In this document: one piece after another, positions 1 through 64,000 of the stretch | How the letters are laid out: every line of letters begins with the position of its first letter | Numbering within the stretch: position 1 is the first letter of the stretch | Assembly: GCA_964622505.1 (NCBI GenBank) | Contig: CAZUQJ010000001.1 | Coordinates: forward strand, 116,957 to 180,956 | From: an uncultured Candidatus Saccharibacteria bacterium | Lineage (GTDB): Bacteria; Patescibacteriota; Minisyncoccia; Phycocordibacterales; UBA9973 | Length of the DNA stretch: 64,000 nt | Reading direction: 5' to 3' | The notes under the pieces: generated by a model | What the model was told of the DNA's origin: nothing | What the model saw: only the letters and a program-made list of their open reading frames with translations | Database searches by the model: none | Position numbers and translations under genes: made by a program

Positions 1-23
1 TACTTCAAACAGAAGCCAAGATT

Positions 24-737
24 TTGAATTTCCCCGACTTAGATCATAATAATGAGATTCCTAAAATTACACTACTTCCAACTGGAGCTCGAGGAAATGC
101 TTTCAAAATTAATTTTTCTGATTCTGCTCATGTGATCAAACCCCTTGAATCTATGCCTGAAAAAGAAATAGCAAATATTGCTTCAAATTTAGGTATTGGT
201 CCAAAACAATTTAAATCAAAAGAATATTTTTTACACGAAGAATTTATTGATGGAACACCACTTTTAAAATTGGAACAAGATAAATGTACCCCAGATTATA
301 TGGAGAAGCTTGGTTCAAAATTTGGAAAAGCTTTCAAAACATTGCATGAAAATAACATACTTATAAATGATCAAATTCTAACTGATGATCTTGGTAAATC
401 TCATATGATTATAGATAAAGCTGGAGAAGTACGGTTTGTTGACTTTGGCGCATCTATAGATATTAGCGATTACCCCAATATCTCTGATGAATCAGTAATT
501 TCTTTGATACGGACCGATCCATTTATGGCATTTAAAATGATGAACATTGATTTTTCATCAGAAGGACAAAAAAAAGAATTAATAAAAGGTTACAAAGAGA
601 ATATACTTTCTGAAATGAAAACCAAAGAGGATTTATTGAGAAAAGATATTCAACTTTTAAATGAAGGACTTTTTTTCCTAAGAGATAGATTACCAAATGT
701 TGATTATTTTATACAAGGGATTAATAGTATAAAATAG
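24..737 (+). CDS. Protein-kinase-like fold protein (APH/ChoK/Kdo-kinase-like). The ORF is open to the window edge, so the 5' end may be truncated; the TTG start is uncertain.
   Basis: Translation has an HENNILINDQIL catalytic-loop-like segment followed by a FVDFGAS (DFG) motif. No stop occurs upstream in frame to position 3. Confidence 0.4.
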   Translation: MNFPDLDHNNEIPKITLLPTGARGNAFKINFSDSAHVIKPLESMPEKEIANIASNLGIGPKQFKSKEYFLHEEFIDGTPLLKLEQDKCTPDYMEKLGSKFGKAFKTLHENNILINDQILTDDLGKSHMIIDKAGEVRFVDFGASIDISDYPNISDESVISLIRTDPFMAFKMMNIDFSSEGQKKELIKGYKENILSEMKTKEDLLRKDIQLLNEGLFFLRDRLPNVDYFIQGINSIK

Positions 738-739
738 CA

Positions 740-1414
740 ATGCTCCGCAGGCTCAAAACCCCACTAATTCTAATCGCGGTATTTGCGTCACTTATCTTGA
801 TTTGGCGGATTTTCGACTTGCCACCTGATGATGTACTAATACAAATGGTAAAAGGCTATTTTATTAAATACGGTATTATTACAGTATTCCTAGCATCATT
901 GATCGAAGGCATGCTATTGGTGGGTGTATATTTACCGGGTGGAATGGTTATATTCCTCGGGGTATTAACATCGCTTGGTGACCCCGAGCGCGCCACACTC
1001 TCTGTAATTATGACTATTTTAGGTCTTGGGTTGGCATACATATTTAATTACTTTTTAGGTAAACATGGCTGGTATAAAATATTGGTAAAATTTGGCATGA
1101 GGCAATCATTGCTCGATGCCGAGGCTAATTTGCAAAAGCATCACCAACGCGCTATTTATATGTCGTACTGGCAACCCAATCTTGCTTCGTTTGTTTCCAC
1201 AGCATCAGGGATTTTAAAAACAGATTTTAAAAAGTTTTTTATACATTCGACTATCGCCACAATTGTGTGGTGTACATTTTGGGGTACAACCGCGTATCTT
1301 TTGGGTGACAAAGTCCTGACATACTTGGGGCCAATATTTTTTGCAGTAATGCTGGGCTGGATTGGCTCAATAATATGGGGGCATTACAAAGGGCCCAATA
1401 ACATAAAAACATAA
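740..1414 (+). CDS. DedA/VTT-family membrane protein
   Basis: Multi-TM protein with an ...ASLIEGMLLVGVYLPGG... segment resembling the DedA E...LPG core. Start is 3 nt after the upstream gene. Confidence 0.45.
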   Translation: MLRRLKTPLILIAVFASLILIWRIFDLPPDDVLIQMVKGYFIKYGIITVFLASLIEGMLLVGVYLPGGMVIFLGVLTSLGDPERATLSVIMTILGLGLAYIFNYFLGKHGWYKILVKFGMRQSLLDAEANLQKHHQRAIYMSYWQPNLASFVSTASGILKTDFKKFFIHSTIATIVWCTFWGTTAYLLGDKVLTYLGPIFFAVMLGWIGSIIWGHYKGPNNIKT

Positions 1415-1464
1415 ATATTACCCATTTTAACCCAATATTTACGTTTTTATGATAAAATATTTAT

Positions 1465-1962
1465 ATGAGCAATAACTATGCTTTCATAGATAGTCAAAAT
1501 TTAAACCTCGGGATTCAAGGTCTTGGTTGGAAGTTGGACTTCAAAAGATTCCGTATATATTTAAAAGAAAAATATGGTGTTACAAAAGCCTTTTTATTCA
1601 TTGGCTACATCGAAGGAAATAATATTTTATATACATCTTTACAAGAAGCTGGATTTATTTGTATATTCAAGCCAACACTAAAACATAAAGACGGAACAAC
1701 AAAAGGCAACTGCGATGCAGAGCTTGTTTTGCAATCAATGATCGAATACTTAAATTTTGATAAAGCTATTATTGTCAGTGGTGATGGAGATTTTCATTGC
1801 CTAATAAACTACTTTATAGAAAAGGAAAAGCTTCAGGCCGTTTTAATACCAAACAAACTTAGATTCTCAGCACTTTTAAAGATGCATTATGTAAAGCCGT
1901 ATCTCAGATTTATGAACGATTTAGAGCATAAGTTAGCGTATAAAAAAGAAAAGGCCCCTTAA
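1465..1962 (+). CDS. NYN-domain (LabA-like, PIN-like nuclease fold) protein
   Basis: AFIDSQNL near the N-terminus, GNCDAELVL and VSGDGDF acidic motifs, about 165 aa. This is the typical NYN/LabA layout. Confidence 0.55.
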   Translation: MSNNYAFIDSQNLNLGIQGLGWKLDFKRFRIYLKEKYGVTKAFLFIGYIEGNNILYTSLQEAGFICIFKPTLKHKDGTTKGNCDAELVLQSMIEYLNFDKAIIVSGDGDFHCLINYFIEKEKLQAVLIPNKLRFSALLKMHYVKPYLRFMNDLEHKLAYKKEKAP

Positions 1963-2125
1963 GGACAAAACCTTAAAGGGTAATCTCTTCCATTCGTGAT
2001 ATGCATATTATAGCAGTTACGAGCGTTCGTAGTCAAGGTCTTGTGGAAAAGTCAAAAAGGCTATTTTAGGGCTTAATACTTGGGCGGGGCGCGGGGCCAG
2101 CCCCGCGCCCCAAGGCCACACTGGC

Positions 2126-2386
2126 ATGTACCATGTGGCATTCCTGTACCCATCACGATTAGAATTGGCCAAAGTCTTGAAGCATTTGATAGACAACAAT
2201 TACCCCATAGACGGCACCGCCGACCATGGCGTTTCCGAGGCCATATACCTGCGCGACCCCGACAATAACGGTGTCGAAATCTACGCCGACAGACCCAAAA
2301 AGGATTGGAAGGTAACCAACGACGGCATGGTAGAAATGCTAACCGAGCCCCTCGACATAAACGACTTTTTAAAAGAGCTTGAGTAA
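2126..2386 (+). pseudogene. Truncated C-terminal module of a VOC (glyoxalase/bleomycin-resistance/extradiol-dioxygenase) family gene. It lies in a GC-rich segment that is probably of foreign origin.
   Basis: The 86-aa ORF has HVAF...HGVSEAIYLRDPDNNGVEIY, typical of one beta-alpha-beta-beta-beta VOC module. The in-frame reading extends upstream (…GHTG-MYHVAF) to a stop at about 2075, exactly where GC content jumps. No N-terminal module is present. Confidence 0.45.
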
Positions 2387-2400
2387 CGAACTCTGTATTT

Positions 2401-5400
2401 TTGTGGTATTATGATTCTATAAATATGCATGAATATATAAAAAACATAGCTCAAAAATTTGCTCGCAATGATGTAGCAAATGGACGCGAAATGATATACC
2501 GTACTGATTTTGAGAATCTTTTGAAAGATATTTTTCAGGCTGACGGCAAGGTGACTCAAATTAATCACGACTCTACTAGTGATAATGGTAACAAGCCTGA
2601 TTTTGTAATTTCAAAAAACGGTGTACCAATTCTATATATTGAAGCAAAAGATATTGGGGTAGATCTTAATAAGATCGAAAATAGTAATCAAATGCATCGT
2701 TATTTTGGCTATGGTAACCTAATTTTGACGGATTATGTAGAATTTCGTTTTTACAGAAACGGTGAAAGATATGGAAATCCTATTAGTATTGCTAGTATTG
2801 ATAAATTAAATCGTACAATATCCGAACTTTCGCAAAACTTTTCATTACTTTCTAAAACTATTACCGACTTTGCTTCTTCTTACAAAGAGCCTATTAAAAA
2901 AGGTTCTCATTTGGCAAGAATAATGGGAGGTAAGGCAATGCGTATTCGAGATAATGTAAAAGATATGCTCCTTAGTGATAATGAAAAATTTAGTGACTTA
3001 CAAAAAATTTTGAATGTTGTGAAAGAAAATTTAGTAGCTAGTTTAGATAACGAAACATTTGCAGACATGTATGCTCAGACGTTGGTTTATGGATTGTTTG
3101 CGGCAAGATATAATGATAAATCTCCAAATGATTTTTCTCGATCAGAGGCAAGAGATCTGGTGCCTAAAACAAATCCATTTTTGAGAGAATTTTTTAATCA
3201 CATTGCTGGACCATCTTTTCCAGATAGGCTTCGTTATATTGTAGATGAACTTTGCGAAGTTTTTACACATGCAAATGTACATACACTTATGCATGAATAT
3301 TTTAAAAAAGAAAATTTATTTGGTGAAGTATATGAAAGTCCTGACCCAGTAATCCATTTTTACGAAGATTTTCTAAAAGAATATGATATAAAAAAGAAAA
3401 TGGAAATGGGAGTATTTTATACTCCACGACCTGTTGTGAGGTTTATTGTGCGAGCAGTTGATGACATTTTAAAAAATGAATTTGGTCTTGCCAGAGGTCT
3501 TGCTGATACTACAAAAATCCAAATAGAAAAAAAGGAAATTGATCAAAAAACTGGTAAAGAAAAGAAAGTCCAAAAAGAATATCATAAAGTTCAAGTTCTT
3601 GATATTGCCACAGGTACAGGTACATTCCTTAATGAGGTCATCCATAATATTTACGCAAATTTTTCTGGACAAGAAGGCCGTTGGGTATCGTATGTTGAAA
3701 ATGATTTATTGCCAAGATTACATGGTTTTGAGTTAATGATGGCATCGTATACTATTGCTCATTTGAAATTAGGTATGACCTTGTATGACACAAAGGCTGG
3801 TGATCTGAAAACTCGTCTCGGGGTTTACCTTACAAATACACTGGACGCTCCCGTAGACTACGCTAATCAAGGTAGTTTGTTTGGATTAATGGATAGTATT
3901 GCCCAGGAGAGTAAAAATGCATCTAGAATAAAATCTGAATACCCGATAATGTGTGTTATTGGCAATCCTCCATATTCAGGCATTTCAATGAATAAGCAGT
4001 ACACAGAAAATAATGATTACAAAGTTGAAATCGGTGGTAAACAAAAATTACAGGAAAAGAAAAATTGGCTCGATGATGACTATGTTAAATTTATTCGATT
4101 TGCAGAAAGCTTGATTGAGAAAAATGGTGAGGGTATAGTAGGAATGATCACCGCCCATGGCTATATAGATAACCCAACATTTCGTGGTATGCGTTGGCAT
4201 TTACGGAACACTTTTGACAAAATATATGTTTTAGACTTGCATGGTAATAGTAATAAAAAAGAAACAAGCCTTGATGGCAGCAAAGACGAAAATATTTTTG
4301 ATATTAAAACAGGTGTATCAATAATTTTGGGTATTAAAAAGCAAGGTAATATAAAAGATAAAAAATTAGCTCAAATCTACAAATCAGATTTTTATGGCCT
4401 TCGTAAAGATAAATTTAAAAATATTGAAAATGCAACTATCGATAATTTAAACTGGACAGAGCTCCCAGAAAACAGTGATTTGTGGGTATTAGAAGGAAAA
4501 GGTAAATTAGAATATAAAAAAGGTTTTTCGATGACAGAAATATTTCCCAAAAATACTACTGGTATAGTCACTATGGGGGATAGTTTTATTATCGATGAAA
4601 ATAGGGATGTTTTAACAAAAAGAATTGATGAATTTTTGCAAAATGATATATCTGAGAATGACCTAAAGCATAAATATGATTTAGGTAAAAATTACGCAAA
4701 GTGGATTATTGATAATAAAAAGAAAATCGAAAATAATCATTTAAAAATAGTACCGCTGTCGTATAGGCCTTTTGACATAAGGTATACTTATTTTGATAAA
4801 AATTTGGTATGGAGAACTAGAGGTGATGTAATGTACGGTTTAGTAAAAAAAGAAAACCTAGGCTTAGTTTTTGCTAGGTCACAAAGGAATCCTGAATTTA
4901 ATGCCGTTTTTATTTGTAACTCTATAATAGAGACCAAGTGCGGTGAAGCAAGTACTCAATCAGCTGTAGCCCCTATTTATTTATACACAGAAAACGGAGA
5001 AAAAATTTCCAACTTAAATAAAGAAATTTGGAATAAGATTAATGATGTGGTGGGTAATACTACACCCGAAGATATTTTGGATTATATTTATGCAAGTCTG
5101 CATTCGCCAAAATACCGCGAAACTTACAAAGAATTTTTAAAAATTGATTTTCCTAGAGTTCAATACCCAACTGACAAAAAAGAATTTGAAAGACTGGTAA
5201 AGCTTGGCTCAAAATTACGAGAACTTCATTTAATGACTGATCCAGAATGTGAAAATTTAATTACAACTTATTCACAATCGGGTAGTGATGTAGTAGAAAA
5301 GGTAAAATATGAAAATGGTAATGTTTATATAAACGACGCGCAGTATTTCGGCAATGTACCAGAAATTTCATGGAGTTTCTATATAGGTGGCTACCAACCT

Positions 5401-5523
5401 GCTCAAAAATACCTTAAAGACAGAAAGGGTAGAAAACTAACCAATGAAGAAATTGAGCATTATCAAAAAATCATTAAGGTATTGTTTGAAACTGATAAAT
5501 TAATGAAGGAAATAGATAAGTAG
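2401..5523 (+). CDS. Type IIG (MmeI-family) restriction-modification enzyme: an N-terminal PD-(D/E)xK nuclease fused to a gamma-class N6-adenine DNA methyltransferase and a C-terminal specificity domain. The likely true start is the Met at 2425.
   Basis: N-terminus KPDFVIS...ILYIEAKD (PD-ExK) aligns with the MmeI N-terminal layout. VLDIATGTGTFL matches MTase motif I and CVIGNPPYSG motif IV (NPPY). The protein is 1040 aa. Confidence 0.8.
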   Translation: MWYYDSINMHEYIKNIAQKFARNDVANGREMIYRTDFENLLKDIFQADGKVTQINHDSTSDNGNKPDFVISKNGVPILYIEAKDIGVDLNKIENSNQMHRYFGYGNLILTDYVEFRFYRNGERYGNPISIASIDKLNRTISELSQNFSLLSKTITDFASSYKEPIKKGSHLARIMGGKAMRIRDNVKDMLLSDNEKFSDLQKILNVVKENLVASLDNETFADMYAQTLVYGLFAARYNDKSPNDFSRSEARDLVPKTNPFLREFFNHIAGPSFPDRLRYIVDELCEVFTHANVHTLMHEYFKKENLFGEVYESPDPVIHFYEDFLKEYDIKKKMEMGVFYTPRPVVRFIVRAVDDILKNEFGLARGLADTTKIQIEKKEIDQKTGKEKKVQKEYHKVQVLDIATGTGTFLNEVIHNIYANFSGQEGRWVSYVENDLLPRLHGFELMMASYTIAHLKLGMTLYDTKAGDLKTRLGVYLTNTLDAPVDYANQGSLFGLMDSIAQESKNASRIKSEYPIMCVIGNPPYSGISMNKQYTENNDYKVEIGGKQKLQEKKNWLDDDYVKFIRFAESLIEKNGEGIVGMITAHGYIDNPTFRGMRWHLRNTFDKIYVLDLHGNSNKKETSLDGSKDENIFDIKTGVSIILGIKKQGNIKDKKLAQIYKSDFYGLRKDKFKNIENATIDNLNWTELPENSDLWVLEGKGKLEYKKGFSMTEIFPKNTTGIVTMGDSFIIDENRDVLTKRIDEFLQNDISENDLKHKYDLGKNYAKWIIDNKKKIENNHLKIVPLSYRPFDIRYTYFDKNLVWRTRGDVMYGLVKKENLGLVFARSQRNPEFNAVFICNSIIETKCGEASTQSAVAPIYLYTENGEKISNLNKEIWNKINDVVGNTTPEDILDYIYASLHSPKYRETYKEFLKIDFPRVQYPTDKKEFERLVKLGSKLRELHLMTDPECENLITTYSQSGSDVVEKVKYENGNVYINDAQYFGNVPEISWSFYIGGYQPAQKYLKDRKGRKLTNEEIEHYQKIIKVLFETDKLMKEIDK

Positions 5524-5554
5524 CTTTTCAATTTAATTATTGTAAAATATAGTA

Positions 5555-6256
5555 ATGAATTCTGAAGAGCTAAAAATTAAAGAAAATGCAGAAGAATTCG
5601 CAAGGTCGAATAAAAAGAAAATTGCGAAAGACATAATTTCTTTGTATGAATCAGAGCCGAATCCTGTTTCTGTTTTCATGGCAGGATCTCCTGGTGCAGG
5701 CAAAACAGAATCTTCGAGGTGGCTTATTAAAAAACTTACAGGGAACGACGATTCTATTTTAAGAATTGACCCTGATGAGTTGAGGAAATATTTTGAAGAA
5801 TACAACGGAAAAAATTCTAATTTATTTCAAGGTGCAACATCTATACTTGCAGAAAAAATACACGATTTTGCAATTGATGGTAGTAAGAGTTTTGTTTTTG
5901 ATACAACTTTTTCTAAATTAAATAAAGCTCAACAAAATATTAAAAGATCACTAGACCACAAAAGATCAGTCCAAATAATATATGTTTATCAAGACCCTTT
6001 GCAAGCTTGGGAATTTGTGAAGGCACGTGAATTAAAAGATGGAAGAAATGTTCCAAAAGATTCATTTATCGAAGAGTACTTTAATGCTAGAGTTGTAGTA
6101 AATCAGATAAAAAAAGATTTTCCAGATATTACATTATATATACTTATAAAGAATATTGACGGGACAACCGAGAAATATAAAGAAAATGTTGACAGTATTG
6201 ACAAATATGTTAAAGAGAACTATACTATCGATAGTTTAAATAATGTGTTACAATAA
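5555..6256 (+). CDS. Zeta-toxin-like P-loop kinase (zeta toxin / AAA_33 family)
   Basis: Walker A FMAGSPGAGKTES, followed by ILRIDPDELR and then FVFDTT. This spacing mirrors zeta/PezT. Length 233 aa; a TGtAAAAT -10-like element sits about 9 nt upstream. Confidence 0.6.
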   Translation: MNSEELKIKENAEEFARSNKKKIAKDIISLYESEPNPVSVFMAGSPGAGKTESSRWLIKKLTGNDDSILRIDPDELRKYFEEYNGKNSNLFQGATSILAEKIHDFAIDGSKSFVFDTTFSKLNKAQQNIKRSLDHKRSVQIIYVYQDPLQAWEFVKARELKDGRNVPKDSFIEEYFNARVVVNQIKKDFPDITLYILIKNIDGTTEKYKENVDSIDKYVKENYTIDSLNNVLQ

Positions 6257-6260
6257 TTAT

Positions 6261-6425
6261 ATGCTTAGCTTTTTAACTACAAATTCTAAAAAAGATACTG
6301 AATTCTCTAGGTTTTTTAGAGAGGCTTCTTCTGGTGAAAAAAAGAAAGTTTTTAAAGAAGTAATTCGTAAAGCTACTGAAGATCAAAGGAAAATATTAAA
6401 TAAATCAACTACAAAAACCGCTTAA
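6261..6425 (+). CDS. Small basic helical protein (54 aa from the second Met) immediately downstream of the zeta-like kinase. It is a possible cognate partner or antitoxin-like component.
   Basis: ORF overlaps the kinase stop. Lys/Arg-rich (…GEKKKVFKEVIRKATEDQRKIL…). A terminator follows. Confidence 0.3.
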   Translation: MLSFLTTNSKKDTEFSRFFREASSGEKKKVFKEVIRKATEDQRKILNKSTTKTA

Positions 6426-6441
6426 ATGCGGTTTTCGTTTT
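6414..6441 (+). terminator. Rho-independent terminator closing the RM / kinase / small-ORF operon
   Basis: aaaaccgc-ttaaat-gcggtttt hairpin followed by a T-run. Confidence 0.6.
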
Positions 6442-6544
6442 AATGGATATAATGTCCGAGATTTATAACGAATTAAAAAAGTACGCTAGTGCTACACGGC
6501 AAAAGTCTAGGGTGATAAATTTGTTTTCGTGGTAAGATGAATTT

Positions 6545-7180
6545 ATGAATAAAAATATAATCACCATACTAATCGTTCTTGCTGTCATTGTTGTGCTCTG
6601 GTCTATTTGGGGATTTTTTGGTTCTCGGGTTGAGCAGGCAGAATATACCGTAGTCAGAAAGAATAAAAATTACGAAGTTCGCACATACCCACGGCACATT
6701 GTGGCGCAAGCAACTCTTTCTGGAGATTACACGGGGGCGATGAATTCTGGGTTCTCGATTGTAGCTGGATATATTTTTGGTGGTAATACTAAAAAAGAAA
6801 AGATCGCCATGACTGCCCCTGTGGTAGAAAAGGCTGGTATATCAGAAAAGATCGCCATGACTGCGCCCGTGGTCGTAGCAGGCGATGAGGGTAGCCGTAC
6901 TATTTCATTTGGTATACCAAAAGGTTATACACTCGAAACCTTGCCTGTGCCAAATGATAAAAGAGTCCAAATAGTAGAAATTCCAGAGAAGAATTTTGCG
7001 GTGGCTCGATTTTATGGATACCGTAATTCAAGCATGATAGAAAAAGCTACCAAAGAATTAAAAGAAAAACTAGTAGAAGATAAAATAGAAATTGTTGGCT
7101 CCCCAAGCTACGCCGGCTACAACGCACCAGGGACTCCACCGTGGATGACTAGAAACGAGGTTTTGATAGAGATAAAATAA
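6545..7180 (+). CDS. SOUL/HBP heme-binding family protein with an N-terminal TM anchor
   Basis: KIAMTAPV signature (present twice through an internal 48-nt duplication) and a size typical of the SOUL family. Confidence 0.55.
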   Translation: MNKNIITILIVLAVIVVLWSIWGFFGSRVEQAEYTVVRKNKNYEVRTYPRHIVAQATLSGDYTGAMNSGFSIVAGYIFGGNTKKEKIAMTAPVVEKAGISEKIAMTAPVVVAGDEGSRTISFGIPKGYTLETLPVPNDKRVQIVEIPEKNFAVARFYGYRNSSMIEKATKELKEKLVEDKIEIVGSPSYAGYNAPGTPPWMTRNEVLIEIK

Positions 7181-7184
7181 TTAT

Positions 7185-7868
7185 ATGAAAATCGAAGTTA
7201 TAAAGTCATTAAATGATGCTAGTAGGGCTACAGATCTTGCTGTGGTGATCGATGTATTTCGTGCTTTTACTACCGAGGCGTATTTGTTTGCCAATGGTGC
7301 TGAAAAGATTATCCCAGTTTTGGGTTTAGAAGAAGCGTATAAATTAAAAAGTGAAAATCCAGATTATATATTGATTGGCGAAAGAGGCGGGTTGAAGCCT
7401 GAAGGCTTTGACTTTGGAAATAGTCCAACCGAAATTTTTGATGTTGATTTTTCTGGGAAAACTATCATACATACAACCTCTAATGGAACAAAAGGCTTAT
7501 TAAACACTTCGAATGCAAGTGATGTACTAATGGGGAGCTTTGTTATTGCAAATAGCATAATTGAATATATCAAAAAGCATAATCCTGAAAATGTGTATTT
7601 AATTTCTACCGCACCAGACGAAGAAAGTGACAACGAGGATGTATTGCTGGCTTACTACATACAAGATATTTTAAACGGTAAAGAGGTTGACGAGACGGCT
7701 ATCAAGGCAAAGTTGGCGACCACTTCTGCTCATGTCTTTTTATTAACCGAGGCTGGTGTCCCACAAAGTGATATTGATTTGTGCTTAGATTTCAATAGAT
7801 TTAATTTTGTTATTAAGAAGGTTATACAAAATAGCCAAATCTATTTAATGAAAGAAGAGAATTTATAA
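7185..7868 (+). CDS. 2-phosphosulfolactate phosphatase (ComB) family protein
   Basis: LAVVIDVFRAFTT N-terminal motif characteristic of ComB; about 227 aa. Confidence 0.55.
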   Translation: MKIEVIKSLNDASRATDLAVVIDVFRAFTTEAYLFANGAEKIIPVLGLEEAYKLKSENPDYILIGERGGLKPEGFDFGNSPTEIFDVDFSGKTIIHTTSNGTKGLLNTSNASDVLMGSFVIANSIIEYIKKHNPENVYLISTAPDEESDNEDVLLAYYIQDILNGKEVDETAIKAKLATTSAHVFLLTEAGVPQSDIDLCLDFNRFNFVIKKVIQNSQIYLMKEENL

Positions 7869-7899
7869 TTTATAATTGTTGTGATAAAATATATTTATT

Positions 7900-8151
7900 A
7901 TGGAACAAAATAAAAAATGTCCGGGGTGTCAAAGTTGTTTAATGCCTTTTAATAAAGATACAGGGGTAAGAGAGAGCGATATATATTGCAGTCTGTGCTA
8001 CAAGGACGGCAAGTTGTGTTACGAGGGTAGCTTAAAAGAATTTCAAAAAATTGTTTATCAAAACATGCGTAAAAATGGGCTAGGATGGTTCAAAGCAAAA
8101 ATGTATACATACATGATTCGCTTCGCCCCACGGTGGAAGAATAAAAAGTAA
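7900..8151 (+). CDS. Zinc-ribbon domain protein
   Basis: CPGCQSC...GVRESDIYCSLCYKDGKLCYEG resembles a Zn_ribbon_2-type C4 arrangement. Confidence 0.5.
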   Translation: MEQNKKCPGCQSCLMPFNKDTGVRESDIYCSLCYKDGKLCYEGSLKEFQKIVYQNMRKNGLGWFKAKMYTYMIRFAPRWKNKK

Positions 8152-8156
8152 CATAC

Positions 8157-8189
8157 AAAAAAGCCTAATCAATTGATTAGGCTTTTTTG
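8157..8189. terminator. Bidirectional intrinsic terminator between convergent genes
   Basis: Perfect palindrome gcctaatcaattgattaggc flanked by an A-run and a T-run. Confidence 0.7.
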
Positions 8190-8413
8190 ATAAATTCGGT
8201 TTTTAAAACTATGCCACGCATGCCGTCTATACTGCATTCTATCTCACCCTCTTCATCGGTTAGGCGAATGTTTTTGGCTTTGGCACCCTTTTTGATAACA
8301 GTGCTACTGCCTTTTAATTTTAAATCTTTGATTAATATAATACTGTCACCATTGGCCAGTATATTACCATTGGCGTCGCGTTGTATAACTACATCTTCGT
8401 CTTCATTTTCCAT
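8177..8413 (-). CDS. PhnA/YjdC C-terminal-domain-like small protein
   Basis: …NGNILANGDSIILIKDLKLKGSSTVIKKGAKAKNIRL…IECSIDG…LKTEFIKKA matches the PhnA domain pattern. Confidence 0.55.
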   Translation of the reverse strand: MENEDEDVVIQRDANGNILANGDSIILIKDLKLKGSSTVIKKGAKAKNIRLTDEEGEIECSIDGMRGIVLKTEFIKKA

Positions 8414-8565
8414 AAAGTCAGTATATACCCATGTGGTTAAAAACCCAAGTTGCGGTGTGCGTCAGGACTTTCGTGGTATAATTTATATATTAAAATTAAT
8501 CTTTAATTTATGTCACACTATTTAGACAGTTATTTAAAATAATTTGTTATGATATAATATTTTCT

Positions 8566-8925
8566 ATGAAAAAGTATAAAATAATGTTTTGGGTTACGAC
8601 TTTATTAATATTTGTTACGCAAGGTGTGATGGAGGTGATTGCTTATTTTAATGGTACAGCAGCTCCTGGTGTTACTGGATTAGGTTACCCATTGTATTTC
8701 GTAGGGTTTATTGTGGTTGCTAAGGTTCTTGGCTCGATTGCATTGGTAGTACCGCAAGTACCAAAAGGTGTGAAGGAATGGGCTTATGCAGGCTTTGCAT
8801 TTGATTTCATAGCAGCACTCGTAAGTATGTATTTTGTTATGGGAGTAAATAGCTTCCTTGCATTTCCAATTATTGCGTTAATCATTTTAAAGGTTTCTCA
8901 TTATTCATATCATAAATTAAATTAA
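8566..8925 (+). CDS. DoxX-like small membrane protein
   Basis: 119 aa with 4 predicted TM segments. Preceded by TGaTATAAT about 6 nt upstream of the ATG. Confidence 0.4.
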   Translation: MKKYKIMFWVTTLLIFVTQGVMEVIAYFNGTAAPGVTGLGYPLYFVGFIVVAKVLGSIALVVPQVPKGVKEWAYAGFAFDFIAALVSMYFVMGVNSFLAFPIIALIILKVSHYSYHKLN

Positions 8926-8929
8926 ATAT

Positions 8930-9346
8930 ATGTTACCAATAAATTTTTTGGCGATTATTGTGGCGGCAATTGCGGCTTTTGTTGTAGGATTTTTAATGCA
9001 TGGACCAGTCGGGGGTAAATTGTGGATGAAGTTGGCAAATATTGTGCCAACAGGCAAAGAGAAGTTTAGCGATATGGTGCCACAAATGTTGTGGAATTTA
9101 GTAGCAAATATTGTAATGGCTTCTGTAATATCTGTCATTTACTTATTTGCATCAACTTCAGATTATTTGGGTGTAGTTGGGGCAATGGGCGGTATTGTAT
9201 GTGCCTTTGTGATATGGGTCTTTGTTGTTGCAGGGTCTTCTATGGACGTAATCTGGATGGGAAAATCTAAAAAGTTGTGGATGTTTGAATGCTTATCGAC
9301 ACTATTGGTTATGGCCTCAATGGGAATTGTGATTGTAGCTTGGTAA
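8930..9346 (+). CDS. DUF1761-like membrane protein
   Basis: 138 aa with 4 TM segments and a Gly-rich N-terminal TM with HGPVGGKLW. Confidence 0.4.
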   Translation: MLPINFLAIIVAAIAAFVVGFLMHGPVGGKLWMKLANIVPTGKEKFSDMVPQMLWNLVANIVMASVISVIYLFASTSDYLGVVGAMGGIVCAFVIWVFVVAGSSMDVIWMGKSKKLWMFECLSTLLVMASMGIVIVAW

Positions 9347-9381
9347 CAAAATAAAAGTTGATTTCGTGGTATAATTTTTGG

Positions 9382-9780
9382 ATGAACAACTCATACAATT
9401 GGTATAGTACATTAATCAAGCCTACATGGTCGCCGCCTAGCTTCTTGTTTGGGCCAGTATGGACTTTCTTGTACATACTAATCACGATTTCATTCGGTAA
9501 AGTTTTTATGATGTTTTATCAGAAGCAAATTCCTTTTATTGTTGCGCTTCCTTTTGTGCTCAATTTAATTTTTAATTTTTCTTTCACTTATTTTCAGTTC
9601 GGGCTAAAGAATAATTTATTGGCATCTATTGATATTGTTCTAATACTAGCTACTCTCATTTGGCTAATGATAGCAATTTACCCATATGCTAAATGGGTTA
9701 CATATATTCAAATACCATATTTGTTGTGGGTAAGCTTCGCAACAATTTTGCAGCTAACAATTACTTATTTAAATAAATAG
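9382..9780 (+). CDS. tspO: TspO/MBR (tryptophan-rich sensory protein) family membrane protein. The start is placed at an internal Met; the ORF-track start is 9358 (TTG).
   Basis: KPTWSPPSFLFGPVWTFLY is the hallmark TspO motif. TGgTATAAT lies about 6 nt upstream of the ATG at 9382. Confidence 0.6.
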   Translation: MNNSYNWYSTLIKPTWSPPSFLFGPVWTFLYILITISFGKVFMMFYQKQIPFIVALPFVLNLIFNFSFTYFQFGLKNNLLASIDIVLILATLIWLMIAIYPYAKWVTYIQIPYLLWVSFATILQLTITYLNK

Positions 9781-9785
9781 TTCAG

Positions 9786-10241
9786 ATGCAGAAGAGGTTA
9801 AAAAATAAAAAAGATTTTGAAATAATCTTCAAACCTCAATTGACACCAAAAGAGATGCTAAAGCTCGGAGTCTTTGGTGGAGTCTATTTTAGTGATAAAC
9901 CAAACGAGTATCCAAAGAGCTGGTTTGCTGGAGTCAAATTTTCGCCAGATGGTAAACTACACAAAGAGTTAAATTATTTTGGAGTGAATGCTAGTCAGTC
10001 GCTCGCAGAGTGGAAACATAAAAATTGGATAAGCAAGGATGACCCTCGTGGATGGTTCCAGTGGTATTGTAGGTACTATATGGGCCGTCGCTTACCGAAA
10101 GAAGATACTCGTCAAATCAAAAGGTGGAAGGCAATTAGCCGGCACCTAGGCCAGATCAATGCCAATTGCAGAGCAGGTGATATAAACTGTCGTCCTCGCC
10201 AGCGCCAAGCATTGCTACATTGGGGATACAAGACCGTATAA
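9786..10241 (+). CDS. Conserved hypothetical protein (Trp/Arg-rich)
   Basis: Intact 151-aa ORF in gene-dense co-directional context. No motif recognised with confidence. Confidence 0.35.
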   Translation: MQKRLKNKKDFEIIFKPQLTPKEMLKLGVFGGVYFSDKPNEYPKSWFAGVKFSPDGKLHKELNYFGVNASQSLAEWKHKNWISKDDPRGWFQWYCRYYMGRRLPKEDTRQIKRWKAISRHLGQINANCRAGDINCRPRQRQALLHWGYKTV

Positions 10242-10292
10242 TGTGATATAATAATATTAGTTCTCTTATTAATTAGTGTAGATAATAAATAT

Positions 10293-10769
10293 ATGAAAAA
10301 ATTGCTAAAGGTTTCTGCTGTGCTTGCTATGGTTGCTGGTGTTGTTATGATTGTTGGTGGTTTGTGGGGTATTTCTTTTACTTATAAAAATATAGCTCAG
10401 GAGAAAATTGTCACTCCAGAAGATGCAAAGATTCCAAACGCTCAAGTGCGTGGACCTTTTACATTGATGGCTCAGTCAGATATTATCCGTGAGCATACTC
10501 TTCATACTACAGGTGGCAAGACATTTGCCGAGATGCCTCGCCAGATTGCAAAAGTTGATGCAAAAGGAGCACCAGTATTGGATGAAAAGGGCGAGCCTGT
10601 AATGGCACCAAATACAGTTCGTGATATGTGGGTTACTGCTACATCACTTACTACAGCATTACATCTAGCAGTATTCTCTTATGTATTCTCTAGCTTGATA
10701 ATTTTATTTGGATTGATATCTTTGTGGACAGGAGTCGTGTTCAACATGCTAGGTAAAAAGTCAGAATAA
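10293..10769 (+). CDS. Hypothetical membrane protein (N- and C-terminal TM segments)
   Basis: ORF with hydrophobic segments at both ends. Confidence 0.4.
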   Translation: MKKLLKVSAVLAMVAGVVMIVGGLWGISFTYKNIAQEKIVTPEDAKIPNAQVRGPFTLMAQSDIIREHTLHTTGGKTFAEMPRQIAKVDAKGAPVLDEKGEPVMAPNTVRDMWVTATSLTTALHLAVFSYVFSSLIILFGLISLWTGVVFNMLGKKSE

Positions 10770-10782
10770 TTATTTAATATAT

Positions 10783-10911
10783 ATGGCAAAAAAAGTAGTA
10801 AAAGTAAAAAAGGAGATTAAGCATGTGACCAATGACATGATGCACAACAAGAAGGAATTCGCTGTAAAGCACCCACCGAATTTAAAACCAAAAGGAAAGC
10901 GTGCAAAATAA
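10783..10911 (+). CDS. Small very basic protein (42 aa; MAKKVVKVKKEIKH…KPKGKRAK)
   Basis: Hand-translated ORF absent from the ORF track (under 60 aa). Lys-rich; starts 13 nt after the upstream stop. Confidence 0.3.
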   Translation: MAKKVVKVKKEIKHVTNDMMHNKKEFAVKHPPNLKPKGKRAK

Positions 10912-10982
10912 TTAGGACATATTGTGTAATTAGCGTATACTCATCCGAGTCGGTTTAGTACAACTAATTCACAAAAAAATAT

Positions 10983-11093
10983 ATGTCAGATGAAACAACA
11001 GAAGAAGTAACAACTCCTGAAGTAGAAATGCCAGTTGAAGCTCCAGCCGAAGAAGCTGAAGAAACTGCAACTACAGAAGAAGCTGCTGCATAG
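10983..11093 (+). CDS. Small very acidic protein (36 aa; MSDETTEEVTTPEVEMPVEAPAEEAEETATTEEAAA)
   Basis: Hand-translated ORF immediately followed by a strong intrinsic terminator. Confidence 0.3.
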   Translation: MSDETTEEVTTPEVEMPVEAPAEEAEETATTEEAAA

Positions 11094-11103
11094 TTTGTAA
11101 AAA

Positions 11104-11128
11104 ACACTCCGTGAGGAGTGTTTTTTTT
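11104..11128 (+). terminator. Rho-independent terminator
   Basis: acactcc-gtga-ggagtgt hairpin followed by T8. Confidence 0.7.
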
Positions 11129-11130
11129 GT

Positions 11131-11871
11131 ATGCTATACTACACTGATATGGAAAGAGCACGAGCCCCACTTACTCATCAACAGATGGATAATAATATAA
11201 AGAACTCTAAATTAAATTGGCTACGAGCGGCAGTGCTCGGTGCCAACGATGGAATAGTGTCTGTATCATCGGTGATTGTGGGTGTGGCAGGGGCATCAGA
11301 TTCACGAACTTTCATCCTCACAGCAGGATTTGCTGCATTGGTAGCTGGTGCATTGTCTATGGCTGTCGGTGAGTACGTTTCGGTGAGTACGCAACGGGAC
11401 ACAGAACGCGCATTGATTACAAAAGAGCAAATTGAGCTTGCACTATATCCAGACCAAGAACTCGAAGAGCTTGTAGTAATATACGAAAAAAAAGGCTTGT
11501 CTCGTGCTACAGCAGAAATTGTCGCAAAAGAATTTACAAACAAAGATGCCTTTGCCGCGCATTTGGATGCAGAGCTTGGTATTGACCCACATAATCTGAC
11601 CGATCCATTCCACGCTGCTTACGCCTCGGGCTTAGCTTTTTTGTCAGGAGCAATTATACCCATCATTGCTATTGTTGTGTCTCCGAAGTCAATTCAAATA
11701 CCTCTGACTTTTGCATCAGTAATTGTGGCATTAATTTTTACAGGGACATTAAGTGCACACGCAGGAGGTGCAAGCAAGATTAAGGCTACGATTCGTGTGG
11801 TTGTGGGTGGGTTGATGGCCATGATAATTACCTTTGGTATTGGTAAATTGTTTGGAGTATCTGGAATCTAA
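11131..11871 (+). CDS. VIT1/CCC1-family iron/manganese transporter
   Basis: LRAAVLGANDGIVS N-terminal motif and a multi-TM C-terminus. Confidence 0.7.
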   Translation: MLYYTDMERARAPLTHQQMDNNIKNSKLNWLRAAVLGANDGIVSVSSVIVGVAGASDSRTFILTAGFAALVAGALSMAVGEYVSVSTQRDTERALITKEQIELALYPDQELEELVVIYEKKGLSRATAEIVAKEFTNKDAFAAHLDAELGIDPHNLTDPFHAAYASGLAFLSGAIIPIIAIVVSPKSIQIPLTFASVIVALIFTGTLSAHAGGASKIKATIRVVVGGLMAMIITFGIGKLFGVSGI

Positions 11872-11893
11872 TTTTTATTTATTGAATCCTTTC

Positions 11894-12415
11894 ATGCTGT
11901 ATACTGTCAAAACAAATAGTGGATCAAAAAGTATACGTATTGCGGTGCATCAGGATGGATCGGTGATTGTGACGAAGCCTAAACGAGTTTCAAATCTTCA
12001 AGTCAAGTTTGTGGTTGCAAGACGAGCAGAGTGGATTAAACAGAAAATTGCAGAAATCAGCACAAGACCAAAAAGGTTACTGGCGCATTATTCAGCCAAA
12101 GATTTTAAAGAAAATAAACAGCAGGCCTATGTCGTAGCCCACAACAAGATCCTAGAGTTCAATCAATTTTATAAGTTCGCTATCGGGAAAGTTTTTATAA
12201 GAAATCAAAAGACAAGATGGGGAAGTTGTAGTGGTAAAAAGAATTTGAATTTTAATTACAAAATAGTATTTCTACCCGAAGAGCTTCAGGACTATCTCGT
12301 GGTCCATGAGCTCTGCCATTTAAAAGAGATGAACCATTCTCCTGGGTTTTGGGCACTCGTAGAACAACAAATATCAGATTACAAAATACGACGCAAAGAG
12401 CTTTTGAAATATTAA
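11894..12415 (+). CDS. YgjP-like (DUF45/M48-like) metal-dependent hydrolase. Start is placed at the internal Met; the ORF-track start is 11834.
   Basis: C-terminal HELCHLKEMNHSPGFW is an HExxH zinc motif typical of DUF45. Confidence 0.6.
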   Translation: MLYTVKTNSGSKSIRIAVHQDGSVIVTKPKRVSNLQVKFVVARRAEWIKQKIAEISTRPKRLLAHYSAKDFKENKQQAYVVAHNKILEFNQFYKFAIGKVFIRNQKTRWGSCSGKKNLNFNYKIVFLPEELQDYLVVHELCHLKEMNHSPGFWALVEQQISDYKIRRKELLKY

Positions 12416-12504
12416 TTTGCTTTTAAGCCTTGAAAATGCTAAGATGTCAATATATCGTAATAATTAACTAAATAAATATCCGCCTTGAGCGGAAGAAAAT
12501 ATAT

Positions 12505-13113
12505 ATGGGAAATTTTGATCGAGGAGGTAACAGAGGAGGAGGAGGCGGAGGCGGAGGATTTCGCGGTGGTAATAGTGGTGGCCGACCAAGCTTCAACAAA
12601 AAGCCTTGGGGTGGAAACGATCGTGGAGGCGACAAACGTGCAGAGATGCACAAAGCAACTTGCAGTGAATGTGGCAAGATGTGCGAAGTGCCTTTCCGTC
12701 CATCAAGCGACAAGCCAGTGTTTTGTAACGACTGTTTTAGTAGCAAGCGTGAAGGTGTAGATCGCAAGCCACGTGCAGATTTCAATGATCGTGCACCACG
12801 ACGTGAATTTGATCGTCCAGCACCAAGACCAGACATGGTTCGTGTTGCGCCAGCAAACGATGAAGTCAAAAATCAACTTCGTGATTTGAATTCTAAAATG
12901 GATCGTCTCGTAACTCTAATGGAAAAGATGACAAATTCATCAGCACCCAAGGTTGCACCAATGATTACAAAACCAGCTGAAGTGAAAAAGGTAGTAGTAG
13001 CTTCAAAGCCTGTTGCTAAAGTTAATCCGCCAGCTGGCGGAAAGAAAGTTGTAGCAAAAGCACCGGCAAAGAAGTTAGTAGCAAAGAAGCCTGTGGCAAA
13101 AAAGAAGAAATAA
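12505..13113 (+). CDS. Nucleic-acid-binding-like protein with a Gly/Arg-rich N-terminus, a C4 zinc ribbon resembling the YacG type, and a Lys/Ala/Pro-rich histone-H1-like tail
   Basis: GGNRGGGGGGGGFRGGNSGG; CSECGKMCEVPFRPSSDKPVFCNDCF (compare YacG CxxCGK…PFRPFCSxRC); C-terminal KKVVAKAPAKKLVAKKPVAKKKK. Confidence 0.5.
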   Translation: MGNFDRGGNRGGGGGGGGFRGGNSGGRPSFNKKPWGGNDRGGDKRAEMHKATCSECGKMCEVPFRPSSDKPVFCNDCFSSKREGVDRKPRADFNDRAPRREFDRPAPRPDMVRVAPANDEVKNQLRDLNSKMDRLVTLMEKMTNSSAPKVAPMITKPAEVKKVVVASKPVAKVNPPAGGKKVVAKAPAKKLVAKKPVAKKKK

Positions 13114-13121
13114 TAAAATCC

Positions 13122-13152
13122 AAAAAATACTTGTCCAAGACAAGTATTTTTT
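13122..13152 (+). terminator. Rho-independent terminator
   Basis: atacttgtc-caa-gacaagtat hairpin followed by T6. Confidence 0.7.
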
Positions 13153-13167
13153 GTTATAATTAAATTT

Positions 13168-15393
13168 ATGAGACTTACTTGGGTAAAATATATTTTTTTA
13201 TTGACTTTTGCTTTATTATTTGTGAATAATAAAACTTTTGCTGCAACAACTATTTTTTCGGATAGTTTTAATAATGATTATGGTGAATTATCGACCCATA
13301 CCCCTACAACAGTGGGTACTAGTTGGACGCGATTGGTAAACAACGGTGTCGACTTATATGTTCAAAGCTATAACAATCACGTAACCGTTCAGTCAAACTC
13401 AAGTAACCTTGGTTCAATTTATGTAGCCAACGGTACATATCCAGACGCTGATTACGAAATTTCGGCCGACGCTTTGTTTGCAGCAGGTGATTCTAACTAT
13501 CCTCGATCATTAATATTACGCGCTCAAGATTCTAGTAATATGTATTTGCTTCGTAGTACGAATACGACAATGACAATTTATAAAAGAGTTTCTGGTACGT
13601 GGACATCACTTGGTTCAGGCGGTAGTGTTGGATTATCTGATAATACAGTCTCACCGTACTATATTGCAACACTAACATTTAGTGCTGTAGGTACAACTTT
13701 GACAGGTAAAGTAAATGGAGTCACCAAAGTAACTGTAACTGATAGTAGTATTACAAGTGCTGGTAAGGCAGGTATTGGCTTGGGGTACACAGCAGTTTCA
13801 ACTGATGATGGAGGGACAGGGGTAGGGATAGACACTGTTTTGGTTCAGACCGCTACTTCAGATTCAACAGCACCAACAATTACATCTGTTTCCTCTGATA
13901 AAACGAACGGTTCGTATACTGTTGGCGAAGTAATTGATATTGATGTTACTTTTAGTGAAGCCGTCACATCAACAGGTGATGTAACAGTAACATTAGAGAC
14001 AGGCGCAACTGATCGGACATGTACATTTACTGTATCAAACAGTAGTACGGGAACTTGTAATTATACTGTTCAATCTGGAGACACAACAAGTGATTTAACT
14101 GTAAATACAATATCGGGCACAATTGCTGATCAATCAAGTAATGCAATGACTGATTTTGCATCTACAACCAATTTAGCAGCCAATAAGGCTTTAGTGATTG
14201 ATACTACCGACCCAACAGTGCAATCACTTGCACCAGCAGATAATGAAACAAATTTCTCGCCTACATCAGTTTTTTTGATGACATTCAACCAGGCAGTTGA
14301 TGTTGAAACAGGGAATATTACGATTAAAAAAACATCTGATAATTCTACAGTTGAAACAATTAGTGTAAGTGGTGGATTGGTTACAGGCACTGGGACAACT
14401 GTTATTACCATTGACCCGTCTACAAATCTTTCAGATCTTACAGAATACTACATTTTAGTAGATGCTACCGCCTTTGATGATGCCGCAGGTAATAGCTATG
14501 CTGGTATTAGTTCAACCACGGCATGGAGTTTTACAACAGGAGATATAACAGCACCAACAATTACATCTGTTTCCTCCGATAAAACGAACGGTTCGTATAC
14601 TGTTGGCGAAGTAATTGATATCGACGTAACTTTTAGTGAAGCTGTAACTTCTACTGGTAACGTAACTGTTACGCTTGAAACTGGTACAACTGATCAAACA
14701 TGTACATTTACTGTTTCAAACAGCAGTACAGGAACCTGTAATTATACTGTTCAAGCCGGAGACACGACCAGTGATTTAACGGTCAACACTATTTCAGGCA
14801 CCATTGCTGATCAATCTAGTAATGCTATGTCTAACTTCGTACCAACTACAAACCTGGCTGCGAATAAAAATATTGTTATTGATACAACCGTACACATAGT
14901 GTCATCCACTAGCACTTCAGCAAGTGCACGAGTTCAAAATTTAATTAATATGGGGAAAATACAAGAAGCTCAACAAGTGGCAAAAGAATTTCCTAATTCA
15001 GTTCCAAAAAATTTATTAAATAATAAATTAATTTTAATACCTGTAAAACCAATAGAAAATATACAAAAAATAACCCCCAAAATTACTGAAATTAAAAAAG
15101 AAAATAATTTAGCAAGAGTAGAGCCAATTGTAGAAAATATTTTGCCAGAAGTTAACACAAATACAGAATCAAAAAAGAAAAAAATAATAAATAAAACTTT
15201 AAAAAGTTCAATGATTGACCCAGAAGTTAAAGCCTTACAAGAGTTCTTGCAAATTGACCCGCCGACAGGAAAGTTTGGAGCATTAACTTATAAAGCAGTA
15301 ATTAATTTTCAGAGAAAAAATAATTTAATACCTGATGGTATTGTAGGCCCAAAAACAAGAGCAGTAATAAATAAATTACTTTACGAAGCATAA
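13168..15393 (+). CDS. Secreted cell-surface protein with a signal peptide, two near-identical Ig-like modules flanking an SbsA/Big_5-like Ig domain, and a C-terminal peptidoglycan-binding (PG_binding_1) domain
   Basis: N-terminal hydrophobic signal; the roughly 115-aa repeat APTITSVSSDKTNGSYTVGEVIDIDVTFSEAV… occurs twice; C-terminal …LIPDGIVGPKTRAVINKLL matches the PG-binding motif. Confidence 0.65.
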   Translation: MRLTWVKYIFLLTFALLFVNNKTFAATTIFSDSFNNDYGELSTHTPTTVGTSWTRLVNNGVDLYVQSYNNHVTVQSNSSNLGSIYVANGTYPDADYEISADALFAAGDSNYPRSLILRAQDSSNMYLLRSTNTTMTIYKRVSGTWTSLGSGGSVGLSDNTVSPYYIATLTFSAVGTTLTGKVNGVTKVTVTDSSITSAGKAGIGLGYTAVSTDDGGTGVGIDTVLVQTATSDSTAPTITSVSSDKTNGSYTVGEVIDIDVTFSEAVTSTGDVTVTLETGATDRTCTFTVSNSSTGTCNYTVQSGDTTSDLTVNTISGTIADQSSNAMTDFASTTNLAANKALVIDTTDPTVQSLAPADNETNFSPTSVFLMTFNQAVDVETGNITIKKTSDNSTVETISVSGGLVTGTGTTVITIDPSTNLSDLTEYYILVDATAFDDAAGNSYAGISSTTAWSFTTGDITAPTITSVSSDKTNGSYTVGEVIDIDVTFSEAVTSTGNVTVTLETGTTDQTCTFTVSNSSTGTCNYTVQAGDTTSDLTVNTISGTIADQSSNAMSNFVPTTNLAANKNIVIDTTVHIVSSTSTSASARVQNLINMGKIQEAQQVAKEFPNSVPKNLLNNKLILIPVKPIENIQKITPKITEIKKENNLARVEPIVENILPEVNTNTESKKKKIINKTLKSSMIDPEVKALQEFLQIDPPTGKFGALTYKAVINFQRKNNLIPDGIVGPKTRAVINKLLYEA
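13870..14217 (+). repeat. Intragenic direct repeat, copy 1 (about 340 nt, roughly 90% identical to copy 2)
   Basis: gcaccaacaattacatctgtttcctc… recurs at 14551. Confidence 0.7.
14551..14889 (+). repeat. Intragenic direct repeat, copy 2
   Basis: In-frame duplication 681 nt downstream of copy 1. Confidence 0.7.
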
Positions 15394-15429
15394 TTTTTGT
15401 GTTGTTTTGGTTATCCACAGCTTTAGGGC

Positions 15430-15458
15430 TTGCATGTGAACGAGCGTTCACGTATACT
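15430..15458 (+). promoter_or_regulatory. sigma70-type promoter (TTGCAT, 17 nt, TATACT) whose entire spacer is a LexA/SOS box GTGAACGAGCGTTCAC
   Basis: Perfect GAAC-N4-GTTC inverted repeat at 15438-15449 between the -35 and -10 elements, directly upstream of the lexA operon. Confidence 0.6.
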
Positions 15459-15464
15459 AGTTAC

Positions 15465-15674
15465 ATGAGCAAGGAACAATATATCAAAATTTTACAAAGA
15501 GAATTGATCAAGATCAACAAGGAGATCGACATGCGGATCATGGCTGGCGAGGCATATACCAAGCAAGCTCGCGACCACAAATTGCTCCTCCGCAAGATCC
15601 ACAACCATTACCACAAGAATTCCTTCAAGGGTCTCTTTGCCAAAATGTTCTCTGTGTCTCGTTTCCAATACTAA
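15465..15674 (+). CDS. Small coiled-coil protein (69 aa from the internal Met), first gene of the lexA operon. It is a candidate SOS-regulated factor.
   Basis: ORF lies between the SOS-box promoter and lexA and ends 5 nt before the lexA ATG. The ORF-track start 15399 (GTG) would place the SOS box inside the coding sequence. Confidence 0.4.
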   Translation: MSKEQYIKILQRELIKINKEIDMRIMAGEAYTKQARDHKLLLRKIHNHYHKNSFKGLFAKMFSVSRFQY

Positions 15675-15679
15675 TATAT

Positions 15680-16249
15680 ATGACACTCTCTGAATACAAA
15701 AATAAACTCGCAAATTTCCACTCATCTTCCAACAGGATGCCAACTTATACAGAGATGATGAAGCTCTTTGATTTCAAATCAAAGAACGCTGTCGCTCGAC
15801 TCGTAGAGAAGCTAGTAGATGCTGGTATTGTAGACAAGGACCCACTTGGCCGACTTGTACCTACCGATTCATTTTCAGATGTGCCACTCCTCGGACTTGT
15901 CAAAGCTGGATTTCCTTCGCCAAGCGAAGAGGTGCTCGAAACTACAATCAACCTCAACAACTTCCTTATTCAAAAGAAAGAAAAGACATATATACTGGAA
16001 GTTGATGGTGACTCAATGATCGACGCCCATATTGCTGATGGAGATATGGTGGTAGCAGAGCGCACAGAGAATGCTCGCGACGGGCAGATCGTGATAGCAG
16101 AAGTTGATGGGGAATATACCATGAAATATTTTCGCAAACTGGGCGCACGCATATGGCTTGAGCCAGCCAACAAAGATTTCAGTAATATTTACCCCGAGAA
16201 TGATCTTAAAATTTGCGCAGTCGTAAAAGGAGTGATTCGGAAATATTAA
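15680..16249 (+). CDS. lexA: LexA repressor (S24 peptidase)
   Basis: N-terminal winged-helix region; GDSM serine motif; AEVDGEYTMKYF with the catalytic Lys; 189 aa. Confidence 0.85.
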   Translation: MTLSEYKNKLANFHSSSNRMPTYTEMMKLFDFKSKNAVARLVEKLVDAGIVDKDPLGRLVPTDSFSDVPLLGLVKAGFPSPSEEVLETTINLNNFLIQKKEKTYILEVDGDSMIDAHIADGDMVVAERTENARDGQIVIAEVDGEYTMKYFRKLGARIWLEPANKDFSNIYPENDLKICAVVKGVIRKY

Positions 16250-16296
16250 TATTTTGGTGTATAATAAATATATTAGAAGTTTAAACATTTAATTTT

Positions 16297-16362
16297 ATGG
16301 GAAAAGGCGACAACAGACAAAGAAAAGAAGTAAAGAAACCAAAAAAGGTAGTAAAGAAATAG
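16297..16362 (+). CDS. Tiny Lys-rich ORF (21 aa, MGKGDNRQRKEVKKPKKVVKK) with its own -10 element and terminator
   Basis: TGTATAAT at 16258-16265, an ATG 31 nt downstream, and a terminator directly after the ORF. Confidence 0.2.
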   Translation: MGKGDNRQRKEVKKPKKVVKK

Positions 16363-16372
16363 TTTTTTAAAA

Positions 16373-16403
16373 AATCCTCAAGCAAAACTTGAGGATTTTT
16401 TGT
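16373..16403 (+). terminator. Rho-independent terminator
   Basis: aatcctcaag-caaaa-cttgaggatt followed by T6. Confidence 0.65.
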
Positions 16404-16458
16404 TGAAATAAAAAGCAACATTTTTGCTATTTAGTCAATATTTTGCTATAATACACAC

Positions 16459-17028
16459 ATGAAGATAACTAAAGCATTTTTTATAAAAGGTGTTGTTGGT
16501 ACAGACGAAATACTCGACGATGGTGTGCCACAGATAGCATTTATCGGGCGCTCCAATGTAGGCAAGTCGACAACTATAAATGCCATCACCTCACAAAACA
16601 AGCTCGCAATTACGAGCTCTTTTCCTGGCCGAACTCAACAGATAAATGTATTCTCTGTAAACAACTCAGTGTATTTTATGGATCTACCAGGCTACGGCTA
16701 TGCACGAGCCAGTGGCAAAGGGCGCGAGAAAATCCAAGAGCTGATCTACTGGTACTTTTTCAACTCACACTACGTCCAAAAGTATGTTGTGGTGATTATA
16801 GACGCTGAAGTTGGTCCGACAAAAGACGACCTTGAAATGCTCCACCATCTTGAAGTTGCAGGGAAGAGTGTTTTGATCATTGCCAACAAGATAGACAAGA
16901 TTAAAAAATCAGCATACCAAAAGCAAATGAATACTCTATCTAAACTTCTTCCCAAATACAAAATTATCCCTTTCTCGGCCCTGAAGAAGACCGGGGTTCA
17001 AGAGGTAATAGATACTATTCTTGCCTAG
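16459..17028 (+). CDS. engB: Ribosome-biogenesis GTPase EngB/YsxC
   Basis: GRSNVGKSTTINAI G1 motif and DLPGYGYA. TGcTATAAT lies 6 nt upstream of the ATG. Confidence 0.8.
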   Translation: MKITKAFFIKGVVGTDEILDDGVPQIAFIGRSNVGKSTTINAITSQNKLAITSSFPGRTQQINVFSVNNSVYFMDLPGYGYARASGKGREKIQELIYWYFFNSHYVQKYVVVIIDAEVGPTKDDLEMLHHLEVAGKSVLIIANKIDKIKKSAYQKQMNTLSKLLPKYKIIPFSALKKTGVQEVIDTILA

Positions 17029-17052
17029 TGTATTTCGTGTTATAATACTCAT

Positions 17053-18084
17053 ATGACAAATAAAAATATTCAATTGTATTTCTTTATTGCACTGTTGTGC
17101 GTTGTGTTCCTTTTAAATGTTGCACTATTTTTACCTTTTCTTACTTTGTTTGCCGTTATCGCTATTTTTGCCGTAGTGTTTTATCCACTGTTCAACAAGC
17201 TTAAAAAAAGATTGTATAACAATGGCAATGTAGCTGCATTTGTAACGATTATTATTGCAGCAATTATTGTGCTCTTGCCACTAACTTTCTTTACCATTCA
17301 AGTATTTCTCGAAGCTAAAAGCATTTATGCCAATTTAGATTCCTTCCAAAGTACATTATCTGGATTGTCTTCGACTCTCAACATGAAGCTTGGAACTTTG
17401 ATCCCAAATGCTTCGATTGACCTCTCTTCTTATTTAGCATCAATTTTTAGTGGGTTGACTACGAGTATTGGGAGTGTGTTTTCAAGCGTCCTACACTTTA
17501 CGACCGTCGTATTCATCAGCTTTGTTGCACTCTTTTTCTTTCTGCGTGACGGCAAAAAATTTATCAATAAACTCATAGCTACAAGTCCGCTTGACGATGT
17601 CCATGATCAGAAAATTCTCGCCAAGCTCAAACTAACTATTAGCGCAATCATCAAAGGGTCTCTTGTTATTGCGGCCATCCAAGGCTTGCTGACATGGATA
17701 GGATTTTTGATTTTTGGCATTCCAAATCCGGCGCTCTGGGGCGCATTGACAGTATTTGCATCACTTATCCCTGGTATTGGTACTGCGATTGTGATCACTC
17801 CTGCAATCATATATCTTTTCAATGTAGGTACGCTCTTTAATGCAGTAGGTCTTCTTGTGTGGGGCGTGGTCATTGTGGGGCTTATAGACAATGTGGTCCG
17901 TCCGGTACTTGTCGGTAAAGATGTTGATATTCATCCATTTATGGTACTGATGTCTATCTTTGGAGGATTGCTTATGTTTGGAGCTATCGGATTCTTGCTC
18001 GGACCACTCCTGCTCTCATTCTTTACCGTCTTAATAGAACTATACCCGACTATTACCAAAGGTGTACTTGATAAAAAAGAATAA
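17053..18084 (+). CDS. AI-2E family (UPF0118/PerM-like) membrane transporter
   Basis: 8-TM protein with …LIPGIGTAIVITPAIIYLF… typical of the AI-2E family. Confidence 0.55.
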   Translation: MTNKNIQLYFFIALLCVVFLLNVALFLPFLTLFAVIAIFAVVFYPLFNKLKKRLYNNGNVAAFVTIIIAAIIVLLPLTFFTIQVFLEAKSIYANLDSFQSTLSGLSSTLNMKLGTLIPNASIDLSSYLASIFSGLTTSIGSVFSSVLHFTTVVFISFVALFFFLRDGKKFINKLIATSPLDDVHDQKILAKLKLTISAIIKGSLVIAAIQGLLTWIGFLIFGIPNPALWGALTVFASLIPGIGTAIVITPAIIYLFNVGTLFNAVGLLVWGVVIVGLIDNVVRPVLVGKDVDIHPFMVLMSIFGGLLMFGAIGFLLGPLLLSFFTVLIELYPTITKGVLDKKE

Positions 18085-18830
18085 TGAGCATCAGCAAAAA
18101 TACAGCCAAATTGATACGATCTCTTCATTTGAAGAAATTTCGTAAAGAAGAGGGGTTATTCCTTGTGGAAGGCGAGAAGAGTATCATCGAGGTGGTGCAG
18201 TCTGATTTTGAAATTGTAAATATATACACTACTCGTGAAATTTTTGAGAAGTATAGAGATATCTTTAAGCCACTCGATGAGATTATAGAGATAGTACATG
18301 CAGATGAGCTTACAAAAGTAAGCTCACTTGAGTTTAACGATACAGGTATAGCAATAGTGAAGCAAAAAGAAAATACGCCGATTGAGATAGAGAGTGAGAT
18401 TATCGTCGTGCTCGACGACATACGTGATCCTGGCAATTTGGGTACTATTATCCGTACATGTGATTGGTATGGGGTCAAGAAGATCGTATGCTCCGATACT
18501 ACTGCAGAATTGTACAACAACAAAGTTATCGCTAGTAGTATGGGCTCTTTTACTCGAGTGCAAATTTTCTACACAGACCTCAATCATTTTTTGAAAGATC
18601 AAAACATTCCTATAATGGGCGCTCTACTCTCTGGTTTGGATGTCCACAATGTTATATACCCGAAAAGTGGAATTATTCTAATGGGCAATGAATCAAATGG
18701 CATACATAAAGAATTACAAAATTATATAACCGACAAAATCACGATTCCGCGCTATGGAGACGCTGAGTCACTCAATGTGTCTATGGCCACAGGCATTATT
18801 TTAGATAATTGGCGTCGGGGCATGATATAA
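18084..18830 (+). CDS. SpoU/TrmH-family RNA 2'-O-methyltransferase (RlmB-like, with an N-terminal substrate-binding domain)
   Basis: SPOUT motifs VVLDDIRDPGNLGTIIRT, LMGNESNGI and LNVSMATGIIL. Confidence 0.7.
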   Translation: MSISKNTAKLIRSLHLKKFRKEEGLFLVEGEKSIIEVVQSDFEIVNIYTTREIFEKYRDIFKPLDEIIEIVHADELTKVSSLEFNDTGIAIVKQKENTPIEIESEIIVVLDDIRDPGNLGTIIRTCDWYGVKKIVCSDTTAELYNNKVIASSMGSFTRVQIFYTDLNHFLKDQNIPIMGALLSGLDVHNVIYPKSGIILMGNESNGIHKELQNYITDKITIPRYGDAESLNVSMATGIILDNWRRGMI

Positions 18831-18839
18831 TGCTCGTAT

Positions 18840-21530
18840 ATGCAGTGGTATAGCAAAAATCAAGAAGAAATATTTAAACAACTAGAGAGCAACATTACAG
18901 GACTCTCTCAATCTCAAGTAGAGCTCGCTCGCCAAAAATATGGCGAGAATAAATTGCCGGAAGAGAAACTCGCGACGTATTTAGAGATATTCTTCAACCA
19001 ATTTAAAAGTCCGCTTATCTATATTCTTTTAATTGCAGTTCTGATAGTGCTCGCTATGGGCGACACAGAGAGCGCTCTTGTTATCGGAGTAGTCCTTGTG
19101 CTCAATGCAGCTATAGGTACTTTTCAAGAAGGCAAAGCTCAAAATACTCTCAACGCTTTAAAAAAGTTCATCACAACAAAGGCTACTGTTCTGCGGGAAA
19201 ATATGGAGATCATCATAGACGATTCGGAGCTTGTTCCTGGAGATATAATCTTGCTTACAGAAGGCGACAAGATACCCAGCGATGCGCGCTTACTATCCGT
19301 AGAACAACTCAAGATCGACGAGTCCGCTCTGACGGGTGAGTCGATGCCGGTCTACAAAACAGTAGAACCGATTGAAAAAAGTAATTTAACAAACCAAGAC
19401 CAGACTAACATGGTCTTTCGTGGTACATATGTTGTAGGTGGTAATGCAAAAGCGATTGTTGTTGCAACAGGTACCGAGACAATGATTGGTAAAATATCAC
19501 TCAAATTACAAACACTCAATACCGATGTTCCGCTCAAAGCCGAGATTAAGTCACTTTCAAAAGTTTTGATAGGGATTGTTCTTGTTATGGTGGTCTTGCT
19601 GTTCTTTGTGGGTATTTATTCAGGGTATTCTACGATAGACATGTTTAGTATTGCTGTGGCTGTGGCTGTGTCGGCTATACCCGAGGGCTTGCCAGTGGTT
19701 GTGACACTAATCCTAGCTACTGGGGTGAACAGAATGACCAAAAGAAATGCTCTGGTCAAAAATCTGCAAGCAGTCGAAGCATTGGGCCAAGCCGATGTGA
19801 TAGCAGTCGACAAGACAGGCACTATTACTCTCAATCAGATGCAGGTAAAGGAAGTGTATGTATCAAGCGGACTATATCAAGTGGAAGGTCAAGGCTATGA
19901 GCCAAAAGGTGTTGTGCAGCTCGAGGGCAATGTGGTCAATCATATAGAGCGACCAGATCTGATGCTCATAGGTAAGATATGCTCGCTGACCGCCCTCGCA
20001 CATATTTCATATTCAGAAGAAAAGAAATTCTGGCAAAGGATATCTGGCGACCCTACAGAAGTTGCATTGCTTGTTTTTTCACAAAAACTCAATTTCGATA
20101 AAAGTGCAGAAGAAAGAGATAATCCAAAAATACTCGAGATGCCATTTAGCTCCCACACTCGTTTCCACGCGACTATAAATACCGTAAAAGGTCAAAATGT
20201 TTTCTTTGTTGCTGGTGCTCCAGAGGCCATTTTGCATTCGTCTGTCGACATGTATACAAGCGACGGCAAGATTGAATTTTCTGATATACAAAAGAATATT
20301 ATTCTGACACAGATGAAGGAAATGTCGGCTCGCGGATTGAGAATAATAGCTTGTGCAACATCAGATCATCATGTAAAAGATATGGATCCAAGTGTGTTAC
20401 CTAAATTGACCTTTGTAGGTATTGTCGGTATTGAAGATGCCATAAGGACAGAAGTTTATGATGCTGTAGATCGGTCCAAAAAGGCTGGTATACGTGTGGT
20501 AATGATCACCGGTGACCATGTCGACACAGCTATCGCTATTGCGCGTAGTGTAGGGATATACAAAGATGGTGATAGTGTTTTAACAGACAAGGATCTGGCC
20601 GAGTTATCTCCAAGTGAGCTCCGGGCAAAGATAGTGAATACAACAGTGTTTGCTCGTGTTACTCCAGACCACAAGATGGCTATTGTGAATGCATACAAGA
20701 GTGCAGGTCTGATTATTGCCATGACAGGTGACGGGGTCAATGACGCACTCTCCCTTGCGTCTGCTGATCTGGGAGTTGCTATGGGTAAGATGGGCACAGA
20801 AGTTGCAAAGGAAGCTGCCGACATCATACTCCTCGATGACAATTTCGGCAGTATAGTACACGCAGTAGAAGAAGGGCGCAATATTTATCGGACAATTAAA
20901 AAAGTGTTAATGTACTTACTTTCTACAGGCCTTGGAGAAATTTTTGCAATTGCGGGTACGATGCTTCTCGGCCTCCAGATGCCATTTTCAGCATCGCAGA
21001 TCATATGGCTCAATTTTGTCACCGATGGATTCCTAGTTATTGCACTTGCTTTGGAGCCAAAAGATGAAAGTCTGCTTTCTCAAAAAATGAGCAAGGATGA
21101 TCAGAAACTGATCAATAAAGAAATGCTCATCCGTATGTTTATTATGGGTTTTGTAATGATGGTAGGGACTATTATCCTATTCAACAGCTATCTCGGCGAG
21201 GGATTCCTGAAAGCTTCGACCATAGCGCTGACAGTGCTTGCCGTGTATCAGTGGTTCAACGCATTTAACTGCCGATCAAGTAAAAAATCAGTTTTCAAAA
21301 TAGATTTATTTTCAAATAAATATTTGCTCTGGGCTTTTGGGGTAGTAGTCATTTTGCAGATTGTGGCTGTATACACTAAGCCTTTCAATAATTTTCTGAA
21401 TACAACAGCTATAACTGTTTCTGATTGGGTGATAGTGATTGCAGTTGCTCTCTCTGTTATTTTGGTAGATGAAATATATAAGCTTATAAAAAATGGGGTC
21501 AACAGATTTAAGTCTAGAAATGTGTTATAA
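18840..21530 (+). CDS. Cation-transporting P-type ATPase (type II, Ca2+/Mg2+-like)
   Basis: DKTGTIT phosphorylation motif, MITGDHVDTA, GDGVNDALSLASADLGVAMG, and 10 TM segments. Confidence 0.85.
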   Translation: MQWYSKNQEEIFKQLESNITGLSQSQVELARQKYGENKLPEEKLATYLEIFFNQFKSPLIYILLIAVLIVLAMGDTESALVIGVVLVLNAAIGTFQEGKAQNTLNALKKFITTKATVLRENMEIIIDDSELVPGDIILLTEGDKIPSDARLLSVEQLKIDESALTGESMPVYKTVEPIEKSNLTNQDQTNMVFRGTYVVGGNAKAIVVATGTETMIGKISLKLQTLNTDVPLKAEIKSLSKVLIGIVLVMVVLLFFVGIYSGYSTIDMFSIAVAVAVSAIPEGLPVVVTLILATGVNRMTKRNALVKNLQAVEALGQADVIAVDKTGTITLNQMQVKEVYVSSGLYQVEGQGYEPKGVVQLEGNVVNHIERPDLMLIGKICSLTALAHISYSEEKKFWQRISGDPTEVALLVFSQKLNFDKSAEERDNPKILEMPFSSHTRFHATINTVKGQNVFFVAGAPEAILHSSVDMYTSDGKIEFSDIQKNIILTQMKEMSARGLRIIACATSDHHVKDMDPSVLPKLTFVGIVGIEDAIRTEVYDAVDRSKKAGIRVVMITGDHVDTAIAIARSVGIYKDGDSVLTDKDLAELSPSELRAKIVNTTVFARVTPDHKMAIVNAYKSAGLIIAMTGDGVNDALSLASADLGVAMGKMGTEVAKEAADIILLDDNFGSIVHAVEEGRNIYRTIKKVLMYLLSTGLGEIFAIAGTMLLGLQMPFSASQIIWLNFVTDGFLVIALALEPKDESLLSQKMSKDDQKLINKEMLIRMFIMGFVMMVGTIILFNSYLGEGFLKASTIALTVLAVYQWFNAFNCRSSKKSVFKIDLFSNKYLLWAFGVVVILQIVAVYTKPFNNFLNTTAITVSDWVIVIAVALSVILVDEIYKLIKNGVNRFKSRNVL

Positions 21531-21539
21531 TATAAAGAT

Positions 21540-22547
21540 ATGATATTTATACTTGTTTCAATCTTGCTTTTACTCTCGGGGCTTTTTTCGGCACTGACTA
21601 TTTCTTATATGGGTTTTGATCTAGGTCTATTGCACCGTTTAGCCAAGCAGAAAAACAAACAGGCAATAGCAATACTCGATATACGCAAAAGAGGGATGAA
21701 ACTTTTGATCACTTTGATCCTCGGCACAACTCTGGCAAATGCATTTGCAACTATCCTCATCGGAGATCATTTTTCTGGACTCGTGGCTGGGCTTGTGAGT
21801 GCTTCGTTGATCTTTTTGCTTGCCGATGTTTTCCCCCAAGCATTTGGTAGTCAGCATGCTTTGGCTTTTGGCGGATTTTGTGTCCCGCTTACTCGAGTAT
21901 TTATGTTTATTTTTTATCCGATATCAGCACCTGTTGCGTATTTATTAAAAAAGATTTTAGGAGAGGAAAAGGTAAACAAAATATCCAAAGTAGATTTGTT
22001 GACTATTTTAGATGAACAGGACCAGAGTGGTGTGTCCGATGTAGACACTGACGAGCGTCGGATTGCACGTGGCTCTTTGTTATTTTCTGATCGAAAAGTG
22101 AGCAATGTCATGACTCCAAATACTGTTGTCAAAACGATTGATCACAATGAAGTTCTAGACTACGACCGACTCATTGAGCTACGTAACACAGGCTATTCTC
22201 GTATACCTGTCTATGAAAATGACCAGCACAATTTTACCGGTATACTGTACCTCAAAGACTTGATCGGTATAGCAACTCCATGCAAGGTAAGTGACTTGAT
22301 GGACAACACAATCCACTTTGTACATTCACATGACCCACTCGACAAGGTCCTTGGTGAATTTATTTCCACAAAGATGCACTTGTTCGTAGTACTCGATGAA
22401 TTTGGTGGATTTGAAGGTGTGATTACTGTTGAAGATATCCTCGAAGAGATTATTGGCCAAGAGATCATGGACGAAGATGACGATGTTCCTGACTTGCGAG
22501 AGTTTGCCCGAGGTCGCCAGAAACAAATAATCAATAAAATAAAATAA
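21540..22547 (+). CDS. CNNM/HlyC-CorC-family protein (DUF21 TM domain plus a CBS pair)
   Basis: N-terminal 4-TM DUF21-like region followed by two CBS-like segments. Confidence 0.65.
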   Translation: MIFILVSILLLLSGLFSALTISYMGFDLGLLHRLAKQKNKQAIAILDIRKRGMKLLITLILGTTLANAFATILIGDHFSGLVAGLVSASLIFLLADVFPQAFGSQHALAFGGFCVPLTRVFMFIFYPISAPVAYLLKKILGEEKVNKISKVDLLTILDEQDQSGVSDVDTDERRIARGSLLFSDRKVSNVMTPNTVVKTIDHNEVLDYDRLIELRNTGYSRIPVYENDQHNFTGILYLKDLIGIATPCKVSDLMDNTIHFVHSHDPLDKVLGEFISTKMHLFVVLDEFGGFEGVITVEDILEEIIGQEIMDEDDDVPDLREFARGRQKQIINKIK

Positions 22548-23044
22548 TGAAGAAAACTTTAAAAGAATTACTTGGTGAAATCAGTGATAAGGAGCACGCC
22601 TGCATAGTGGTACTAGACGAGCTGACCGATGTCCACAATGTGGGTGCTATTATCCGTACCGCTGTGGCAAGTGGTGCCGACGGAGTGGTGGTAGGCAAGC
22701 ACAACCAAGCCCCGATCAATGACACTGTAATGCGCACAAGCGCCTATACAGCTGATCTGATCCCGATCATCGAGATGAATATCAACGATAGTTTACGAAT
22801 ACTCAAAGACAATGGCTTCTGGGTCCACGGACTTTTTATGCAAGGGGATAGTACATTGTGGCAAAGCGATTTGAAAGGCAAAGTTGCCATCGTAGTGGGT
22901 AGCGAAGGCGACGGTATACATGACCTAACTCGCAAGCTCTGCGACTTTGCATTAGCTATCCCAATGGACGAAAAAGTAGAATCCCTCAACGCATCAGTCT
23001 CGGCAAGTATTGCTCTCTACGAGCGCTTGAGGCAGATATCGTAG
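22547..23044 (+). CDS. Small SpoU/TrmH-family RNA methyltransferase (TrmH/TrmL-like)
   Basis: VVLDELTDVHNVGAIIRTA, VVGSEGDGI and LNASVSASIAL SPOUT motifs; 165 aa. Confidence 0.65.
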   Translation: MKKTLKELLGEISDKEHACIVVLDELTDVHNVGAIIRTAVASGADGVVVGKHNQAPINDTVMRTSAYTADLIPIIEMNINDSLRILKDNGFWVHGLFMQGDSTLWQSDLKGKVAIVVGSEGDGIHDLTRKLCDFALAIPMDEKVESLNASVSASIALYERLRQIS

Positions 23045-23071
23045 TGTTAAATTTTATGATATTATTGTTGT

Positions 23072-25618
23072 ATGTTTAATTTTAGACCTAAAATGGAGAG
23101 TAAAGTCTCTAGTGCTTTACCCACAGAAGAAAAGCCAGATATTCAGGAAACTAAACAAAAAGAAGAAAAATCACTAACTCCTGAAATTATAAAAAAAATA
23201 TATGAAAAAGGTCGTTTATATATCATGACCACGATTATTTCCCTTGGTATGTTTCAAGTAGATAAATCAGGTTCAGAGCAAAATTTTGATTATTTTATAT
23301 CGAAGTTCAAAAATATTCCAAAAGAAAAAAGCCATGAAGTTTATGATGATTTAAATAAAATATTGTCACCAGAAGAATTTTCAATATATTGTGAAAACGA
23401 TAACGATAGTTTAATTTCAAATTCAGTACTTGATAATAAATTCCGTGAAATCTTGGTGAAATTAAGTTCAAAGTTTATTTTTAAATCAGATGATCTGTTT
23501 ATAGATTTTTCTGAAAAAAAAGAGGAGGAACAAAACCAAAAACAATTATATAAAATAGATACTGAGGATTCTTGGAAAAAAATTGATGAAATCCTAAAAG
23601 AATTTCCTTCAGGTTACAAACCAGAGATTTCTTCAATTCCATATTCTCATATTGAATATTTAAATGATCCAGTATATTTTAAGGCCCTAAAACGTCTTGC
23701 CAGCATAAAAATGACGAGAGATGTTGCATATTGTAACAACAATAACATTAAAAAAATTGCAACGGATGATGATTTATTTATCATATTAGAGAAATTTAAT
23801 AGCTTGGGCCCTGAATTTAGTGCAGGCATTATTGATCGTTTTTTTGAATCTGGAACTAAACCTGAATATTTAGATGAAGAACAATGGCAAAAAAAATTAA
23901 ATTTCCGTAATGACTTTGAACACTTCTTGCAATCTAATCCAAATGCAAAGATTTTTGAATATGGTAAAGGCTCTAAATTTGAATCAAATGGAATTATTAA
24001 TTTAATGGATGATTCATCTGGAAGATACATACAATTTTTTGAAGACAAGAATAATCAAAAAAGTATTGAATTCCTACGTAGTATTGGATATGATTTCCAA
24101 TCAATGTATTTTTTAATAAGGTCAAATTATGAAAATATGGTCAACGAACCAGAATTTTTAGATGCACTGAATGAACTATCTGTAATCAATAGGAGGGGTG
24201 ATTCCTATAGCGTTTGGTTTCATTTATTATCTAAATATGATTCTTATTACAACTTAGACACTAAAGATGGTTTTGAGGATTTGGCTCATGATTTAAAAAG
24301 GGCTAAGTACAAGCTAGGTAATTCTTCTGTGGATTTTTATAAAGTCAGAGATAAATTAGAAGAAATTACAGACAAACATACTAAAAACAGCAATGAAATA
24401 ATTAAAGAAAATGTTTTTGAGCCTTTAGTTGCAGATATGGATACATCATACCAGCATTGGGATGAATTTTTAAAAGATCCAGCATTAGAAATTATAACAA
24501 AGTTAAAATATCAGAATAATATACCTAAATATTTGGATACTTTAGATTATTTTTCCAAAATAGATTGGATGATGCGCGTTGCAAGAAATATGTATATTGC
24601 TAATACACCAATTACTCCTGAAGATTTTGAAAAAACATTCTACGAAACAGTCAGCATTAGAATGGATAAGGAATTAATAGAGAAGTCATTATTTAAAAAT
24701 AGAAATGTTGCGTTCTTTGCTCACAACGAACGATACGGTGATGATAAAAAAGATAAATTAACTAAATATAAATTACAGAACAAAGGGAAAAACTGCTTTG
24801 GTAAGGCTGAGGCAATGGATGCAATTTCAAAACAACAACCAGACAATCTGAACATATTTCGGGCAAACAATACTTCGGAGTCATTAATTAATACAAAGAA
24901 GCTTTTTTTAGAATATATTATAAATAATTCTAATCTTACTGTCGTTGTTGATGCGCATGGTAACGAAAATGCTATTTATCTTACTAATGGTCTACCAAAA
25001 AGTCAAGAATTAAAAAATTCAGTTCCTACCGAAGGATCAGATTGTGTCACTTTTGAAGAGATTGCTAATGCAATTGAGGAACGATATGATAAAAATATAA
25101 AAGACGTACCTATTTTTATTATGACTTCTTGTTATAATCAGAATTTTATACGGAATCTTTGCGAAAAAATTATCGAAATAAATTCACAGAAGAAAAAGGA
25201 CATACAACTGCCTATTATTTCTGGAGATGCGGAATATGGACAGTATGCTTATTCTACTGAAAGCGAGTTTGGTAATGATTTTTTTGATATGATTTTAAAG
25301 AATAAATCTAATTCAAGGATTAAAGATATCATTCAAATTGAAAATGGAACTCTAACAACTAATATTTCACTGTTTGTGCCATTTACTAAAGAAAGTAAGG
25401 ATATTAACAGCAAAAAAATAAAACAAAAAATCTTCTACCAAATTACACAACACGGAGGCACACCGTTAAACAAAACACTCGCATTACAATACGCAGAGGG
25501 ATTACTAAGTAATACCATAAATGATAAAACAGCATCTTACTGGGAATATACCAATAAAGACCTAGCTCATGAAATAAGGAAAACAATCGAAGATTATAAT
25601 ATTGAGCTCGTAAGCTGA
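23072..25618 (+). CDS. Large AT-rich orphan protein (848 aa) with a possible C-terminal caspase/CHAT-like protease core
   Basis: No recognisable N-terminal domain. The C-terminal region has LTVVVDAHGNENAIYLTNG, then about 60 aa later PIFIMTSCYNQ. This is the hydrophobic-strand-HG … hydrophobic-strand-C arrangement of the caspase-hemoglobinase fold. Confidence 0.5.
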   Translation: MFNFRPKMESKVSSALPTEEKPDIQETKQKEEKSLTPEIIKKIYEKGRLYIMTTIISLGMFQVDKSGSEQNFDYFISKFKNIPKEKSHEVYDDLNKILSPEEFSIYCENDNDSLISNSVLDNKFREILVKLSSKFIFKSDDLFIDFSEKKEEEQNQKQLYKIDTEDSWKKIDEILKEFPSGYKPEISSIPYSHIEYLNDPVYFKALKRLASIKMTRDVAYCNNNNIKKIATDDDLFIILEKFNSLGPEFSAGIIDRFFESGTKPEYLDEEQWQKKLNFRNDFEHFLQSNPNAKIFEYGKGSKFESNGIINLMDDSSGRYIQFFEDKNNQKSIEFLRSIGYDFQSMYFLIRSNYENMVNEPEFLDALNELSVINRRGDSYSVWFHLLSKYDSYYNLDTKDGFEDLAHDLKRAKYKLGNSSVDFYKVRDKLEEITDKHTKNSNEIIKENVFEPLVADMDTSYQHWDEFLKDPALEIITKLKYQNNIPKYLDTLDYFSKIDWMMRVARNMYIANTPITPEDFEKTFYETVSIRMDKELIEKSLFKNRNVAFFAHNERYGDDKKDKLTKYKLQNKGKNCFGKAEAMDAISKQQPDNLNIFRANNTSESLINTKKLFLEYIINNSNLTVVVDAHGNENAIYLTNGLPKSQELKNSVPTEGSDCVTFEEIANAIEERYDKNIKDVPIFIMTSCYNQNFIRNLCEKIIEINSQKKKDIQLPIISGDAEYGQYAYSTESEFGNDFFDMILKNKSNSRIKDIIQIENGTLTTNISLFVPFTKESKDINSKKIKQKIFYQITQHGGTPLNKTLALQYAEGLLSNTINDKTASYWEYTNKDLAHEIRKTIEDYNIELVS

Positions 25619-25660
25619 TTTGTGGTATACTAGCTATTATTATTTATTTTTATCTTCATT

Positions 25661-26026
25661 ATGACAACAATTGAAATTTTGACATTTCTTGGGCGGATAC
25701 TGTTTGGAGCTTACTTTGTTTATTCTGGATACAACCATTTTAAAAATCAAAAAGGCTACATTGCTTATGCAAAGCATAAAGGTGTACCAAATCCAAATCT
25801 AGCTGTACCACTAACAGGATTATTGCTTGTAGTTGGAGGATTTGGATTCTTTCTGAACTTACTGATTGTCGAGTCTGCATTTATCTTGCTTATCTTCATG
25901 ATCCCGACCACACTTATGATGCATGCTTTCTGGAAAGAAAAAGATCCTACTCTCAAAGCAAATGAACATATTGCTTTTATGAAAAATGTAGCAATTATTG
26001 GTGCCTTACTGACATTCTTGAAATAA
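25661..26026 (+). CDS. DoxX-family membrane protein
   Basis: LGRILFGAYFVYSGYNHF and 4 TM segments; 121 aa. Confidence 0.55.
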   Translation: MTTIEILTFLGRILFGAYFVYSGYNHFKNQKGYIAYAKHKGVPNPNLAVPLTGLLLVVGGFGFFLNLLIVESAFILLIFMIPTTLMMHAFWKEKDPTLKANEHIAFMKNVAIIGALLTFLK

Positions 26027-26043
26027 AGGGATTACCCTTTCTT

Positions 26044-26736
26044 ATGGTAAATGAAATAGGTACTTTATATATCGTAGCAACTCCCATCGGTAACATGGAG
26101 GATATTACTCTTCGCGCACTTCGTATACTCAAAGAGGTGGATATAATTTTGTGTGAAGACACTCGTACTACAGGCAAGCTTCTCTCGCGTTACGAGATCA
26201 AGAACAAGACCTCGAGCTATCATGCCCACAGTACAAAGGGTAAAGAGGGTGCTATTATCCGTATGTTACAAGAGGGTAAGAACATCGCCCTTGTAAGCGA
26301 CGCAGGTACACCATGTATTTCTGATCCAGGAATTCTGTTGGTAAAAGAGGTTTACAAAGAGTTTGGTAAGGATGCTAAAGTGGTGCCAATTCCTGGGGCA
26401 TCAGCATTGATTACAGCATTATCAGCATGTGGAGTTTCTGTTGCAGACTTTATTTTCTTGGGATTTTTGCCCCACAAGAAGGGCAGAGAGACACTTTTTA
26501 AAGAGATCGCTGAGAGCACTAAACCAGTAGTTTTCTATGAGTCTTCACACCGGATTTTAAAAGCATTGGAAGCTCTCCATACTCACTGCAAGGACAGAAG
26601 TATAGTCATTGCTCGTGAACTGACCAAGATATACGAAGAGTTTCAAAGAGGGACACCAGGCACTCTACTTGAGGTGCTCACTGAAGACAAAAATAAGCAA
26701 AAAGGCGAGTTTGTAGTGATTGTGGATACTAAATAA
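26044..26736 (+). CDS. rsmI: 16S rRNA (cytidine1402-2'-O)-methyltransferase RsmI
   Basis: LYIVATPIGNMEDITLRALRILKEVDIILCEDTR is the tetrapyrrole-methylase-fold RsmI signature. Confidence 0.85.
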   Translation: MVNEIGTLYIVATPIGNMEDITLRALRILKEVDIILCEDTRTTGKLLSRYEIKNKTSSYHAHSTKGKEGAIIRMLQEGKNIALVSDAGTPCISDPGILLVKEVYKEFGKDAKVVPIPGASALITALSACGVSVADFIFLGFLPHKKGRETLFKEIAESTKPVVFYESSHRILKALEALHTHCKDRSIVIARELTKIYEEFQRGTPGTLLEVLTEDKNKQKGEFVVIVDTK

Positions 26737-26754
26737 ATACGATATAATAGAACT

Positions 26755-27000
26755 ATGAGAAAAGAAAGAACTTTATTTTTTATTGGTATTTGGATCGCAT
26801 TGTTGCCATTTTTAGGATTTCCTAATGCATGGCGCAAAATTCTATTTATTGTTACTGGTGTAGGAGTTGTATATCTTGCATACCTATTCCGCCAAGAGCA
26901 CAATGCTCGCATGATGATACTCAAATCAAGCTCAGAGGACCAAACAATGGATTCTTTTATTGATAATATAAATGATATAAATGAGTCATCATTCAAATAA
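26755..27000 (+). CDS. Small membrane protein, hypothetical
   Basis: Two hydrophobic helices; 81 aa. Confidence 0.3.
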   Translation: MRKERTLFFIGIWIALLPFLGFPNAWRKILFIVTGVGVVYLAYLFRQEHNARMMILKSSSEDQTMDSFIDNINDINESSFK

Positions 27001-28180
27001 AAAAATAGCAATCATATCGGGTACTGTTGTGGTATCGGTTGCTGTTTTGTTGTTTGCACTATCTTATGCATTTAGTACATCTTTTGACAGTACAAAAAAG
27101 TATGAGGTCAATAAAGTAAAGGGGACAGAAAGTAGTAAAGATAACAAAGACACAGCAATTGAACCTGCTCCATTGCCGGCGACACATATTGAAACACCAG
27201 AATCTGTCAAAGCAATCTATATATCGGCTTGGGTTGCAGGCTCAGCAAAGCACATGAGTCGGATCAATAGTTTACTAGATACTACAGAGTTGAATGCTAT
27301 TGTAATCGACATCAAGGATTCTACTGGGCGTGTCTCTTTCCATACAGACAACGAGCTTATCAAGGAGTTGGGAGCTTCTGAGAAGCGTATTGCAGACATT
27401 AAGGGCTTGATTGACTCACTACATAAGAGAGATATCTATGTTATTGGTCGTATTTCAGTATTCCAAGATCCGTACATGACAAAAAGAAAACCTGAATGGG
27501 CAGTCAAAAAGAAGAGCGATGGTACTGTATGGACCGATCGCAAGAAACTATCATTCCTTGATCCAGCAAATAAAGACGTATGGAACTATACAAGCACTGT
27601 GGCCCATACAGCGTATGACGTAGGCTTTGATGAGATCAATTTCGACTACATCCGCTATCCGTCAGATGGTAACGTGAAAGATATAAACTATTCTTTGGCC
27701 GAGGGCAAGACTCGTGCAAGCAATATGGAAGATTTCTTTATTTATTTGCATGATGAGATGAAAAAGGATGTCGACATACCAACTTCTGCTGACCTATTTG
27801 GCCTTACAGCCACGGCTGTTGGCAATGACGATATGGGTATAGGTCAGGTCATGGAAAAAGTTTTGCCACACTTTGATTTTATTGCACCTATGGTTTATCC
27901 ATCACACTTTGCTACTGCGTGGAATGGCTACAAAAATCCAGCTGAGCATCCATATGAAGTAGTGAATATTACAATGAAGTCTGCTGTTGCCAAAGCAACA
28001 GCTATGGGTCTGTCACCGCTCAAGATTCGCCCGTGGCTCCAAGATTTCGACATGGGTGCCAATTATGGGAAAGATAAGGTCCAAGCTCAGATCAAAGGTA
28101 CTTACGATGCAGGTCTGAATTCATGGATGCTATGGGATCCTAAAAATATATACACAAAAGACGCTTTGGAATTGCAATAA
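26981..28180 (+). CDS. DUF4015-type putative glycoside-hydrolase-like TIM-barrel protein (membrane-anchored)
   Basis: IDIKDSTGRVSF and FDEINFDYIRYP motifs recall DUF4015/GHL family members. N-terminal TM segment. Confidence 0.4.
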   Translation: MSHHSNKKIAIISGTVVVSVAVLLFALSYAFSTSFDSTKKYEVNKVKGTESSKDNKDTAIEPAPLPATHIETPESVKAIYISAWVAGSAKHMSRINSLLDTTELNAIVIDIKDSTGRVSFHTDNELIKELGASEKRIADIKGLIDSLHKRDIYVIGRISVFQDPYMTKRKPEWAVKKKSDGTVWTDRKKLSFLDPANKDVWNYTSTVAHTAYDVGFDEINFDYIRYPSDGNVKDINYSLAEGKTRASNMEDFFIYLHDEMKKDVDIPTSADLFGLTATAVGNDDMGIGQVMEKVLPHFDFIAPMVYPSHFATAWNGYKNPAEHPYEVVNITMKSAVAKATAMGLSPLKIRPWLQDFDMGANYGKDKVQAQIKGTYDAGLNSWMLWDPKNIYTKDALELQ

Positions 28181-28186
28181 CCTTAT

Positions 28187-29401
28187 ATGATAAATTATAA
28201 ACAAAAAATACTGTATACTATCTGTAGCTTATGTGTCCTCACCGGTGTTTTTATGTTTGGTGTGTATGTTGGGTTCTCTCAAGGTCCGGAGATCGGCAAG
28301 GTGACTGGTGTCAAAAATATTTCTAATCCTACAACCCAAACAGATTTCAATCCTTTTTGGAAAGCATGGAATGTATTGAAAGAGAAGTCGATAAACTCTA
28401 AAGATATAACCGATCAAGAAAAAGTCTGGGGATCAATACAGGGACTTGCTGATTCATTCCGGGATCCATATACCGTATTTTTTCCTCCAGAAGAAAACAA
28501 ACTTTTCAACGATAGTATTCGTGGAACATTTAGTGGTATAGGGGCTGAGATGGGTATGAAGAATAAACTGCTGACGATTATCTCACCGCTCAAAGATAGT
28601 CCCGCAGATAAGGCTGGAATACAAACTGGAGATATTATAGTGAAGATCGATGGTGTGGATACAAAGAATATGAGCATTGATCGCGCGATCAGCTTGATAC
28701 GAGGCAAAAAGGGTACTACAGTAAACCTGACAATCTTTAGAAAGGGTCAGATAAAAACTCGCGATATTGCTGTTGTGCGCGATATTGTCGATATCCCGAC
28801 CATAGATACAGAGCTTCGAGCAGATGGAATATTTGTTATTAAATTCTACAGCTTCTCTGAAAATTCAGGCAATCTTTTTGACGCAGCACTTGATAAATTT
28901 GCTGATTCAAAATCTGACAAATTGATTCTCGACTTACGAGGCAACCCGGGAGGCTACTTGGATGTGGCAGTGCATATTGCAAGTAGATTTATTGACGAAG
29001 GCAAGATTATTGCCATAGAGGATTATGGTGATACAAGAGAAGATGAGACATATCGTAGCTTCGGCCCAAAAATGTTCGATACGAATCTAAAGTTTGTAGT
29101 ACTTGTCGATGGTGGTTCGGCTTCAGCTAGCGAAATATTGGCTGGTGCACTCAAAGAGCACAAGGTTGCGACAATAGTTGGAGATACTACCTTTGGCAAA
29201 GGCTCGGTGCAGGAACTGGTAAAGATCACAGACGACACCTCATTGAAGGTAACCATTGCTCGCTGGTTGACACCAAACGGTGTTTCTATATCGGATCATG
29301 GTTTGGAGCCAGATGTAAAAGTAAATTTTACAGAGAAGGATATAACAGACAAGAATGATGTTCAGTTGAATAAAGCGGTAGAAATATTAAAAGCAAAGTA
29401 G
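28187..29401 (+). CDS. ctpA: C-terminal processing peptidase, S41 family (PDZ-containing)
   Basis: A PDZ segment GDIIVKIDG, then LDLRGNPGGY, and a TFGKGSVQ catalytic region. Confidence 0.8.
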   Translation: MINYKQKILYTICSLCVLTGVFMFGVYVGFSQGPEIGKVTGVKNISNPTTQTDFNPFWKAWNVLKEKSINSKDITDQEKVWGSIQGLADSFRDPYTVFFPPEENKLFNDSIRGTFSGIGAEMGMKNKLLTIISPLKDSPADKAGIQTGDIIVKIDGVDTKNMSIDRAISLIRGKKGTTVNLTIFRKGQIKTRDIAVVRDIVDIPTIDTELRADGIFVIKFYSFSENSGNLFDAALDKFADSKSDKLILDLRGNPGGYLDVAVHIASRFIDEGKIIAIEDYGDTREDETYRSFGPKMFDTNLKFVVLVDGGSASASEILAGALKEHKVATIVGDTTFGKGSVQELVKITDDTSLKVTIARWLTPNGVSISDHGLEPDVKVNFTEKDITDKNDVQLNKAVEILKAK

Positions 29402-29409
29402 AAAAATAT

Positions 29410-29847
29410 ATGAAAGTTATCCTCCTAAAAGACGTGTTGAAAGTAGGCAACAAAGACAGTGTATTAGAATTTGCAGATGGTTATGCCCAAAATGTGCTCA
29501 TAGCCAAGGGCTTGGCAATACGCGCGACTCCTCATGAGCTTTCAAAGCTTGAGGAAAAATTAAAGAAGTTGCAAAGTATAAAAGAAGAAGAAAATAAAGT
29601 ATTCGACATCCTCGTTTCTTCTTTAAATAATAAAATACTCACGCTAAAAGCAAAGTCAAATGAAAAGGGGCACCTATTCAGTGCTGTCAAAAAGGCTGAA
29701 ATAGCAACGCTTATAAAAGAACACACAGGTACTGATATCGCCGAAGATGCTATTGAATTCGGCAAACCAATAAAGGAGATAGGTTCCCATTCTATAACAA
29801 TCAAAAAAGGGGAGCGTAGTGGTACTTTTATGATAAATGTAGAGTAA
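29410..29847 (+). CDS. rplI: 50S ribosomal protein L9
   Basis: MKVILLKDV…GYAQNVLIAKGLA N-terminal L9 signature; 145 aa. Confidence 0.85.
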   Translation: MKVILLKDVLKVGNKDSVLEFADGYAQNVLIAKGLAIRATPHELSKLEEKLKKLQSIKEEENKVFDILVSSLNNKILTLKAKSNEKGHLFSAVKKAEIATLIKEHTGTDIAEDAIEFGKPIKEIGSHSITIKKGERSGTFMINVE

Positions 29848-29880
29848 ACAAAACCCCTCAAATTTGAGGGGTTTTGTTTG
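29848..29880. terminator. Bidirectional intrinsic terminator between convergent rplI and rpmA
   Basis: 12-bp stem acaaaacccctc / gaggggttttgt with an aaattt loop. Confidence 0.75.
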
Positions 29881-29885
29881 TATAT

Positions 29886-30161
29886 TTAAGCTATTACGTG
29901 TACTACTTTCTTTACTGTTGTTTTGTTGTTGAATCCAATTTTACGCTTGCTTCCAAATTTGACAATACCTTCTTTGAGAGCAAAGAGTGTATGATCACGG
30001 CCCATACCTACATTGGTCCCAGCCATGATACGTGTGCCACGCTGACGGATAATAACTCCTCCAGCCTTTGCAGTTTGCCCAGCGTAAAGCTTAGTACCTA
30101 GATACTTTGGATTTGAGTCTTTTAAGTTTTTGGCCGAACCTCCGGCTTTCCTATGTGCCAT
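29886..30161 (-). CDS. rpmA: 50S ribosomal protein L27
   Basis: MAHRKAGGS…[25 protein letters not shown] matches the L27 consensus. Confidence 0.9.
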
Positions 30162-30205
30162 ATGATGCTATCTATAATGAATAATTTATAATATAATAGT
30201 ACGTA

Positions 30206-30610
30206 ATGAAGAGTATACAGCATTTAAAGGATAAAATCAAGGGTTTGGCGTACCCTGACAAAAGCCTTATTTTACAAGCTTTTATTGTGATTTTGGTCGC
30301 TGTGGGTTCATTTGGTCTTGGACGTCTAACATACTCGTCTCCGAAAAGTGAAAAAGTAGCTATAATCAATCTCGACTCTACAAAAGGGGATAAGGTCACT
30401 TATTACAAAAAGTCATCTCCAACCAAAGAAGTAGCACCGACCTCAAACACCACAACTGGTGTGTATGTTGCTTCAAAAAATGGTAAACTATATTACAGGG
30501 TAGGATGTGGTGCAAGTAGTAGGATCAAAGAAGAGAATAAAATTTTCTTCAACACAGAACAAGAGGCTAGAGATGCAGGGCTCCAAGGTTCCGATTCATG
30601 CACACCCTAA
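30206..30610 (+). CDS. Hypothetical membrane-anchored protein with a C-terminal Cys-containing (Ada-like/sunset-type) module
   Basis: N-terminal TM segment; C-terminal YRVGCGASSRI…FFNTEQEARDAGLQGSDSC. Confidence 0.3.
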   Translation: MKSIQHLKDKIKGLAYPDKSLILQAFIVILVAVGSFGLGRLTYSSPKSEKVAIINLDSTKGDKVTYYKKSSPTKEVAPTSNTTTGVYVASKNGKLYYRVGCGASSRIKEENKIFFNTEQEARDAGLQGSDSCTP

Positions 30611-30614
30611 ATGT

Positions 30615-31517
30615 ATGATTAAAATACTTTTTAAAACACTTTTTGTAATTTTTCTCGTTATGTCGCTGTATATTATGCGCGATGATATTTCTGATTTTGT
30701 TAACAAAAAAAAGGCTCAAATAATCAAATCAATAAAAAGTTCACAGACAGAAGGTTCAATCTCGTCCGACGGGCTTGTTGATGTAAAGAAATTGGTAGAC
30801 ACTCCGGGTGCATTGCGAGCTACCAGCTTCTTCAATATTAACCAGGCAAGCTTCCTTACTAATGCCGGTATTATTGTGGAAACAAATAGAGAACGTGCAA
30901 AAGAGAATCTGAGTCAACTAAAAGAAAATACAAAATTAAATCTATCTGCAGAGAAAAAGGTCAATGACATGTTTGCTCGCCAGTACTTCGAGCACGTTTC
31001 GCCATCAGGCGTTGGTGTGAGTGATCTTGGGCAAGCTGTCGGCTACGAATATATCATTATCGGTGAGAACTTGGCTCTAGGCAACTTTAAAGATGACAAG
31101 GCTGTCATTGCTGCATGGATGGCAAGTCCTGGCCACAGAGCCAACATGATGAATAAAAATTATACAGAAATGGGTGCCTACGCGCGTAAAGGGACTTTTG
31201 AAGGCAAAGAGACATGGCTTGCTGTCCAGCATTTCGGTACACCGCAGAATCTGTGCCCAAAGATAGATGTCTTGCTCAAGAGCTCAATACAAGCTGATCA
31301 GATTAAATTGAAAACAATGCAAGGGGACTTGGCTCAGAGATTGAAGGATGTAAATAGCAACAAAATGGTAAATGGCAAAACTCATGATGAGCAGGTAGAA
31401 GAATACAATACTTTGGTAAATAAATACAATATACTCGTGGCAAAGAGTAAAGCGAATATAAATATATACAACAAACAAGTTCGCGAATTTAACGCATGCG
31501 TAGAAGTTAGACAATAA
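30615..31517 (+). CDS. Secreted CAP/SCP (PR-1-like) domain protein with a C-terminal coiled coil. Start at an internal Met.
   Basis: FEHVSPSG…IIGENLALGNF…WMASPGHRANMMNKNYTEMG matches the CAP-domain motifs. An N-terminal TM/signal is present. Confidence 0.55.
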   Translation: MIKILFKTLFVIFLVMSLYIMRDDISDFVNKKKAQIIKSIKSSQTEGSISSDGLVDVKKLVDTPGALRATSFFNINQASFLTNAGIIVETNRERAKENLSQLKENTKLNLSAEKKVNDMFARQYFEHVSPSGVGVSDLGQAVGYEYIIIGENLALGNFKDDKAVIAAWMASPGHRANMMNKNYTEMGAYARKGTFEGKETWLAVQHFGTPQNLCPKIDVLLKSSIQADQIKLKTMQGDLAQRLKDVNSNKMVNGKTHDEQVEEYNTLVNKYNILVAKSKANINIYNKQVREFNACVEVRQ

Positions 31518-31647
31518 AGCCAGAGGTTTAGTAGGAGAGAGCCCTTTATAGGGCTTTTTCTATAGGGGGAAAATATATAGTAGTGTCGTACAATATATCT
31601 TTCGCGACTCTATATATCTTATATAAGGCTTAGAAAGGATTACTAGA

Positions 31648-31680
31648 TTGTGCGCACATTTTAAAAATGTCGCACAATTT
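31648..31680. promoter_or_regulatory. Operator-like imperfect palindrome ttgtgcgcacatttt-aaaaatgtcgcacaa immediately upstream of a TATAAT -10 element (31694-31699)
   Basis: Near-perfect inverted repeat seen directly. A third related half-site TGTCGTACAAT lies at 31584-31594. Confidence 0.4.
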
Positions 31681-31706
31681 TCACGACACATGCTATAATT
31701 AACTTC

Positions 31707-32051
31707 ATGTTTAAAGAATTCCCAGCTTCTCGTTTTTATATTCTCAAAATTCTATACTTTTTACCCATAGCTTCGTATGCATTAGGTTCTCTACTTTTGT
31801 CTATGGATGAACCATGTTATGGAAATTCTGATTGTTATTTCGACAGTTTTGGTGGCCAGTTAGGTCTTTTTGGTGTTTATGGATTTTTCCTATACTTTAG
31901 TCCCATAGTATCTATAATACTTTTTAATTTAATTTTGGAGAAAAAGAAAAAAAATAAAGTTTTGGGAATGAGTGATTCACTTTTCTTTTATGGTTTCTGC
32001 CCTCTAAATTTATTTCTCGCTGTACGATTTTTGTTGGGAACTTTCTTATAA
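31707..32051 (+). CDS. Hypothetical membrane protein
   Basis: 114 aa with several TM segments, downstream of the operator-like palindrome. Confidence 0.4.
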   Translation: MFKEFPASRFYILKILYFLPIASYALGSLLLSMDEPCYGNSDCYFDSFGGQLGLFGVYGFFLYFSPIVSIILFNLILEKKKKNKVLGMSDSLFFYGFCPLNLFLAVRFLLGTFL

Positions 32052-32417
32052 AGCAACTTGCGAAGAACTTCTTTTCCGTGCATCTTTTTCTAGGTTATTA
32101 TAAAGTCGGCCATGTTTGATCCAACCACCAAGGTATTCATAATAGAATTTTAAAAAACCGCGTTCTTGATATTGAAGCCAGTGGATTCGTTCATGGGCAA
32201 GGATACTGCCGGGCTTATCCCCTTCTGTTTGGTATTTTTGCTCAATATAGATCCCAAACGGCGGAATTGTCACCGCCATAATCTTTCCAGGCAAAGACGA
32301 AATATAGTTGGTTGGTGCTGGGTCATGAATAACAAATGTAGAATATATTGCACTAAAACTTATAACAATAACAATTATTAAAAATATAGCACAGAGGATT
32401 TTGATAAATTTTTTCAT
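32046..32417 (-). CDS. Small secreted or membrane-anchored putative zinc metallopeptidase (HExxHxxQ)
   Basis: N-terminal TM segment; AHERIHWLQYQ resembles the HExxHxxQ motif of DUF4157-like proteins. Confidence 0.35.
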   Translation of the reverse strand: MKKFIKILCAIFLIIVIVISFSAIYSTFVIHDPAPTNYISSLPGKIMAVTIPPFGIYIEQKYQTEGDKPGSILAHERIHWLQYQERGFLKFYYEYLGGWIKHGRLYNNLEKDARKRSSSQVAL

Positions 32418-32433
32418 AGCCTAATAACTTAGA

Positions 32434-32817
32434 TTATCGCACAGTGCGATACCCTGAAGTATCTGCTTCCAACTCCCCTTCTTTGGCGTCTATTTTTGTA
32501 TTTTCAGAATTTTGGAAAGTTGGAGCTTTTATATCCATGTTTTTTATTTGTGGTAGTGGTAAAAAACTGCTGAAATCAAAATGGGCAGTTTTGTTTGTGT
32601 CTGGGTTGCTCGGTGTCTGGAAGAACTTTTCACCTATTGTCACCTTGATCAGATTTTCTACGTATGCCTTGTTTTTCTTGAATTGCTCGGATTCAAAGGC
32701 TGTCTTGAGATCAACACGCAAGAATACAAATACGAGAGCTCCAAGGATAATTATAGGTAGTATGATACCACCACGATTATGTATTGACCCTAAATTTTTA
32801 GTATCTGTATTATGCAT
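32434..32817 (-). CDS. Hypothetical membrane-anchored protein
   Basis: 127 aa with one TM segment. Confidence 0.3.
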   Translation of the reverse strand: MHNTDTKNLGSIHNRGGIILPIIILGALVFVFLRVDLKTAFESEQFKKNKAYVENLIKVTIGEKFFQTPSNPDTNKTAHFDFSSFLPLPQIKNMDIKAPTFQNSENTKIDAKEGELEADTSGYRTVR

Positions 32818-32850
32818 GTTTATATTATATCAAATTTTATTTACTAGCTC

Positions 32851-34170
32851 CTAATTCTTTTTGAGCATAGCGGTAGATGTGAGCTTGGGTAAATATATCA
32901 TTGGGTCTAGATACGCGCTGATCGGCGCTACTGGCATAACAAAGTGTGCTCCTGGACAGGATTTGCTTGCGAATTCAGTAATCTCTGCACCTTGGCTTGC
33001 GTATACGCTCACATGCAAGTGTGGACCTGTAGAATGGCCTGTATTGCCCGATAGAGCCACTATATCTCCTGCTTTGACTTCCTGGCCGACAATAGCCTGA
33101 ATATTTGATAAGTGTCCATAGGTGCTCGAAAGACCATTGTTGTATTGGATAAATACCCACTTGCCAAAAGATGCTCCTTTACAGAAAGTGTCGGTATTGC
33201 CTGTACCCATAACAGTACCTGTACCCATAGCCACAACTGGCGTACCAATACTTGCTCGGAAGTCTACTCCGCTGTGAGATCCAGATGCATATAGTCGCCC
33301 TGAGGCAGCAGTTTTGCCAAAAAGCTGGGTAATCAATACTTTTTCTAGTGGCCAGGCTAGTGCTCCAGAGCCCGCACTCGGCAATAGATTCGGATTCAAT
33401 AGGAATTTTAGTTGCGCTTCATAGTCACGGAATTCTTTTTCAAAAGAGTCGCGTTTTTTTTGCTGTTCTGCTAGGATCTTTTTGTATTCAGATTCTTTAT
33501 TTTTGGTTTCTTTCAAAATTTTATCTTTTTCGGCTTTTGCAAGCTCGATTGCCTTTTTCTCCATATCCAATTTTTGTTTCAAAGTTCCAAGATTGGCATT
33601 TTCCTTCTCCTTCATCTCTTTGGATTCTTCTAGATTTTGCTTGATCTCTTGGGTGGTTTCTATAAAGGAATCAATTTTTTTATTCAGAGAAATTCTTTCT
33701 TGATATTCTTGGCTGATATTTCGGAGTCCATTCTCTGTTAGGATCAATTCCACAATAGATCTTTGATCGTTTTGATAAAGTTCGTTAAATGATTTTTTTA
33801 ATACAGCGCGGGTTAAGCTGATCTCTTTGTTTCTCTCGTCGATATTTGTTTCCAAGCCGACGATGACATTTTTGCCGAGTTCAATCTTTTTAGTGGTCTG
33901 AGTGGTTTCCTTTAAAAGTTTTTCCCGAGTCAGATTGAGCTCTTTTATCAATCGTGACAAAGTTTGGGCTTCTTGATTAGTGAGACTGATTTGATCTTGG
34001 TACTTTTGGATTTCTCGATCGAGCTCGGCAATCTGTTCTTTTGTAGTTAGAATTTTTGAATTAAGTGTTTCTTTTGTTTCTGTCGTTGCTCCGTAGATAA
34101 AAGATTGTGGAAATACAAAAGAAAATATAAGGATAAAAAAGACAACTTTTTTTGTTATATATTTACCCAT
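32851..34170 (-). CDS. M23-family peptidase with an N-terminal coiled coil (EnvC-like murein hydrolase or activator)
   Basis: Long coiled-coil N-terminus. C-terminal HSGVDFRASIGTPVVAMGTGTV … GHSTGPHLHVSV M23 motifs. Confidence 0.75.
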   Translation of the reverse strand: MGKYITKKVVFFILIFSFVFPQSFIYGATTETKETLNSKILTTKEQIAELDREIQKYQDQISLTNQEAQTLSRLIKELNLTREKLLKETTQTTKKIELGKNVIVGLETNIDERNKEISLTRAVLKKSFNELYQNDQRSIVELILTENGLRNISQEYQERISLNKKIDSFIETTQEIKQNLEESKEMKEKENANLGTLKQKLDMEKKAIELAKAEKDKILKETKNKESEYKKILAEQQKKRDSFEKEFRDYEAQLKFLLNPNLLPSAGSGALAWPLEKVLITQLFGKTAASGRLYASGSHSGVDFRASIGTPVVAMGTGTVMGTGNTDTFCKGASFGKWVFIQYNNGLSSTYGHLSNIQAIVGQEVKAGDIVALSGNTGHSTGPHLHVSVYASQGAEITEFASKSCPGAHFVMPVAPISAYLDPMIYLPKLTSTAMLKKN

Positions 34171-35641
34171 TATGTTTTACGTCTAATATTTCTAATGCAC
34201 CATTTAGGCGAAGCATGGTGCCAACTTTCCCAAACAATTCAGCAAGTACAAATGGGTCGGGTGACTTCTCTTGTCCGGAGAGGCTGTAGCGCATTGGCCA
34301 GAGGACTGATCCACGGCCTACTTCTGTTGCATATTCCCAAAGAGTGTCTTTAATCTTTTCTTTAGTCCAGCTTGCTTCGTCAATTTCTGAAAGGAGATCT
34401 ATAACTTTTTTTATATTTTCTTCTGTCGTCGTGTTTTCTTTTTGTTCCTTTTTTAAAATATCTAAATGTAATTTTGGATATTTGAAATAGTAATCCAAGT
34501 CTCCATTGACAGCCATCATTTCAATATCGAGTCCCGATGATACACGCTCAATAACGATCGGAGTGATGTTGTGTAGCATCTGTGTGGTAAAGTGTGGCAG
34601 TTCTTTAATATCATTTGGTATAAATTTCAAAATGTAAGCTTCTTGATCTTGATACGACATTTTCTTTATATATTCGCGATTGATCCATGCCAATTTTTCT
34701 TCGTTGAATTGCGCGCCAGAGTGCTGGATTTTTGTTACATCAAATGCTTCCAAGAGATCATCGAGAGTCATTACTTCCCTATCGTCTCCAGGGTTCCAAC
34801 CCAAAAATGCCAGGAAATTGATCATCGCTTCTGGTAGTATGCCTTCATTTCTATAGTCTAATACATCTTTTGCTCCATCACGTTTGCCAAGCTTCTTTTT
34901 GCCTCCAGGGGCCATTATGGGTGGCAGGGTCGCCATTTCTGGTCTGTCTACACCTAGAGCTTCATATAGAGCCAAGAATTTAGGCGTTGAAGAGATAAAT
35001 TCATCAGCACGCATTATGTGAGTTACTCCCATTTCCAAGTCGTCGATAATGTGGGCGAAATTGTATGTTGGGTAGCCATCGCTTTTGATCAATATAAAAT
35101 CATCAAGAGCTTCCGGACCAGCAGTCAGCTTGCCACGCACAAGATCATTCCATTCTGATGTTTTTATTTCTTGGATTTTTAAACGCAACGGCATCGATCC
35201 ATCCCACACTGGAGGATTCTCTGGTCGATGTTCGCGATACAAAAATGGTCTTTTTTCCGCGTCTGCTTTTGCACGAAATGCTTGGAGTTCTTCTTCTGTA
35301 TACGGGTCGGCATATGCCAAGCCCCTGTCTATCAGTATTTGTGCATACTTCTTATATGAATCAAGTCTTTGTGACTGTATGTATGGAGCATTGGCGCCAC
35401 CAATATCTGGACCCTCGTCCCAGTCGAGTCCCAGCCACTTCAAAGATTCTATTATGTGACCAATAGATCCCTCCACTTCGCGCTCTTTGTCTGTATCTTC
35501 GATACGAAGAATAAAAGTACCATTGTGTTTACGGGCCCACAGATATGCATACAATGCAGTACGAATACCTCCCACATGAACAAAGCCTGTTGGCGACGGA
35601 GCAAAACGTGTAACTACTTTTTTGTGGTTTTCTTTTGTCAT
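34163..35641 (-). CDS. gltX: Glutamate--tRNA ligase
   Basis: RFAPSPTGFVHVGGIRTALY (HIGH-type motif) and class I GluRS architecture. Confidence 0.9.
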   Translation of the reverse strand: MTKENHKKVVTRFAPSPTGFVHVGGIRTALYAYLWARKHNGTFILRIEDTDKEREVEGSIGHIIESLKWLGLDWDEGPDIGGANAPYIQSQRLDSYKKYAQILIDRGLAYADPYTEEELQAFRAKADAEKRPFLYREHRPENPPVWDGSMPLRLKIQEIKTSEWNDLVRGKLTAGPEALDDFILIKSDGYPTYNFAHIIDDLEMGVTHIMRADEFISSTPKFLALYEALGVDRPEMATLPPIMAPGGKKKLGKRDGAKDVLDYRNEGILPEAMINFLAFLGWNPGDDREVMTLDDLLEAFDVTKIQHSGAQFNEEKLAWINREYIKKMSYQDQEAYILKFIPNDIKELPHFTTQMLHNITPIVIERVSSGLDIEMMAVNGDLDYYFKYPKLHLDILKKEQKENTTTEENIKKVIDLLSEIDEASWTKEKIKDTLWEYATEVGRGSVLWPMRYSLSGQEKSPDPFVLAELFGKVGTMLRLNGALEILDVKHNG

Positions 35642-35642
35642 A

Positions 35643-36767
35643 TTATTCGTGTTCGAGAGCTATTTTAATGGCTTCTTGGGCGATCATTGAGCTTGCATTT
35701 GGGTTGGCAAATTTATGTGCAGAGTCTTTCATCTTAGCTAATAAATTTTTATCTTCAATCAATTTGTCGATCAGGGTAGAAATAACATGAGGTTTGAAAT
35801 TGACTTCCTCCACGACTTCACTTGCACCACTGCGTGCATAGTTAAATGCATTTTTTCTCTGGTGGTCACCATTGCTTTCTGTGATAGGAATAATAATTGA
35901 CGGTGTACCCCAAGATGCGATCTCGAAAATAGTTGACCCCGCACGTGAGAGCACTACGGTCGCAATACCGGCAGCCATTTTAGTAGTCACATCATTCATA
36001 AAGGCTATTGGCTTGTAATACTTCTTCAAAGGATTTTTATCTAAAATAAAATCGGACCTTTTGACCACATCGTCGAAATTTTTGACTCCGGTTTGGTGGA
36101 TAATCTGATATTTTTCGATTAGTATTGGCAAAGCTTCTAAGATTATTTTATTTATTATTTCTGCGCCCTGCGAACCACCAAGGATAAGTAGGGTCGATTT
36201 AGATGCATCAAAATTAAAGAATTCATACGCTCCGTCACTTGAGCCATGCATAATACTTTTGCGTATTGGCTGGCCGGTGAGAACTGTCTTTTCTTTTGGT
36301 AAATATTCTACAGATTCGCTCCATGATACGGCAATATGTTTTGCAAATTTTGCAGTCCACAGATTGAGCCTGCCTGGGTATGAATCAGATTCGTGGACTA
36401 TGACTGGTATACGGAGGAATTTGGCCCCAAAAACAGCCGGAAAGGCTCCATAACCACCTTTAGATATAACCACATCTGGATATATAGTAAAAAGCTTCAA
36501 TAGCCCAACAACAGCTCCGATGCCGGCAGCAATCATATCAAAGAAATTTTTGATCGAGGAGTAAGTACGCAATTTACCGGCTGGTACTTGGACAAAACTG
36601 ATCCGGTTGTTGAAAAGGGCCTGTTTGTCATATGGAGTATCCGACATGTAATACAGCTTCAAATCCAATATTTTTTCTTTTTGGGCGATAGTATTGAGCT
36701 CTTCGGCAATAGCGATCAAAGGATAAAAATGACCCCCAGTTCCACCCCCTGTAAGTAATATCTTCAT
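35643..36767 (-). CDS. murG: UDP-N-acetylglucosamine--N-acetylmuramyl-(pentapeptide)-PP-undecaprenol N-acetylglucosamine transferase
   Basis: MKILLTGGGTGGHFYPLIAIAEEL N-terminal motif. Located in an ftsW-mraY cluster. Confidence 0.85.
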   Translation of the reverse strand: MKILLTGGGTGGHFYPLIAIAEELNTIAQKEKILDLKLYYMSDTPYDKQALFNNRISFVQVPAGKLRTYSSIKNFFDMIAAGIGAVVGLLKLFTIYPDVVISKGGYGAFPAVFGAKFLRIPVIVHESDSYPGRLNLWTAKFAKHIAVSWSESVEYLPKEKTVLTGQPIRKSIMHGSSDGAYEFFNFDASKSTLLILGGSQGAEIINKIILEALPILIEKYQIIHQTGVKNFDDVVKRSDFILDKNPLKKYYKPIAFMNDVTTKMAAGIATVVLSRAGSTIFEIASWGTPSIIIPITESNGDHQRKNAFNYARSGASEVVEEVNFKPHVISTLIDKLIEDKNLLAKMKDSAHKFANPNASSMIAQEAIKIALEHE

Positions 36768-36851
36768 ACCCCATATTTTACCGCATTTTTGGATATTTTT
36801 CTAGTACACCAGTACTTCCTTTTACTTGAAAGGCTTAAATCTAAAAATAAT

Positions 36852-37139
36852 TTATTTCCTCTTGTCCAACCCCAACTCCTTCCCTTTTTTATTTCGCCGA
36901 TAAATTAAAATTGAAAGTACAACTAATAGCACAATCGGTATAGATACAAGAAGTATATTTTCAAGATAAGAAGGACTACCCTCTGATGAATTGTACCCAT
37001 TAAAATCTGATGGATAGTACCCACCTGTACAATCTTCTTCAATATTAGGATTAGGGACGCAAGGCAAAATTGCAAAAATAGGATTACTATTTGATAACAA
37101 AATCAATAAAATAATTACAAAAACTCTAAGTATTTTCAT
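36852..37139 (-). CDS. Small secreted or membrane-anchored protein, hypothetical
   Basis: Signal peptide, a C-terminal TM segment and a basic tail. Confidence 0.3.
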   Translation of the reverse strand: MKILRVFVIILLILLSNSNPIFAILPCVPNPNIEEDCTGGYYPSDFNGYNSSEGSPSYLENILLVSIPIVLLVVLSILIYRRNKKGKELGLDKRK

Positions 37140-37155
37140 AATAAAATTATACCAG

Positions 37156-38256
37156 TTAATTCTTTTTTTGGAAACGAGAAACGTTGAGGATTATGCCCAT
37201 GGCGCCGAGGGTTATTAGTAGAGAGGTGCCACCGTGGCTGATGAATGGTAGAGGTACACCCGTCAGTGGGAATACGCCAATAATCGAGGCGATGTTCATA
37301 AATGCTTGTGTGAGTGTGATTGTAATGAGTCCAATAGCTAGTAATTTGGAAAATGAGTCAGGTGCGTAATATCCAATTTTGAATCCACGAAATGCAAAAA
37401 TAATAAACAAGAGAATAATAGCAACTGTGCCGATAAAACCTGTTTCCTCTCCTATAACAGCAAAGATCGAGTCGCCTTGAGGTTCTGGTAAGTAACTGTA
37501 CTTCTGTATACTTTGGCCCAATCCCCTGCCAAAGATCCCTCCGGAGCCGATAGCGATCAGTGATTGCTGTAGTTGGTACGATGCCCCACTTTGGTTCTGG
37601 CTTGGGTGCAGGAATGTATTTACACGGCTCTTCAAATAAGGAGTCACTGAAACAAGTATTCCAAATCCAACGATACTAATAACAAAAATTCCTAAAATAT
37701 ATTTCCATGGCATACCAGAGATGAAGAGCATAACCATAGCAGTTGTTGCGATCAGAATGACACTCTTTGTGTCGGGTTGCTTGAGTAGTACAAGTGCAAT
37801 AACTCCAAGTAATAATAAGAGTGGGATAATACTGAACTTCATATCACGGACTTTTGTCTTGACCCAAGAAAGCCATGCAGCAAAATAAATAACAAAAGCG
37901 ATTTTTAGGAATTCTACCGGTTGAAATGATATACCAAAAATATTAATCCAGCGCTGTGCTCCTCCGTGACTAAATCCAATCTTTGGAACAAAAACTAAGC
38001 ATGTAATAAGTATAGAAATGATGAAGATCGTTAGTGAATATGTCCGCCAAAATTTGTATGGGATACGATATGCACAATACATAGCGATCCCCCCACCAAG
38101 TAGTCCAAAAAGGAATTGATTGAAGATTACGTCGTAGAATTTGGCAGGATTCTTTGCCAAGATTCCAAGCGATGCTGAAGTAAACATAACCACGCCGACT
38201 ACAACGAGCGTGACAATAAGACCAAAAAATATTTTATCAATGTTTTTTTCTTTCAT
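37156..38256 (-). CDS. ftsW: SEDS-family peptidoglycan glycosyltransferase FtsW/RodA
   Basis: 10-TM SEDS architecture; lies between murG and mraY. Confidence 0.8.
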   Translation of the reverse strand: MKEKNIDKIFFGLIVTLVVVGVVMFTSASLGILAKNPAKFYDVIFNQFLFGLLGGGIAMYCAYRIPYKFWRTYSLTIFIISILITCLVFVPKIGFSHGGAQRWINIFGISFQPVEFLKIAFVIYFAAWLSWVKTKVRDMKFSIIPLLLLLGVIALVLLKQPDTKSVILIATTAMVMLFISGMPWKYILGIFVISIVGFGILVSVTPYLKSRVNTFLHPSQNQSGASYQLQQSLIAIGSGGIFGRGLGQSIQKYSYLPEPQGDSIFAVIGEETGFIGTVAIILLFIIFAFRGFKIGYYAPDSFSKLLAIGLITITLTQAFMNIASIIGVFPLTGVPLPFISHGGTSLLITLGAMGIILNVSRFQKKN

Positions 38257-38268
38257 TTTTTAAATAAA

Positions 38269-39315
38269 TTACTGCAAGAACACTAAAACAACTCCTAGAA
38301 TGGAACTCATGATAGCTACGATCCAGTAGCGCATCGTGACTTTGTATTTGGGCCAGCCGAGAGCTTCGAAGTGGTGGTGGAGTGGTGCCACGAGGAATAC
38401 CTTTTTGCCATTAAAGAATTTACGCGAGACCATCTGGATGATAGTTGATACCGAGGTGATAAATAATGGGAATGCAATGATTGGTAAGATGAGCACTGTA
38501 TCGGTAAGGAATGCGATCACAGAGAGTGTAACCGTCAACCCGATCATACCTGTTTCCCCCATATAAAATCGAGCTGGAGGGATGTTGAACCACAAGAATG
38601 CCAAAATACCGCTTGTAATAACTGCGCAAAATGCCGCTAGGTTGAATTGCCCGTGGCCATATGCTATGACTGTGTAAGCCACAAATACGGGAGCTAATAC
38701 ACCACCCGATAGGCCGTCGATACCATCGATCACACTGGTTGACCATACTGCTAATGTTACAGCAATAAAAAAAGGAATAAATAAAAATCCAAGATACAAA
38801 GTACCATCAAATGGTATATGTACACTGTTCATACCCAATTTTGAATAGAACCACCAGCCAATAACCAATCCTAAAATAACGATGATACCTATTTTTATAT
38901 ATCGAAAGAGTATTGGGTCACCGGACAATTTTCCTTGAGCAAAAATCTGGATGAAGTCGTCGGCAAGACCAAGAAGTGACGCAAAGATAAGTACAATAAA
39001 AGGTAAAAGTGTTTCAGAACGATTTATAAAATAAATTCTATCTGCAAAATTTGTGTTTATAAAAAATGAAATAAAGAATATAACAAGCATAGTCGCGATA
39101 ACCGACATCCAGACGATCATCCCACCTGTACGTGGAGTACGGAGCTCAGTGTCCTCATAAATTTTCTTGAAATTTTCATTGGGTGCTACTTCTATTCGTG
39201 AAGTTCGGCGCCATAATTTGTATTTGTAAAAATAGTGTGTAAAAATTGGTGTCAACAAAATACCAGAAACGAAACTGATAACTGCAGGTATGAGCACTTT
39301 GATCGTATTACTCAT
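38269..39315 (-). CDS. mraY: Phospho-N-acetylmuramoyl-pentapeptide transferase
   Basis: Polytopic protein with a LGLADDF motif, in dcw-like context. Confidence 0.8.
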   Translation of the reverse strand: MSNTIKVLIPAVISFVSGILLTPIFTHYFYKYKLWRRTSRIEVAPNENFKKIYEDTELRTPRTGGMIVWMSVIATMLVIFFISFFINTNFADRIYFINRSETLLPFIVLIFASLLGLADDFIQIFAQGKLSGDPILFRYIKIGIIVILGLVIGWWFYSKLGMNSVHIPFDGTLYLGFLFIPFFIAVTLAVWSTSVIDGIDGLSGGVLAPVFVAYTVIAYGHGQFNLAAFCAVITSGILAFLWFNIPPARFYMGETGMIGLTVTLSVIAFLTDTVLILPIIAFPLFITSVSTIIQMVSRKFFNGKKVFLVAPLHHHFEALGWPKYKVTMRYWIVAIMSSILGVVLVFLQ

Positions 39316-39847
39316 TTTCTTTTTCGCCTTTTAAACTACCTTTTAAATTGTTCACTACATTTTGATAGTCGGGCAAGTCGGCAAGCGTTGTGACTCCCAT
39401 GTATTGGAGAGTCTCGGTCGTGGGACTATATGTATAACGTCTGGAATCATTTGGGTCAATATTTTTCTCTATCAATCCTCGGACCAGTAGGTTGCGTAGT
39501 ATAAAGCTTGAATTCACTCCACGGATATAGTCGATCTCGGCTCGCGTTGCGCCATTGTTGTAGAGGATTATAGAGAGTGTTTCGAGTGATGATTTCGTTA
39601 GGTCTCGAGAGAGTTCTTCTTTGCGCATTGCTTCGAGGAATACGCTCGCATCTTTATTGGTGCCGAGCATGATTTCGGTACCATTCTCGACAATAGTAAG
39701 CCCTGAATTGTTTTGGCGTTCTTTTAGTATAGATAGTCCCTCCCTGACAGCATCTTCGCTAACAGATAAAATTTCTGCTATCTTTTTAATAGCCACTGGT
39801 TCCCCTTTAAAGAAAAGTAATGATTCAATTTTTGCGTGTAGTTCCAT
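39308..39847 (-). CDS. scpB: Segregation and condensation protein B
   Basis: IESLLFFKGEPVAIKKIAEIL ScpB N-terminal winged helix. Confidence 0.8.
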   Translation of the reverse strand: MELHAKIESLLFFKGEPVAIKKIAEILSVSEDAVREGLSILKERQNNSGLTIVENGTEIMLGTNKDASVFLEAMRKEELSRDLTKSSLETLSIILYNNGATRAEIDYIRGVNSSFILRNLLVRGLIEKNIDPNDSRRYTYSPTTETLQYMGVTTLADLPDYQNVVNNLKGSLKGEKENE

Positions 39848-39849
39848 AA

Positions 39850-40638
39850 TTAAATTTGCTTTGGACGAATATCTTCTATTAATTGTTCTTTTGTTTCTTG
39901 CTTGGTAATAGTCATGTCTTCGAAAGTTGCATTTTGAATGACATCGATTATACCCTCTCTGACCAATTCTAACATAGCCAGAAAAGAAACGATAACATTA
40001 ACTTTTTGTTCTCTTACATCAGCACTTGGAAATTTCCCAGAAAATTCTTTAAAAGAAAAAGTTATTGACTGCTGAATTCTTTCTGTTAGATTATCGAGCA
40101 TTTCTTCCATACTGATAACCTTCTTTACCTCTACTTCTGGTAATGGAATGACTTTTTTGGGAATATTGTCGAGGACTGTTTGGATGCCAAGGAGCATGTT
40201 ATTTGTTGTAATATTTTTGTCGGGACTCCATACAGGGTCACTCCAATTGCGCTCAGGCGCAGAGAAAATAATTTGTGCACCAAATTGTGTTTTGATAGTT
40301 ACGCTTGCATTTTTGATAATCTGATATAAACGCAAACGATCCTCAAGATTTTGGATCTTCTCTGTCTCATCTGTGGTCAGAGTTAGATTGGGTAAAAGTG
40401 ATTTAGATTTGATAAGGATCAATGTTGCCGCCACGACGACAAAACTCGACACCGTACCGATATGTGACAGAGTGTTGTCTTTCGACATATTATTTACGTA
40501 GGCAATATACTCGTTGGTTACTTCGGCGAGCGACACATCGTTGACGAAGAATTTGCGCTCTTCTACAAGAGACAAAAGGAGCTCGAGTGGCCCTTCAAAA
40601 TTACCTGCTTTTACTTTGTATGTGGTGTCGGTATCCAT
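39850..40638 (-). CDS. scpA: Segregation and condensation protein A
   Basis: FEGPLELLLSLVEERKF motif, directly upstream of scpB. Confidence 0.75.
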   Translation of the reverse strand: MDTDTTYKVKAGNFEGPLELLLSLVEERKFFVNDVSLAEVTNEYIAYVNNMSKDNTLSHIGTVSSFVVVAATLILIKSKSLLPNLTLTTDETEKIQNLEDRLRLYQIIKNASVTIKTQFGAQIIFSAPERNWSDPVWSPDKNITTNNMLLGIQTVLDNIPKKVIPLPEVEVKKVISMEEMLDNLTERIQQSITFSFKEFSGKFPSADVREQKVNVIVSFLAMLELVREGIIDVIQNATFEDMTITKQETKEQLIEDIRPKQI

Positions 40639-41042
40639 TATCCTTTAATTTTATCGGCGTATTCTTCTATTTCATTTGGAGTGTCGTATGAGATAACTGG
40701 CCATCTTGGCAGTAAGTGGCCATTTTTCTGCGGTATTAGATGCACATGAAAATGTGGAACTTGTTCGCCCACGACACCTAGCTGTACATAATCACAGTCC
40801 AGATTTGTTTTCATTTTTTGCATCAAATTTCTGCAAACAATAAATGTTTTACTAACTGTATCGTCGTCGCAATCCTGCATCCATTCGGCATGTTTTTTTG
40901 GAATCAAAAGCGCATGGCCTTTTGCAACAGGATAAATATCCATAAAAGCTAAAAAGTCATTGTCCTCATATATTTTAATACATGGTATGTCCCCTTTTAC
41001 AATTTTACAAAATAGGCAGTCTGACATATTAAAATCCATCAC
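40638..41042 (-). CDS. HIT-family (histidine triad) hydrolase
   Basis: HFHVHLIP histidine triad; 134 aa. Confidence 0.75.
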   Translation of the reverse strand: MMDFNMSDCLFCKIVKGDIPCIKIYEDNDFLAFMDIYPVAKGHALLIPKKHAEWMQDCDDDTVSKTFIVCRNLMQKMKTNLDCDYVQLGVVGEQVPHFHVHLIPQKNGHLLPRWPVISYDTPNEIEEYADKIKG

Positions 41043-42375
41043 TATTTAACTTCTCATCGATTCTGTTCATGTCTCTTGGGAACATACAGGCTTCACGTAT
41101 ATTTTTCAATCCCAACAACTGCATAGTGATACGCTCGGCTCCAAAAGCAAAACCTCCTTCGGGTGGTACTCCATATTTGAAAGCTTCTAAGAACATATTT
41201 ATCTTACTAGGATCCATCCCCCAAATTTTTACATGTTCCATCAATTGATCATATTTATTAATTCTTCTACCTCCTGAAAGCCATTCTATGCCACGGCAGA
41301 TTAGGTCCATACCCTCGTTCACCTCTGGATTTTCAGCATTTGGATAAACATAGAAAGGTTTTTTGCGAGTTGGATAGCCGTAGATGAAGACGAAGTCTGA
41401 GCCGGTTTCTTCTTTGATTATTTCAGAAATTTGTCTTTCGTCTTCTGGGTTTGTATCCTTTTCTCCGCGAACGTCACGGCCAAACTTGGCAAAAATTTTA
41501 TCTTGGACTTCTTGGAGTGTTAGAGTCGGAGTCTTCTCTATCATCACAGGTAGTTCTGCGCCTACTGTTTCTAAATGTTCGGAATTTTTGGTTTTTACTT
41601 GATCCAATATATATCGAACAGTCTCCTCTGCCATATCACGAATTTCTTCCCATGAATCGATAAATCCCATCTCTGCATCAAGAGATACAATTTCTGTTAG
41701 GTGACGCGTAGTAGAAGATGGCTCTGCTCGAAAAACTTTGTTTACAGAGAAGCATCGTTCAAATGCGGACATGACAATTTGTTTATAAAGTTGTGGAGAT
41801 TGGGAAAGGTAGGCTTTTTTGTCAAAGTAATTCACTTGGAAAACTTCGGCTCCACCTTCTGCTGTTGCCGGTGCTATAGAGGGCGCTTGGAATTCAAAAA
41901 ACATGTTCTTTTTCATAAATTCTCGGAAAGAATCGATAACTGTTTCTTGTACTTTGAAAATTGCTTGAACTTTTGATTGTCTGAGCACAAGCGCTCTGTT
42001 ATCAAGCTCTGTTGTTAGCTCAAGATTGTAGCCATCTTTTGACATGTCAAAAGGTAGTGGCGCCGCTTCGGCTAAAACTTCGATAGTTAGAACCTCGAGT
42101 TCAATATCACCATTTAGTACTCCAACTTTTATATTTCTTTCCGGACGAGCATTTACTTTGCCTACAATTTTCAAGACCCATTCTGAGCGTGAGTTTTTTG
42201 CAATTTCAATATTTGTAGAATTTGGTAGCACAACACATTGGACTTTGCCTGTCATATCGCGCATGTCCATAAATACCATCTTGCCTTGGTCGCGGTGGAC
42301 GTCTACCCAACCAGCGATCACCACCTCTTTACCCACGTGGTCTTTCAAATTGTTTATATAAATTCTGTTTATCAT
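41029..42375 (-). CDS. aspS: Class IIb aspartate--tRNA ligase, archaeal/eukaryal-type (possibly non-discriminating). An AsnRS assignment is not excluded.
   Basis: N-terminal OB anticodon-binding domain; class II motifs; C-terminal PPEGGFAFGAERITMQLLGLKNIREACMFPRD. Confidence 0.7.
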   Translation of the reverse strand: MINRIYINNLKDHVGKEVVIAGWVDVHRDQGKMVFMDMRDMTGKVQCVVLPNSTNIEIAKNSRSEWVLKIVGKVNARPERNIKVGVLNGDIELEVLTIEVLAEAAPLPFDMSKDGYNLELTTELDNRALVLRQSKVQAIFKVQETVIDSFREFMKKNMFFEFQAPSIAPATAEGGAEVFQVNYFDKKAYLSQSPQLYKQIVMSAFERCFSVNKVFRAEPSSTTRHLTEIVSLDAEMGFIDSWEEIRDMAEETVRYILDQVKTKNSEHLETVGAELPVMIEKTPTLTLQEVQDKIFAKFGRDVRGEKDTNPEDERQISEIIKEETGSDFVFIYGYPTRKKPFYVYPNAENPEVNEGMDLICRGIEWLSGGRRINKYDQLMEHVKIWGMDPSKINMFLEAFKYGVPPEGGFAFGAERITMQLLGLKNIREACMFPRDMNRIDEKLNSDGF

Positions 42376-42397
42376 ATTTGTTTATAATATCACAAAA

Positions 42398-42428
42398 AAC
42401 CTCTATTGTGTATAGACAATAGAGGTTT
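42398..42428 (-). terminator. Intrinsic terminator or attenuator between the small membrane ORF and aspS
   Basis: 13-bp perfect stem aaacctctattgt / acaatagaggttt with a T-run on the minus strand. Confidence 0.55.
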
Positions 42429-42642
42429 AATGGATACTTTGGGAGATCATTTCGTACGGTACTCCAATGATCGAATTGATCAGTACAAAGAGCCAATAAA
42501 ATGGCGCAATTAGGAAAAATAGGACCTTATCTTTTGCATATAACGGCAGGTACCATTTCTGAAGCTTCATAAAGAACCAGTTAAATGGGATGTATATAGC
42601 ACCAAATATAACGGTGATGAAAATTTTAAGAATGGTAATCAT
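42427..42642 (-). CDS. Small membrane protein, hypothetical
   Basis: 71 aa with 2 TM segments; overlaps the trpS stop. Confidence 0.35.
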   Translation of the reverse strand: MITILKIFITVIFGAIYIPFNWFFMKLQKWYLPLYAKDKVLFFLIAPFYWLFVLINSIIGVPYEMISQSIH

Positions 42643-43598
42643 AGTTGTACTCCTACATTACTTCTAATCTCGAGCATCTTTTTCTCGACAATGGGCTTGA
42701 TTTTGTTTTTACCATTTTCGAGAATCTTAATAACTTCATTTTTATTTTCTGCTAATTTATTTCGAATTTCGCGCATTGGAGAAATATAATTAATTATATC
42801 TGTAATTAAGAGCTCTTTCAATTCTTTGTACTTACCTTCTTTTTCTTTGTATATAGTATCTAATTCTTCCTTTGATCTGAAAAGCATATGTATGTTGTAC
42901 ACATTTTCGGGCACAGAGCTTCCAGAGTCTGTCACAATACTCATCACAGCCTTTTTGATCTCTTCATCGGTACCAAAAAGCGGAATCGTGTTGCCATAAC
43001 TCTTGCTCATCTTGCGCCCATCTGTGCCAGGCACTATGGCTACCTCTTTTATGATCATTGGTTCTGGAAGCTTAAAAGTCTCACCATAAATATTGTTGAA
43101 TTTCTGCGCAGTATCGCGAGCATACTCTACATGTTGCTTCTGATCGGCGCCTACTGGCACGACATCGGCGTCTTGGATCAGTATGTCGGCAGACATAAGC
43201 ATGGGGTAATCAAAAAGCCCGACAGTTACCTCTTTTGCTTTTTGGTTAGCATCTTTGTAAGTCGTCGCACGCTCGAGGAATGCCATTGTAGTAATGCAAT
43301 TGAAATACCAAGTCATTTCTGCGACTTCTGGGATATCGGATTGCTTGAATAAAATTATTTTCTCTGGATCAAGTCCGCAAGCGATGTAGTCCATCGTTAC
43401 GTCTAAAATCATTTTTGATAATTTTTCTTTATCCTGCACGGTCGTAATTGCATGCAAATCAGCAATAAATATACGGGTATCATATTGACCTTGCATTTCT
43501 ACAAATTGCTTGATAGCGCCAAAATAGTTGCCAATATGCATAGTGCCCGATGGCTGTATCCCTGAAAGTAATATTTTTCTTGTCCCGTTAGAAGCCAT
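42639..43598 (-). CDS. trpS: Tryptophan--tRNA ligase
   Basis: GIQPSGTMHIGNYFGAI (HIGH-like) and KMSKS; 319 aa. Confidence 0.9.
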   Translation of the reverse strand: MASNGTRKILLSGIQPSGTMHIGNYFGAIKQFVEMQGQYDTRIFIADLHAITTVQDKEKLSKMILDVTMDYIACGLDPEKIILFKQSDIPEVAEMTWYFNCITTMAFLERATTYKDANQKAKEVTVGLFDYPMLMSADILIQDADVVPVGADQKQHVEYARDTAQKFNNIYGETFKLPEPMIIKEVAIVPGTDGRKMSKSYGNTIPLFGTDEEIKKAVMSIVTDSGSSVPENVYNIHMLFRSKEELDTIYKEKEGKYKELKELLITDIINYISPMREIRNKLAENKNEVIKILENGKNKIKPIVEKKMLEIRSNVGVQL

Positions 43599-43691
43599 AA
43601 TAGTTTTGTTTAATCTTTAAGTATATAAATTAGAATCCTCACAGGCCTGCTTCTTTCGGGATTCATGCATTTATTATACCAAATACCCCAT

Positions 43692-43706
43692 TTTTATGCA
43701 CATTTT
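43692..43706. repeat. 15-bp direct repeat TTTTATGCACATTTT, copy 1
   Basis: Exact match to 46291-46305. The two copies bracket the two-gene cassette. Confidence 0.6.
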
Positions 43707-43717
43707 CTTAATAATAA

Positions 43718-43748
43718 AACCCGGCCCAATGTAAAATTGGTCCGGGTT
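43718..43748 (-). terminator. Probable intrinsic terminator of the two-gene unknown cassette
   Basis: aacccggccc … gggtccgggtt imperfect hairpin with a U-run on the minus strand. Confidence 0.45.
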
Positions 43749-43759
43749 TATTTATCTTA

Positions 43760-45364
43760 TTAAGAGAATTTTTCTTTTCTCTTTAGAAATCTTTCCAAGG
43801 TAGTTTTTTCAAATATATCAAACCAAGGTTGTTTCTCTGCATGTTCTAGTACAAATTTTGGTAGTTTTTTCCCAATATTTGTAATGTACAAAAATGACGT
43901 CATGTCTTTATCCATAATCTTTTCCCCGCTTTGCGCTATAGACAAAAGGAATCTTGAGTAACCCTCTGCAGTAATACCTTTTTTGTTTCCTGCAAGTTTT
44001 ATTATGCTCAAAATTATACGGGAATTTCCATCTAACCTGAAGCTCTCTTGGTTAAGGGTTAAGGACCTACCTGTTTTATAATCTGTAGCAATCCTAGTGT
44101 AACTATTGATGTCTTTTAAGATGAGGTAATTTGAGGAGTCTGTCAATAATTTAGCAAAATCACTTGAAATAGTATTTTGATTTGCAAAAGCAAGAGCTTT
44201 TTTGTAATATTCAGATTTGCCGGCGGCTGAAAAAACTTTTTCCAGACCTATTTCGTCAAAAAATTGATGCAACTTGTTAGCGAATACCATTCTTTGTGTC
44301 TGAGCTTCATCTAAAAACAATAGTAAGCTTGGGTTTACAAAAAATATTTTTGCAAAGATATCACATTCTGATTTTGCTAAGAGCTTATTTACTGCAGTAA
44401 ACAATTTAACCGGCAGCTCCTCTTCAAGAATACTTTTGTTAATTGTTCTGTTGTAACTACCCAATAACTTATCAAGTGCAGATATTTTTGTTTTACTAAC
44501 AGGGTCTAATTCTAACCTACGACTTAAATAGATTGTAGGAAAGCTTTTACTTAAATCAGGAAGTATGGCTTTTACATAGGATATATTCGTAAATGAGATG
44601 TTGCTTAAATCAGTTTTGGAAAAAAGGTTCTGAAAATTTATCTCCAGTTCCTTTATCCATTTAGGATTGTTTTCAACCATAGACTCAAATTTTTTGATAT
44701 CCTCAAGACTAAACGTGTTTTTTAGTTCACCTAACATAGAACTTACAATCAAAGTGGTAAAAATTTTATCTTCCCTTAAAACTAATTTTTGGGAATCCTT
44801 TTTATCCTCGTCGGATCTTACTGACATAAACTTTTCTAACAGTTTTTTGTCTCCGGATTCGTAGAGTATCTTGGTAATTTTTATCCAACTTTGAATACCA
44901 TTTACTTCATCTTGCAAGGCTTTGAATTTAGAATCAGGCGTCTCCATTACCGCCTTAAAACCTTCAGGGTAATTCCATAGACTTTTTATCTTATTTTCAG
45001 TCCTGGAAATGTCTAAAATTTGTTGCAGTTTTGATGGCGGTGTAATTCCACTTAAAAATGTTTTAAGTTCCGGTAACCCAGAATGAGCACGCATTATTTC
45101 TTTGCAGGCCTTTTCATTTTTAATAGAAGTAAAATCAATGTTCTTTTCCAAGCAACATTCAAGTGTCATTTTTACCAAATAGAAAACTCTTTCTTTTGGG
45201 AAGGTAACTTTCGTTTGCATTTTCAGTGCCCTTTCTGAGGTAATTTTTTGAAACAGTTTGTTTGCATGTGCTGCATGTTTCAAATATAAATTATTTGAGC
45301 TAGGTTCATCTTGACCAAGAGTGGCAAGAGAAAAAGGGTTTGTTTCGTCAATAAATGTTCCCAT
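43760..45364 (-). CDS. Hypothetical protein (534 aa), AT-rich, predicted all-alpha, no recognisable domain
   Basis: Long intact ORF, second gene of a 2-gene operon. Confidence 0.55.
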   Translation of the reverse strand: MGTFIDETNPFSLATLGQDEPSSNNLYLKHAAHANKLFQKITSERALKMQTKVTFPKERVFYLVKMTLECCLEKNIDFTSIKNEKACKEIMRAHSGLPELKTFLSGITPPSKLQQILDISRTENKIKSLWNYPEGFKAVMETPDSKFKALQDEVNGIQSWIKITKILYESGDKKLLEKFMSVRSDEDKKDSQKLVLREDKIFTTLIVSSMLGELKNTFSLEDIKKFESMVENNPKWIKELEINFQNLFSKTDLSNISFTNISYVKAILPDLSKSFPTIYLSRRLELDPVSKTKISALDKLLGSYNRTINKSILEEELPVKLFTAVNKLLAKSECDIFAKIFFVNPSLLLFLDEAQTQRMVFANKLHQFFDEIGLEKVFSAAGKSEYYKKALAFANQNTISSDFAKLLTDSSNYLILKDINSYTRIATDYKTGRSLTLNQESFRLDGNSRIILSIIKLAGNKKGITAEGYSRFLLSIAQSGEKIMDKDMTSFLYITNIGKKLPKFVLEHAEKQPWFDIFEKTTLERFLKRKEKFS

Positions 45365-45372
45365 AATTTTGA

Positions 45373-46254
45373 CTAATTAAATAATTTTCCTAAAACATCC
45401 TCATTGTTAGTCAGATCATCGTCACTTTCCATGAATTCTTTGTGGGACTCATATTGTTTCCCTTGGAAAAGCATGTTCCTGTAAAATTCAAGATCTGGAT
45501 TTTGCAATTCATCTACCAGTTCTTTAAATTTAACTGGTGCATATTCTTGCAAAGTGTTCAAGAAGGGATATTCAATAGGCAGAGGGATATTTGATCTTAA
45601 AAGGTTAAAAAGTTTTAAATTTTCAACCTTCTCATCTTCAAATTCATAATAATTAGTATCTATTTCAAAAATACTAATTAAATACAAAGTTTTGATGCTG
45701 ATCTCAGTAAACATCTCTCTTTTAACATTTACCGGTATTGATTCAATAAATCCGGGTAAATGATTCAGAAACAAATATGCAGACTTTTCATGATCATCGG
45801 TATCATTAAAGTTGTTCATTTTTTTATAATGATACATATAGTACTTTAACAATTCTCCAGGGTTAACTGAGAGTAGATTGTACACACCGAGATTAAGAAC
45901 CTCACCGTTTGTTATCAACACTTCACTTTTAAACATGTGATCTAACTGGCCGAATATGATGTCGGCTGTCTCTTTGTCACTGTTTTCAATGGCAACACTA
46001 ATACTTTCGATAAGATCGGAAGAGTTAATATTTAAGTTGAGAGCCATCTCATAGTGGTTGATTGATCGCCTTCCATTAAACTTTTTAATTTTTGGTAAAA
46101 GTTCAATTAAGAATTGCGCAGATTCTAATTCCAATAACTTAATTCCTTTAAATGGGTTTATGGCAAGAGTGTTATTTCCAGTTGCCGCCCCGTTGTCTTT
46201 TTTGCTTGTCATGACGTTATTTTTTTTACAATGAATTTTGGTATATATTAACAT
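45373..46254 (-). CDS. Hypothetical protein (293 aa; alternative start at 46212), AT-rich, no recognisable domain
   Basis: Intact ORF 8 nt upstream of the 534-aa ORF. Confidence 0.5.
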   Translation of the reverse strand: MLIYTKIHCKKNNVMTSKKDNGAATGNNTLAINPFKGIKLLELESAQFLIELLPKIKKFNGRRSINHYEMALNLNINSSDLIESISVAIENSDKETADIIFGQLDHMFKSEVLITNGEVLNLGVYNLLSVNPGELLKYYMYHYKKMNNFNDTDDHEKSAYLFLNHLPGFIESIPVNVKREMFTEISIKTLYLISIFEIDTNYYEFEDEKVENLKLFNLLRSNIPLPIEYPFLNTLQEYAPVKFKELVDELQNPDLEFYRNMLFQGKQYESHKEFMESDDDLTNNEDVLGKLFN

Positions 46255-46290
46255 AATTAAATCAAAATGTCAATGATAAAATAAGCTATA

Positions 46291-46305
46291 TTTTATGCAC
46301 ATTTT
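46291..46305. repeat. 15-bp direct repeat TTTTATGCACATTTT, copy 2
   Basis: Exact match to 43692-43706. Lies in the divergent promoter region between the cassette and dnaB. Confidence 0.6.
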
Positions 46306-46366
46306 ACCCACAGAGTTGTTCGATAAATGGAATTTGGCAATTTGTAATCTGTGTTAGAATAGACCC

Positions 46367-47752
46367 ATGGCAGATAAAAAATCATTACGAATTCCTCCAC
46401 AAAGTTTGGATTCCGAGAAAGCTATTCTCGGCTCTATTATGCTCCGTCCTGGAGCATTGCACGAAATCAGTGACATGATCTCTGATCGCTCTTTTTACGC
46501 AGGCAAGCACTCTCAGATTTATAAGGTGATGGGCGAACTTTCCAATAAAGGCGAACCGATCGACTTGATCTCTGTATCACAAAAATTGTCTGAAAAAGGA
46601 ATGCTTGATTCTATTGGTGGTACAAGCTATCTGACTGATCTTGTGAATTCTGTCCCCTCTTCTACAAACGTAAAACACTATTCGGATATTGTCGACAAGA
46701 AGCATATCTTACGAAATATTATTGACGCTGGTAACGATGTCTCCGAACTTGGCTTCAAAGAAGACGTTGAGGATATATATGAAGTCCTCAACAGTGCCGA
46801 AAAAAGAATGATGGAAATCCGTGATCCACTTAAGGGCCATGAGTATTATGCTTTGAAGGATACCTTGCCAGAAGCTTGGGAGCGTTTGGAACGTTTGCAT
46901 GAAAGCAAGGGCGAGCTCCGCGGAGTGCCAACAGGATTTAAAGACTTGGACCAATATCTTTCAGGGCTTCAAAATTCAGACCTCATTATTCTCGCAGCGC
47001 GTCCATCTGTGGGAAAGACAACACTAGCACTCGATTTCGCGCGTAATGCTGCGACAAAAAATAATGTTTCAACTGTCATCTTCTCTCTCGAAATGAGTTC
47101 ACAGCAACTTGTAGACAGAATGCTCTCTGCGGAGTCCAAGGTGAATGCGTGGAATTTGCGTACTGGAAACTTGTCTGCCGAAAAAGAATTTACTAAAATT
47201 CGTGACTCGCTCGATCGCCTCGCAAAGGCACCAATATTTATCGATGACCAAGCCGGCAATTCTATTGCTCGTATGCGTTCAGTTTGTCGCCGTGTAAAGG
47301 CAAGTAATGGTATCGGCCTTGTTATTGTTGACTACTTACAGCTCATGTCGACTTCCAAAAATTATGACAGTATGGTCAACCAAGTTACCGATATATCTCG
47401 ATCGCTCAAAGCATTGGCAAAGGAATTCAATGTACCAGTAGTAGCACTTTCCCAGCTCTCTCGTGCTGTGGAGGCTCGTGGTGGACGCCCTCGCCTATCC
47501 GACTTGCGTGACTCTGGATCTATCGAACAAGACGCCGATGTTGTGATGTTTATTCACCGCGAGGATAAAGGCAAGGATGAAAGCGAGCGCACAAATATTG
47601 CAGAAATTTTAATCGAGAAGCACCGTAACGGACCTGTTGGAAAGGTTGATTTGTATTTCGATGACAAGACCACAAGCTTCCTTAATATTGAAAAGAGTAG
47701 TCTTGATAGCTTTGCACCATCTCAGGCTGATAGTGGTATGGATGCATTTTAA
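46367..47752 (+). CDS. dnaB: Replicative DNA helicase DnaB
   Basis: N-terminal DnaB domain; Walker A ARPSVGKTT; RecA-like C-terminus; 461 aa. Confidence 0.9.
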   Translation: MADKKSLRIPPQSLDSEKAILGSIMLRPGALHEISDMISDRSFYAGKHSQIYKVMGELSNKGEPIDLISVSQKLSEKGMLDSIGGTSYLTDLVNSVPSSTNVKHYSDIVDKKHILRNIIDAGNDVSELGFKEDVEDIYEVLNSAEKRMMEIRDPLKGHEYYALKDTLPEAWERLERLHESKGELRGVPTGFKDLDQYLSGLQNSDLIILAARPSVGKTTLALDFARNAATKNNVSTVIFSLEMSSQQLVDRMLSAESKVNAWNLRTGNLSAEKEFTKIRDSLDRLAKAPIFIDDQAGNSIARMRSVCRRVKASNGIGLVIVDYLQLMSTSKNYDSMVNQVTDISRSLKALAKEFNVPVVALSQLSRAVEARGGRPRLSDLRDSGSIEQDADVVMFIHREDKGKDESERTNIAEILIEKHRNGPVGKVDLYFDDKTTSFLNIEKSSLDSFAPSQADSGMDAF

Positions 47753-47760
47753 ATTAAAAC

Positions 47761-48375
47761 ATGGACCCAATAAATTTATTGTCTGAACAGTTTAAAGAAT
47801 TTCCTGGTATCGGTGAGCGCCAAGCCAAGCGTTTTGTGTATTTCCTGTTGCACAAGAATCCTCAATTTGTAAAAAGTCTTGGCGATGCCATTTTGTCTAT
47901 AAAGAATCAAATCAAGCAATGTAGCTTGTGTTACCTATTCTTTCAATCAAAGAGCGACACATTGTGCGAGACTTGCCGGAATATAGAAACTGACAAAACC
48001 ACACTTTTGGTGGTAGAAAAAGATGCCGATTTTGAAAGTATTAAAAGGAGCCGAACTTATAAAGGTATGTACTTTGTGCTGGGAGGACTTGTACCTGTAG
48101 TGACCAAAGAGACAGCCAGTTTTGTACGTACAAAAGAGCTTCTAAATTCAATAGAAAAACGGGCGCAAAATGATGGTTTAAAAGAAGTCATTCTTGGTCT
48201 CTCTATTAATCCTCAAGGTGAGCACACGGATATGTATTTAAGAGAACTCATCAATCCTTTAAAAGATAAATATAATTTAAAACTCTCGACTCTCGGCCGA
48301 GGTCTTTCGACCGGCACCGAGCTTGAATACTCTGATTCAGAAACTATCAAAAATGCGTTGAGGAATAGGAATTAA
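47761..48375 (+). CDS. recR: Recombination protein RecR
   Basis: HhH N-terminus, CxxC…CxxC zinc finger, and a Toprim segment. Confidence 0.85.
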   Translation: MDPINLLSEQFKEFPGIGERQAKRFVYFLLHKNPQFVKSLGDAILSIKNQIKQCSLCYLFFQSKSDTLCETCRNIETDKTTLLVVEKDADFESIKRSRTYKGMYFVLGGLVPVVTKETASFVRTKELLNSIEKRAQNDGLKEVILGLSINPQGEHTDMYLRELINPLKDKYNLKLSTLGRGLSTGTELEYSDSETIKNALRNRN

Positions 48376-48408
48376 AAAAAGCGGTCCCAAATATGGAACC
48401 GCCTTTTT
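48376..48408. terminator. Intrinsic terminator between convergent recR and the downstream minus-strand gene
   Basis: gcggtcc … gaaccgc hairpin followed by T5. Confidence 0.55.
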
Positions 48409-48417
48409 GTATAAGCT

Positions 48418-49212
48418 TCAAAGATCAATTTCTACACCAAAATAAACTTCATGTGGTGATTTTGTTAGAGCGGTATTGTTTTCCCACTCAAGTCCAACTG
48501 AAACAGTTGGATGACCTTTTTTAATAGTTTTAGGCACAAACTTAAACCAAGCACTTGCTTGGAGGACTCGTTGATAACTTGGAAGTAGTATTCTACCCAT
48601 ACCAGTTGAAGCAAGTTCAACGTGATGTTTTTTAGAATGCCATAATGGTAATCCATGAGTAGAATATTCATAGCCAACAACATAATGATTAAGATACTGA
48701 AACCCTTTATGATTTTTAGAATCCCCTAAGGTATCTATATGATCTTCAAGATTGTATCCCCTGCTGATTACAGAAAATCTTTCAAATACTGGCTTGTCTT
48801 TAATTTTACAGAAATCATACAGTGTTGTTTGTGGGCCAAAAGCAACGTACTCTTGCCCACTTAAACTACCAATTTCTAAGCCAAATTGGAAATGTTTCCA
48901 TCCCGTAAAAACCTCTGAGTAAGTTAAAAGATCTTCCATGTTGTGTTCCTTCCAGTGGGTGTTGCCATCATAGTAAAAGTGAACACCGTAGATCCCTCTA
49001 TGGAGGAAACTATTGTGATAATTTACAATTGTTTCGATTTTCACCGTTTTGTTGTTAAACGATGGAAAAAGTGGCAGAGGATAGAATTCAAATTTAACTT
49101 CCAAAGGACGTTCTTTTAAACATTCTTTTTCTTTTGTTGAATCTGTTTGTGCATAAATTGTCAAAGTGCTAATTAAAAGCACTACCATAGTTAAGTAATT
49201 CTTATTTTTCAT
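48418..49212 (-). CDS. Secreted His-rich hypothetical protein (signal peptide, beta-rich)
   Basis: N-terminal signal peptide; many His/Tyr/Trp residues; C-terminal …VYFGVEIDL. Confidence 0.45.
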   Translation of the reverse strand: MKNKNYLTMVVLLISTLTIYAQTDSTKEKECLKERPLEVKFEFYPLPLFPSFNNKTVKIETIVNYHNSFLHRGIYGVHFYYDGNTHWKEHNMEDLLTYSEVFTGWKHFQFGLEIGSLSGQEYVAFGPQTTLYDFCKIKDKPVFERFSVISRGYNLEDHIDTLGDSKNHKGFQYLNHYVVGYEYSTHGLPLWHSKKHHVELASTGMGRILLPSYQRVLQASAWFKFVPKTIKKGHPTVSVGLEWENNTALTKSPHEVYFGVEIDL

Positions 49213-49217
49213 TTTTT

Positions 49218-49278
49218 AGTCGTTGAGTTTTAGGAAACCTTATGATTATTTCATCAGATTAGGTAAAACTCAACGACT
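49218..49278. promoter_or_regulatory. Perfect 15-bp inverted repeat (AGTCGTTGAGTTTTA … TAAAACTCAACGACT) with a 31-nt spacer, in the 5' leader of gene 48418..49212
   Basis: Seen directly. It abuts the start codon and is not followed by a U-run, so it is not a canonical terminator. Confidence 0.45.
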
Positions 49279-49324
49279 CTTTACAGCACGCTTTTATTTG
49301 TGGTTATTATAGCACATATAAATA

Positions 49325-49353
49325 AAAAATCAAGCTTTTTTAGCTTGATTTTT
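49325..49353. terminator. Bidirectional intrinsic terminator downstream of rplU
   Basis: 12-bp perfect stem aaaaaatcaagct / agcttgattttt with a 5-nt loop. Confidence 0.7.
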
Positions 49354-49368
49354 ATGTGAGGGTATTGT

Positions 49369-49683
49369 CTATTTAATTGCTGAGATCTTTACTTCTACGA
49401 ATGGTTGGCGGTGGCCATTTTGCTTCAAATATCGGCTTTTTTGCTTGAATTTAACCACTTTGATTGTCTTGCCCTTGCCTGCTTTCTGAAATAGGGCTTC
49501 TACCTTTGCATTTACGATATATGGAGCACCAATAGTAGTGTCCTTGCCATTGTCTACTAATAGGACTTTGTCAAAAAGGATCTTGTCGCCTGCAGTAAAG
49601 TCCCCTGCTAGCTTTTCTACTTTTAAAACGTCGCCAACTGCGACTTTGTATTGCTTTCCACCTGTTTCTATTACTGCGAATTC
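49369..49683 (-). CDS. rplU: 50S ribosomal protein L21
   Basis: MEFAVIETGGKQYKVAVGDVLKVEKL L21 N-terminus. The ORF-track start 49722 is probably too far upstream. Confidence 0.85.
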   Translation of the reverse strand, partial: EFAVIETGGKQYKVAVGDVLKVEKLAGDFTAGDKILFDKVLLVDNGKDTTIGAPYIVNAKVEALFQKAGKGKTIKVVKFKQKSRYLKQNGHRQPFVEVKISAIK

Positions 49684-49745
49684 CATAAGGGTTATAATAC
49701 ACAAAAATTTGAAAAAAAGCAAGACCCACTGTATACTGGGTACAT

Positions 49746-50267
49746 ATGATATCCAAGTACAAATATAAGGGTCTTTTGTGGATCGACTTGCAGTCCCCTC
49801 GCCGTGAAGAGATCCAGAGTATTCTCGAAGAGTTCAATCTACCCGAAGATCTGGAACAGAAAATATACACAGAAAGCCCTGAACCAAGTACCGATATTGA
49901 TCCACACTTTACCTACTCTGTACTATATTTTCCAAGCATACTTTCTTCACAAGATTGTATAATCCAACAAGAAATAGATTTTATAATTGGTAAAAATTTC
50001 TTGATTACTGTGCACTATGAACCTATTAATGTCCTCGACAATTTTGCCAAGAAATTTGAAGCCGAAGAATTGCTCGGTGCAAATATCAAGCTCGAAAATT
50101 CTGCATCATTATTTTATTATCTTATTCAAACACTAAATGATGATACAAAAGCAACATTGGCAAGTCTGAGCTTCAAAAAAGGTAGCAACAGTAGCATCCT
50201 CGTACCTATTTTGTGTATAATCATCGTAATACTTGCGGTTTTTGGCATAATTCAGTATTTAAAATAA
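49746..50267 (+). CDS. CorA-N-terminal-domain-like protein with a single C-terminal TM segment (truncated or mini-CorA; lacks the GMN motif)
   Basis: GLLWIDLQSPRREEIQSILEEFNLPEDLEQ…YSVLYFPSI parallels the CorA cytoplasmic domain. Only one TM segment and no GMN. Confidence 0.45.
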   Translation: MISKYKYKGLLWIDLQSPRREEIQSILEEFNLPEDLEQKIYTESPEPSTDIDPHFTYSVLYFPSILSSQDCIIQQEIDFIIGKNFLITVHYEPINVLDNFAKKFEAEELLGANIKLENSASLFYYLIQTLNDDTKATLASLSFKKGSNSSILVPILCIIIVILAVFGIIQYLK

Positions 50268-50268
50268 T

Positions 50269-51627
50269 ATGGCACTCAAATTACACAACACATTTACAAA
50301 AAAGCTCGAAGAATTTGTTCCACTGAATAAAGATTTTGTCAGCCTATACACTTGTGGGCCTACTGTCTACGACTACCCTCACATAGGCAACTATCGAGCA
50401 TACATTTTCGGTGACACACTCAAGCGGTATCTCTCGTATTGTGGCTACCAAGTCAACCACGTGATGAATATTACGGACATAGATGACAAGACAATCCGTA
50501 ATTCTCAAAAAGTGGGTCAGGGTTTGCAAGAATTTACAGAATTCTATACCGACGAATTCTACAAAGACCGCGACATGCTCAATATAATTCCTGCCGATTC
50601 TTACCCAAAAGCGACTGGTTACATAGAAGAAATGGTCAAAATTATTGAGGTTTTGATTGAGAAAAAACATGCATATGTTTCCACAGATGGATCGGTTTAT
50701 TTCGATATTGCGAGCTTCCCAGCTTATGGCAAGCTCGCACACATTGACCTATCTGAACTGCGAGATAATGCAAAAGGTCGTATGAAGAGCGATGAATATG
50801 AAAAGGATTCTGTCCAAGATTTTGCATTATGGAAAGCGTATGACGAAACTGATGGTGATGTCTTTTGGGAGACGACTCTAGGCAAGGGTCGCCCTGGCTG
50901 GCATATAGAATGTAGTGCAATGTGTATCAAAAATCTTGGCGAGCAGATAGACATCCATACGGGCGGAGTCGACAACATATTTCCCCATCATGAGAACGAG
51001 ATCGCTCAATCAGAATGTTGTACCGGTAAGCAATTTGTAAAATACTGGATGCACAATGAGTGGCTACTAGTAGATGGCAAAAAGATGTCCAAGTCGCTTG
51101 GCAATTTCTATACCCTCCGTGACCTTATCGAAAAAGGCATCAATCCCCTTGGCTACCGGCTATGGCTTATGACCTCGCATTATCGTACATTGACCAATCT
51201 AAACATGGAAGCCCTACAAGGTGCAGAAACTGCCCTCAAGCGCCTCTACGAGGCATTTAAAGCTCTTGGGGAGGATACAAATGGCTCTGTGAATAGTGAT
51301 TACAAGGCTCGATTTATGGCATATGTAGACAACGATTTAGATACTCCACAAGGTCTTGCCTTGTTGTGGGAATTGGTAAAAGATCAGAATATTTCCCATG
51401 CCGACAAGCGCGCAACGATGCTCGATTTCGATCAAATATTTGGCTTTGGGTTGGTAGATATAAAAAATGAAGAAGTTCCGACAAATGTGCTCAATCTTGT
51501 AGCCGAGCGCGAAGAAGCAAGGAAAAATAAAGATTGGGCTGACAGCGATATATTGAGAGCCAAGATAAATACACTAAACTACGAAGTCAAAGATACATCC
51601 GACGGTCCAAAAATCAGTAAGATGTAG
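50269..51627 (+). CDS. cysS: Cysteine--tRNA ligase
   Basis: YTCGPTVYDYPHIGN (HIGH) and KMSKSLGN; 452 aa. Confidence 0.9.
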   Translation: MALKLHNTFTKKLEEFVPLNKDFVSLYTCGPTVYDYPHIGNYRAYIFGDTLKRYLSYCGYQVNHVMNITDIDDKTIRNSQKVGQGLQEFTEFYTDEFYKDRDMLNIIPADSYPKATGYIEEMVKIIEVLIEKKHAYVSTDGSVYFDIASFPAYGKLAHIDLSELRDNAKGRMKSDEYEKDSVQDFALWKAYDETDGDVFWETTLGKGRPGWHIECSAMCIKNLGEQIDIHTGGVDNIFPHHENEIAQSECCTGKQFVKYWMHNEWLLVDGKKMSKSLGNFYTLRDLIEKGINPLGYRLWLMTSHYRTLTNLNMEALQGAETALKRLYEAFKALGEDTNGSVNSDYKARFMAYVDNDLDTPQGLALLWELVKDQNISHADKRATMLDFDQIFGFGLVDIKNEEVPTNVLNLVAEREEARKNKDWADSDILRAKINTLNYEVKDTSDGPKISKM

Positions 51628-51678
51628 TATTTGACAATCTCTTGTTTCAGGGATAGGATAAAAGAAAAATTGAATATT

Positions 51679-51972
51679 ATGAAAGAGAAAAAATTTTTTC
51701 GCATCCCTCAGTCTGTCTTGTTCTGTATTGTCTTTCTTGAGTTTTGGTATGTAATAATACCAAATACACTACTCTTAAAGAAGTTTTCAAGCACTTGCTG
51801 GGTCCCTTCATTAATCAGCTGGAATAAGTTCTACGAAAAAAACGAGCTATTATTTGCCTCATGGCTTATTGTTGGCATTGTTTTATTCATCCTTCTAATC
51901 ATGTTATTTGTTTATTTATCTAAACAGTATCAAAAAAATCTGATCAAAGATCAAAGATACCATTGGTTGTAA
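51679..51972 (+). CDS. Hypothetical small membrane protein (start at the internal Met)
   Basis: Two TM segments; 97 aa. Confidence 0.3.
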   Translation: MKEKKFFRIPQSVLFCIVFLEFWYVIIPNTLLLKKFSSTCWVPSLISWNKFYEKNELLFASWLIVGIVLFILLIMLFVYLSKQYQKNLIKDQRYHWL

Positions 51973-52052
51973 ATCCAAAAAATATAAAAGCCCTAGACTT
52001 ACCAGTCTGGGGCCTTTATTATATTAGTGCAAGAACTGTTTTTGCGCCAATA

Positions 52053-53747
52053 CTATTTCACTGCTTCGAGCTCCATGTAGAATGTCGATCCAAGACCAAC
52101 ACCTTCGGAATCCACTCCCACATCGCCTCCATGAGCTTTGGCAATTTCTTTTGCAAGATAGAGTCCAAGTCCTGAGCCTGTCGTGTTCATCCGGGCACCA
52201 TCTCCACGAGCAAATTTATGGAACAATGTGTCTTTAATCTCTTGTGTCATCCCCATACCAGTATCTTTTACAGCAAAGCGTATTTTGTTATCCATTCTAG
52301 ATACTGATATGTGGATCTCCCCTGTCTTTGTGTATTTAATAGAGTTGTCGATAAAGTTGAGCACAACTTGGCGGAGCTTTTCTTGGTCGCCATTTACTGT
52401 GTACGGACCTGTTTTGTCATCTGAATAATCGATCTTCAAGCCCTTCTTCTCAGCATTTATAGCAATGCCTTTCATCATACTACTTGCCATTTCACCCATA
52501 TCAAAATTTACTTTCTCGTATTTCATACCGCCCGATTCAATTTTTGATACGTTTAGGAAATCTTCAATAGTAACAGCCAGATGAGTACTTGACTGCATAA
52601 TAATATCTACTGCCTCTTTTGCTTTTGGCCCCAATTCGCCAAAGCTACCATCAAGCACCATTGAGGCATAACCTTTGATAGCAGTCAGTGGGCTACGGAT
52701 CTGATGCGTCGCAAGTGAAATAAACTCGGTTTTGAGCTTGTCTAATTCCTTCAATTTATCATTAGCAACAAGAAGCTGCTCTGAAAGAATTTCTAATTGC
52801 TCGCGTTGTTTGACCTCTTTCTTTACAGATTTAACTAACTGATATCCAAGTATAATTACAAAACTAAGAGTAAAGAATATTATAAGTTTAATATTTTGAA
52901 TTTTTCTTACAAATGACATCGAAAGGACGAGGAAGCCAAGAGCAAATATAAGGACCTGGGCGCTCAGTATCTTTAGATTAAATGTTTTAAATTTTACACT
53001 TATATATGCTAAAAATCCAAAAAATATTGGCATACCTATAAGCCCCGCTTGAGCCAGAGTCCAATTGTCAGTAAAACTTCCTATGGTATTACCCCAAGAA
53101 AAAGCCAAGAGGAATAATATAATCCCAACTCCGAAATATTCAATTTCCTTCTTTCTATTTTGATCGATTGTTCTTCGGTGGTTATAAATTACAATTCCCA
53201 ATATTGTTACAATGCTCACAAATTCAAAAATATATGTATAAAACAAGGAAATTGGACCTTCGAAAGCATTACAGTCAGCAAGATCAACACCAATAAGTGT
53301 CAATTTAGATGATAGAAAGACAATGAATGGTAATAACAATGTCACCATTAACATCTTGCCCTTAAATGCAATATCTTTACCAGTAATAAATAAATATGCA
53401 AAATAAACAGATGCAGTATAAATAAGCGGTTCCAACAAAATTTGTAATGACCAGTAAAACATGACCATTTCTGGCCTATTTGTAGCCCAAAGAATCAGAT
53501 CAATAGTAGTCCATACTGAGAAAAGTAGTGTAATAATAAACAGAAATATGTTTGCAGGAGATTTGTTACCCTTGTAGAGTATGATTATTCCAAGTAAAAG
53601 TGCAATTAACACTGCAGGCAAATGCGAATAAAAGAATAGTGTAGGTATATTACTTGAAAAAATCAAATATTGTGCTTGTTCCCATGGGCAGAGTAAAGTA
53701 TTCATATTAATTAATTGATGATGCGTATAAGAAATAACTTCCAACAA
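52053..53747 (-). CDS. Sensor histidine kinase with an N-terminal polytopic (about 8 TM) sensor domain. No cognate response regulator is present in the window.
   Basis: H-box LATHQIRSPLTAIKGY; HATPase motifs including DTGMGM. Confidence 0.8.
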   Translation of the reverse strand: MLEVISYTHHQLINMNTLLCPWEQAQYLIFSSNIPTLFFYSHLPAVLIALLLGIIILYKGNKSPANIFLFIITLLFSVWTTIDLILWATNRPEMVMFYWSLQILLEPLIYTASVYFAYLFITGKDIAFKGKMLMVTLLLPFIVFLSSKLTLIGVDLADCNAFEGPISLFYTYIFEFVSIVTILGIVIYNHRRTIDQNRKKEIEYFGVGIILFLLAFSWGNTIGSFTDNWTLAQAGLIGMPIFFGFLAYISVKFKTFNLKILSAQVLIFALGFLVLSMSFVRKIQNIKLIIFFTLSFVIILGYQLVKSVKKEVKQREQLEILSEQLLVANDKLKELDKLKTEFISLATHQIRSPLTAIKGYASMVLDGSFGELGPKAKEAVDIIMQSSTHLAVTIEDFLNVSKIESGGMKYEKVNFDMGEMASSMMKGIAINAEKKGLKIDYSDDKTGPYTVNGDQEKLRQVVLNFIDNSIKYTKTGEIHISVSRMDNKIRFAVKDTGMGMTQEIKDTLFHKFARGDGARMNTTGSGLGLYLAKEIAKAHGGDVGVDSEGVGLGSTFYMELEAVK

Positions 53748-54645
53748 TAATGATTATAATAGATAAAACCTTTTGTATCAAATGTTTTAATGAAATTTTT
53801 TCTACACTAATACTTGGTATGACTAAAGTCAAGAAAACACCTATAATAAAAACAAATAATGGCTGGTAGCTACTTACAACCAATACCAAGGCAACTGGTG
53901 CAAGTAAAGTAGCAAAATTGTTGGCTAAGTTACCTAGGATATAAAGCACCTCACTTCCAACATTGATAGATAATGCTTTATAATTTTTTTGCCTGAATAC
54001 ATCGAGGAATTGTTTCCTGTATTCTGAATTTGTGATAAAAATAATTAGACCCAATGTTGATAGACCTGTATATTGCCAAAATGTAGATGTTAAAAAGCTC
54101 CCATCGTTGATTGCCACATATTTAAACAATACATCATGCAAAGCAAAGAAGAATGATGATATAGTTACTAATAATAAAATTTTCTTTTTTAATTTAATAT
54201 GATTATCTATGTCAAAATCAATAGAAAGTATAACAATACCAAGTATTACAAGTAATGATGCAAGTAATTGTTGAGTTGTGAGTATTTCACCAAGTATCGG
54301 TATACTAAGAAAGTACCCAAAAATCGGTATCATTTGCAACAATGGTATTACCACAGATGTTTCCTCGTGATTTAGTGCCTTTAAGTATAAATAGAAGGCA
54401 ACAGCATTCAACATCCCTATGAAGAATAAACAAAAAGCATTCACAAATGAAATATTGAATATATGTGTATGCCAGATGAGAACCAATATTGGCAGTAAGA
54501 TTACAGAAAATAGAGACGAAAATAAAAAAATTGATCCAATTCCCCTACCCTTAAAATGTTTTGTTAACAGAAATTTGTCAGCATGATTAACAATACTTAA
54601 TAATATTGGGGAAATTAGAGATATTAAAAACCAATTATAGTGCAT
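53707..54645 (-). CDS. DMT-superfamily (EamA-like) transporter
   Basis: 10-TM protein with an internally duplicated topology. Overlaps the histidine kinase by 41 nt. Confidence 0.5.
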   Translation of the reverse strand: MHYNWFLISLISPILLSIVNHADKFLLTKHFKGRGIGSIFLFSSLFSVILLPILVLIWHTHIFNISFVNAFCLFFIGMLNAVAFYLYLKALNHEETSVVIPLLQMIPIFGYFLSIPILGEILTTQQLLASLLVILGIVILSIDFDIDNHIKLKKKILLLVTISSFFFALHDVLFKYVAINDGSFLTSTFWQYTGLSTLGLIIFITNSEYRKQFLDVFRQKNYKALSINVGSEVLYILGNLANNFATLLAPVALVLVVSSYQPLFVFIIGVFLTLVIPSISVEKISLKHLIQKVLSIIIIIVGSYFLYASSIN

Positions 54646-55258
54646 AAACTATTCTATATTATCTGAATTTTCTAATTCTGTACTCGAATCCGTAATTTCA
54701 AAATTAGCATCAATAAAAGACCTTTTGTATAGTAAATAAATTGAGGCCAGTATTAAACATAAAAAAACCAAGACCAATACTTTTGACTTTTTATCCATAA
54801 AAATATTATACCATAGAAATATTATATATACGATAGCTTTACAACTCTAAACATTTATCCGTACTTAAAATTTGACTTTTGTATAATAATCTTTTATAGT
54901 TTAAATGTATGAGTTATATGTATACAAAAGTGAATACTAGTCCCGTACCAGCAACCGCTATGTGGGTGTTTCATTTTTGTATTCAATAAATTCTCAAATC
55001 TCTCTTGAATATAAACACGAACCGCTCACAAGCGGTTTTTTGTTCTTTAGGTAAAAGAAATATGGTAACAGAACTTCCATATCTAAGTTCTTTAAAAATT
55101 AAATAATTAAACAATGAAAAAAATTCAAAAAACCAAACATGTTAATCTTGGTAAAAAAGAGGCTAAAACACCTCCTGAGATCATTTATGCCCAACCCAAC
55201 ACAAGAACCCATCATTATGATGGTGTTGTCGGTTGGATTGAAAAAAGAAATTTAGAGC

Positions 55259-56269
55259 ATGATGTTCCTTAAATTTATTAGAATTTTATTTAAAACCCTG
55301 TTTATTACAAACAGGGTTTTATTTGCATTACTTTTATATTTTGCTACTATGGTCTTTATGATAGATTCAATAATTAATACAAAAAAAGTAGAGGATGCCG
55401 ATGTGGTTATACTCTCTGCAAGTTACGAGAAAACTGCTTCTAGTCGTAAAGGTACTGGTACTGGACCAAAAGCTATTATGAAGATGCTCGAAGGCAAGCT
55501 TGAGCTTTTCGACCGCTCGTACAAGAAAAATGTTGCTGAGTATGTAAAGATTATGCACAAAGATGCAGGTAATATTAGCCCTCTTACGCCAAAGAAAGCA
55601 CTGGATAAAATTATTGCCGAATCGACTAAAATTTTAGATAAAAATAAATTTGTTTTCTTGCTTGGTGGCGAGCACTCAGTCTCGCTCGGTCTTCTGACTG
55701 CCCTCTCGAAAAAAGTGAATCCAAAAGATGTTACAGTACTCCAGATCGATGCCCACTGCGATCTACGCAACGATGACTCTGACTATAGTGATGACCCATC
55801 CAACTTGGCTCACTCTTGCGTCCTCCGCCGAGTCAACGAGCTTGGCTACCCGCTTGTGCAAGTTGGTATCCGCACCTATTTCAAAGGTGAATATGAATAT
55901 TTCAGCAATCCTAAAAACAACATTACAGTCTTCGAATGGGGCCAAAATGGTAGGGACTTAGCCCCTACCTGGAAGCCACCGGCTATTGCGGACATAATTA
56001 AAGCGATCAAAACAAAATATGTATACATCACGATCGATGTTGACGGTTTCGATCCGGCTCATATGCCAGGCACTGGTACAGCAGTCCAAGGTGGCCTTGA
56101 ATGGTGGTATGGTGTAGAACTATTGGAAAAAGTTATCAAATCAAAAGAGCTTATAGGTGCCGACATCGTAGAAGTCGCCCCAATGCGCGACTCAATCCTC
56201 ACCGAATACGGCGCCGCCCAACTCCTCTACGGTATGGTTGCCCACAAATTTAGAAACAGATTGAAATAA
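55259..56269 (+). CDS. Arginase-family ureohydrolase, most likely agmatinase. The true start is probably the internal Met near 55352.
   Basis: GGEHS, DAHCDLRND and DVDGFDP manganese-ligand motifs. Its polyamine-gene neighbours favour speB. Confidence 0.75.
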   Translation: MMFLKFIRILFKTLFITNRVLFALLLYFATMVFMIDSIINTKKVEDADVVILSASYEKTASSRKGTGTGPKAIMKMLEGKLELFDRSYKKNVAEYVKIMHKDAGNISPLTPKKALDKIIAESTKILDKNKFVFLLGGEHSVSLGLLTALSKKVNPKDVTVLQIDAHCDLRNDDSDYSDDPSNLAHSCVLRRVNELGYPLVQVGIRTYFKGEYEYFSNPKNNITVFEWGQNGRDLAPTWKPPAIADIIKAIKTKYVYITIDVDGFDPAHMPGTGTAVQGGLEWWYGVELLEKVIKSKELIGADIVEVAPMRDSILTEYGAAQLLYGMVAHKFRNRLK

Positions 56270-56277
56270 ATAAGTAG

Positions 56278-56310
56278 TAAAAAGCCCTGATTAATCTCAG
56301 GGCTTTTTAA
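56278..56310. terminator. Bidirectional intrinsic terminator between convergent genes
   Basis: agccctga-ttaatc-tcagggct hairpin flanked by A and T runs. Confidence 0.7.
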
Positions 56311-56312
56311 AT

Positions 56313-57140
56313 TTAGATTATTTTACCAAGAAGGAATGCTTCGGAATCCTTTTTGCTGCAATCATGAGCAAACACTATTAGGCAATCCTCTGGTGCAAAG
56401 ATACTCTTGTCTCCGTCTACTCCGATCAGAGTATTTTTATAAATAGGCTCAAAATCATAAAATTTCCTTGCAAGAGTAAATTTATCTGTCTCTGACTTAT
56501 GCAGATAATCCATTTTTACATATTCGCGTATATTTTTACGACGAAATGAAATTGAACGATAATTTATATGACCTCTTGATTTAAGAAATACACAGATTGA
56601 TTTCCTCGCAATTTCAACCGACATGTGGTCGTTATGTTGTCCACACTCTATACAAATGCCGATTTTCCCCTTCGATAGCATGTATCCATCCGAAGCGCCC
56701 GGTTCGAGTGCGTCGAAACCATACACAATCCTCTCAAATACACCTGGGAAATTTTCAACAATACTTTGAGCATTGTCTTCACAAATAATAAATGGTTTGC
56801 TCGGGTTGAGAGTAGAATGAATATCCAGTAGTGCATCTCCTTCGTCAAAAATAGCTTTGATTTCCTGAGCTCTTTTGTATTCATATGTTTCCTTGATCTC
56901 ATTTGAATACAATGCTGTGTCAGAGAATAGTCGATTCAAGTTGTACTCGATAAATCTTTTGTTTTCTTGAATAGCTTTGACATTACCTAAAAGAAAGATA
57001 ACTGTACCTGATTGAATAGTAAGATGCGGTATCAATTGCTCGAAAGCATTAATACCACAAATTTCGTTGCCATGATTGCCTGCCATTACAATACTTGTTG
57101 GACCAGGTCTTTTTCCGATTAAAATGATTTTTTCTTTCAT
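56313..57140 (-). CDS. Succinylglutamate desuccinylase / aspartoacylase (AstE/AspA) family zinc hydrolase
   Basis: VMAGNHGNEICG and DIHSTLNP motifs; 275 aa. Confidence 0.6.
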   Translation of the reverse strand: MKEKIILIGKRPGPTSIVMAGNHGNEICGINAFEQLIPHLTIQSGTVIFLLGNVKAIQENKRFIEYNLNRLFSDTALYSNEIKETYEYKRAQEIKAIFDEGDALLDIHSTLNPSKPFIICEDNAQSIVENFPGVFERIVYGFDALEPGASDGYMLSKGKIGICIECGQHNDHMSVEIARKSICVFLKSRGHINYRSISFRRKNIREYVKMDYLHKSETDKFTLARKFYDFEPIYKNTLIGVDGDKSIFAPEDCLIVFAHDCSKKDSEAFLLGKII

Positions 57141-57374
57141 TTTGTTTGATATTTAATTATTAAAGAACAAAAAAAACGACCATTTGAGGTCGCTTTTGAA
57201 AATTCGTATTTGAATTTTAGGAGATTTAATTTATTACACAAATACTCTCAAGCGCCCTCAAATTGTGAGTCGCTCGTCGTCGATTACTTATTTGTATTTG
57301 TGCATGAATATGATTCATAATATGTTTATAACACTTGCCAAAATGCAAGTCAAATGGTCTATTGTGGATAACTT

Positions 57375-57623
57375 TTATTTCGCTAATTTTAGCTTTAGTT
57401 GTTTTTCAAATGCTGCATAGATTATAGCCAATTTATCTTCTACTTTATCGAGTCGGCGTTCGTGATTTACCTCTATTTTACTGAGTCTGAAATCAATTTT
57501 TTCTAATTTTTCATCCAACATTTTTATGTCATCTTTTGTAGCTGTATTTTCAAAACCGTTAGCTACCATTATAGCTAAGTCGTCTATTGTCATTTTCTTC
57601 GATTTTTCGGTCACTTTTTTCAT
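57375..57623 (-). CDS. Small coiled-coil hypothetical protein
   Basis: 82 aa, charged and helical. Followed on the minus strand by a cgacc-tcaaat-ggtcg hairpin and a U-run near 57170-57200. Confidence 0.35.
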   Translation of the reverse strand: MKKVTEKSKKMTIDDLAIMVANGFENTATKDDIKMLDEKLEKIDFRLSKIEVNHERRLDKVEDKLAIIYAAFEKQLKLKLAK

Positions 57624-57749
57624 AGATCTAATTATACTACAACCAAATTTCTATGCAAATTCCTAGCCCTAAGTCCGACTTAGGGCTACTCCCTGAAGTT
57701 AGAAATAAAAAAGACCGAAGCCTTTTTTACAAAACCTGCGGTCTTTAAA

Positions 57750-58118
57750 TCAATATCCTCGTACACGGAGGAATACTTTAATAGTTTCCTCTAGCGAAGT
57801 TTCAAAAATTTTTTCATAATAAGCCCAGTAATGTCCACCAACATACAGAAAAGTGAGTGGTTGCCTCCTGTCACAAACATAGCAGTATACCTGAACACGT
57901 TCTATTGAAAGATGAACACTCATTTTGTAAGAATCATCTTTCTTTAGTAAGTATAGGATTTCCTCACTTTGTCCAGTTTTACGCAGGCTATCGAGGCTCA
58001 TAGTTCCTAAAAATTTTTTTACTACTGTATCACAATTCATGGAATCAAGATCAGAATCTTGCGCGAAGCACAACGGGGTGGCAAAAGCCAAGGTCAGGAT
58101 AAACAATAATCTTTTCAT
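57750..58118 (-). CDS. Small secreted hypothetical protein
   Basis: Signal peptide MKRLLFILTLAFATPLCFA; 122 aa. Confidence 0.4.
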   Translation of the reverse strand: MKRLLFILTLAFATPLCFAQDSDLDSMNCDTVVKKFLGTMSLDSLRKTGQSEEILYLLKKDDSYKMSVHLSIERVQVYCYVCDRRQPLTFLYVGGHYWAYYEKIFETSLEETIKVFLRVRGY

Positions 58119-58212
58119 TTTTTATGTTATTTTAAATACATAATAACACATTTATATGTATCCTGTCAAACAACAAAAAAAATCCCCCACTCGAGGGCTT
58201 TTTTTGTTTCTT

Positions 58213-58962
58213 TTATTTAGTATTTTTTTGGTACTGTCTTTCTCTTAGGAATATATAGATCAACAGCATGAGGATGATTACGAAGAGTATCCAGATAATT
58301 GAAATATTTGAAATACTCATACCTGCAGATGCTACTTGGCTGTTTGCTTCTACCTCTTCGGTTGCAGTTTTCCCATCTAGAGTTGTCTTGCTACCATTTG
58401 ATCCTGTTTCTAACTTTGAACCAGCTGTGACAGTTGGTCCAGTTAGTATTTTGGATCCAACCAGATTCCTACCACCTGTATAGCTACCACTTGTTGCAGT
58501 ATAGTTATTGATCGTGTAAGTACCAGCTGTGGAATCATCTGAGATAGACTTCCCTTCGCCGATACTATCTACATTCGTAAAAGTAATAGTTGCATCTCCT
58601 GTCGCAATACCTTTTACTGTCATACTGAAAAGCACTGTGTCTTTATTTGTACCTGTTGGTATACCAATCAGGAAGTATGGCTTTGCACAAGTTGGAGTAG
58701 ATTGTGCCATCATTCCATCGGCAACGGTAATCTTTTCACAGGCGAGGTTTTTAAAATTAATCGTACCTTCTACTGCATAAACTTTGTTTTCAGAAGCACT
58801 AACAGAAGTATTTACCACAAAACTTTCATTAACATTTTTAGTCAATCCTGTTGGTGATACATATACTTGTGGCACAGTTGCAGCCAACACAGATGATGCA
58901 AATCCGATAAATACTAAAACTGCAAACACTTGGAATACTTTTTTTGTTATATTGTTTTTCAT
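58213..58962 (-). CDS. Membrane-anchored surface protein with a putative cohesin-like beta-sandwich module
   Basis: Signal peptide; a roughly 130-aa beta-rich module (…VYAVEGTINFKNLACEKITV…LFSMTVKGIATGDATITFTNV…); a Thr/Gly/Ser linker; C-terminal TM segment and basic tail. Confidence 0.4.
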   Translation of the reverse strand: MKNNITKKVFQVFAVLVFIGFASSVLAATVPQVYVSPTGLTKNVNESFVVNTSVSASENKVYAVEGTINFKNLACEKITVADGMMAQSTPTCAKPYFLIGIPTGTNKDTVLFSMTVKGIATGDATITFTNVDSIGEGKSISDDSTAGTYTINNYTATSGSYTGGRNLVGSKILTGPTVTAGSKLETGSNGSKTTLDGKTATEEVEANSQVASAGMSISNISIIWILFVIILMLLIYIFLRERQYQKNTK

Positions 58963-58972
58963 ATATTTTTAA

Positions 58973-61552
58973 TTATCTTTTAACTTCACCATAGCCCCAA
59001 TTCGACATTAATAAAGCGAAATCGTATTTATTTACTAATCCATCCACAGTCAAGTCGGCCTTTTCATTCGTTACTTTCAATCCCCAAGGCACCATCATCA
59101 AGGCAAAGTCGTATTTGTTTACTTTCCCATCACAGTTGATGTCACCAAGTATAGTACATTTTGGAGTTGGATCTCCTCCTCCTCCACCACCCCCGCCGCC
59201 TCCACCGGATGATTCTTGCTTTGAGATTGTAATGATGTTACTTACTGCACTCATGTTGCCAAATTTATCTATTTGCACCACACCAAATTTAAATGGAATG
59301 AAAGCTTCTCCTTCGGAAACGAGCGGGATTGTCGTAGTGAAAGTTCCTTCCAATCTACAAGGTGTATCTTGAGTAAAATTACTTCCTATTTTATTTAGAA
59401 TACTATCTGGTTCTGTGCCACCTAATATTTCATATGTGAAATTAAGGTGATCTGATTCTATATCACAAGTTCCAGAAACAGCTAATGTGGAACTACCGGT
59501 GTAAGGTCCCGATGTAGGACTTGTAATTATAGGTGCATCTGGAGCTATAGAGTCAATGACAAAAACAAAAGTTTTGTCTCCAAAAATAATCTCATTACCA
59601 GCTTTGTCTTTACTGATGATCATTACTCGATAACTACTATCTTTAAGATTAAGTTCAGATAAATCAAAGTGTATAGGCTCGTAAATATCAAATTTTTTAG
59701 AGTATCCTATTGTTCGGTAGTCAGTTATATTACTAGTATCTTGATGCATATCCCAAAAGATAATTTCTGATTCAAGAAGATTATCATCAATCGCATGACT
59801 AACAATAACGATATTTCCATCACTAGCTTTTTCATACGTCATGAACTCAAAGTTAACATCTGCTGTGGCTCCATTATGGAAGTAAGTATATTCTAGTTTT
59901 GGTGCTTGAGTGTCGATAATTACAGTAATATCAGGAGATTGGGAATAATTTTCATCAATATTTGCCTCAGCATAAATTTGATACACCCCATCAGGTAATG
60001 AATTAGTAGCATTCTCCACAGTCCAGTTTCCAAACTCATCTGAAGTTGTTGTGCCTATTAATGTTGAAGTTATTCCACAAGGTAATCCGGGTGTAGTAGT
60101 AATGCATGGAACCATCATTGGCACCACAAACACTTGAACTTCAGTATTGGGATAAGTTGTTCCAGAAAAAGAAGGAGTATTATCTTTTGTGATAAAATCA
60201 GTGTCTGAAATTCCTGTATCTTGTGACATTTCTGTAATAGATACTAATGGTTTAATAGAAACATAAATTTCTTTAGTTAAACTGATGCCTTTTTCATAAT
60301 CTCCACATTGCATAGCGATCATGAGAGTATCTGTATATGTGGGCGTTGTTGTCTCCCATAAGTATAGACCAGCAATAACTTTTTCAGACCCAGAAGTTAC
60401 TTTTTGTCCGGTAGTTAATTCAACACCATCCGTATTATGTACAAAATTACCATAAAAATTACAGAATTTTAAATTACTTTCCCAGGTTACATCCATAATA
60501 GATTTGTAATCAACAGGGCTTGGCATGGTTGAACCATTGATTTTAAAATTCATATAGTACTCATCTGTACTTTGAATTGTAAGCTTGAAATCTAGAGTAG
60601 GATTTACACACATGTCGTTTATTACTTCACAAGCAACAAACACATACTCTCCCGGAGTAAGAGCGCCTGTTGTTGTATTAAATGGAGCCTCTATCTGCCA
60701 TTTTCCATCTTCATCAGATGTAGTAGATCCGTAAATAGCTGTAAAAGTACTCACACCGTCTTTGATTACTTCATGATCAAACTTTTCATATATTTGCACT
60801 TTAGTATTTGGAGTAAAGGTACCGTAGAAACCTGGAGTAGTATCATTTGTTGATTGTGCGCCTGTAATTTGGTCTAGAGCACTAAAATTAGTTAATAGAG
60901 ATATATATTTTGGTTGAGAGCTTGGAAATACCCGAAAAACACTTGGAGTAAAAGCGGTAAAATCTTCGGTTTCGTCAGTACTCTTCCACGTTACTTTTAA
61001 ATAGTAATGTCCTGGAAGTACAAAATTTTCTGGAGAAATATTTGGATAAACTTGTATGATATTAATTTGTCCATTAGAAGAAGTAGGATCATTTAGACAT
61101 GACAGAGTACCATCCTCATTTAAGGATTCTGTTGTAGCTTCTTGTACTACAGAAATACACGCAGTACCGGTCTTTGTGGAGTTGATTGTTACCTGAGGGT
61201 TAAAGTTACTACCTAGAGTAAATGTTTCGCCTCCAGTAGGATATCTAATATCTATTGTCGGTGGTACAACGATTACTGGTGTAGCTGAAATCTGAATTTC
61301 ATTTGAAATTTCTATCTGAGGTTCGATTTCTATTTCTGTAACTATAGGTTCTTCTAGTGTAATTTCATTAGTAGAAAGTTCTACTTCCGGTTGAATTTCT
61401 TCTGGAACTAGCTCAACCTCTAATTGTGTCTCAGTTTGTATTTGAGTTTCTGTTTCGAGATTTAGAGTCACTTCCTCAGCCCATACGTTTATGGCCGGAG
61501 CAAACATGGTTGTCACTAGCATCACTATCAGTACTAGGTTAATTTTTTTCAT
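58973..61552 (-). CDS. Large secreted protein (859 aa) with an acidic N-terminal repeat region, a beta-rich body, a G13 linker and a C-terminal dockerin (two Ca-binding repeat segments)
   Basis: Signal peptide; C-terminal GGGGGGGGGGGGG, then GDINCDGKVNKYDFALMM and DLTVDGLVNKYDFALLMSNWG dockerin repeats. Confidence 0.7.
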   Translation of the reverse strand: MKKINLVLIVMLVTTMFAPAINVWAEEVTLNLETETQIQTETQLEVELVPEEIQPEVELSTNEITLEEPIVTEIEIEPQIEISNEIQISATPVIVVPPTIDIRYPTGGETFTLGSNFNPQVTINSTKTGTACISVVQEATTESLNEDGTLSCLNDPTSSNGQINIIQVYPNISPENFVLPGHYYLKVTWKSTDETEDFTAFTPSVFRVFPSSQPKYISLLTNFSALDQITGAQSTNDTTPGFYGTFTPNTKVQIYEKFDHEVIKDGVSTFTAIYGSTTSDEDGKWQIEAPFNTTTGALTPGEYVFVACEVINDMCVNPTLDFKLTIQSTDEYYMNFKINGSTMPSPVDYKSIMDVTWESNLKFCNFYGNFVHNTDGVELTTGQKVTSGSEKVIAGLYLWETTTPTYTDTLMIAMQCGDYEKGISLTKEIYVSIKPLVSITEMSQDTGISDTDFITKDNTPSFSGTTYPNTEVQVFVVPMMVPCITTTPGLPCGITSTLIGTTTSDEFGNWTVENATNSLPDGVYQIYAEANIDENYSQSPDITVIIDTQAPKLEYTYFHNGATADVNFEFMTYEKASDGNIVIVSHAIDDNLLESEIIFWDMHQDTSNITDYRTIGYSKKFDIYEPIHFDLSELNLKDSSYRVMIISKDKAGNEIIFGDKTFVFVIDSIAPDAPIITSPTSGPYTGSSTLAVSGTCDIESDHLNFTYEILGGTEPDSILNKIGSNFTQDTPCRLEGTFTTTIPLVSEGEAFIPFKFGVVQIDKFGNMSAVSNIITISKQESSGGGGGGGGGGGDPTPKCTILGDINCDGKVNKYDFALMMVPWGLKVTNEKADLTVDGLVNKYDFALLMSNWGYGEVKR

Positions 61553-61572
61553 ATAAAATAAGGTTATAAGTT

Positions 61573-61602
61573 AAAAAAGCCCTATATGAGCTTCATAGGG
61601 CT
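61573..61602 (-). terminator. Intrinsic terminator of the deoxyhypusine-synthase-like gene
   Basis: agccctat-(9 nt)-atagggct hairpin with a U-run on the minus strand. Confidence 0.6.
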
Positions 61603-61631
61603 ATCTTAGCATATTATTGACATATTGTCAA
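61603..61631 (-). promoter_or_regulatory. Candidate sigma70 promoter for the dockerin gene (TTGACA, 17 nt, TAAGAT, minus strand). The -35 element is part of the palindrome TTGACAtattGTCAA.
   Basis: Read directly from the sequence on the minus strand. Confidence 0.4.
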
Positions 61632-61658
61632 GTATATAGTTTTGTATTGAATTTTACT

Positions 61659-62678
61659 CTAGTTAGTATATTTAGCTATCAATTTATTGGCTTCTTCGGG
61701 ATTTGCTTTACATTCAAGAAGTGCGCTCATGATCAGTGGGGCTACAATGGTTGCGTCGGATTCGATGACAAACATTGGGGTGTCTTGAGTTAGCTTGTCC
61801 CATGTAATCTTCTCATTTGGTGTTGCTCCAGAGTATGAACCGTAGGAAGTGGTAGAGTCCGAGATCTGGCAGAAGTATGCCCAAGGTTTGGCAGGTAGTT
61901 CCATATCGTATTTGAGTGATGGCACCACACAGATTGGGAAATCTCCGGCAATACCTCCACCAATTTGGAAAAATCCAATCCCCTCTCCTTCGGAAAGTTT
62001 ACTGTATTGATCGTAGAGTTCGCCCATGTACTCTACACCGCTTTTTGCGATAGAGGCACTGGCATCGCCGTGCTTTACATGTGAAGCAAAGATATTACCA
62101 AAAGTGGAATCTTCGTATCCAGGTACAACTATTGGAATATTGTTTTGTGCTGCTGCAAGAAGCCAGCATTCGTCTGCGTTACCCTCATGTTTATCTTTCT
62201 CGATCATTTGGATCAAGTCATAGAAATATTCATGCCAAAAGCGACGTGTACCATTCTTGGTCGCCTCTTCCCACATTGGAACAATATGCTTCTCTACTGC
62301 ACGAAATGCTTCGTCTTCTGGAATACTTGTGTCTGTGACACGGCGCATACGATCCTCTAGGATCTTTGTGTCATCTTCTTTTGTAAAATATCGGTAATCT
62401 GGGAAATCTTTATAAGAATTGTGTGCTACAAGTCGAAAGAGCGACTCTTCCAAGTTGGCACCGGTCACTGACATGCCGTGGATGAGGCCTGCGCGAATAG
62501 CCGGTGTAAGTGTAATACCAAGCTGGGCGCTAGACATAGCTCCAGCTACTGCCCAGAACATCTTGCCACCCTTTTCTGTATGGCGCCAATAAGCAATCAA
62601 GGCATCACGAGTAGCTCGAGCGTTGAAGTTCTTGTAATTCTTAAGTATAAATTCTAATGTAGGTAAATTGTTTTGCAT
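61659..62678 (-). CDS. Deoxyhypusine synthase-like protein (probable homospermidine synthase)
   Basis: DHS-family segments …GGKMFWAVAGAMSSAQLG… and VTGANLEES (compare TAGGVEED); 339 aa. Confidence 0.7.
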   Translation of the reverse strand: MQNNLPTLEFILKNYKNFNARATRDALIAYWRHTEKGGKMFWAVAGAMSSAQLGITLTPAIRAGLIHGMSVTGANLEESLFRLVAHNSYKDFPDYRYFTKEDDTKILEDRMRRVTDTSIPEDEAFRAVEKHIVPMWEEATKNGTRRFWHEYFYDLIQMIEKDKHEGNADECWLLAAAQNNIPIVVPGYEDSTFGNIFASHVKHGDASASIAKSGVEYMGELYDQYSKLSEGEGIGFFQIGGGIAGDFPICVVPSLKYDMELPAKPWAYFCQISDSTTSYGSYSGATPNEKITWDKLTQDTPMFVIESDATIVAPLIMSALLECKANPEEANKLIAKYTN

Positions 62679-62701
62679 AATATTATTTTAACATTTATTA
62701 A

Positions 62702-63991
62702 TTACCAGCCAAAGTTCTTGCCCACTTCATCGGCGGTTTCTCTTTTCCGAGCCACCACAATATGTCCATTTTCCGCAACTATCTTTAATGGCGAGGACAG
62801 CATGCAGTGATGTGCAGCGAGCGGATCCTGGTACGCCCCTGTGTCCATAACTGCGATATACATTGGGTCAGTACTTCGATTCATGTCGTAGTCTGGCAAT
62901 GTGACGTATCCGTTTACTCCAGTATAGATATCGTCAGAGTCGCAAGACGATCCTGCTAGCCACACATCTTCGAGTTTGTCGTCATGCTTACTGTTTAGAG
63001 GTACCACAGACCATTTCTGGCCGATAGCCCAAGTATCGAGCAAGTCGTTCATAAAGCTACCGTCTATCACATACCATTTTTTTGCATCGGCTTTCTTGTT
63101 TGCAATCTTTTTTGTATCGATAATTTTAAATATAGTTATTTGTGCTGGTGCCACAATGTAGCGACCCCATTCGCAGATCAAGTTTGGGTGTGGCATGCCA
63201 CGCTTCTCACTCTCTTTCTTTACCAAGGTGAAAATTCTCTCCATCAACTTCTCTATTGGGTAGCTCTTGTTGCGAGTGTACGGGATTGGCATACCTCCCC
63301 CAATGTCGATAGTGTCGAGAGATGCATTTTTTTCTTTTACTTTGAAATAGACATCAAGTGCATACTTGATAGGCCCCAAAACATCGGACAATTTCTCAAT
63401 CTGTGAGCCTATATGGTAGTGCAAGATTTTCAAATTTTTAAAACTACCCATATCGATAATTTCTTTGGCCGAGAATCCAAAACGGTCAATCGGTTTGTTC
63501 CAATACGATGCTGCTTTTACTGGCATGTCTAGACGTATTCCCACATCATATTTGGAGTGTTGGAGGAATTTGAGTTCATTTGGCCCTTCGATCAATGGAA
63601 ATATCTTAACACCTTTGTGTTGCAAGTCGTCGATCAGGTTGATGTATTTGTCAGTCTTTGGACCAGAACACAGGATCCGGATATTTGGGTTAAAGGATTC
63701 CTGCTCGAGCATTCGTTTTACAAGCCAGAGGTCGTTGAAAGATGAAGTTTCCAAATGTGCACCCTCGCCTACAAGCGCCATAACAACTTCCTTGTTTTGA
63801 TTGACCTTCATTGGGTAGTGATACAGGAACTTGCCCTTGTAGCCCACCTTTTTAGATAGGTGCGTTGCAAGATCAAGGAAGTCCTCCAATCGTTCCTCAA
63901 TAATAAATGGGAAAAGAATTTCAAGCGAAGTACCCATCTTGTCAGCAAGATAGCGAATATTATAAATATTGTTCCCCTCCTTTACTACCAA
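62702..63991 (-). CDS. speA: PLP-dependent Orn/DAP/Arg decarboxylase-family enzyme, most likely biosynthetic arginine decarboxylase (SpeA-like). The N-terminus may lie beyond the window edge.
   Basis: HYPMKVN (YPxKxN PLP-lysine motif) and ICEWGRYIVAP (EPGR-like). The ORF runs to the window end. Confidence 0.65.
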   Translation of the reverse strand: MVVKEGNNIYNIRYLADKMGTSLEILFPFIIEERLEDFLDLATHLSKKVGYKGKFLYHYPMKVNQNKEVVMALVGEGAHLETSSFNDLWLVKRMLEQESFNPNIRILCSGPKTDKYINLIDDLQHKGVKIFPLIEGPNELKFLQHSKYDVGIRLDMPVKAASYWNKPIDRFGFSAKEIIDMGSFKNLKILHYHIGSQIEKLSDVLGPIKYALDVYFKVKEKNASLDTIDIGGGMPIPYTRNKSYPIEKLMERIFTLVKKESEKRGMPHPNLICEWGRYIVAPAQITIFKIIDTKKIANKKADAKKWYVIDGSFMNDLLDTWAIGQKWSVVPLNSKHDDKLEDVWLAGSSCDSDDIYTGVNGYVTLPDYDMNRSTDPMYIAVMDTGAYQDPLAAHHCMLSSPLKIVAENGHIVVARKRETADEVGKNFGW

Positions 63992-64000
63992 GTCACCGTC

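What the first reader, a model, noticed from the sequence alone, without database searches (positions are those of the whole stretch)
23072..25618. AT-rich 848-aa orphan protein with a C-terminal caspase/CHAT-like His…Cys core
The gene is markedly more AT-rich than its flanks and is rich in Lys, Asn, Asp, Glu and Phe, with no recognisable N-terminal domain. Near residues 630-710 the segment LTVVVDAHGNENAIYLTNG is followed about 60 aa later by PIFIMTSCYNQ. This reproduces the strand-HG / strand-C catalytic dyad layout of caspase-hemoglobinase-fold proteases (CHAT, metacaspase, C11/C13). Large CHAT-type proteases are recurrent effectors in prokaryotic conflict systems, so a stand-alone one here, with a long unknown sensor-like N-terminus, is a candidate novel defence or effector protein.
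Basis: inference. Interest (0 to 1): 0.7.

Follow-up and report, generated by a model that had tools for sequence, protein, structure and literature searches.

The report
New caspase-fold protease family in CPR bacteria
This AT-rich gene encodes a large protein whose C-terminal third is predicted with high confidence to be a caspase/legumain-type cysteine protease from a previously uncatalogued family found mostly in ultra-small CPR bacteria, and it sits as swappable cargo at a variable spot between housekeeping genes.

Summary
ORF 23072-25618 (+) encodes 848 aa and has the lowest GC of 62 ORFs tabulated in the window (0.289 vs about 0.40 in the flanks). The two motifs are at residues 622-640 (DAHG, H629) and 680-690 (SC, C687).

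It reaches no curated family threshold (C13, C14, CHAT, C11, C25; NCBIfam; PADLOC), so it is a new clan CD family and not a CHAT protein.

N-terminal regions are highly variable (50 sequence groups). No partner gene is conserved across ten contexts.

In syntenic relatives the SpoU-DoxX slot is empty, or holds an unrelated gene. The protease gene is under purifying selection (ω about 0.2) but diverges far faster than its flanks.

The biological role (defence, effector or processing) remains inferred. Interest is moderate.

The parts
23072..25618 (+). Complete ORF, 848 aa plus TGA stop; single-copy accessory gene
   Evidence: Purifying selection, omega 0.16-0.21. One copy per locus.
23072..23215 (+). 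Residues 1-48: polar K/E-rich leader ending in the conserved basic motif Y-x-K-G-R
   Evidence: Alignment of 20 N-termini of the window-type subfamily. pLDDT below 30 in the full-length model.
23216..23254 (+). Residues 49-61 (LYIMTTIISLGMF): positionally conserved short hydrophobic helix of unresolved meaning. It is not a classical signal peptide.
   Evidence: No match to signal-peptide models.
23255..24463 (+). Residues 62-464: all-helical N-terminal region, lineage-specific, with no recognisable domain. It is shared by only about 22 of 119 family representatives.
   Evidence: (helical; pLDDT 70-88 only for about residues 230-370).
24464..24688 (+). Residues 465-539: conserved helical pre-domain (DPAL motif 469-472; helix with W499 and near-invariant R505 in 'ARNMY'). 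It is modelled with high confidence in the same model as the protease domain.
   Evidence: conserved core starts at about profile position 450; R26=R505 conserved in >=90%; helices 14-30 and 37-51, pLDDT 87-95.
24689..25471 (+). Residues 540-800: clan CD (caspase-hemoglobinase fold) cysteine peptidase domain. Element order: beta1 545-550, beta2 592-596, beta3 622-627, small L3 sheet, alpha3, beta4 681-684, alpha4, beta5 715-718, beta hairpin 766-790.
24956..24961 (+). Codons for H629-G630, the predicted catalytic His (loop L3) and its following Gly
25130..25132 (+). Codon for C687, the predicted catalytic nucleophile (loop L4), invariant
24728..24730 (+). Codon for E553 (just after beta1, L1/alpha1 position), conserved in >=90%; candidate S1-pocket residue
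   Evidence: The positional analogy to caspase Arg87 and MALT1 Asp365 comes from PMC4357240 and is an inference.
25232..25243 (+). Codons for E721-Y-G-Q724 (loop L5, 'SEYGQ' motif), with E and Q conserved in >=90%; candidate S1-pocket and gating residues
   Evidence: The analogy to MALT1 Glu500/Gln494 comes from PMC4357240 and is an inference.
25472..25615 (+). Residues 801-848: C-terminal helices, conserved only among the closer relatives
23042..23071 (+). Left junction of the variable slot: SpoU stop codon plus a 27-bp spacer before the cargo ATG
25619..25660 (+). Right junction: conserved DoxX promoter-like element (TGGTATACT...ATTATTATTTA). It is retained in empty, protease-bearing and PG-binding-cargo versions of the locus.

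Best explanation
The gene encodes a multidomain protein whose conserved C-terminal module (residues about 465-800) is a cysteine endopeptidase of the caspase-hemoglobinase fold (MEROPS clan CD). H629 on loop L3 and C687 on loop L4 form the catalytic dyad.

The protein belongs to a family with no match in any curated library searched here (about 200 clusters at 50% identity). Most sampled members are in CPR/Patescibacteria genomes. The family is closest in fold to legumain/GPI8 (C13) and to metacaspases/paracaspases (C14B), and it is not a CHAT protein.

Inferred mechanism:
- The thiolate of C687, assisted by H629, cleaves target proteins.
- The P1 residue is probably basic, because the loops that build the S1 pocket in clan CD carry near-invariant acidic or amide residues here (E553 after beta1; E721 and Q724 on L5), as in the Arg-specific MALT1.
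- The conserved two-helix pre-domain (with near-invariant R505) and the long, lineage-variable helical N-terminus most likely gate activity or choose the trigger or substrate. N-terminal segments or prodomains do this in metacaspases and gingipains.

The gene is accessory, not housekeeping. It is single-gene cargo in a variable slot between SpoU and DoxX, probably exchanged by homologous recombination through the conserved flanks. I therefore favour an intracellular, trigger-activated role in genetic conflict (phage defence, abortive infection or toxin-like) over a housekeeping processing role.

Shown: the ORF, its conservation, the predicted fold, the sequence placement of the dyad, accessory status and purifying selection.
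Inferred: catalytic activity, P1 preference, regulation by the N-terminus and the biological role.
For: Fold:
- The domain model has pLDDT 91.0 and pTM 0.83 from a 142-sequence alignment.
- Foldseek against the PDB agrees. In the viral library the only high-probability hits are giant-virus C14 caspase-domain proteins and a metacaspase.

Dyad:
- Strand 622-627 is followed by H629, and strand 681-684 is followed by C687, with a small beta-sheet between beta3 and alpha3 as in caspases (criteria from PMC4357240).
- hhalign of the family profile against verified human legumain aligns TVVVDAHG with FIYFTDHG and IFIMTSC with VFYIEAC (E 0.0038).
- C687 is invariant. H629, G630, E553, E721 and Q724 are conserved in >=90% of 142 sequences.
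- Weak sequence echoes are all clan CD: Peptidase_C13 in 5/75 members (best E 0.012), Peptidase_C25 in 2/75 (2e-4), and the PADLOC 'caspase' model in 1/75 (3.6e-4).

Functional gene: omega is 0.16-0.21.

Accessory status:
- In fully syntenic relatives (flank proteins 81-92% identical) the SpoU-DoxX slot is empty (L020/L021) or carries an unrelated 358-aa PG_binding_1 gene (L017-19).
- Homologs P0002 and P0003 sit at a different locus.
- GC is 1-11 points below the flanks in all 8 loci tabulated, 6 distinct genes.
- The protease is 56% identical between the window and P0004, while 25 of the 27 visible SpoU-tail residues are identical.
- For P0002 vs P0003, dS is 1.04 against 0.30 for the adjacent gene.

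Variable N-termini: 50 BLAST components among 119.

Mostly soluble: there is no classical signal peptide or TM helix.

Other points: natural competence is documented in a CPR lineage (PMC10633639). The other clearly AT-rich genes in the window are a Type ISP R-M enzyme and a zeta toxin.
Against: - No biochemical evidence exists; activity, P1 preference and regulation are inferred.
- The full-length model is poor (pLDDT 54), so the N-terminal fold is unknown.
- The hhalign match is weak on its own (probability 8.7%, E 0.0038, one-sequence template).
- The conflict role lacks direct support. There is no match to any PADLOC system. No partner gene is conserved across 10 contexts, all with housekeeping neighbours. 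No viral contigs were found with the patterns used. Omega gives no sign of gene-wide positive selection.
- The alternative cargo at the same slot is a secreted wall-binding protein, not a defence gene.
- The dS contrast rests on one neighbour gene of 192 codons.
Confidence: 0.62

Rival explanations
1. It is an exported or surface-tethered effector protease. The polar leader, the Y-x-K-G-R motif and the short hydrophobic helix (residues 49-61) act as an unconventional signal peptide or type II anchor. The protease then works outside the CPR cell, on the host cell surface or on host proteins, to support an episymbiotic lifestyle.
For: - The leader, basic motif and 12-18 aa hydrophobic stretch are positionally conserved in about 20 otherwise divergent representatives.
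- The alternative cargo at the same slot is a secreted PG-binding protein.
- CPR bacteria are largely host-dependent epibionts, and delivery of effectors by their T4SS has been speculated (PMC11665869).
- The gene diverges fast and is replaced at the locus.
Against: - The hydrophobic segment starts at residue 49 and is weak (KD15 1.63). Genuinely secreted proteins of the same window have segments of 2.1-2.6 starting at residues 4-12.
- No match to the KxYKxGKxW or other signal-peptide models.
- The segment is absent from the other N-terminal types of the family (median KD13 0.88-1.0), so export is not a family property.
- No secretion-system genes are adjacent.
Confidence: 0.17
2. It is a housekeeping-type processing enzyme or transamidase related to C13 (legumain/GPI8/asparaginyl ligases). 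It would mature or ligate specific CPR proteins and would not act in conflict.
For: - Peptidase_C13 is the Pfam family hit by the most members (5/75).
- All neighbours are housekeeping genes, and one homolog sits inside the S10 ribosomal operon.
- The gene is under purifying selection.
Against: - The gene is absent from closely related syntenic genomes, and the slot is occupied by unrelated cargo in others. That argues against a core function.
- It has a patchy distribution of about 200 clusters, hypervariable N-termini and fast divergence.
- It fails the C13 HMM threshold.
- The conserved candidate S1-loop residues (E553, E721, Q724) differ from legumain's S1 set of Arg44, His45, Ser216 and Asp231 (PMC4357240).
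- It has no signal peptide, whereas C13 enzymes act in secretory compartments.
Confidence: 0.12
3. It is a catalytically dead caspase-fold scaffold (as in Raptor or c-FLIP), or a spurious or decaying AT-rich ORF.
For: - The extreme AT-richness could suggest a non-functional or foreign remnant.
Against: - C687 is invariant, and H629 and G630 are conserved in at least 96% of non-gap rows across about 150 divergent representatives, together with candidate pocket residues. Pseudo-proteases lose these residues.
- Omega of 0.16-0.21 and intact full-length orthologs show selection on the protein.
Confidence: 0.04

Closest known systems
Legumain / GPI8 / plant asparaginyl endopeptidase-ligases (MEROPS family C13, Pfam PF01650)
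   Same: - The same order of secondary-structure elements, with His-Gly after beta3 and Cys after beta4.
- The profile alignment superposes D-x-H-G and the hydrophobic-strand-x-C motifs.
- Weak sub-threshold C13 HMM hits in 5/75 members.
   Different: - About 11% identity, and no HMM hit at threshold.
- No signal peptide and no LSAM-type C-terminal prodomain.
- The conserved candidate pocket residues are E553, E721 and Q724, where legumain's S1 set is Arg44, His45, Ser216 and Asp231.
- It carries a 460-aa helical N-terminus and a conserved helical pre-domain.
- It is found in bacteria with reduced genomes, as accessory cargo.
Metacaspases, paracaspase MALT1 and bacterial orthocaspases (family C14B; e.g. 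AtMC9 8a53, MALT1 3v4o, GSU0716 3bij)
   Same: - Acidic residues at the L1/alpha1 and L5 positions plus a Gln on L5, as in MALT1 (Asp365, Glu500, Gln494; PMC4357240). This suggests basic P1 specificity.
- Fusion to variable non-catalytic regions is typical of bacterial orthocaspases (from my own knowledge).
   Different: - No PF00656 hit in the window protein or among the recurrent hits of 75 members.
- No evidence for the metacaspase extra strands or Ca2+ site.
- The N-terminal regions match none of the usual partner domains (WD40, TPR and the like).
CHAT-domain proteases of prokaryotic conflict systems (SAVED-CHAT 8tl0, Craspase TPR-CHAT 7y83/7zoq, DdvA 8rot; Pfam PF12770)
   Same: - The same clan CD fold and dyad.
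- A large multidomain protein with a non-catalytic N-terminus.
- Accessory, patchy distribution.
   Different: - No CHAT HMM hit.
- No associated CRISPR, CBASS, SAVED or gasdermin genes.
- No PADLOC system match.
CPR-C4, the one experimentally characterised CPR-specific cysteine protease (PMC9108980)
   Same: A cysteine protease family discovered in CPR metagenomes with no sequence-detectable relatives.
   Different: - CPR-C4 has a vasohibin-like fold with a Cys-His-Leu(carbonyl) triad and is highly conserved within CPR.
- The present protein has a caspase fold with His-then-Cys order and is patchy and accessory.

Membership tests
MEROPS clan CD (caspase-hemoglobinase fold peptidases) | Alpha/beta/alpha sandwich built on a central, mostly parallel six-stranded sheet with five main helices (PMC4357240) | tested here: met
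   [not shown]
MEROPS clan CD (caspase-hemoglobinase fold peptidases) | Catalytic His on the loop after beta3 and catalytic Cys on the loop after beta4, with His before Cys in the sequence | tested here: met
   Strand 622-627 is followed by H629-G630, and strand 681-684 by C687. hhalign equates these with legumain His148-Gly149 and Cys189 (E 0.0038).
MEROPS clan CD (caspase-hemoglobinase fold peptidases) | Dyad residues conserved across the family | tested here: met
   C687 in 153/153, H629 in 149/151 and G630 in 145/151 non-gap rows. C is invariant and H/G are >=90% in the 142-sequence MAFFT alignment.
MEROPS clan CD (caspase-hemoglobinase fold peptidases) | His and Cys side chains juxtaposed at an open active-site cleft | not testable with these tools
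   Model coordinates are not exposed. This is only implied by the 2.8 Å superposition on legumain.
MEROPS clan CD (caspase-hemoglobinase fold peptidases) | Peptide-bond hydrolysis or transpeptidation that depends on the Cys | not testable with these tools
   Requires biochemistry.
Family C13 (legumain/GPI8; Pfam PF01650) | Sequence reaches the family HMM threshold | tested here: not met
   The window protein has no hit even at E<=10. Only 5 of 75 family members give sub-threshold hits, best E 0.012.
Family C13 (legumain/GPI8; Pfam PF01650) | Zwitterionic S1 pocket (Arg44, His45, Ser216, Asp231) giving Asn/Asp specificity | tested here: inconclusive
   The family conserves E553 (after beta1) and E721/Q724 (L5) instead. 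The residue-level alignment covers only residues 623-700, so pocket equivalences are positional inferences.
Family C13 (legumain/GPI8; Pfam PF01650) | Secretory-pathway targeting signal | tested here: not met
   No classical signal peptide or TM helix by hydropathy. No dedicated predictor was available.
Family C14 (caspases, metacaspases, paracaspases; Pfam PF00656) | Sequence reaches the family HMM threshold | tested here: not met
   [not shown]
CHAT domain proteases (Pfam PF12770) | Sequence reaches the CHAT HMM threshold; association with TPR, SAVED or CRISPR partners | tested here: not met
   [not shown]
Known anti-phage defence systems (PADLOC-DB v2) | Protein matches a system component model, and the other components are adjacent | tested here: not met
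   The window protein has only marginal hits (E about 0.008) to SAVED_HNH/endonuclease models at residues 742-841, and these do not recur in the family (1/75). The neighbours are housekeeping genes.
Polymorphic toxin / effector-immunity modules | Conserved N-terminal trafficking domain, variable C-terminal toxin, adjacent immunity gene | tested here: not met
   The architecture is the reverse: variable N-terminus and conserved C-terminal protease. No conserved downstream gene in 10 contexts.
KxYKxGKxW-type / long Gram-positive signal peptides | Match to the curated signal-peptide HMMs (Pfam, NCBIfam) | tested here: not met
   Eight N-terminal fragments were scanned at E<=10 and none matched. 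The resemblance was recalled from memory and is only a lead.

The most novel reading that the evidence does not exclude
This would be the founding member of a new clan CD peptidase family, found mostly in CPR/Patescibacteria, that works as a single-gene, sensor-fused 'bacterial caspase'. The hypervariable helical N-terminus would recognise a phage or host cue and release the conserved pre-domain (possibly R505 occupying an acidic S1 pocket). That would unleash Arg/Lys-specific proteolysis, which either aborts infection or attacks the host cell. The gene would be shuffled between strains by natural transformation into scar-free hot spots such as SpoU-DoxX. This would be the first caspase-type conflict system described for ultra-small episymbiotic bacteria.
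Probability: 0.3. Interest if true: 0.75.

Novelty: new variant of a known kind. Interest (0 to 1): 0.48.

Why it matters
Clan CD proteases (caspases, metacaspases, legumain, separase, CHAT) act as switches in cell death, immunity and protein maturation. Their bacterial members are increasingly recognised as effectors of anti-phage systems.

CPR/Patescibacteria make up a very large share of uncultivated bacterial diversity, yet almost none of their lineage-specific proteins have assigned functions. This work defines a protein family of about 200 clusters, matched by none of the Pfam, NCBIfam, PADLOC or PHROGs models. It comes with a confident structural assignment, named catalytic residues and a testable specificity prediction.

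The work also identifies a scar-free variable slot in an otherwise syntenic CPR genome region. If the protease proves to be a defence or host-interaction factor, it would give a tractable entry point into conflict biology in episymbionts, since Saccharibacteria are now genetically manipulable. If it turns out to be an ordinary processing protease, it would still justify a new MEROPS family.

Tried and rejected
- Direct family assignment failed. Pfam, NCBIfam, PHROGs, PADLOC and PDB sequence searches with the single protein and with 4- and 142-sequence profiles gave nothing significant.
- The full-length AlphaFold model built from 4 sequences was too poor to use (pLDDT 54), and no structure-prediction jobs remained for the N-terminus alone.
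- The marginal PADLOC SAVED_HNH/endonuclease hits at residues 742-841 were rejected as chance or composition, because they do not recur in 75 relatives.
- The KxYKxGKxW signal-peptide idea was rejected as a membership claim, and export is not a family-wide property.
- Pattern-based locus retrieval failed with diverse alignments. With a closer alignment it returned no viral contigs and only two metagenome loci.
- The second word-indexed homolog search, with the profile, was limited by the candidate cap (12 hits).
- Cluster look-ups gave almost no names for family members.
- An assignment to Saccharibacteria was dropped. One homolog contig is labelled Saccharibacteria, but proteins clustering at >=90% identity with window proteins are labelled Patescibacteria group, Nomurabacteria or Paceibacterota.
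- CPR-C4 was considered as a prior description and rejected because it has a different fold.
- Literature searches for caspase-type proteases in CPR bacteria found nothing relevant.
Full report
OBSERVATION. The ORF is real: 23072-25618 on the + strand, ATG to TGA, 848 aa. It is the most AT-rich of the 62 ORFs I tabulated in the window (GC 0.289, GC3 0.219; window mean 0.371). It is flanked by genes of GC 0.40-0.48 upstream and 0.35-0.42 downstream. No domain is recognised anywhere in the protein by Pfam, NCBIfam, PHROGs or PADLOC, or by sequence search of the PDB. The first ATG is the likely start, because MFNF[RK]PK is conserved in the orthologs.

CONTEXT AND ORGANISM. The neighbours are housekeeping genes on the same strand: a GTPase, an AI-2E transporter, two SpoU methyltransferases, a P-type ATPase and CNNM upstream; then DoxX, a TP_methylase, DUF4015, an S41 protease and L9 downstream. 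Intergenic gaps are only 27 and 42 bp. Window proteins fall in >=90% identity clusters whose named members are labelled Patescibacteria group, Candidatus Nomurabacteria or Candidatus Paceibacterota. One homolog contig is labelled Candidatus Saccharibacteria. The host is therefore a CPR/Patescibacteria bacterium, and I do not commit to a phylum.

THE FAMILY. The word-indexed search found only the protein itself and three relatives at about 53-56% identity, in which DAHG and SC are invariant. The exhaustive profile search over 1.84 billion representatives found 198 proteins at E<=1e-3 (118 at <=1e-10). The shared region is profile positions about 450-775, that is the C-terminal module. Aligning about 150 of these to the module shows C687 in 153/153, H629 in 149/151 and G630 in 145/151 non-gap rows. 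R544, N545, E553, T623, R694, P714, E721 and Q724 are also strongly conserved. An independent MAFFT alignment of 142 sequences gives C687 invariant, with R505, E553, F576, T623, H629, G630, R671, P714, E721, Q724, P770 and Q790 at >=90%. The family consensus is RN[VI]xxxAHxE ... TFxFDGHG ... IxIxxSC[YF][NS]xxFIR ... PIxxGxSE[YF]GQ.

The order of elements in the model matches the clan CD description in PMC4357240. The order is beta1 545-550, beta2 592-596, helix, beta3 622-627, H629; two short strands; helix 661-673; beta4 681-684, C687; helix 689-707; beta5 715-718; helices; then a beta hairpin at 766-790. That description has His on L3, Cys on L4, and a small sheet between beta3 and alpha3.

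ARCHITECTURE. The conserved module begins about 75 residues before beta1. It includes a DPAL motif (469-472) and two helices (493-509 and 516-530) that are confidently modelled together with the protease domain. These helices carry a near-invariant Arg (R505, 'ARNMY'). Upstream of this the family is very heterogeneous. Among 119 complete N-terminal regions (median 384 aa) there are 50 BLAST components. The window's type is shared by 22 representatives and another type by 39; the rest are pairs or singletons. No Pfam domain recurs in them.

Within the window-type subfamily there is a positionally conserved pattern: a polar leader of 35-45 aa, a Y-x-K-G-R motif, then a 12-18 aa hydrophobic stretch (window residues 49-61). 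This is not a classical signal peptide. Secreted proteins of the same window have much stronger h-regions starting at residues 4-12. Curated signal-peptide models do not match. The feature is absent from the other N-terminal types. I record it as unexplained and treat the family as mainly soluble and intracellular.

ACCESSORY STATUS. Ten distinct genomic contexts were examined (plus L005). All have housekeeping neighbours and share no partner gene. One homolog sits between L2 and S19 inside the S10 ribosomal operon. One distant member is in a diderm bacterium, with Omp85, porins and DcaP nearby. There is one copy per locus.

The decisive result came from anchoring on the upstream SpoU gene. 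Relatives with the same gene order on both sides, and flank proteins 81-92% identical to the window's, differ at exactly this slot. SpoU is followed directly by DoxX in L020/L021. L017-L019 carry an unrelated 358-aa secreted PG_binding_1 protein there. The window and P0004's contig carry the protease. In all versions the cargo lies between the SpoU stop codon and a conserved promoter-like element upstream of DoxX. There are no repeats and no mobility genes. P0002 and P0003 occupy a different locus.

The gene's GC is below its flanks in all eight loci tabulated, which represent six distinct genes, by 1-11 points; the two smallest differences come from short contigs with under 1 kb of flank. It diverges much faster than its neighbours. 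Identity is 72% against 92% for the adjacent hydrolase in the P0002/P0003 pair. Identity is 56% between the window and P0004, while 25 of the 27 visible SpoU-tail residues are identical. By Nei-Gojobori estimates omega is 0.16-0.21, so the protein is under purifying selection. Synonymous divergence is also about 3.5-fold that of the neighbour (dS 1.04 vs 0.30). This points to allele replacement by recombination and not merely to relaxed constraint, though it rests on one neighbour gene. Natural competence with homologous recombination is documented for Saccharibacteria (PMC10633639), which offers a plausible scar-free route. The other conspicuously AT-rich genes of the window include a Type ISP restriction-modification enzyme and a zeta toxin, so low GC marks accessory genes in this genome.

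MECHANISM. Shown so far: a selected ORF, a confidently predicted clan CD fold, and an invariant His-Gly/Cys pair at the canonical sequence positions. The rest is inferred.

C687 and H629 probably catalyse peptide-bond cleavage. In clan CD the S1 pocket is built from L1/alpha1, L4 and L5: caspase-7 uses Arg87, Gln184 and Arg233; MALT1 uses Asp365, Asp462 and Glu500 with a gating Gln494; legumain uses Arg44, His45, Ser216 and Asp231 (PMC4357240). This family keeps E553 just after beta1, and E721 and Q724 on L5. I therefore predict an acidic pocket and basic P1 specificity, which the review describes as the commonest preference in the clan.

The conserved pre-domain with R505 and the variable N-terminus are the obvious candidates for gating and for trigger or substrate recognition. 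Precedents are the N-terminal segment that crosses the metacaspase active site and the Arg-inserting gingipain prodomain.

The gene is dispensable, exchanged, fused to hypervariable N-termini and mostly lacks export signals. I therefore favour a trigger-activated intracellular role in genetic conflict (about 0.4 of the probability mass), over an exported effector (about 0.17) or a C13-like processing or transamidase enzyme (about 0.12). None of these is demonstrated.

VERDICT. 'CHAT-like' holds only at clan level. 'Orphan' should be corrected to a small family with no match in the curated libraries searched. The defence or effector role is plausible but unproven. This is a new family within a well-known clan, so it is a new variant of a known kind. 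Interest is moderate: the fold itself is unsurprising in bacteria, but the CPR setting, the hot-spot cargo behaviour and a clean set of testable predictions make it a worthwhile lead.

Noticed in passing
window 23042-23071 and 25619-25660; loci L017 6502-7711, L020 6502-6542: The SpoU-DoxX junction is a scar-free variable slot in otherwise syntenic CPR genomes. It is empty in L020/L021, carries a 358-aa secreted PG_binding_1 protein in L017-19, and carries the protease in the window and in L005. A conserved promoter-like element upstream of DoxX is retained in all versions.
   Followed up: yes
window 2401-5523 and 5555-6256 (also 24-737): An AT-rich accessory cluster at the start of the window. 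It holds a Type ISP restriction-modification enzyme (HSDR_N, N6_Mtase, Type_ISP_C; 1040 aa), immediately followed by a zeta toxin (233 aa). An AT-rich ORF upstream has a weak protein-kinase-like hit. No antitoxin was looked for.
   Followed up: partly
window 13168-15393: A 741-aa protein with a classical signal peptide, a Big_5 Ig-like domain and a C-terminal PG_binding_1 domain. Its 3' end is AT-rich (GC 0.28 around 15000). It is probably a surface or cell-wall-interacting protein of the CPR cell.
   Followed up: partly
window 58973-61552 (- strand): An 859-aa secreted protein with a Big_13 Ig-like domain and a C-terminal type I dockerin domain (GC3 0.23). A dockerin is unexpected in a reduced CPR genome, and no cohesin partner was searched for.
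   Followed up: no
window 43760-45364 and 45373-46254 (- strand): Two adjacent AT-rich ORFs (534 and 293 aa, GC 0.32-0.33) with no Pfam hits and no signal peptide. They may be further accessory genes of unknown function.
   Followed up: no
L008 7081-17390: In the contig carrying distant homolog P0149, the S10 ribosomal-protein operon is interrupted between L2 and S19 by about 9 kb. The insert carries the protease homolog plus PD40/Tricorn-like, acyltransferase and LNT_N genes. That is an unusual disruption of a normally invariant operon.
   Followed up: no
L014 8001-11009: Distant family member P0137 (1002 aa, E 2e-9) lies in a diderm bacterium, next to patatin-Omp85, DcaP and Porin_O_P genes. 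The protease module is therefore not strictly confined to CPR lineages.
   Followed up: partly
window 23072-23254 and N-termini of P0002-P0032: A conserved pattern of polar leader, Y-x-K-G-R motif and short hydrophobic helix at the N-terminus of the window-type subfamily. It recalls long Gram-positive signal peptides but matches no curated signal model. Its meaning is unresolved.
   Followed up: yes
window 1-64000: Rfam at gathering thresholds found no RNA family, not even a tRNA, anywhere in the 64-kb window.
   Followed up: no
window 61659-62678 (- strand): This ORF falls in a >=90% identity cluster of 183 sequences annotated as deoxyhypusine synthase family protein in Nomurabacteria and Paceibacterota MAGs. 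That enzyme is better known from archaea and eukaryotes.
   Followed up: no

What the first reader, a model, noticed from the sequence alone, without database searches (positions are those of the whole stretch)
43692..46305. Two-gene cassette of unknown function bracketed by an exact 15-bp direct repeat (TTTTATGCACATTTT) between trpS and dnaB
The 534-aa and 293-aa ORFs (43760-46254, minus strand) are AT-rich and lack recognisable domains. They form a tight operon with its own terminator. Identical 15-mers lie in the intergenic DNA on both sides (43692-43706 and 46291-46305), like a target-site duplication or att core of an inserted element. Alternatively, both copies sit 40-95 nt upstream of minus-strand start codons (trpS and the cassette) and read AAAATGTGCATAAAA on that strand, so they could be a shared promoter or operator element.
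Basis: seen in the sequence. Interest (0 to 1): 0.65.

Follow-up and report, generated by a model that had tools for sequence, protein, structure and literature searches.

The report
Orphan two-gene cassette inserted between dnaB and trpS
A self-contained two-gene operon of unknown function was inserted into the shared control region of two essential genes in a tiny uncultured bacterium.

Summary
TTTTATGCACATTTT occurs exactly twice in the window, at 43692-43706 and 46291-46305, bracketing 2584 bp. The host is a Paceibacteria (Patescibacteria/CPR) genome.

In 38 related genomes dnaB and trpS are directly adjacent and divergent, 85-331 nt apart. None has the two genes. Their intergenic region carries one copy of the motif: ATGTGCAWAA is invariant and L013 has the exact 15-mer. 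Removing the insert and one repeat copy gives a sequence colinear with those empty sites. The repeat is therefore a junction duplication of a native cis-element at the -35 position of the trpS promoter, not a chance match.

The insert is a minimal transcription unit: TTGACA-17-TAATAT promoter, gene A (279 aa, not 293), gene B (534 aa) and a strong terminator. It has no recombinase and no terminal inverted repeats.

A plus B is a very rare, CPR-restricted pair (12 B relatives among 1.84 billion proteins). It is found in nine loci of eight distinct contexts, always A acidic and B basic, and is under purifying selection. No domain or fold match was found.

A second lineage (L089) has its A-B cassette flanked by a 48-nt target duplication. 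Function and insertion mechanism remain inferred.

The parts
43692..43706 (.). Direct repeat, trpS-proximal copy. It reads AAAATGTGCATAAAA on the trpS strand and continues into native trpS promoter DNA (13 nt, then TATAAT).
46291..46305 (.). Direct repeat, dnaB-proximal copy. It is preceded on the trpS strand by the native upstream half-site TGTGGGT (46306-46312).
43707..46290 (-). Inserted DNA, 2584 bp, 32.1% GC. It is absent from all 38 syntenic relatives.
46245..46273 (-). The cassette's own sigma-70-type promoter: TTGACA, 17 nt, TAATAT, with TG before the -10 box (10 of 12 matches). It is the best promoter-like site in the region.
   Evidence: a consensus match only, the transcription start is not mapped
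45373..46212 (-). Gene A, 279 aa (the maximal ORF runs to 46254, 293 aa). Acidic (pI 4.8), all-alpha helical-repeat-like, no known domain.
43760..45364 (-). Gene B, 534 aa. Basic (pI 9.2), predicted all-alpha, no transmembrane segment, no known domain. It starts 8 nt after the A stop codon.
43711..43755 (-). Intrinsic terminator hairpin of the cassette, followed by a U-run. -23.6 kcal/mol, z = -6.05.
   Evidence: (I4)
43673..43678 (-). Native trpS -10 box TATAAT, 13 nt downstream of the repeat copy. It is conserved as TAT(A/T)AT in relatives.
   Evidence: inferred from conservation
46306..46366 (.). Native dnaB-side intergenic DNA. It holds the upstream half-site TGTGGGT (46306-46312) and the dnaB extended -10 TGtTAGAAT (46352-46360), 6 nt before the dnaB ATG.
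   Evidence: inferred from conservation
42639..43598 (-). trpS (tryptophan--tRNA ligase), flanking essential gene.
46367..47752 (+). dnaB (replicative helicase), flanking essential gene, divergent from trpS.

Best explanation
A foreign promoter-to-terminator operon (A then B) was integrated into the divergent dnaB/trpS promoter region of a Paceibacteria chromosome. The junctions fall inside a conserved tandem-repeat operator (TGTGGGT-AAAA-TGTGCAT-AA) that sits at the -35 position of the trpS promoter. Fifteen base pairs of it (spacer plus the proximal half-site) are now present on both sides.

As a result, trpS keeps its proximal half-site, spacer and -10 box. dnaB keeps the whole operator and its own promoter. 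The cassette is transcribed from its own TTGACA/TAATAT promoter and stops at its own terminator.

Shown: the insertion, its exact boundaries, the single-copy empty site in relatives, and the absence of a recombinase or inverted termini.

Inferred: the integration was done by machinery not encoded in the insert. The two candidates are a single-crossover (Campbell-type) recombination of a circular DNA through a short stretch of identity, or fill-in of a staggered break. Only insertions that left both essential promoters intact would have survived.

Inferred with low confidence (about 0.3): A (acidic) and B (basic) form a cytoplasmic complex that acts as an accessory conflict-type module, with B the effector and A its partner or neutraliser.
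For: Insertion and empty site:
- 38 relatives (TrpS 58-73% identical) have recR-dnaB<>trpS-tm71-aspS, with dnaB and trpS 85-331 nt apart and no A or B.
- In a neighbour-joining tree of DnaB+TrpS+RecR the window is nested among 37 cassette-free relatives, next to L014/L016 and L011. Gain is therefore more parsimonious than loss.
- The reconstructed empty site aligns colinearly with 15 relatives. ATGTGCA.AA is invariant, L013 carries the exact 15-mer once and L011 matches 13 of 15.
- The motif is specific to this locus: 20 of 24 occurrences in 1.35 Mb, and no enrichment in the window.

Self-contained unit:
- Own promoter and own terminator.

Not autonomous:
- No Pfam, NCBIfam, PHROG or PADLOC hit in A or B.
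- No terminal inverted repeats.
- The neighbours from 32.8 to 53.7 kb are housekeeping genes syntenic with relatives, and the non-syntenic ORFs have no recombinase domain.

A-B is a real, movable module:
- The pair is conserved in nine loci of eight distinct contexts. Homology of the upstream gene to A was confirmed by hhalign.
- dN/dS is 0.12-0.36.
- A has pI 4.6-5.4 and B has pI 8.5-9.3 in all nine pairs.
- In L089/L090/L091 the cassette is flanked by a 48-nt, 92% identical duplication of the 3' end of the neighbouring HTH gene. The geometry is the same: repeat, promoter, A, B, terminator, repeat.
Against: - No donor, circular junction or polymorphic empty site from the same population was found. 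The mechanism is entirely inferred.
- Fifteen bp is short for RecA-dependent recombination and long for most transposase target duplications.
- Composition is only about 1.3 SD below the gene mean, so it does not independently prove foreign origin.
- The L089 repeat could come from a local rearrangement rather than an insertion, because L001-type relatives have A-B at the same place with a VF530 gene upstream and no repeat.
- Two other A-B contexts (L096, L100) show no flanking repeats.
Confidence: 0.78

Rival explanations
1. The two 15-mers are two independently functional copies of a regulatory site (for example a DnaA box, TTATGCACA = TTATNCACA, or a Pho-box-like half-site). The cassette brought or evolved its own copy so that it is co-regulated with trpS and dnaB. 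The identity would reflect selection, not the insertion event.
For: - The core is the most conserved block of the intergenic region in relatives.
- It contains a perfect match to the E. coli-type DnaA-box consensus (consensus from my own knowledge). That 9-mer pattern is mildly enriched in the window: 10 hits against 4.3 expected.
- The left copy lies 17 nt upstream of the cassette's -35 box.
Against: - Identity extends over 15 nt, including the A-runs outside the 10-nt conserved core.
- The points where colinearity with relatives breaks coincide exactly with the repeat edges.
- The motif is not found at other promoters in 1.4 Mb of related DNA.
- Other A-B cassettes carry no such motif upstream.
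- The cassette has a complete canonical promoter of its own.
- No dnaA gene is nearby.
Confidence: 0.1
2. A-B is an autonomous mobile element of a new kind. A and/or B is an unrecognised recombinase or transposase that inserts the promoter-to-terminator unit and makes variable-length target duplications (15 bp here, 48 bp in L089).
For: - Two independent A-B cassettes in different lineages and different targets are each flanked by a duplication of local target sequence.
- The pair sits at unrelated loci in nine loci of eight distinct contexts, twice inside highly conserved housekeeping synteny: dnaB/trpS and fusA/tuf.
- No known recombinase is present to explain mobility.
Against: - Few polar residues are conserved. 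B has only G96, L104 and P502 invariant, with S120 and three Trp nearly so. A has A83 and R245 invariant. This looks structural rather than catalytic.
- No conserved terminal sequences or inverted repeats.
- In the L001/L092/L093/L089 lineage the pair is stably inherited in one context under purifying selection.
- In L103 a different cassette (661 aa + 95 aa) is flanked by an exact 22-nt repeat. This points to a general, trans-acting or host process rather than one encoded by A-B.
Confidence: 0.07
3. The cassette is ancestral at this locus. It was lost in the relatives by precise deletion between the two 15-bp repeats, leaving one copy.
For: Deletion between short direct repeats does leave exactly one copy, so an empty site cannot by itself tell loss from gain (general knowledge).
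Against: - The window is nested inside the tree of 37 cassette-free relatives, so several independent precise deletions would be needed.
- The nearest A-B homologues are only 35-44% identical and sit in unrelated contexts in other lineages.
- The repeats are still 15/15 identical.
Confidence: 0.03

Closest known systems
Target-site duplications of transposable elements (DDE insertion sequences; casposons, which make 14-15 bp duplications; from my own knowledge)
   Same: A short direct duplication of target DNA lies at both ends of inserted DNA, and there is a single copy at empty sites. The 15-bp length matches casposons.
   Different: No transposase or Cas1 and no terminal inverted repeats. 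The duplication length differs between the two A-B insertions (15 and 48 nt).
Campbell-type integration at an att core, for example the 15-bp core of phage lambda, and recombinase-less elements that use host XerCD at dif (IMEX) (from my own knowledge)
   Same: The insert is bounded by identical short cores in direct orientation. It encodes no recombinase, as in IMEX.
   Different: No integrase is nearby. The site does not have the dif layout of two inverted 11-bp arms around a 6-bp spacer (sequence). The repeats of the other cassettes have unrelated sequences, so there is no shared core.
Integron gene cassettes
   Same: A small recombinase-less cassette of one or two genes, with a hairpin at its 3' end next to the junction.
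   Different: The cassette has its own promoter. The hairpin is an ordinary terminator with a U-run. There is no GTTRRRY core at the junctions. No IntI gene is in the window region examined.
Type II toxin-antitoxin / two-gene conflict operons
   Same: A tight two-gene operon with an acidic upstream and a basic downstream product in all nine pairs. Distribution is patchy and the A protein has a mosaic central region. In some contexts it lies next to an XRE-type HTH gene or an E1/E2/JAB-type cluster.
   Different: The proteins are far larger (32 and 61 kDa). They match no toxin, antitoxin or defence model. No toxicity or interaction data exist.
Tandem direct-repeat operators at the -35 position (Pho box of PhoB-type regulators; arrays of DnaA boxes) (from my own knowledge)
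   Same: The native element is two 7-nt TGTGnnT/A repeats with an 11-nt period, replacing a canonical -35 box upstream of the trpS -10. The proximal repeat matches TTATNCACA.
   Different: The binding factor is unknown. No dnaA gene or origin signature is nearby. The element was seen only at this one locus.

Membership tests
Insertion sequence / transposon | Transposase gene inside the element | tested here: not met
   A and B have no Pfam, NCBIfam, PHROG or PADLOC hit. A profile search against PDB sequences found nothing relevant.
Insertion sequence / transposon | Terminal inverted repeats just inside the duplication | tested here: not met
   The repeat finder on 43550-46420 finds no inverted pair at the insert ends. 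The only end-proximal inverted repeat is the terminator hairpin.
Insertion sequence / transposon | Target-site duplication, single copy at empty sites | tested here: met
   An exact 15-bp duplication. Relatives carry one copy.
Integrase-mediated integrative element (att core) | Tyrosine or serine recombinase gene in or beside the element | tested here: not met
   The flanks from 32.8 to 53.7 kb are housekeeping genes syntenic with relatives. Non-syntenic ORFs from 36.8 to 59 kb have no recombinase domain.
Integrase-mediated integrative element (att core) | The same core sequence at independent insertions of related elements | tested here: not met
   The L089 repeat (48 nt, HTH gene 3' end) and the L103 repeat (22 nt, terminator half) are unrelated in sequence to the 15-mer.
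XerCD/dif-exploiting element (IMEX) | dif-like site: two roughly 11-bp inverted arms around a 6-bp spacer | tested here: not met
   GCATAA is followed by AAATGG GGTATTTGG, with no inverted TTATG arm. The same holds in relatives. The dif layout is from my own knowledge.
Integron gene cassette | attC site with GTTRRRY/RYYYAAC cores, a promoterless cassette, and IntI/attI nearby | tested here: not met
   Own promoter, a terminator-type hairpin with a U-run, and no GTTRRRY at the junctions.
Casposon | Cas1 casposase, family B polymerase and terminal inverted repeats, with a 14-15 bp duplication | tested here: not met
   Only the duplication length fits. There are no Cas1 or PolB domains and no inverted termini.
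DnaA box / DnaA-regulated promoter | 9-mer matching TTATNCACA | tested here: met
   TTATGCACA is in both copies. The window has 10 matches to the pattern against 4.3 expected. The upstream neighbour TTACCCACA has one mismatch.
DnaA box / DnaA-regulated promoter | Binding by DnaA; association with oriC or dnaA | not testable with these tools
   No DnaA signature was found in the window or in 80 flanking loci. The GC skew gives no clear origin here. Binding needs an experiment.
Type II toxin-antitoxin operon | Recognisable toxin and antitoxin domains in small proteins | tested here: not met
   No family hit. The products are 279 and 534 aa. Only gene order and charge pattern resemble TA operons.
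Known anti-phage defence systems (PADLOC-DB v2) | A match to any system protein model | tested here: not met
   0 families at E up to 1 for both proteins.

The most novel reading that the evidence does not exclude
Patescibacteria genomes acquire minimal promoter-to-terminator gene cassettes by an undescribed, recombinase-less route that duplicates 15-50 bp of the target. The A-B pair is a mobile cargo (or even the agent) of that route, and it encodes a new all-alpha acidic/basic two-protein conflict system restricted to CPR bacteria.
Probability: 0.15. Interest if true: 0.75.

Novelty: new variant of a known kind. Interest (0 to 1): 0.5.

Why it matters
CPR/Patescibacteria have tiny genomes in which few classical mobile elements are recognised (my own knowledge; two literature searches found nothing relevant). 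How they gain accessory genes is poorly understood.

This locus is a clean, base-pair-resolved acquisition event. The empty site is seen in 38 relatives, the boundaries are exact, both neighbouring essential promoters are preserved, and the cargo brings its own promoter and terminator. No recombinase or inverted termini are present.

With the 48-nt and 22-nt duplications seen around cassettes in two other lineages, it gives a concrete signature to look for genome-wide: a synteny break plus a short flanking duplication. It also defines a very rare, conserved two-protein family (A acidic, B basic) with no detectable relative. That family is a reasonable candidate for a lineage-specific conflict or regulatory module.

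If the duplication is only a one-off by-product of illegitimate recombination, the finding is a tidy but ordinary case of horizontal gain.

Tried and rejected
1. Domain and family searches. Pfam, PHROGs, PADLOC and NCBIfam on A, B and 10-12 homologues gave nothing above noise.

2. PDB sequence profiles. The A profile gave only a 57-residue match to a synthetic PPR protein (E = 2e-4), read as generic helical-repeat similarity. The B profile gave nothing.

3. Structure.
- The afdb50 library was not available.

4. More loci. Viral contigs gave no relatives of A or B. JGI metagenome contigs gave only the already known L001 contig.

5. Exact look-up of the window's TrpS, to find a polymorphic empty site in the same population, returned nothing.

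6. Origin-of-replication idea for the DnaA-box-like cluster. No dnaA gene is nearby, and the GC skew follows gene strand with no minimum-to-rise pattern at 46.3 kb. Kept only as an unknown-factor operator.

7. dif/Xer, integron attC, casposon and IS models are each rejected on a defining feature (see the membership table).

8. Flanking repeats as a universal feature. The other window-specific gene (48418-49212) and the L096 and L100 cassettes have none.

9. Rfam and tRNA scans of the window gave no hits, so there is no tRNA or tmRNA target.

10. Literature searches for CPR cassette insertions with target duplications found nothing relevant.
Full report
OBSERVATION

The 15-mer TTTTATGCACATTTT occurs at 43692-43706 and 46291-46305, and nowhere else in the window even with two mismatches. 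The bases immediately outside differ on both sides, so the repeat is exactly 15 bp.

Between the copies lie two minus-strand ORFs separated by 8 nt. They are followed by a strong hairpin with a U-run (-23.6 kcal/mol, z = -6.05). The flanks are trpS and dnaB by NCBIfam equivalog models.

An exact repeated 15-mer somewhere in 64 kb of this composition is expected by chance, at about 8 per window in Markov-2 simulations. A 15-mer shared by precisely the two short intergenic segments flanking the cassette has P of about 2.5e-4. The same arrangement, with both repeat copies, is present in two independent assemblies from two runs (L007, L008).

WHAT THE ORGANISM IS AND WHAT THE EMPTY SITE LOOKS LIKE

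A scan of one genome per species with the TrpS protein returned 80 loci, all Patescibacteria (Paceibacteria / Nomurabacteria-type MAGs), with 58-73% TrpS identity.

In every one of the 38 loci that hold both genes, dnaB and trpS are adjacent and divergent. The intergenic region is 85-331 nt (typically about 90-120), inside a conserved recR-dnaB<>trpS-tm71-aspS block. tblastn finds A or B in none of them. In a neighbour-joining tree of DnaB+TrpS+RecR the window is nested among 37 of these relatives, so a single gain is far more parsimonious than repeated precise losses.

If 43707-46290 and one repeat copy are removed, the resulting 169-nt intergenic region aligns colinearly with the relatives. 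Its layout is:
- dnaB start;
- dnaB extended -10 box;
- a GATAA-type block;
- TGTGGGT, AAAA, TGTGCA(T/A)AA;
- 13-14 nt;
- TAT(A/T)AT;
- trpS.

ATGTGCA.AA is invariant in all 16 aligned sequences. L013 has the exact 15-mer once and L011 matches 13 of 15. In 1.35 Mb of relatives' DNA, 20 of 24 occurrences of ATGTGCA[AT]AA[AC] are at this site. In the window the motif is not enriched.

The repeat is therefore a duplication of a locus-specific, conserved cis-element at the -35 position of the trpS promoter. The left copy keeps the native upstream flank (TGTGGGT) and the right copy keeps the native downstream flank (ATGGGGTATTTGGTATAAT).

ANATOMY OF THE INSERT

The 2584-bp insert contains the following, in order on the minus strand:
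- 17 nt after the left repeat copy, a near-consensus promoter: TTGACA, 17 nt, TAATAT, with an upstream TG;
- gene A;
- gene B;
- the terminator, which ends 9 nt before the right repeat copy.

The -10 box overlaps the first ATG of the 293-aa ORF. Homologues align from the second ATG, and the public gene call is 279 aa. A is therefore most likely 279 aa, starting at 46212.

There are no inverted termini and no tRNA or known RNA. No recombinase lies in the cassette or within about 10 kb. GC is 32.1% against 37.8 +/- 4.3% for the window's genes, which is suggestive only.

THE PROTEINS

A and B have no hit in Pfam, NCBIfam, PHROGs, PADLOC or PDB sequences.

B is extremely rare. A profile search of 1.84 billion representatives gives 12 proteins with E at most 1e-3, one of which is a low-complexity false positive.

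Every B homologue whose context could be read is preceded by an A homologue. hhalign E-values range from 5e-49 to 1.3e-5. The nine loci, representing eight distinct contexts, are:
- dnaB/trpS (this window);
- 168aa-[VF530]-A-B-HTH(reverse)-FKBP (L001 type and L089 type);
- RmuC/ExoX (L096);
- Metallophos/ComM-like (L100);
- next to a Y1-transposase/REP array (L095);
- between fusA and tuf (L103);
- next to an E2/JAB/E1 cluster (L105);
- L102.

Both genes are under purifying selection, with dN/dS of 0.12-0.36. In all nine pairs A is acidic (pI 4.6-5.4) and B is basic (pI 8.5-9.3). Neither has a transmembrane segment.

Few polar residues are conserved across either family, which argues for scaffold or binding proteins rather than enzymes. 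A is mosaic between lineages: the centre of P0006 matches one type and its ends match another, and B is 94% identical where A is 71%.

A SECOND DUPLICATION-FLANKED A-B CASSETTE

In L089, L090 and L091 (three samples) the A-B unit is bounded by a 48-nt direct repeat, 44 of 48 identical. The unit again has its own TTGACA promoter and terminator. The downstream copy is the 3' end of the convergent HTH gene and the upstream copy is a non-coding fragment of it. The start-to-start spacing is 2574 nt, compared with 2599 nt here.

Related genomes (L001, L092, L093) have A-B at the same place with a VF530 gene upstream and no repeat. The L089 repeat could therefore reflect either re-insertion or a local rearrangement.

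In L103 a neighbouring cassette with different cargo (661 aa + 95 aa, own promoter) is flanked by an exact 22-nt repeat that includes the 3' half of a terminator. L096, L100 and another window-specific gene (48418-49212) have no flanking repeats.

The three repeats share no sequence. This argues against a site-specific core. It favours either staggered-break fill-in or short-homology single-crossover integration, by machinery not encoded in A-B.

MECHANISM: SHOWN AND INFERRED

Shown:
- insertion of a foreign, self-contained operon into a conserved divergent promoter region;
- exact boundaries;
- duplication of 15 bp of a native element;
- preservation of the trpS proximal half-site and -10 box, and of the whole dnaB-side region;
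- no self-encoded recombinase.

Inferred:
- the route of integration;
- selection filtered for an insertion that left both essential promoters intact;
- trpS has lost the distal half-site of its operator, which may alter its regulation;
- A and B form an acidic/basic complex with an accessory, possibly conflict-type, role.

The identity of the operator's factor is open. It could be DnaA-box-like, since it matches TTATNCACA, or Pho-box-like, since it is two 7-nt direct repeats with an 11-nt period at the -35 position. No dnaA gene or origin signature is nearby.

COMPARISON WITH KNOWN SYSTEMS

The geometry works like a target-site duplication or an att-core duplication. However, the locus fails a defining feature of each of these: IS or transposon, casposon, integrase-borne island, IMEX/dif and integron cassette (see the membership table). 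The operon resembles a type II toxin-antitoxin pair only in gene order and charge.

I therefore class it as a new variant of a known kind, namely horizontally acquired cassettes with junction duplications. Its cargo is an uncharacterised, CPR-restricted protein pair.

VERDICT

Its main interpretation is supported, and by the very test it proposed. The cassette is an insertion and the 15-mer is its junction duplication.

Interest is moderate (0.5). This is a clean, well-resolved acquisition event and a rare orphan gene pair, with a hint of a more general recombinase-less cassette-insertion route in CPR genomes. Function and mechanism remain unproven.

Noticed in passing
window 43583-43661 (arms 43583-43595 and 43649-43661); L017 4161-4280 and 4392-4508; L016 13320-13428: A small MITE-like unit with 12-13-nt inverted termini (TCCCGTTAGAAG) sits in the trpS leader of the window. 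Its right arm encodes TrpS codons 2-5 (MASNGT). It gives trpS a leader of about 65 nt, where relatives have the ATG about 10 nt after the -10 box. L017 has two perfect copies, one at the dnaB start and one at the trpS start, and L016 has one. The arms could pair and occlude the start region of trpS.
   Followed up: partly
L009 about 9915-9950 (dnaB-trpS intergenic region): A 36-nt GC-rich palindrome (CCTGCCTGCCATGCTTGCGCAGGCAAAGCAGGCAGG) is inserted between the two TGTG half-sites of the same operator that received the cassette in the window. L017, L020, L046 and others also have enlarged intergenic regions. This region looks like a hot spot for insertions.
   Followed up: no
L103 9789-9810 and 12220-12241 (weaker copy at 6873-6894): Between fusA and tuf, next to an A-B pair, a second cassette (661 aa + 95 aa, no Pfam hit, own TTGACA promoter) is flanked by an exact 22-nt direct repeat, CGCGGGGCTTTTTATATGCGCT. 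The repeat comprises the 3' half of a terminator.
   Followed up: partly
L095 2610-3690: Five copies of a 24-nt palindrome (ACTTGGAAGTCCGACTTCCAAGT) surround a 223-aa Y1_Tnp (IS200-like) gene just downstream of an A-B pair. This is a REP/RAYT-like array in a CPR contig.
   Followed up: no
P0004-P0008 (A proteins of L001, L092, L093, L089): Protein A is mosaic. P0006 has N- and C-termini of the P0004 type and a central region (about aa 100-215) of the P0008 type. The adjacent B is 94% identical between L001 and L093 while A is only 71% identical. This indicates recombination inside the cassette.
   Followed up: partly
L105 4852-8958: One A-B pair lies beside a Prok-E2 / Prok-JAB / ThiF (E1) cluster with a 68-aa ORF, a ubiquitin-like conjugation system of the kind linked to phage defence (from my own knowledge).
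   Followed up: no
window 44554-44572 and 58666-58684: An exact 19-mer, AATCAGGAAGTATGGCTTT, is shared by gene B and an unrelated 249-aa ORF. My rough estimate is that this has about a 0.1 probability by chance.
   Followed up: no
window 13866-14073 and 14547-14754, inside the 741-aa ORF 13168-15393: Long near-exact internal direct repeats with a 681-nt period. This is a recent tandem domain duplication within one gene.
   Followed up: no
window 48418-49212: A 264-aa ORF with a signal-peptide-like N-terminus and no Pfam hit lies between recR and rplU. It is absent from 8 of the 9 relatives compared; L013 has only a weak 28% match. It is another lineage-specific insertion, this one without flanking direct repeats.
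   Followed up: partly
window about 32000: Cumulative GC skew peaks near 32 kb, where gene orientation switches from plus to minus (convergent genes at 32046-32051). This could mark a replication terminus or merely reflect gene strand.
   Followed up: no

What the first reader, a model, noticed from the sequence alone, without database searches (positions are those of the whole stretch)
58213..61552. Adjacent putative cohesin-bearing membrane anchor and dockerin-bearing giant surface protein: a minimal cohesin-dockerin pair
The 859-aa secreted protein ends with a 13-Gly linker and two canonical dockerin Ca-binding repeats (DINCDGKVNKYDFALM, DLTVDGLVNKYDFALL). The gene immediately downstream encodes a signal peptide, a 130-aa beta-sandwich-like module, a Ser/Thr/Gly linker and a C-terminal TM anchor. 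That layout fits a cohesin-type scaffold. Together they suggest a cell-surface display or attachment system rather than a cellulosome.
Basis: partly seen in the sequence, partly recalled or inferred. Interest (0 to 1): 0.65.

Follow-up and report, generated by a model that had tools for sequence, protein, structure and literature searches.

The report
Membrane cohesin anchor with dockerin cargo
Two adjacent genes in a likely Saccharibacteria (ultrasmall epibiotic bacterium) genome encode a secreted protein ending in a dockerin plug and a membrane-anchored protein carrying a hidden cohesin socket, which together look like a simple snap-on system for mounting proteins on the cell surface.

The parts
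58973..61552 (-). Cargo gene: 859-aa secreted protein (signal peptide, acidic low-complexity region, Ig-like domains, Gly11 linker, dockerin)
   Evidence: ORF. Pfam Big_13 at 1.1e-14 (2 stretches) plus Dockerin_1 above the gathering score. N-terminal hydrophobic segment at residues 3-25.
61478..61552 (-). Predicted signal peptide of the cargo (residues 1-25, MKKINLVLIVMLVTTMFAPAINVWA)
   Evidence: Hydrophobicity scan; coordinates verified. The cleavage site is inferred.
59909..60235 (-). Best Big_13 Ig-like domain of the cargo (residues 440-548)
   Evidence: Pfam; coordinates.
59174..59206 (-). Poly-Gly linker, 11 Gly (residues 783-793)
   Evidence: A poly-Gly or Ser run precedes the dockerin at most related loci.
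58976..59173 (-). Dockerin module (residues 794-859): two Ca-loop plus helix repeats at 59093..59143 and 59006..59056. Position-10 lysines are K813 (59114..59116) and K842 (59027..59029).
   Evidence: Pfam Dockerin_1, 25.7 bits against 22.9. The family dockerin profile hits solved dockerins: 2jnk/2ozn at 6e-6, 1daq at 2.6e-5. Coordinates.
58213..58962 (-). Anchor gene: 249-aa type-I membrane protein with one cohesin module
   Evidence: ORF; AF2 model; family of 264 clusters.
58882..58962 (-). Predicted signal peptide of the anchor (residues 1-27)
   Evidence: Hydrophobicity. 135 of 147 family members have an N-terminal hydrophobic segment.
58498..58881 (-). Cohesin module (residues 28-155). 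Includes E65 (58768..58770), D132 (58567..58569) and conserved Cys75/Cys92 (58738..58740, 58687..58689).
58306..58497 (-). Ser/Thr/Gly-rich disordered linker (residues 156-219), a presumed wall-spanning spacer
   Evidence: pLDDT below 50 over residues 157-219. Length and sequence vary across the family. The spacer role is inferred.
58216..58305 (-). C-terminal TM helix (residues 220-239) and basic cytoplasmic tail RERQYQKNTK (240-249)
   Evidence: Hydrophobicity up to 3.15; helix 222-248 in the model. 139 of 147 family members have a C-terminal TM.
58184..58197 (-). Terminator-like hairpin plus T-run, 16 nt after the anchor gene's stop; probable end of the two-gene unit
   Evidence: consensus scan only.
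61578..61631 (-). Upstream intergenic signals: promoter-like site (61631-61603, TTGACA-17-TAAGAT) followed by a hairpin plus T-run (61602-61578)
   Evidence: Promoter-like sites are not enriched over shuffles, so this is weak evidence. The role of the hairpin is unresolved.

Best explanation
This is a bicistronic, non-cellulosomal cohesin-dockerin tethering cassette. Both products are exported by the Sec pathway (inferred from their signal peptides). The 249-aa protein stays in the cytoplasmic membrane through its C-terminal TM helix, with its basic tail inside. It holds a single divergent cohesin module outside the cell on a ~65-residue flexible Ser/Thr/Gly spacer. The 859-aa cargo is released from the membrane when its signal peptide is cleaved. 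It is then captured non-covalently and Ca2+-dependently, through its C-terminal dockerin on an 11-Gly hinge, by the cohesin's conserved beta-sheet face. A salt bridge between cohesin E65 and dockerin K813 and/or K842 (position 10 of each repeat) is predicted to contribute to recognition. Because the two dockerin repeats are near-identical at the contact positions, either could engage (a dual binding mode, inferred). The result is a 1:1 surface-displayed protein. In this window the cargo is an Ig-like (Big_13) protein, most likely an adhesin or spacer. In related genomes the same cassette carries subtilisin-like proteases or small putative glycan-binding modules. Shown here: the domain identities, the architecture, the conserved gene pairing and the covariation. 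Inferred: export, topology, Ca dependence, actual binding and the biological role.
Against: The window protein itself gives no Pfam Cohesin hit at E<=1, and the cohesin profiles find no PDB sequence match. The covariation p-value is not corrected for shared ancestry, and the NJ tree used to gauge independence rests on ~128 columns. The assignment of strands to the canonical 8-3-6-5 face is by strand order only, because model coordinates could not be inspected. L016 shows no dockerin in the 380 nt available upstream. Only 64 kb of this genome was surveyed for other dockerins or cohesins. The cargo's function is unknown: the AF2 model has mean pLDDT 45.7. The Saccharibacteria assignment rests on the record titles of related MAGs. 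The monoderm envelope is general knowledge and was not shown here.
Confidence: 0.8

Rival explanations
1. The genes are adjacent but their products are not partners. The dockerin binds host or own glycans, or another receptor (as speculated for the Southlakia dockerin protein), and the cohesin-like protein binds something else.
For: Wang et al. 2023 (PMC10633639) speculate that the dockerin-domain protein SEML1_0315 targets host glycans, and its downstream gene is a convergent hydrolase rather than a cohesin. No binding data exist here. L016 lacks a visible upstream dockerin.
Against: Strict adjacency at 22/23 loci despite complete cargo turnover. The reciprocal charge swap is confined to one cohesin column and one dockerin position. 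Both modules are closest to a structurally characterised cognate pair system, C. perfringens.
Confidence: 0.08
2. The 130-aa module is a structural stalk, pilin-like or isopeptide (CLIPPER-like) beta-sandwich, and the protein is simply a small membrane-anchored surface antigen.
Against: All higher-ranking structural hits are cohesins. Pfam Cohesin is the only recurrent family among members. A stalk role explains neither the obligatory dockerin neighbour nor the covariation.
Confidence: 0.04
3. It is a minimal cellulosome: a scaffold that assembles polysaccharide-degrading enzymes.
For: Cohesin and dockerin are the signature cellulosome modules. Some cargo at other loci carry CHB_HEX_C_1/Fn3_assoc modules, which are associated with glycoside hydrolases.
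Against: There is one cohesin per protein in essentially all 150 listed members. No CAZyme catalytic domain or CBM was found in any cargo tested; the cargo are Ig-like proteins and S8 proteases. Only one dockerin lies in the 64-kb window.
Confidence: 0.02
4. The pair does bind, but in a periplasm-like compartment or as a transient assembly or secretion chaperone rather than for stable outward display.
For: The envelope architecture of this organism was not determined here. The anchor is in the cytoplasmic membrane, not the wall. L015's 'cargo' is only a 98-aa dockerin protein.
Against: Relatives are labelled Saccharibacteria, which are generally regarded as having a Gram-positive-like envelope without an outer membrane (general knowledge). 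The 65-residue or longer flexible spacer, and the extra domains inserted between cohesin and TM in some members, suit projection through a wall.
Confidence: 0.06

Closest known systems
Clostridium perfringens non-cellulosomal cohesin-dockerin toxin complexes (NagJ/NanJ cohesins with the NagH mu-toxin dockerin; PDB 2ozn, 2jnk, 2vo8, 2w1n)
   Different: There, both modules sit on secreted glycoside hydrolases that bind one another. Here the cohesin is the sole extracellular domain of a small TM-anchored protein, and the partner genes form an obligatory pair.
Single-cohesin cell-surface anchoring proteins of cellulosome producers (C. thermocellum OlpA/OlpC, PDB 3ul4, 4dh2; R. flavefaciens ScaE, 2zf9)
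   Same: One cohesin per anchor protein tethers a dockerin-bearing protein directly to the cell surface. They are structural neighbours.
   Different: Those anchors use SLH domains or sortase/LPXTG (general knowledge). This family uses a C-terminal TM helix: 139/147 members have one and 1/147 has an LPXTG-like motif. Those serve many dockerin enzymes, whereas here there is one adjacent cargo gene.
Archaeoglobus fulgidus non-cellulosomal cohesin (PDB 2xdh) and the non-cellulosomal cohesin/dockerin modules surveyed by Peer et al. 2009
   Different: The family here is mostly below Pfam detection, is TM-anchored and is operon-paired with its cargo. I found no description of it, but the Peer review itself could not be read.
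Dockerin-domain protein SEML1_0315 of the Saccharibacterium Southlakia epibionticum (Wang et al. 2023, PMC10633639)
   Same: A large (2784-nt gene) secreted Ig-like-domain protein with a dockerin, from the same candidate phylum. It was scored essential by Tn-seq.
   Different: No cohesin partner is reported, and the downstream gene is a convergent alpha/beta hydrolase.

Membership tests
Dockerin (Pfam PF00404, Dockerin_1) | Profile HMM score above the curated gathering threshold | tested here: met
   25.7 bits against 22.9, residues 802-849. 10/10 cargo proteins from other loci also pass.
Dockerin (Pfam PF00404, Dockerin_1) | Two tandem ~22-residue repeats, each an EF-hand-like 12-residue Ca loop with Asp/Asn at positions 1, 3, 5, 9 and 12 | tested here: met
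   DINCDGKVNKYD and DLTVDGLVNKYD (Thr at position 3 of repeat 2). They align position for position with solved dockerins 2jnk, 1daq, 4fl4 and 2mte.
Dockerin (Pfam PF00404, Dockerin_1) | A helix following each Ca loop (F-hand fold) | tested here: inconclusive
   Helices are predicted at 813-823 and 842-851, but pLDDT there is 31-46.
Dockerin (Pfam PF00404, Dockerin_1) | Ca2+-dependent folding and cohesin binding | not testable with these tools
   Requires biochemistry.
Cohesin (Pfam PF00963) | Profile HMM match to the window protein | tested here: not met
   No PF00963 hit at E<=1 for the window protein or its 14 closest homologs.
Cohesin (Pfam PF00963) | Sequence-level link of the protein's family to PF00963 | tested here: met
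   9 of 62 diverse family members hit PF00963 (best E 2.2e-5). It is the only recurrent family. All 62 are related to the window module by profile search.
Cohesin (Pfam PF00963) | Nine-stranded jelly-roll beta-sandwich fold | tested here: met
Cohesin (Pfam PF00963) | Binds a cognate dockerin through the 8-3-6-5 sheet | tested here: inconclusive
   Indirect support only: conservation concentrated on beta3/5/6/8, and mutual-best charge-swap covariation between residue 65 and dockerin position 10. No complex model and no binding assay.
Cellulosome / scaffoldin system | Scaffoldin with multiple cohesins | tested here: not met
   Single module in the window protein. 149 of the 150 listed family representatives have one matched stretch.
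Cellulosome / scaffoldin system | Dockerin-borne carbohydrate-active enzymes and a CBM | tested here: not met
   The cargo are Big_13 or other Ig-like proteins, Peptidase_S8, or CHB_HEX_C_1/Fn3_assoc modules. No GH/PL/CE catalytic domain or CBM was found. The full genome was not surveyed.
Classical anchoring scaffoldins (SLH- or sortase-anchored) | SLH repeats or an LPXTG sorting signal | tested here: not met
   No SLH hit. A C-terminal TM helix is used instead. An LPXTG-like motif occurs in 1/147 members.

The most novel reading that the evidence does not exclude
This is the founding example of a widespread 'plug-and-socket' surface-display cassette of Saccharibacteria and related ultrasmall bacteria. 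It has gone largely unannotated because the cohesin escapes Pfam. These epibionts would use it to mount interchangeable, fast-evolving host-interaction proteins (adhesins, proteases for scavenging peptides) on a TM-anchored cohesin. Partner specificity would have been re-coded at least once by inverting a single salt bridge (E65-K10 to K/R65-E10), giving orthogonal pairs. It could also supply the missing receptor logic for the essential dockerin protein reported in cultured Southlakia.
Probability: 0.3. Interest if true: 0.7.

Novelty: new variant of a known kind. Interest (0 to 1): 0.55.

Why it matters
Saccharibacteria and other CPR bacteria live attached to host cells and depend on them, yet how they build their interaction surface is largely unknown. 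In the one genetically tractable species, a dockerin protein is essential, but no cohesin partner has been reported (PMC10633639). A cohesin family that standard domain searches miss, tied gene by gene to its dockerin cargo, gives a concrete and testable assembly mechanism for surface adhesins and proteases in these organisms. It also offers a natural set of small, apparently orthogonal cohesin-dockerin pairs (E/K, K/E and E/I types) with a predicted single-residue specificity switch, which could be useful for protein-assembly engineering. It also shows that dockerin hits in CPR genomes need not imply polysaccharide degradation.

Tried and rejected
2. The AF2 model of the full 859-aa cargo had mean pLDDT 45.7 from 5 sequences. 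It was judged unusable, so no fold search was run and the cargo's function stays unresolved.
3. Sequence searches of the cohesin against the PDB, with a single sequence, a 15-sequence profile and a 62-sequence profile, gave only spurious TM or chance hits.
4. The RIFIN/STEVOR Pfam hits to the 249-aa protein cover only the TM and tail region (residues 191-249) and lie below their cut-offs. I rejected them as compositional.
5. The word-indexed search with the 66-aa dockerin returned a single hit, so the number of different proteins carrying this dockerin subtype could not be estimated.
The metagenome scan with the diverse alignment failed for lack of a conserved stretch, and the narrower alignment gave only 6 loci.
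7. A search of the Southlakia supplementary tables for a cohesin-like protein found no mention of cohesin or dockerin terms. The two 'diphtheria toxin fold' entries are DUF11 and WxL-type proteins.
8. Peer et al. 2009 is not held.
9. The downstream 122-aa ORF was tested as a possible third component and is not conserved in L001.
10. Rfam found no RNA families in the window.
Full report
OBSERVATION. Two ORFs lie on the minus strand at 58973..61552 (859 aa) and 58213..58962 (249 aa), separated by 10 nt. The 859-aa protein begins with a hydrophobic signal-like segment (residues 3-25), followed by an acidic Glu/Thr/Ile-rich region. Pfam Big_13 Ig-like domains come next (E 1.1e-14, two stretches). 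The protein ends with SS-G11-DPTPKCTILG and the motifs DINCDGKVNKYDFALMM and DLTVDGLVNKYDFALLM. The Gly run is 11 residues, not the 13 reported. Pfam Dockerin_1 scores 25.7 bits against a gathering cut-off of 22.9. The 249-aa protein has a signal-like N-terminus (1-27), a conserved module (28-155), a variable Ser/Thr/Gly linker (156-219), a strongly hydrophobic helix (220-239) and a basic tail. The described features are therefore present.

An exhaustive profile search of 1.84 billion representatives found 264 related clusters, 208 of them at E<=1e-10. When 62 diverse modules from that set were scanned, Pfam Cohesin was the only recurrent family: 9/62, best E 2.2e-5, with the next family at 2/62. 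The window protein thus belongs to a divergent cohesin subfamily, most of whose members lie below Pfam's reach.

INTERNAL CHECKS ON THE FOLD. Invariant residues concentrate on the strands that by order correspond to beta3, 5, 6 and 8, the dockerin-binding sheet of canonical cohesins. There are 16 invariant positions of 38 there against 4 of 42 on the other strands (Mann-Whitney p 7e-4). The strand equivalence is inferred from order only, because I could not inspect coordinates. Across 161 members, Cys at position 62 (beta3) and Cys at position 104 (beta6) are all-or-none: 111 have both, 50 have neither and none is discordant (p 7e-43). Cys75 and Cys92 occur together in 156/161. A coupled beta3-beta6 pair is what adjacent strands in an 8-3-6-5 sheet would give, and disulfides fit an extracytoplasmic domain.

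IS THE DOCKERIN CANONICAL? A profile of seven family dockerins matches about 25 solved dockerins. The best match is the non-cellulosomal C. perfringens NagH dockerin (2jnk/2ozn, E 6e-6, ungapped), followed by C. thermocellum CelS (1daq, 2.6e-5). Asp/Asn at loop positions 1, 3, 5, 9 and 12 align in both repeats. The two repeats are 12/17 identical and share K-Y at positions 10-11. From established dockerin knowledge this symmetry is compatible with a dual binding mode, which is an inference here. Helices after each loop are predicted, but only at low confidence.

ARE THE TWO PROTEINS PARTNERS? Two lines of comparative evidence stand in for it.

The first is linkage. I assembled 22 related loci plus the window from species-representative genomes, metagenomes and contig look-ups. 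In 22 of the 23, a dockerin-ending ORF lies directly upstream of the cohesin-anchor gene, with gaps of -31 to +39 nt. That is 16 of 17 distinct loci. The exception is L016, which has only 380 nt of upstream sequence. The close relatives share the whole neighbourhood, so they add little on their own. However, L007 and L015-L022 have different neighbours and unrelated cargo. All ten cargo proteins scanned pass the Dockerin_1 threshold. Their passenger domains are Peptidase_S8 with prodomain (L006, L011, L017), Big_13 (the window clade), Bact_surface_Ig-like/HYR (L013) and CHB_HEX_C_1 plus Fn3_assoc (L018, L020, L021), or almost nothing (L014, and the 98-aa protein of L015). The pairing therefore survives complete cargo replacement.

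The second is covariation. Cohesin residue 65 (the E in VYAVEGT, on beta3) and dockerin loop position 10 change together. E pairs with K/K in nine distinct loci and with I/I in two. K pairs with E/E in three loci, R with E/E in one, and K with E/D in one. Among 129 cohesin columns, column 65 ranks first for charge complementarity to position 10: 14/16, no clashes, both polarities. Column 132 ranks second. Reciprocally, among 21 dockerin positions, position 10 is the only one with two-polarity complementarity to residue 65, and this holds in both repeats. Fisher's exact p is 2.3e-4 without phylogenetic correction. On an NJ tree of 161 modules the basic state requires at least 14 changes. The smallest clade holding the five sampled basic-65 members is half non-basic and includes an E65/I10 pair. 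That tree is noisy, so the number of independent events is uncertain. Positions 10-11 are the classical cohesin-contacting residues of dockerins (established knowledge, for example the C. thermocellum type I complex 1ohz). A salt bridge between E65 and K813/K842 is thus a specific, testable prediction.

ARCHITECTURE AND MECHANISM. Family-wide, 135/147 members have an N-terminal hydrophobic segment and 139/147 have a C-terminal TM helix; most exceptions are fragments. Only one has an LPXTG-like motif. Median length is 246 aa, and 149 of the 150 listed members have a single cohesin match. A few members insert extra domains between the cohesin and the TM helix. The anchor is therefore a type-I membrane protein presenting one cohesin on a flexible spacer. 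It is not a scaffoldin. Terminator-like hairpins at 61602-61578 and 58197-58184 bracket the two genes, and the next ORF downstream is not conserved. The most likely mechanism runs as follows: both proteins are Sec-exported, the anchor stays in the membrane, and the cargo docks by a Ca-dependent cohesin-dockerin interaction and is displayed 1:1. Export, topology, Ca dependence and binding are all inferred.

ORGANISM AND CONTEXT. The three relatives found in species-representative genomes are all titled 'uncultured Candidatus Saccharibacteria bacterium'. Close relatives share synteny with the window: arginine decarboxylase, a deoxyhypusine-synthase-like gene, the cassette, an arginase-family gene and EamA. 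The window itself is unnamed. Saccharibacteria are generally considered to have a Gram-positive-like envelope (general knowledge), which would place the cohesin outside the cell. In the cultured Saccharibacterium Southlakia epibionticum, a dockerin-domain, Ig-like-rich protein (SEML1_0315) is essential by Tn-seq. That paper discusses no cohesin partner, and the adjacent gene there is not a cohesin (PMC10633639).

COMPARISON AND NOVELTY. Non-cellulosomal cohesin-dockerin pairs are known from C. perfringens toxin complexes and from A. fulgidus, and have been surveyed in ANME archaea (PMC9012536). Single-cohesin anchors such as OlpA, OlpC and ScaE are also known. What differs here is a TM-helix anchor in place of SLH or sortase, a cohesin subfamily that is largely invisible to Pfam, an obligatory bicistronic cargo-anchor arrangement with swappable cargo that includes proteases, occurrence in CPR-type epibionts, and an apparent salt-bridge inversion that defines specificity classes. 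I found no description of this in the searchable literature, though that library is incomplete. I rate it a new variant of a known kind. Confidence is 0.8 that the two proteins are a cognate tethering pair. It is much lower, about 0.35, that the window's cargo specifically mediates host attachment.

Noticed in passing
window 13168..15393 (+): A 741-aa protein with Big_5 Ig-like and C-terminal PG_binding_1 domains. This is a second predicted surface protein in the same genome, using a different anchoring principle (peptidoglycan binding).
   Followed up: no
window 2401..5523 (+): A 1040-aa Type ISP restriction-modification enzyme (Type_ISP_C 2.6e-78, N6_Mtase, HSDR_N).
   Followed up: no
window 23072..25618 (+) and 43760..45364 (-): Large ORFs of 848 and 534 aa with no Pfam hit at E<=1e-3.
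   Followed up: no
window 55259..57140 and 61659..63991: Arginine/polyamine genes flank the cassette: arginine/ornithine decarboxylase, a deoxyhypusine-synthase-like gene, an arginase/agmatinase-family gene and an AstE/AspA-like gene. The arrangement is syntenic in L001, L003 and L004. A deoxyhypusine-synthase homolog in a bacterium suggests homospermidine or related polyamine synthesis.
   Followed up: partly
window 61578..61631 (-): A strong hairpin plus T-run (61602-61578) lies between a promoter-like site (TTGACA-17-TAAGAT) and the start codon of the cargo gene. It may be the terminator of the upstream gene or a leader attenuator.
   Followed up: no
window 59108..59150 (-); L001, L003, L004: Dockerins of the window's clade carry two Cys (xC...DINCDG), one inside the first Ca loop. 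These are absent from L006, L007 and L011-L022. This may be a clade-specific disulfide clasp.
   Followed up: no
L015 2516..2812: In one distant locus the dockerin partner is only 98 aa: a hydrophobic segment plus a dockerin with no cargo domain. Its function is unclear; it could be a cap, a competitor or a degenerate cargo.
   Followed up: partly
L006, L011/L012, L017: In three independent lineages the dockerin cargo is a subtilisin-like protease with a fervidolysin-type prodomain. This suggests cohesin-tethered cell-surface proteases in these amino-acid-auxotrophic bacteria.
   Followed up: partly
L017 5454..6659: An IS605 OrfB/TnpB-like (Cas12f-like TNB) gene lies immediately downstream of the cohesin-anchor gene in this locus.
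   Followed up: no
L007 1622..5978: The dockerin cargo here is a very long, highly repetitive Thr/Ser/Ile-rich protein interrupted by an assembly gap (run of N), with a PKD-like segment before the Gly8 linker. Its true length is unknown.
   Followed up: no
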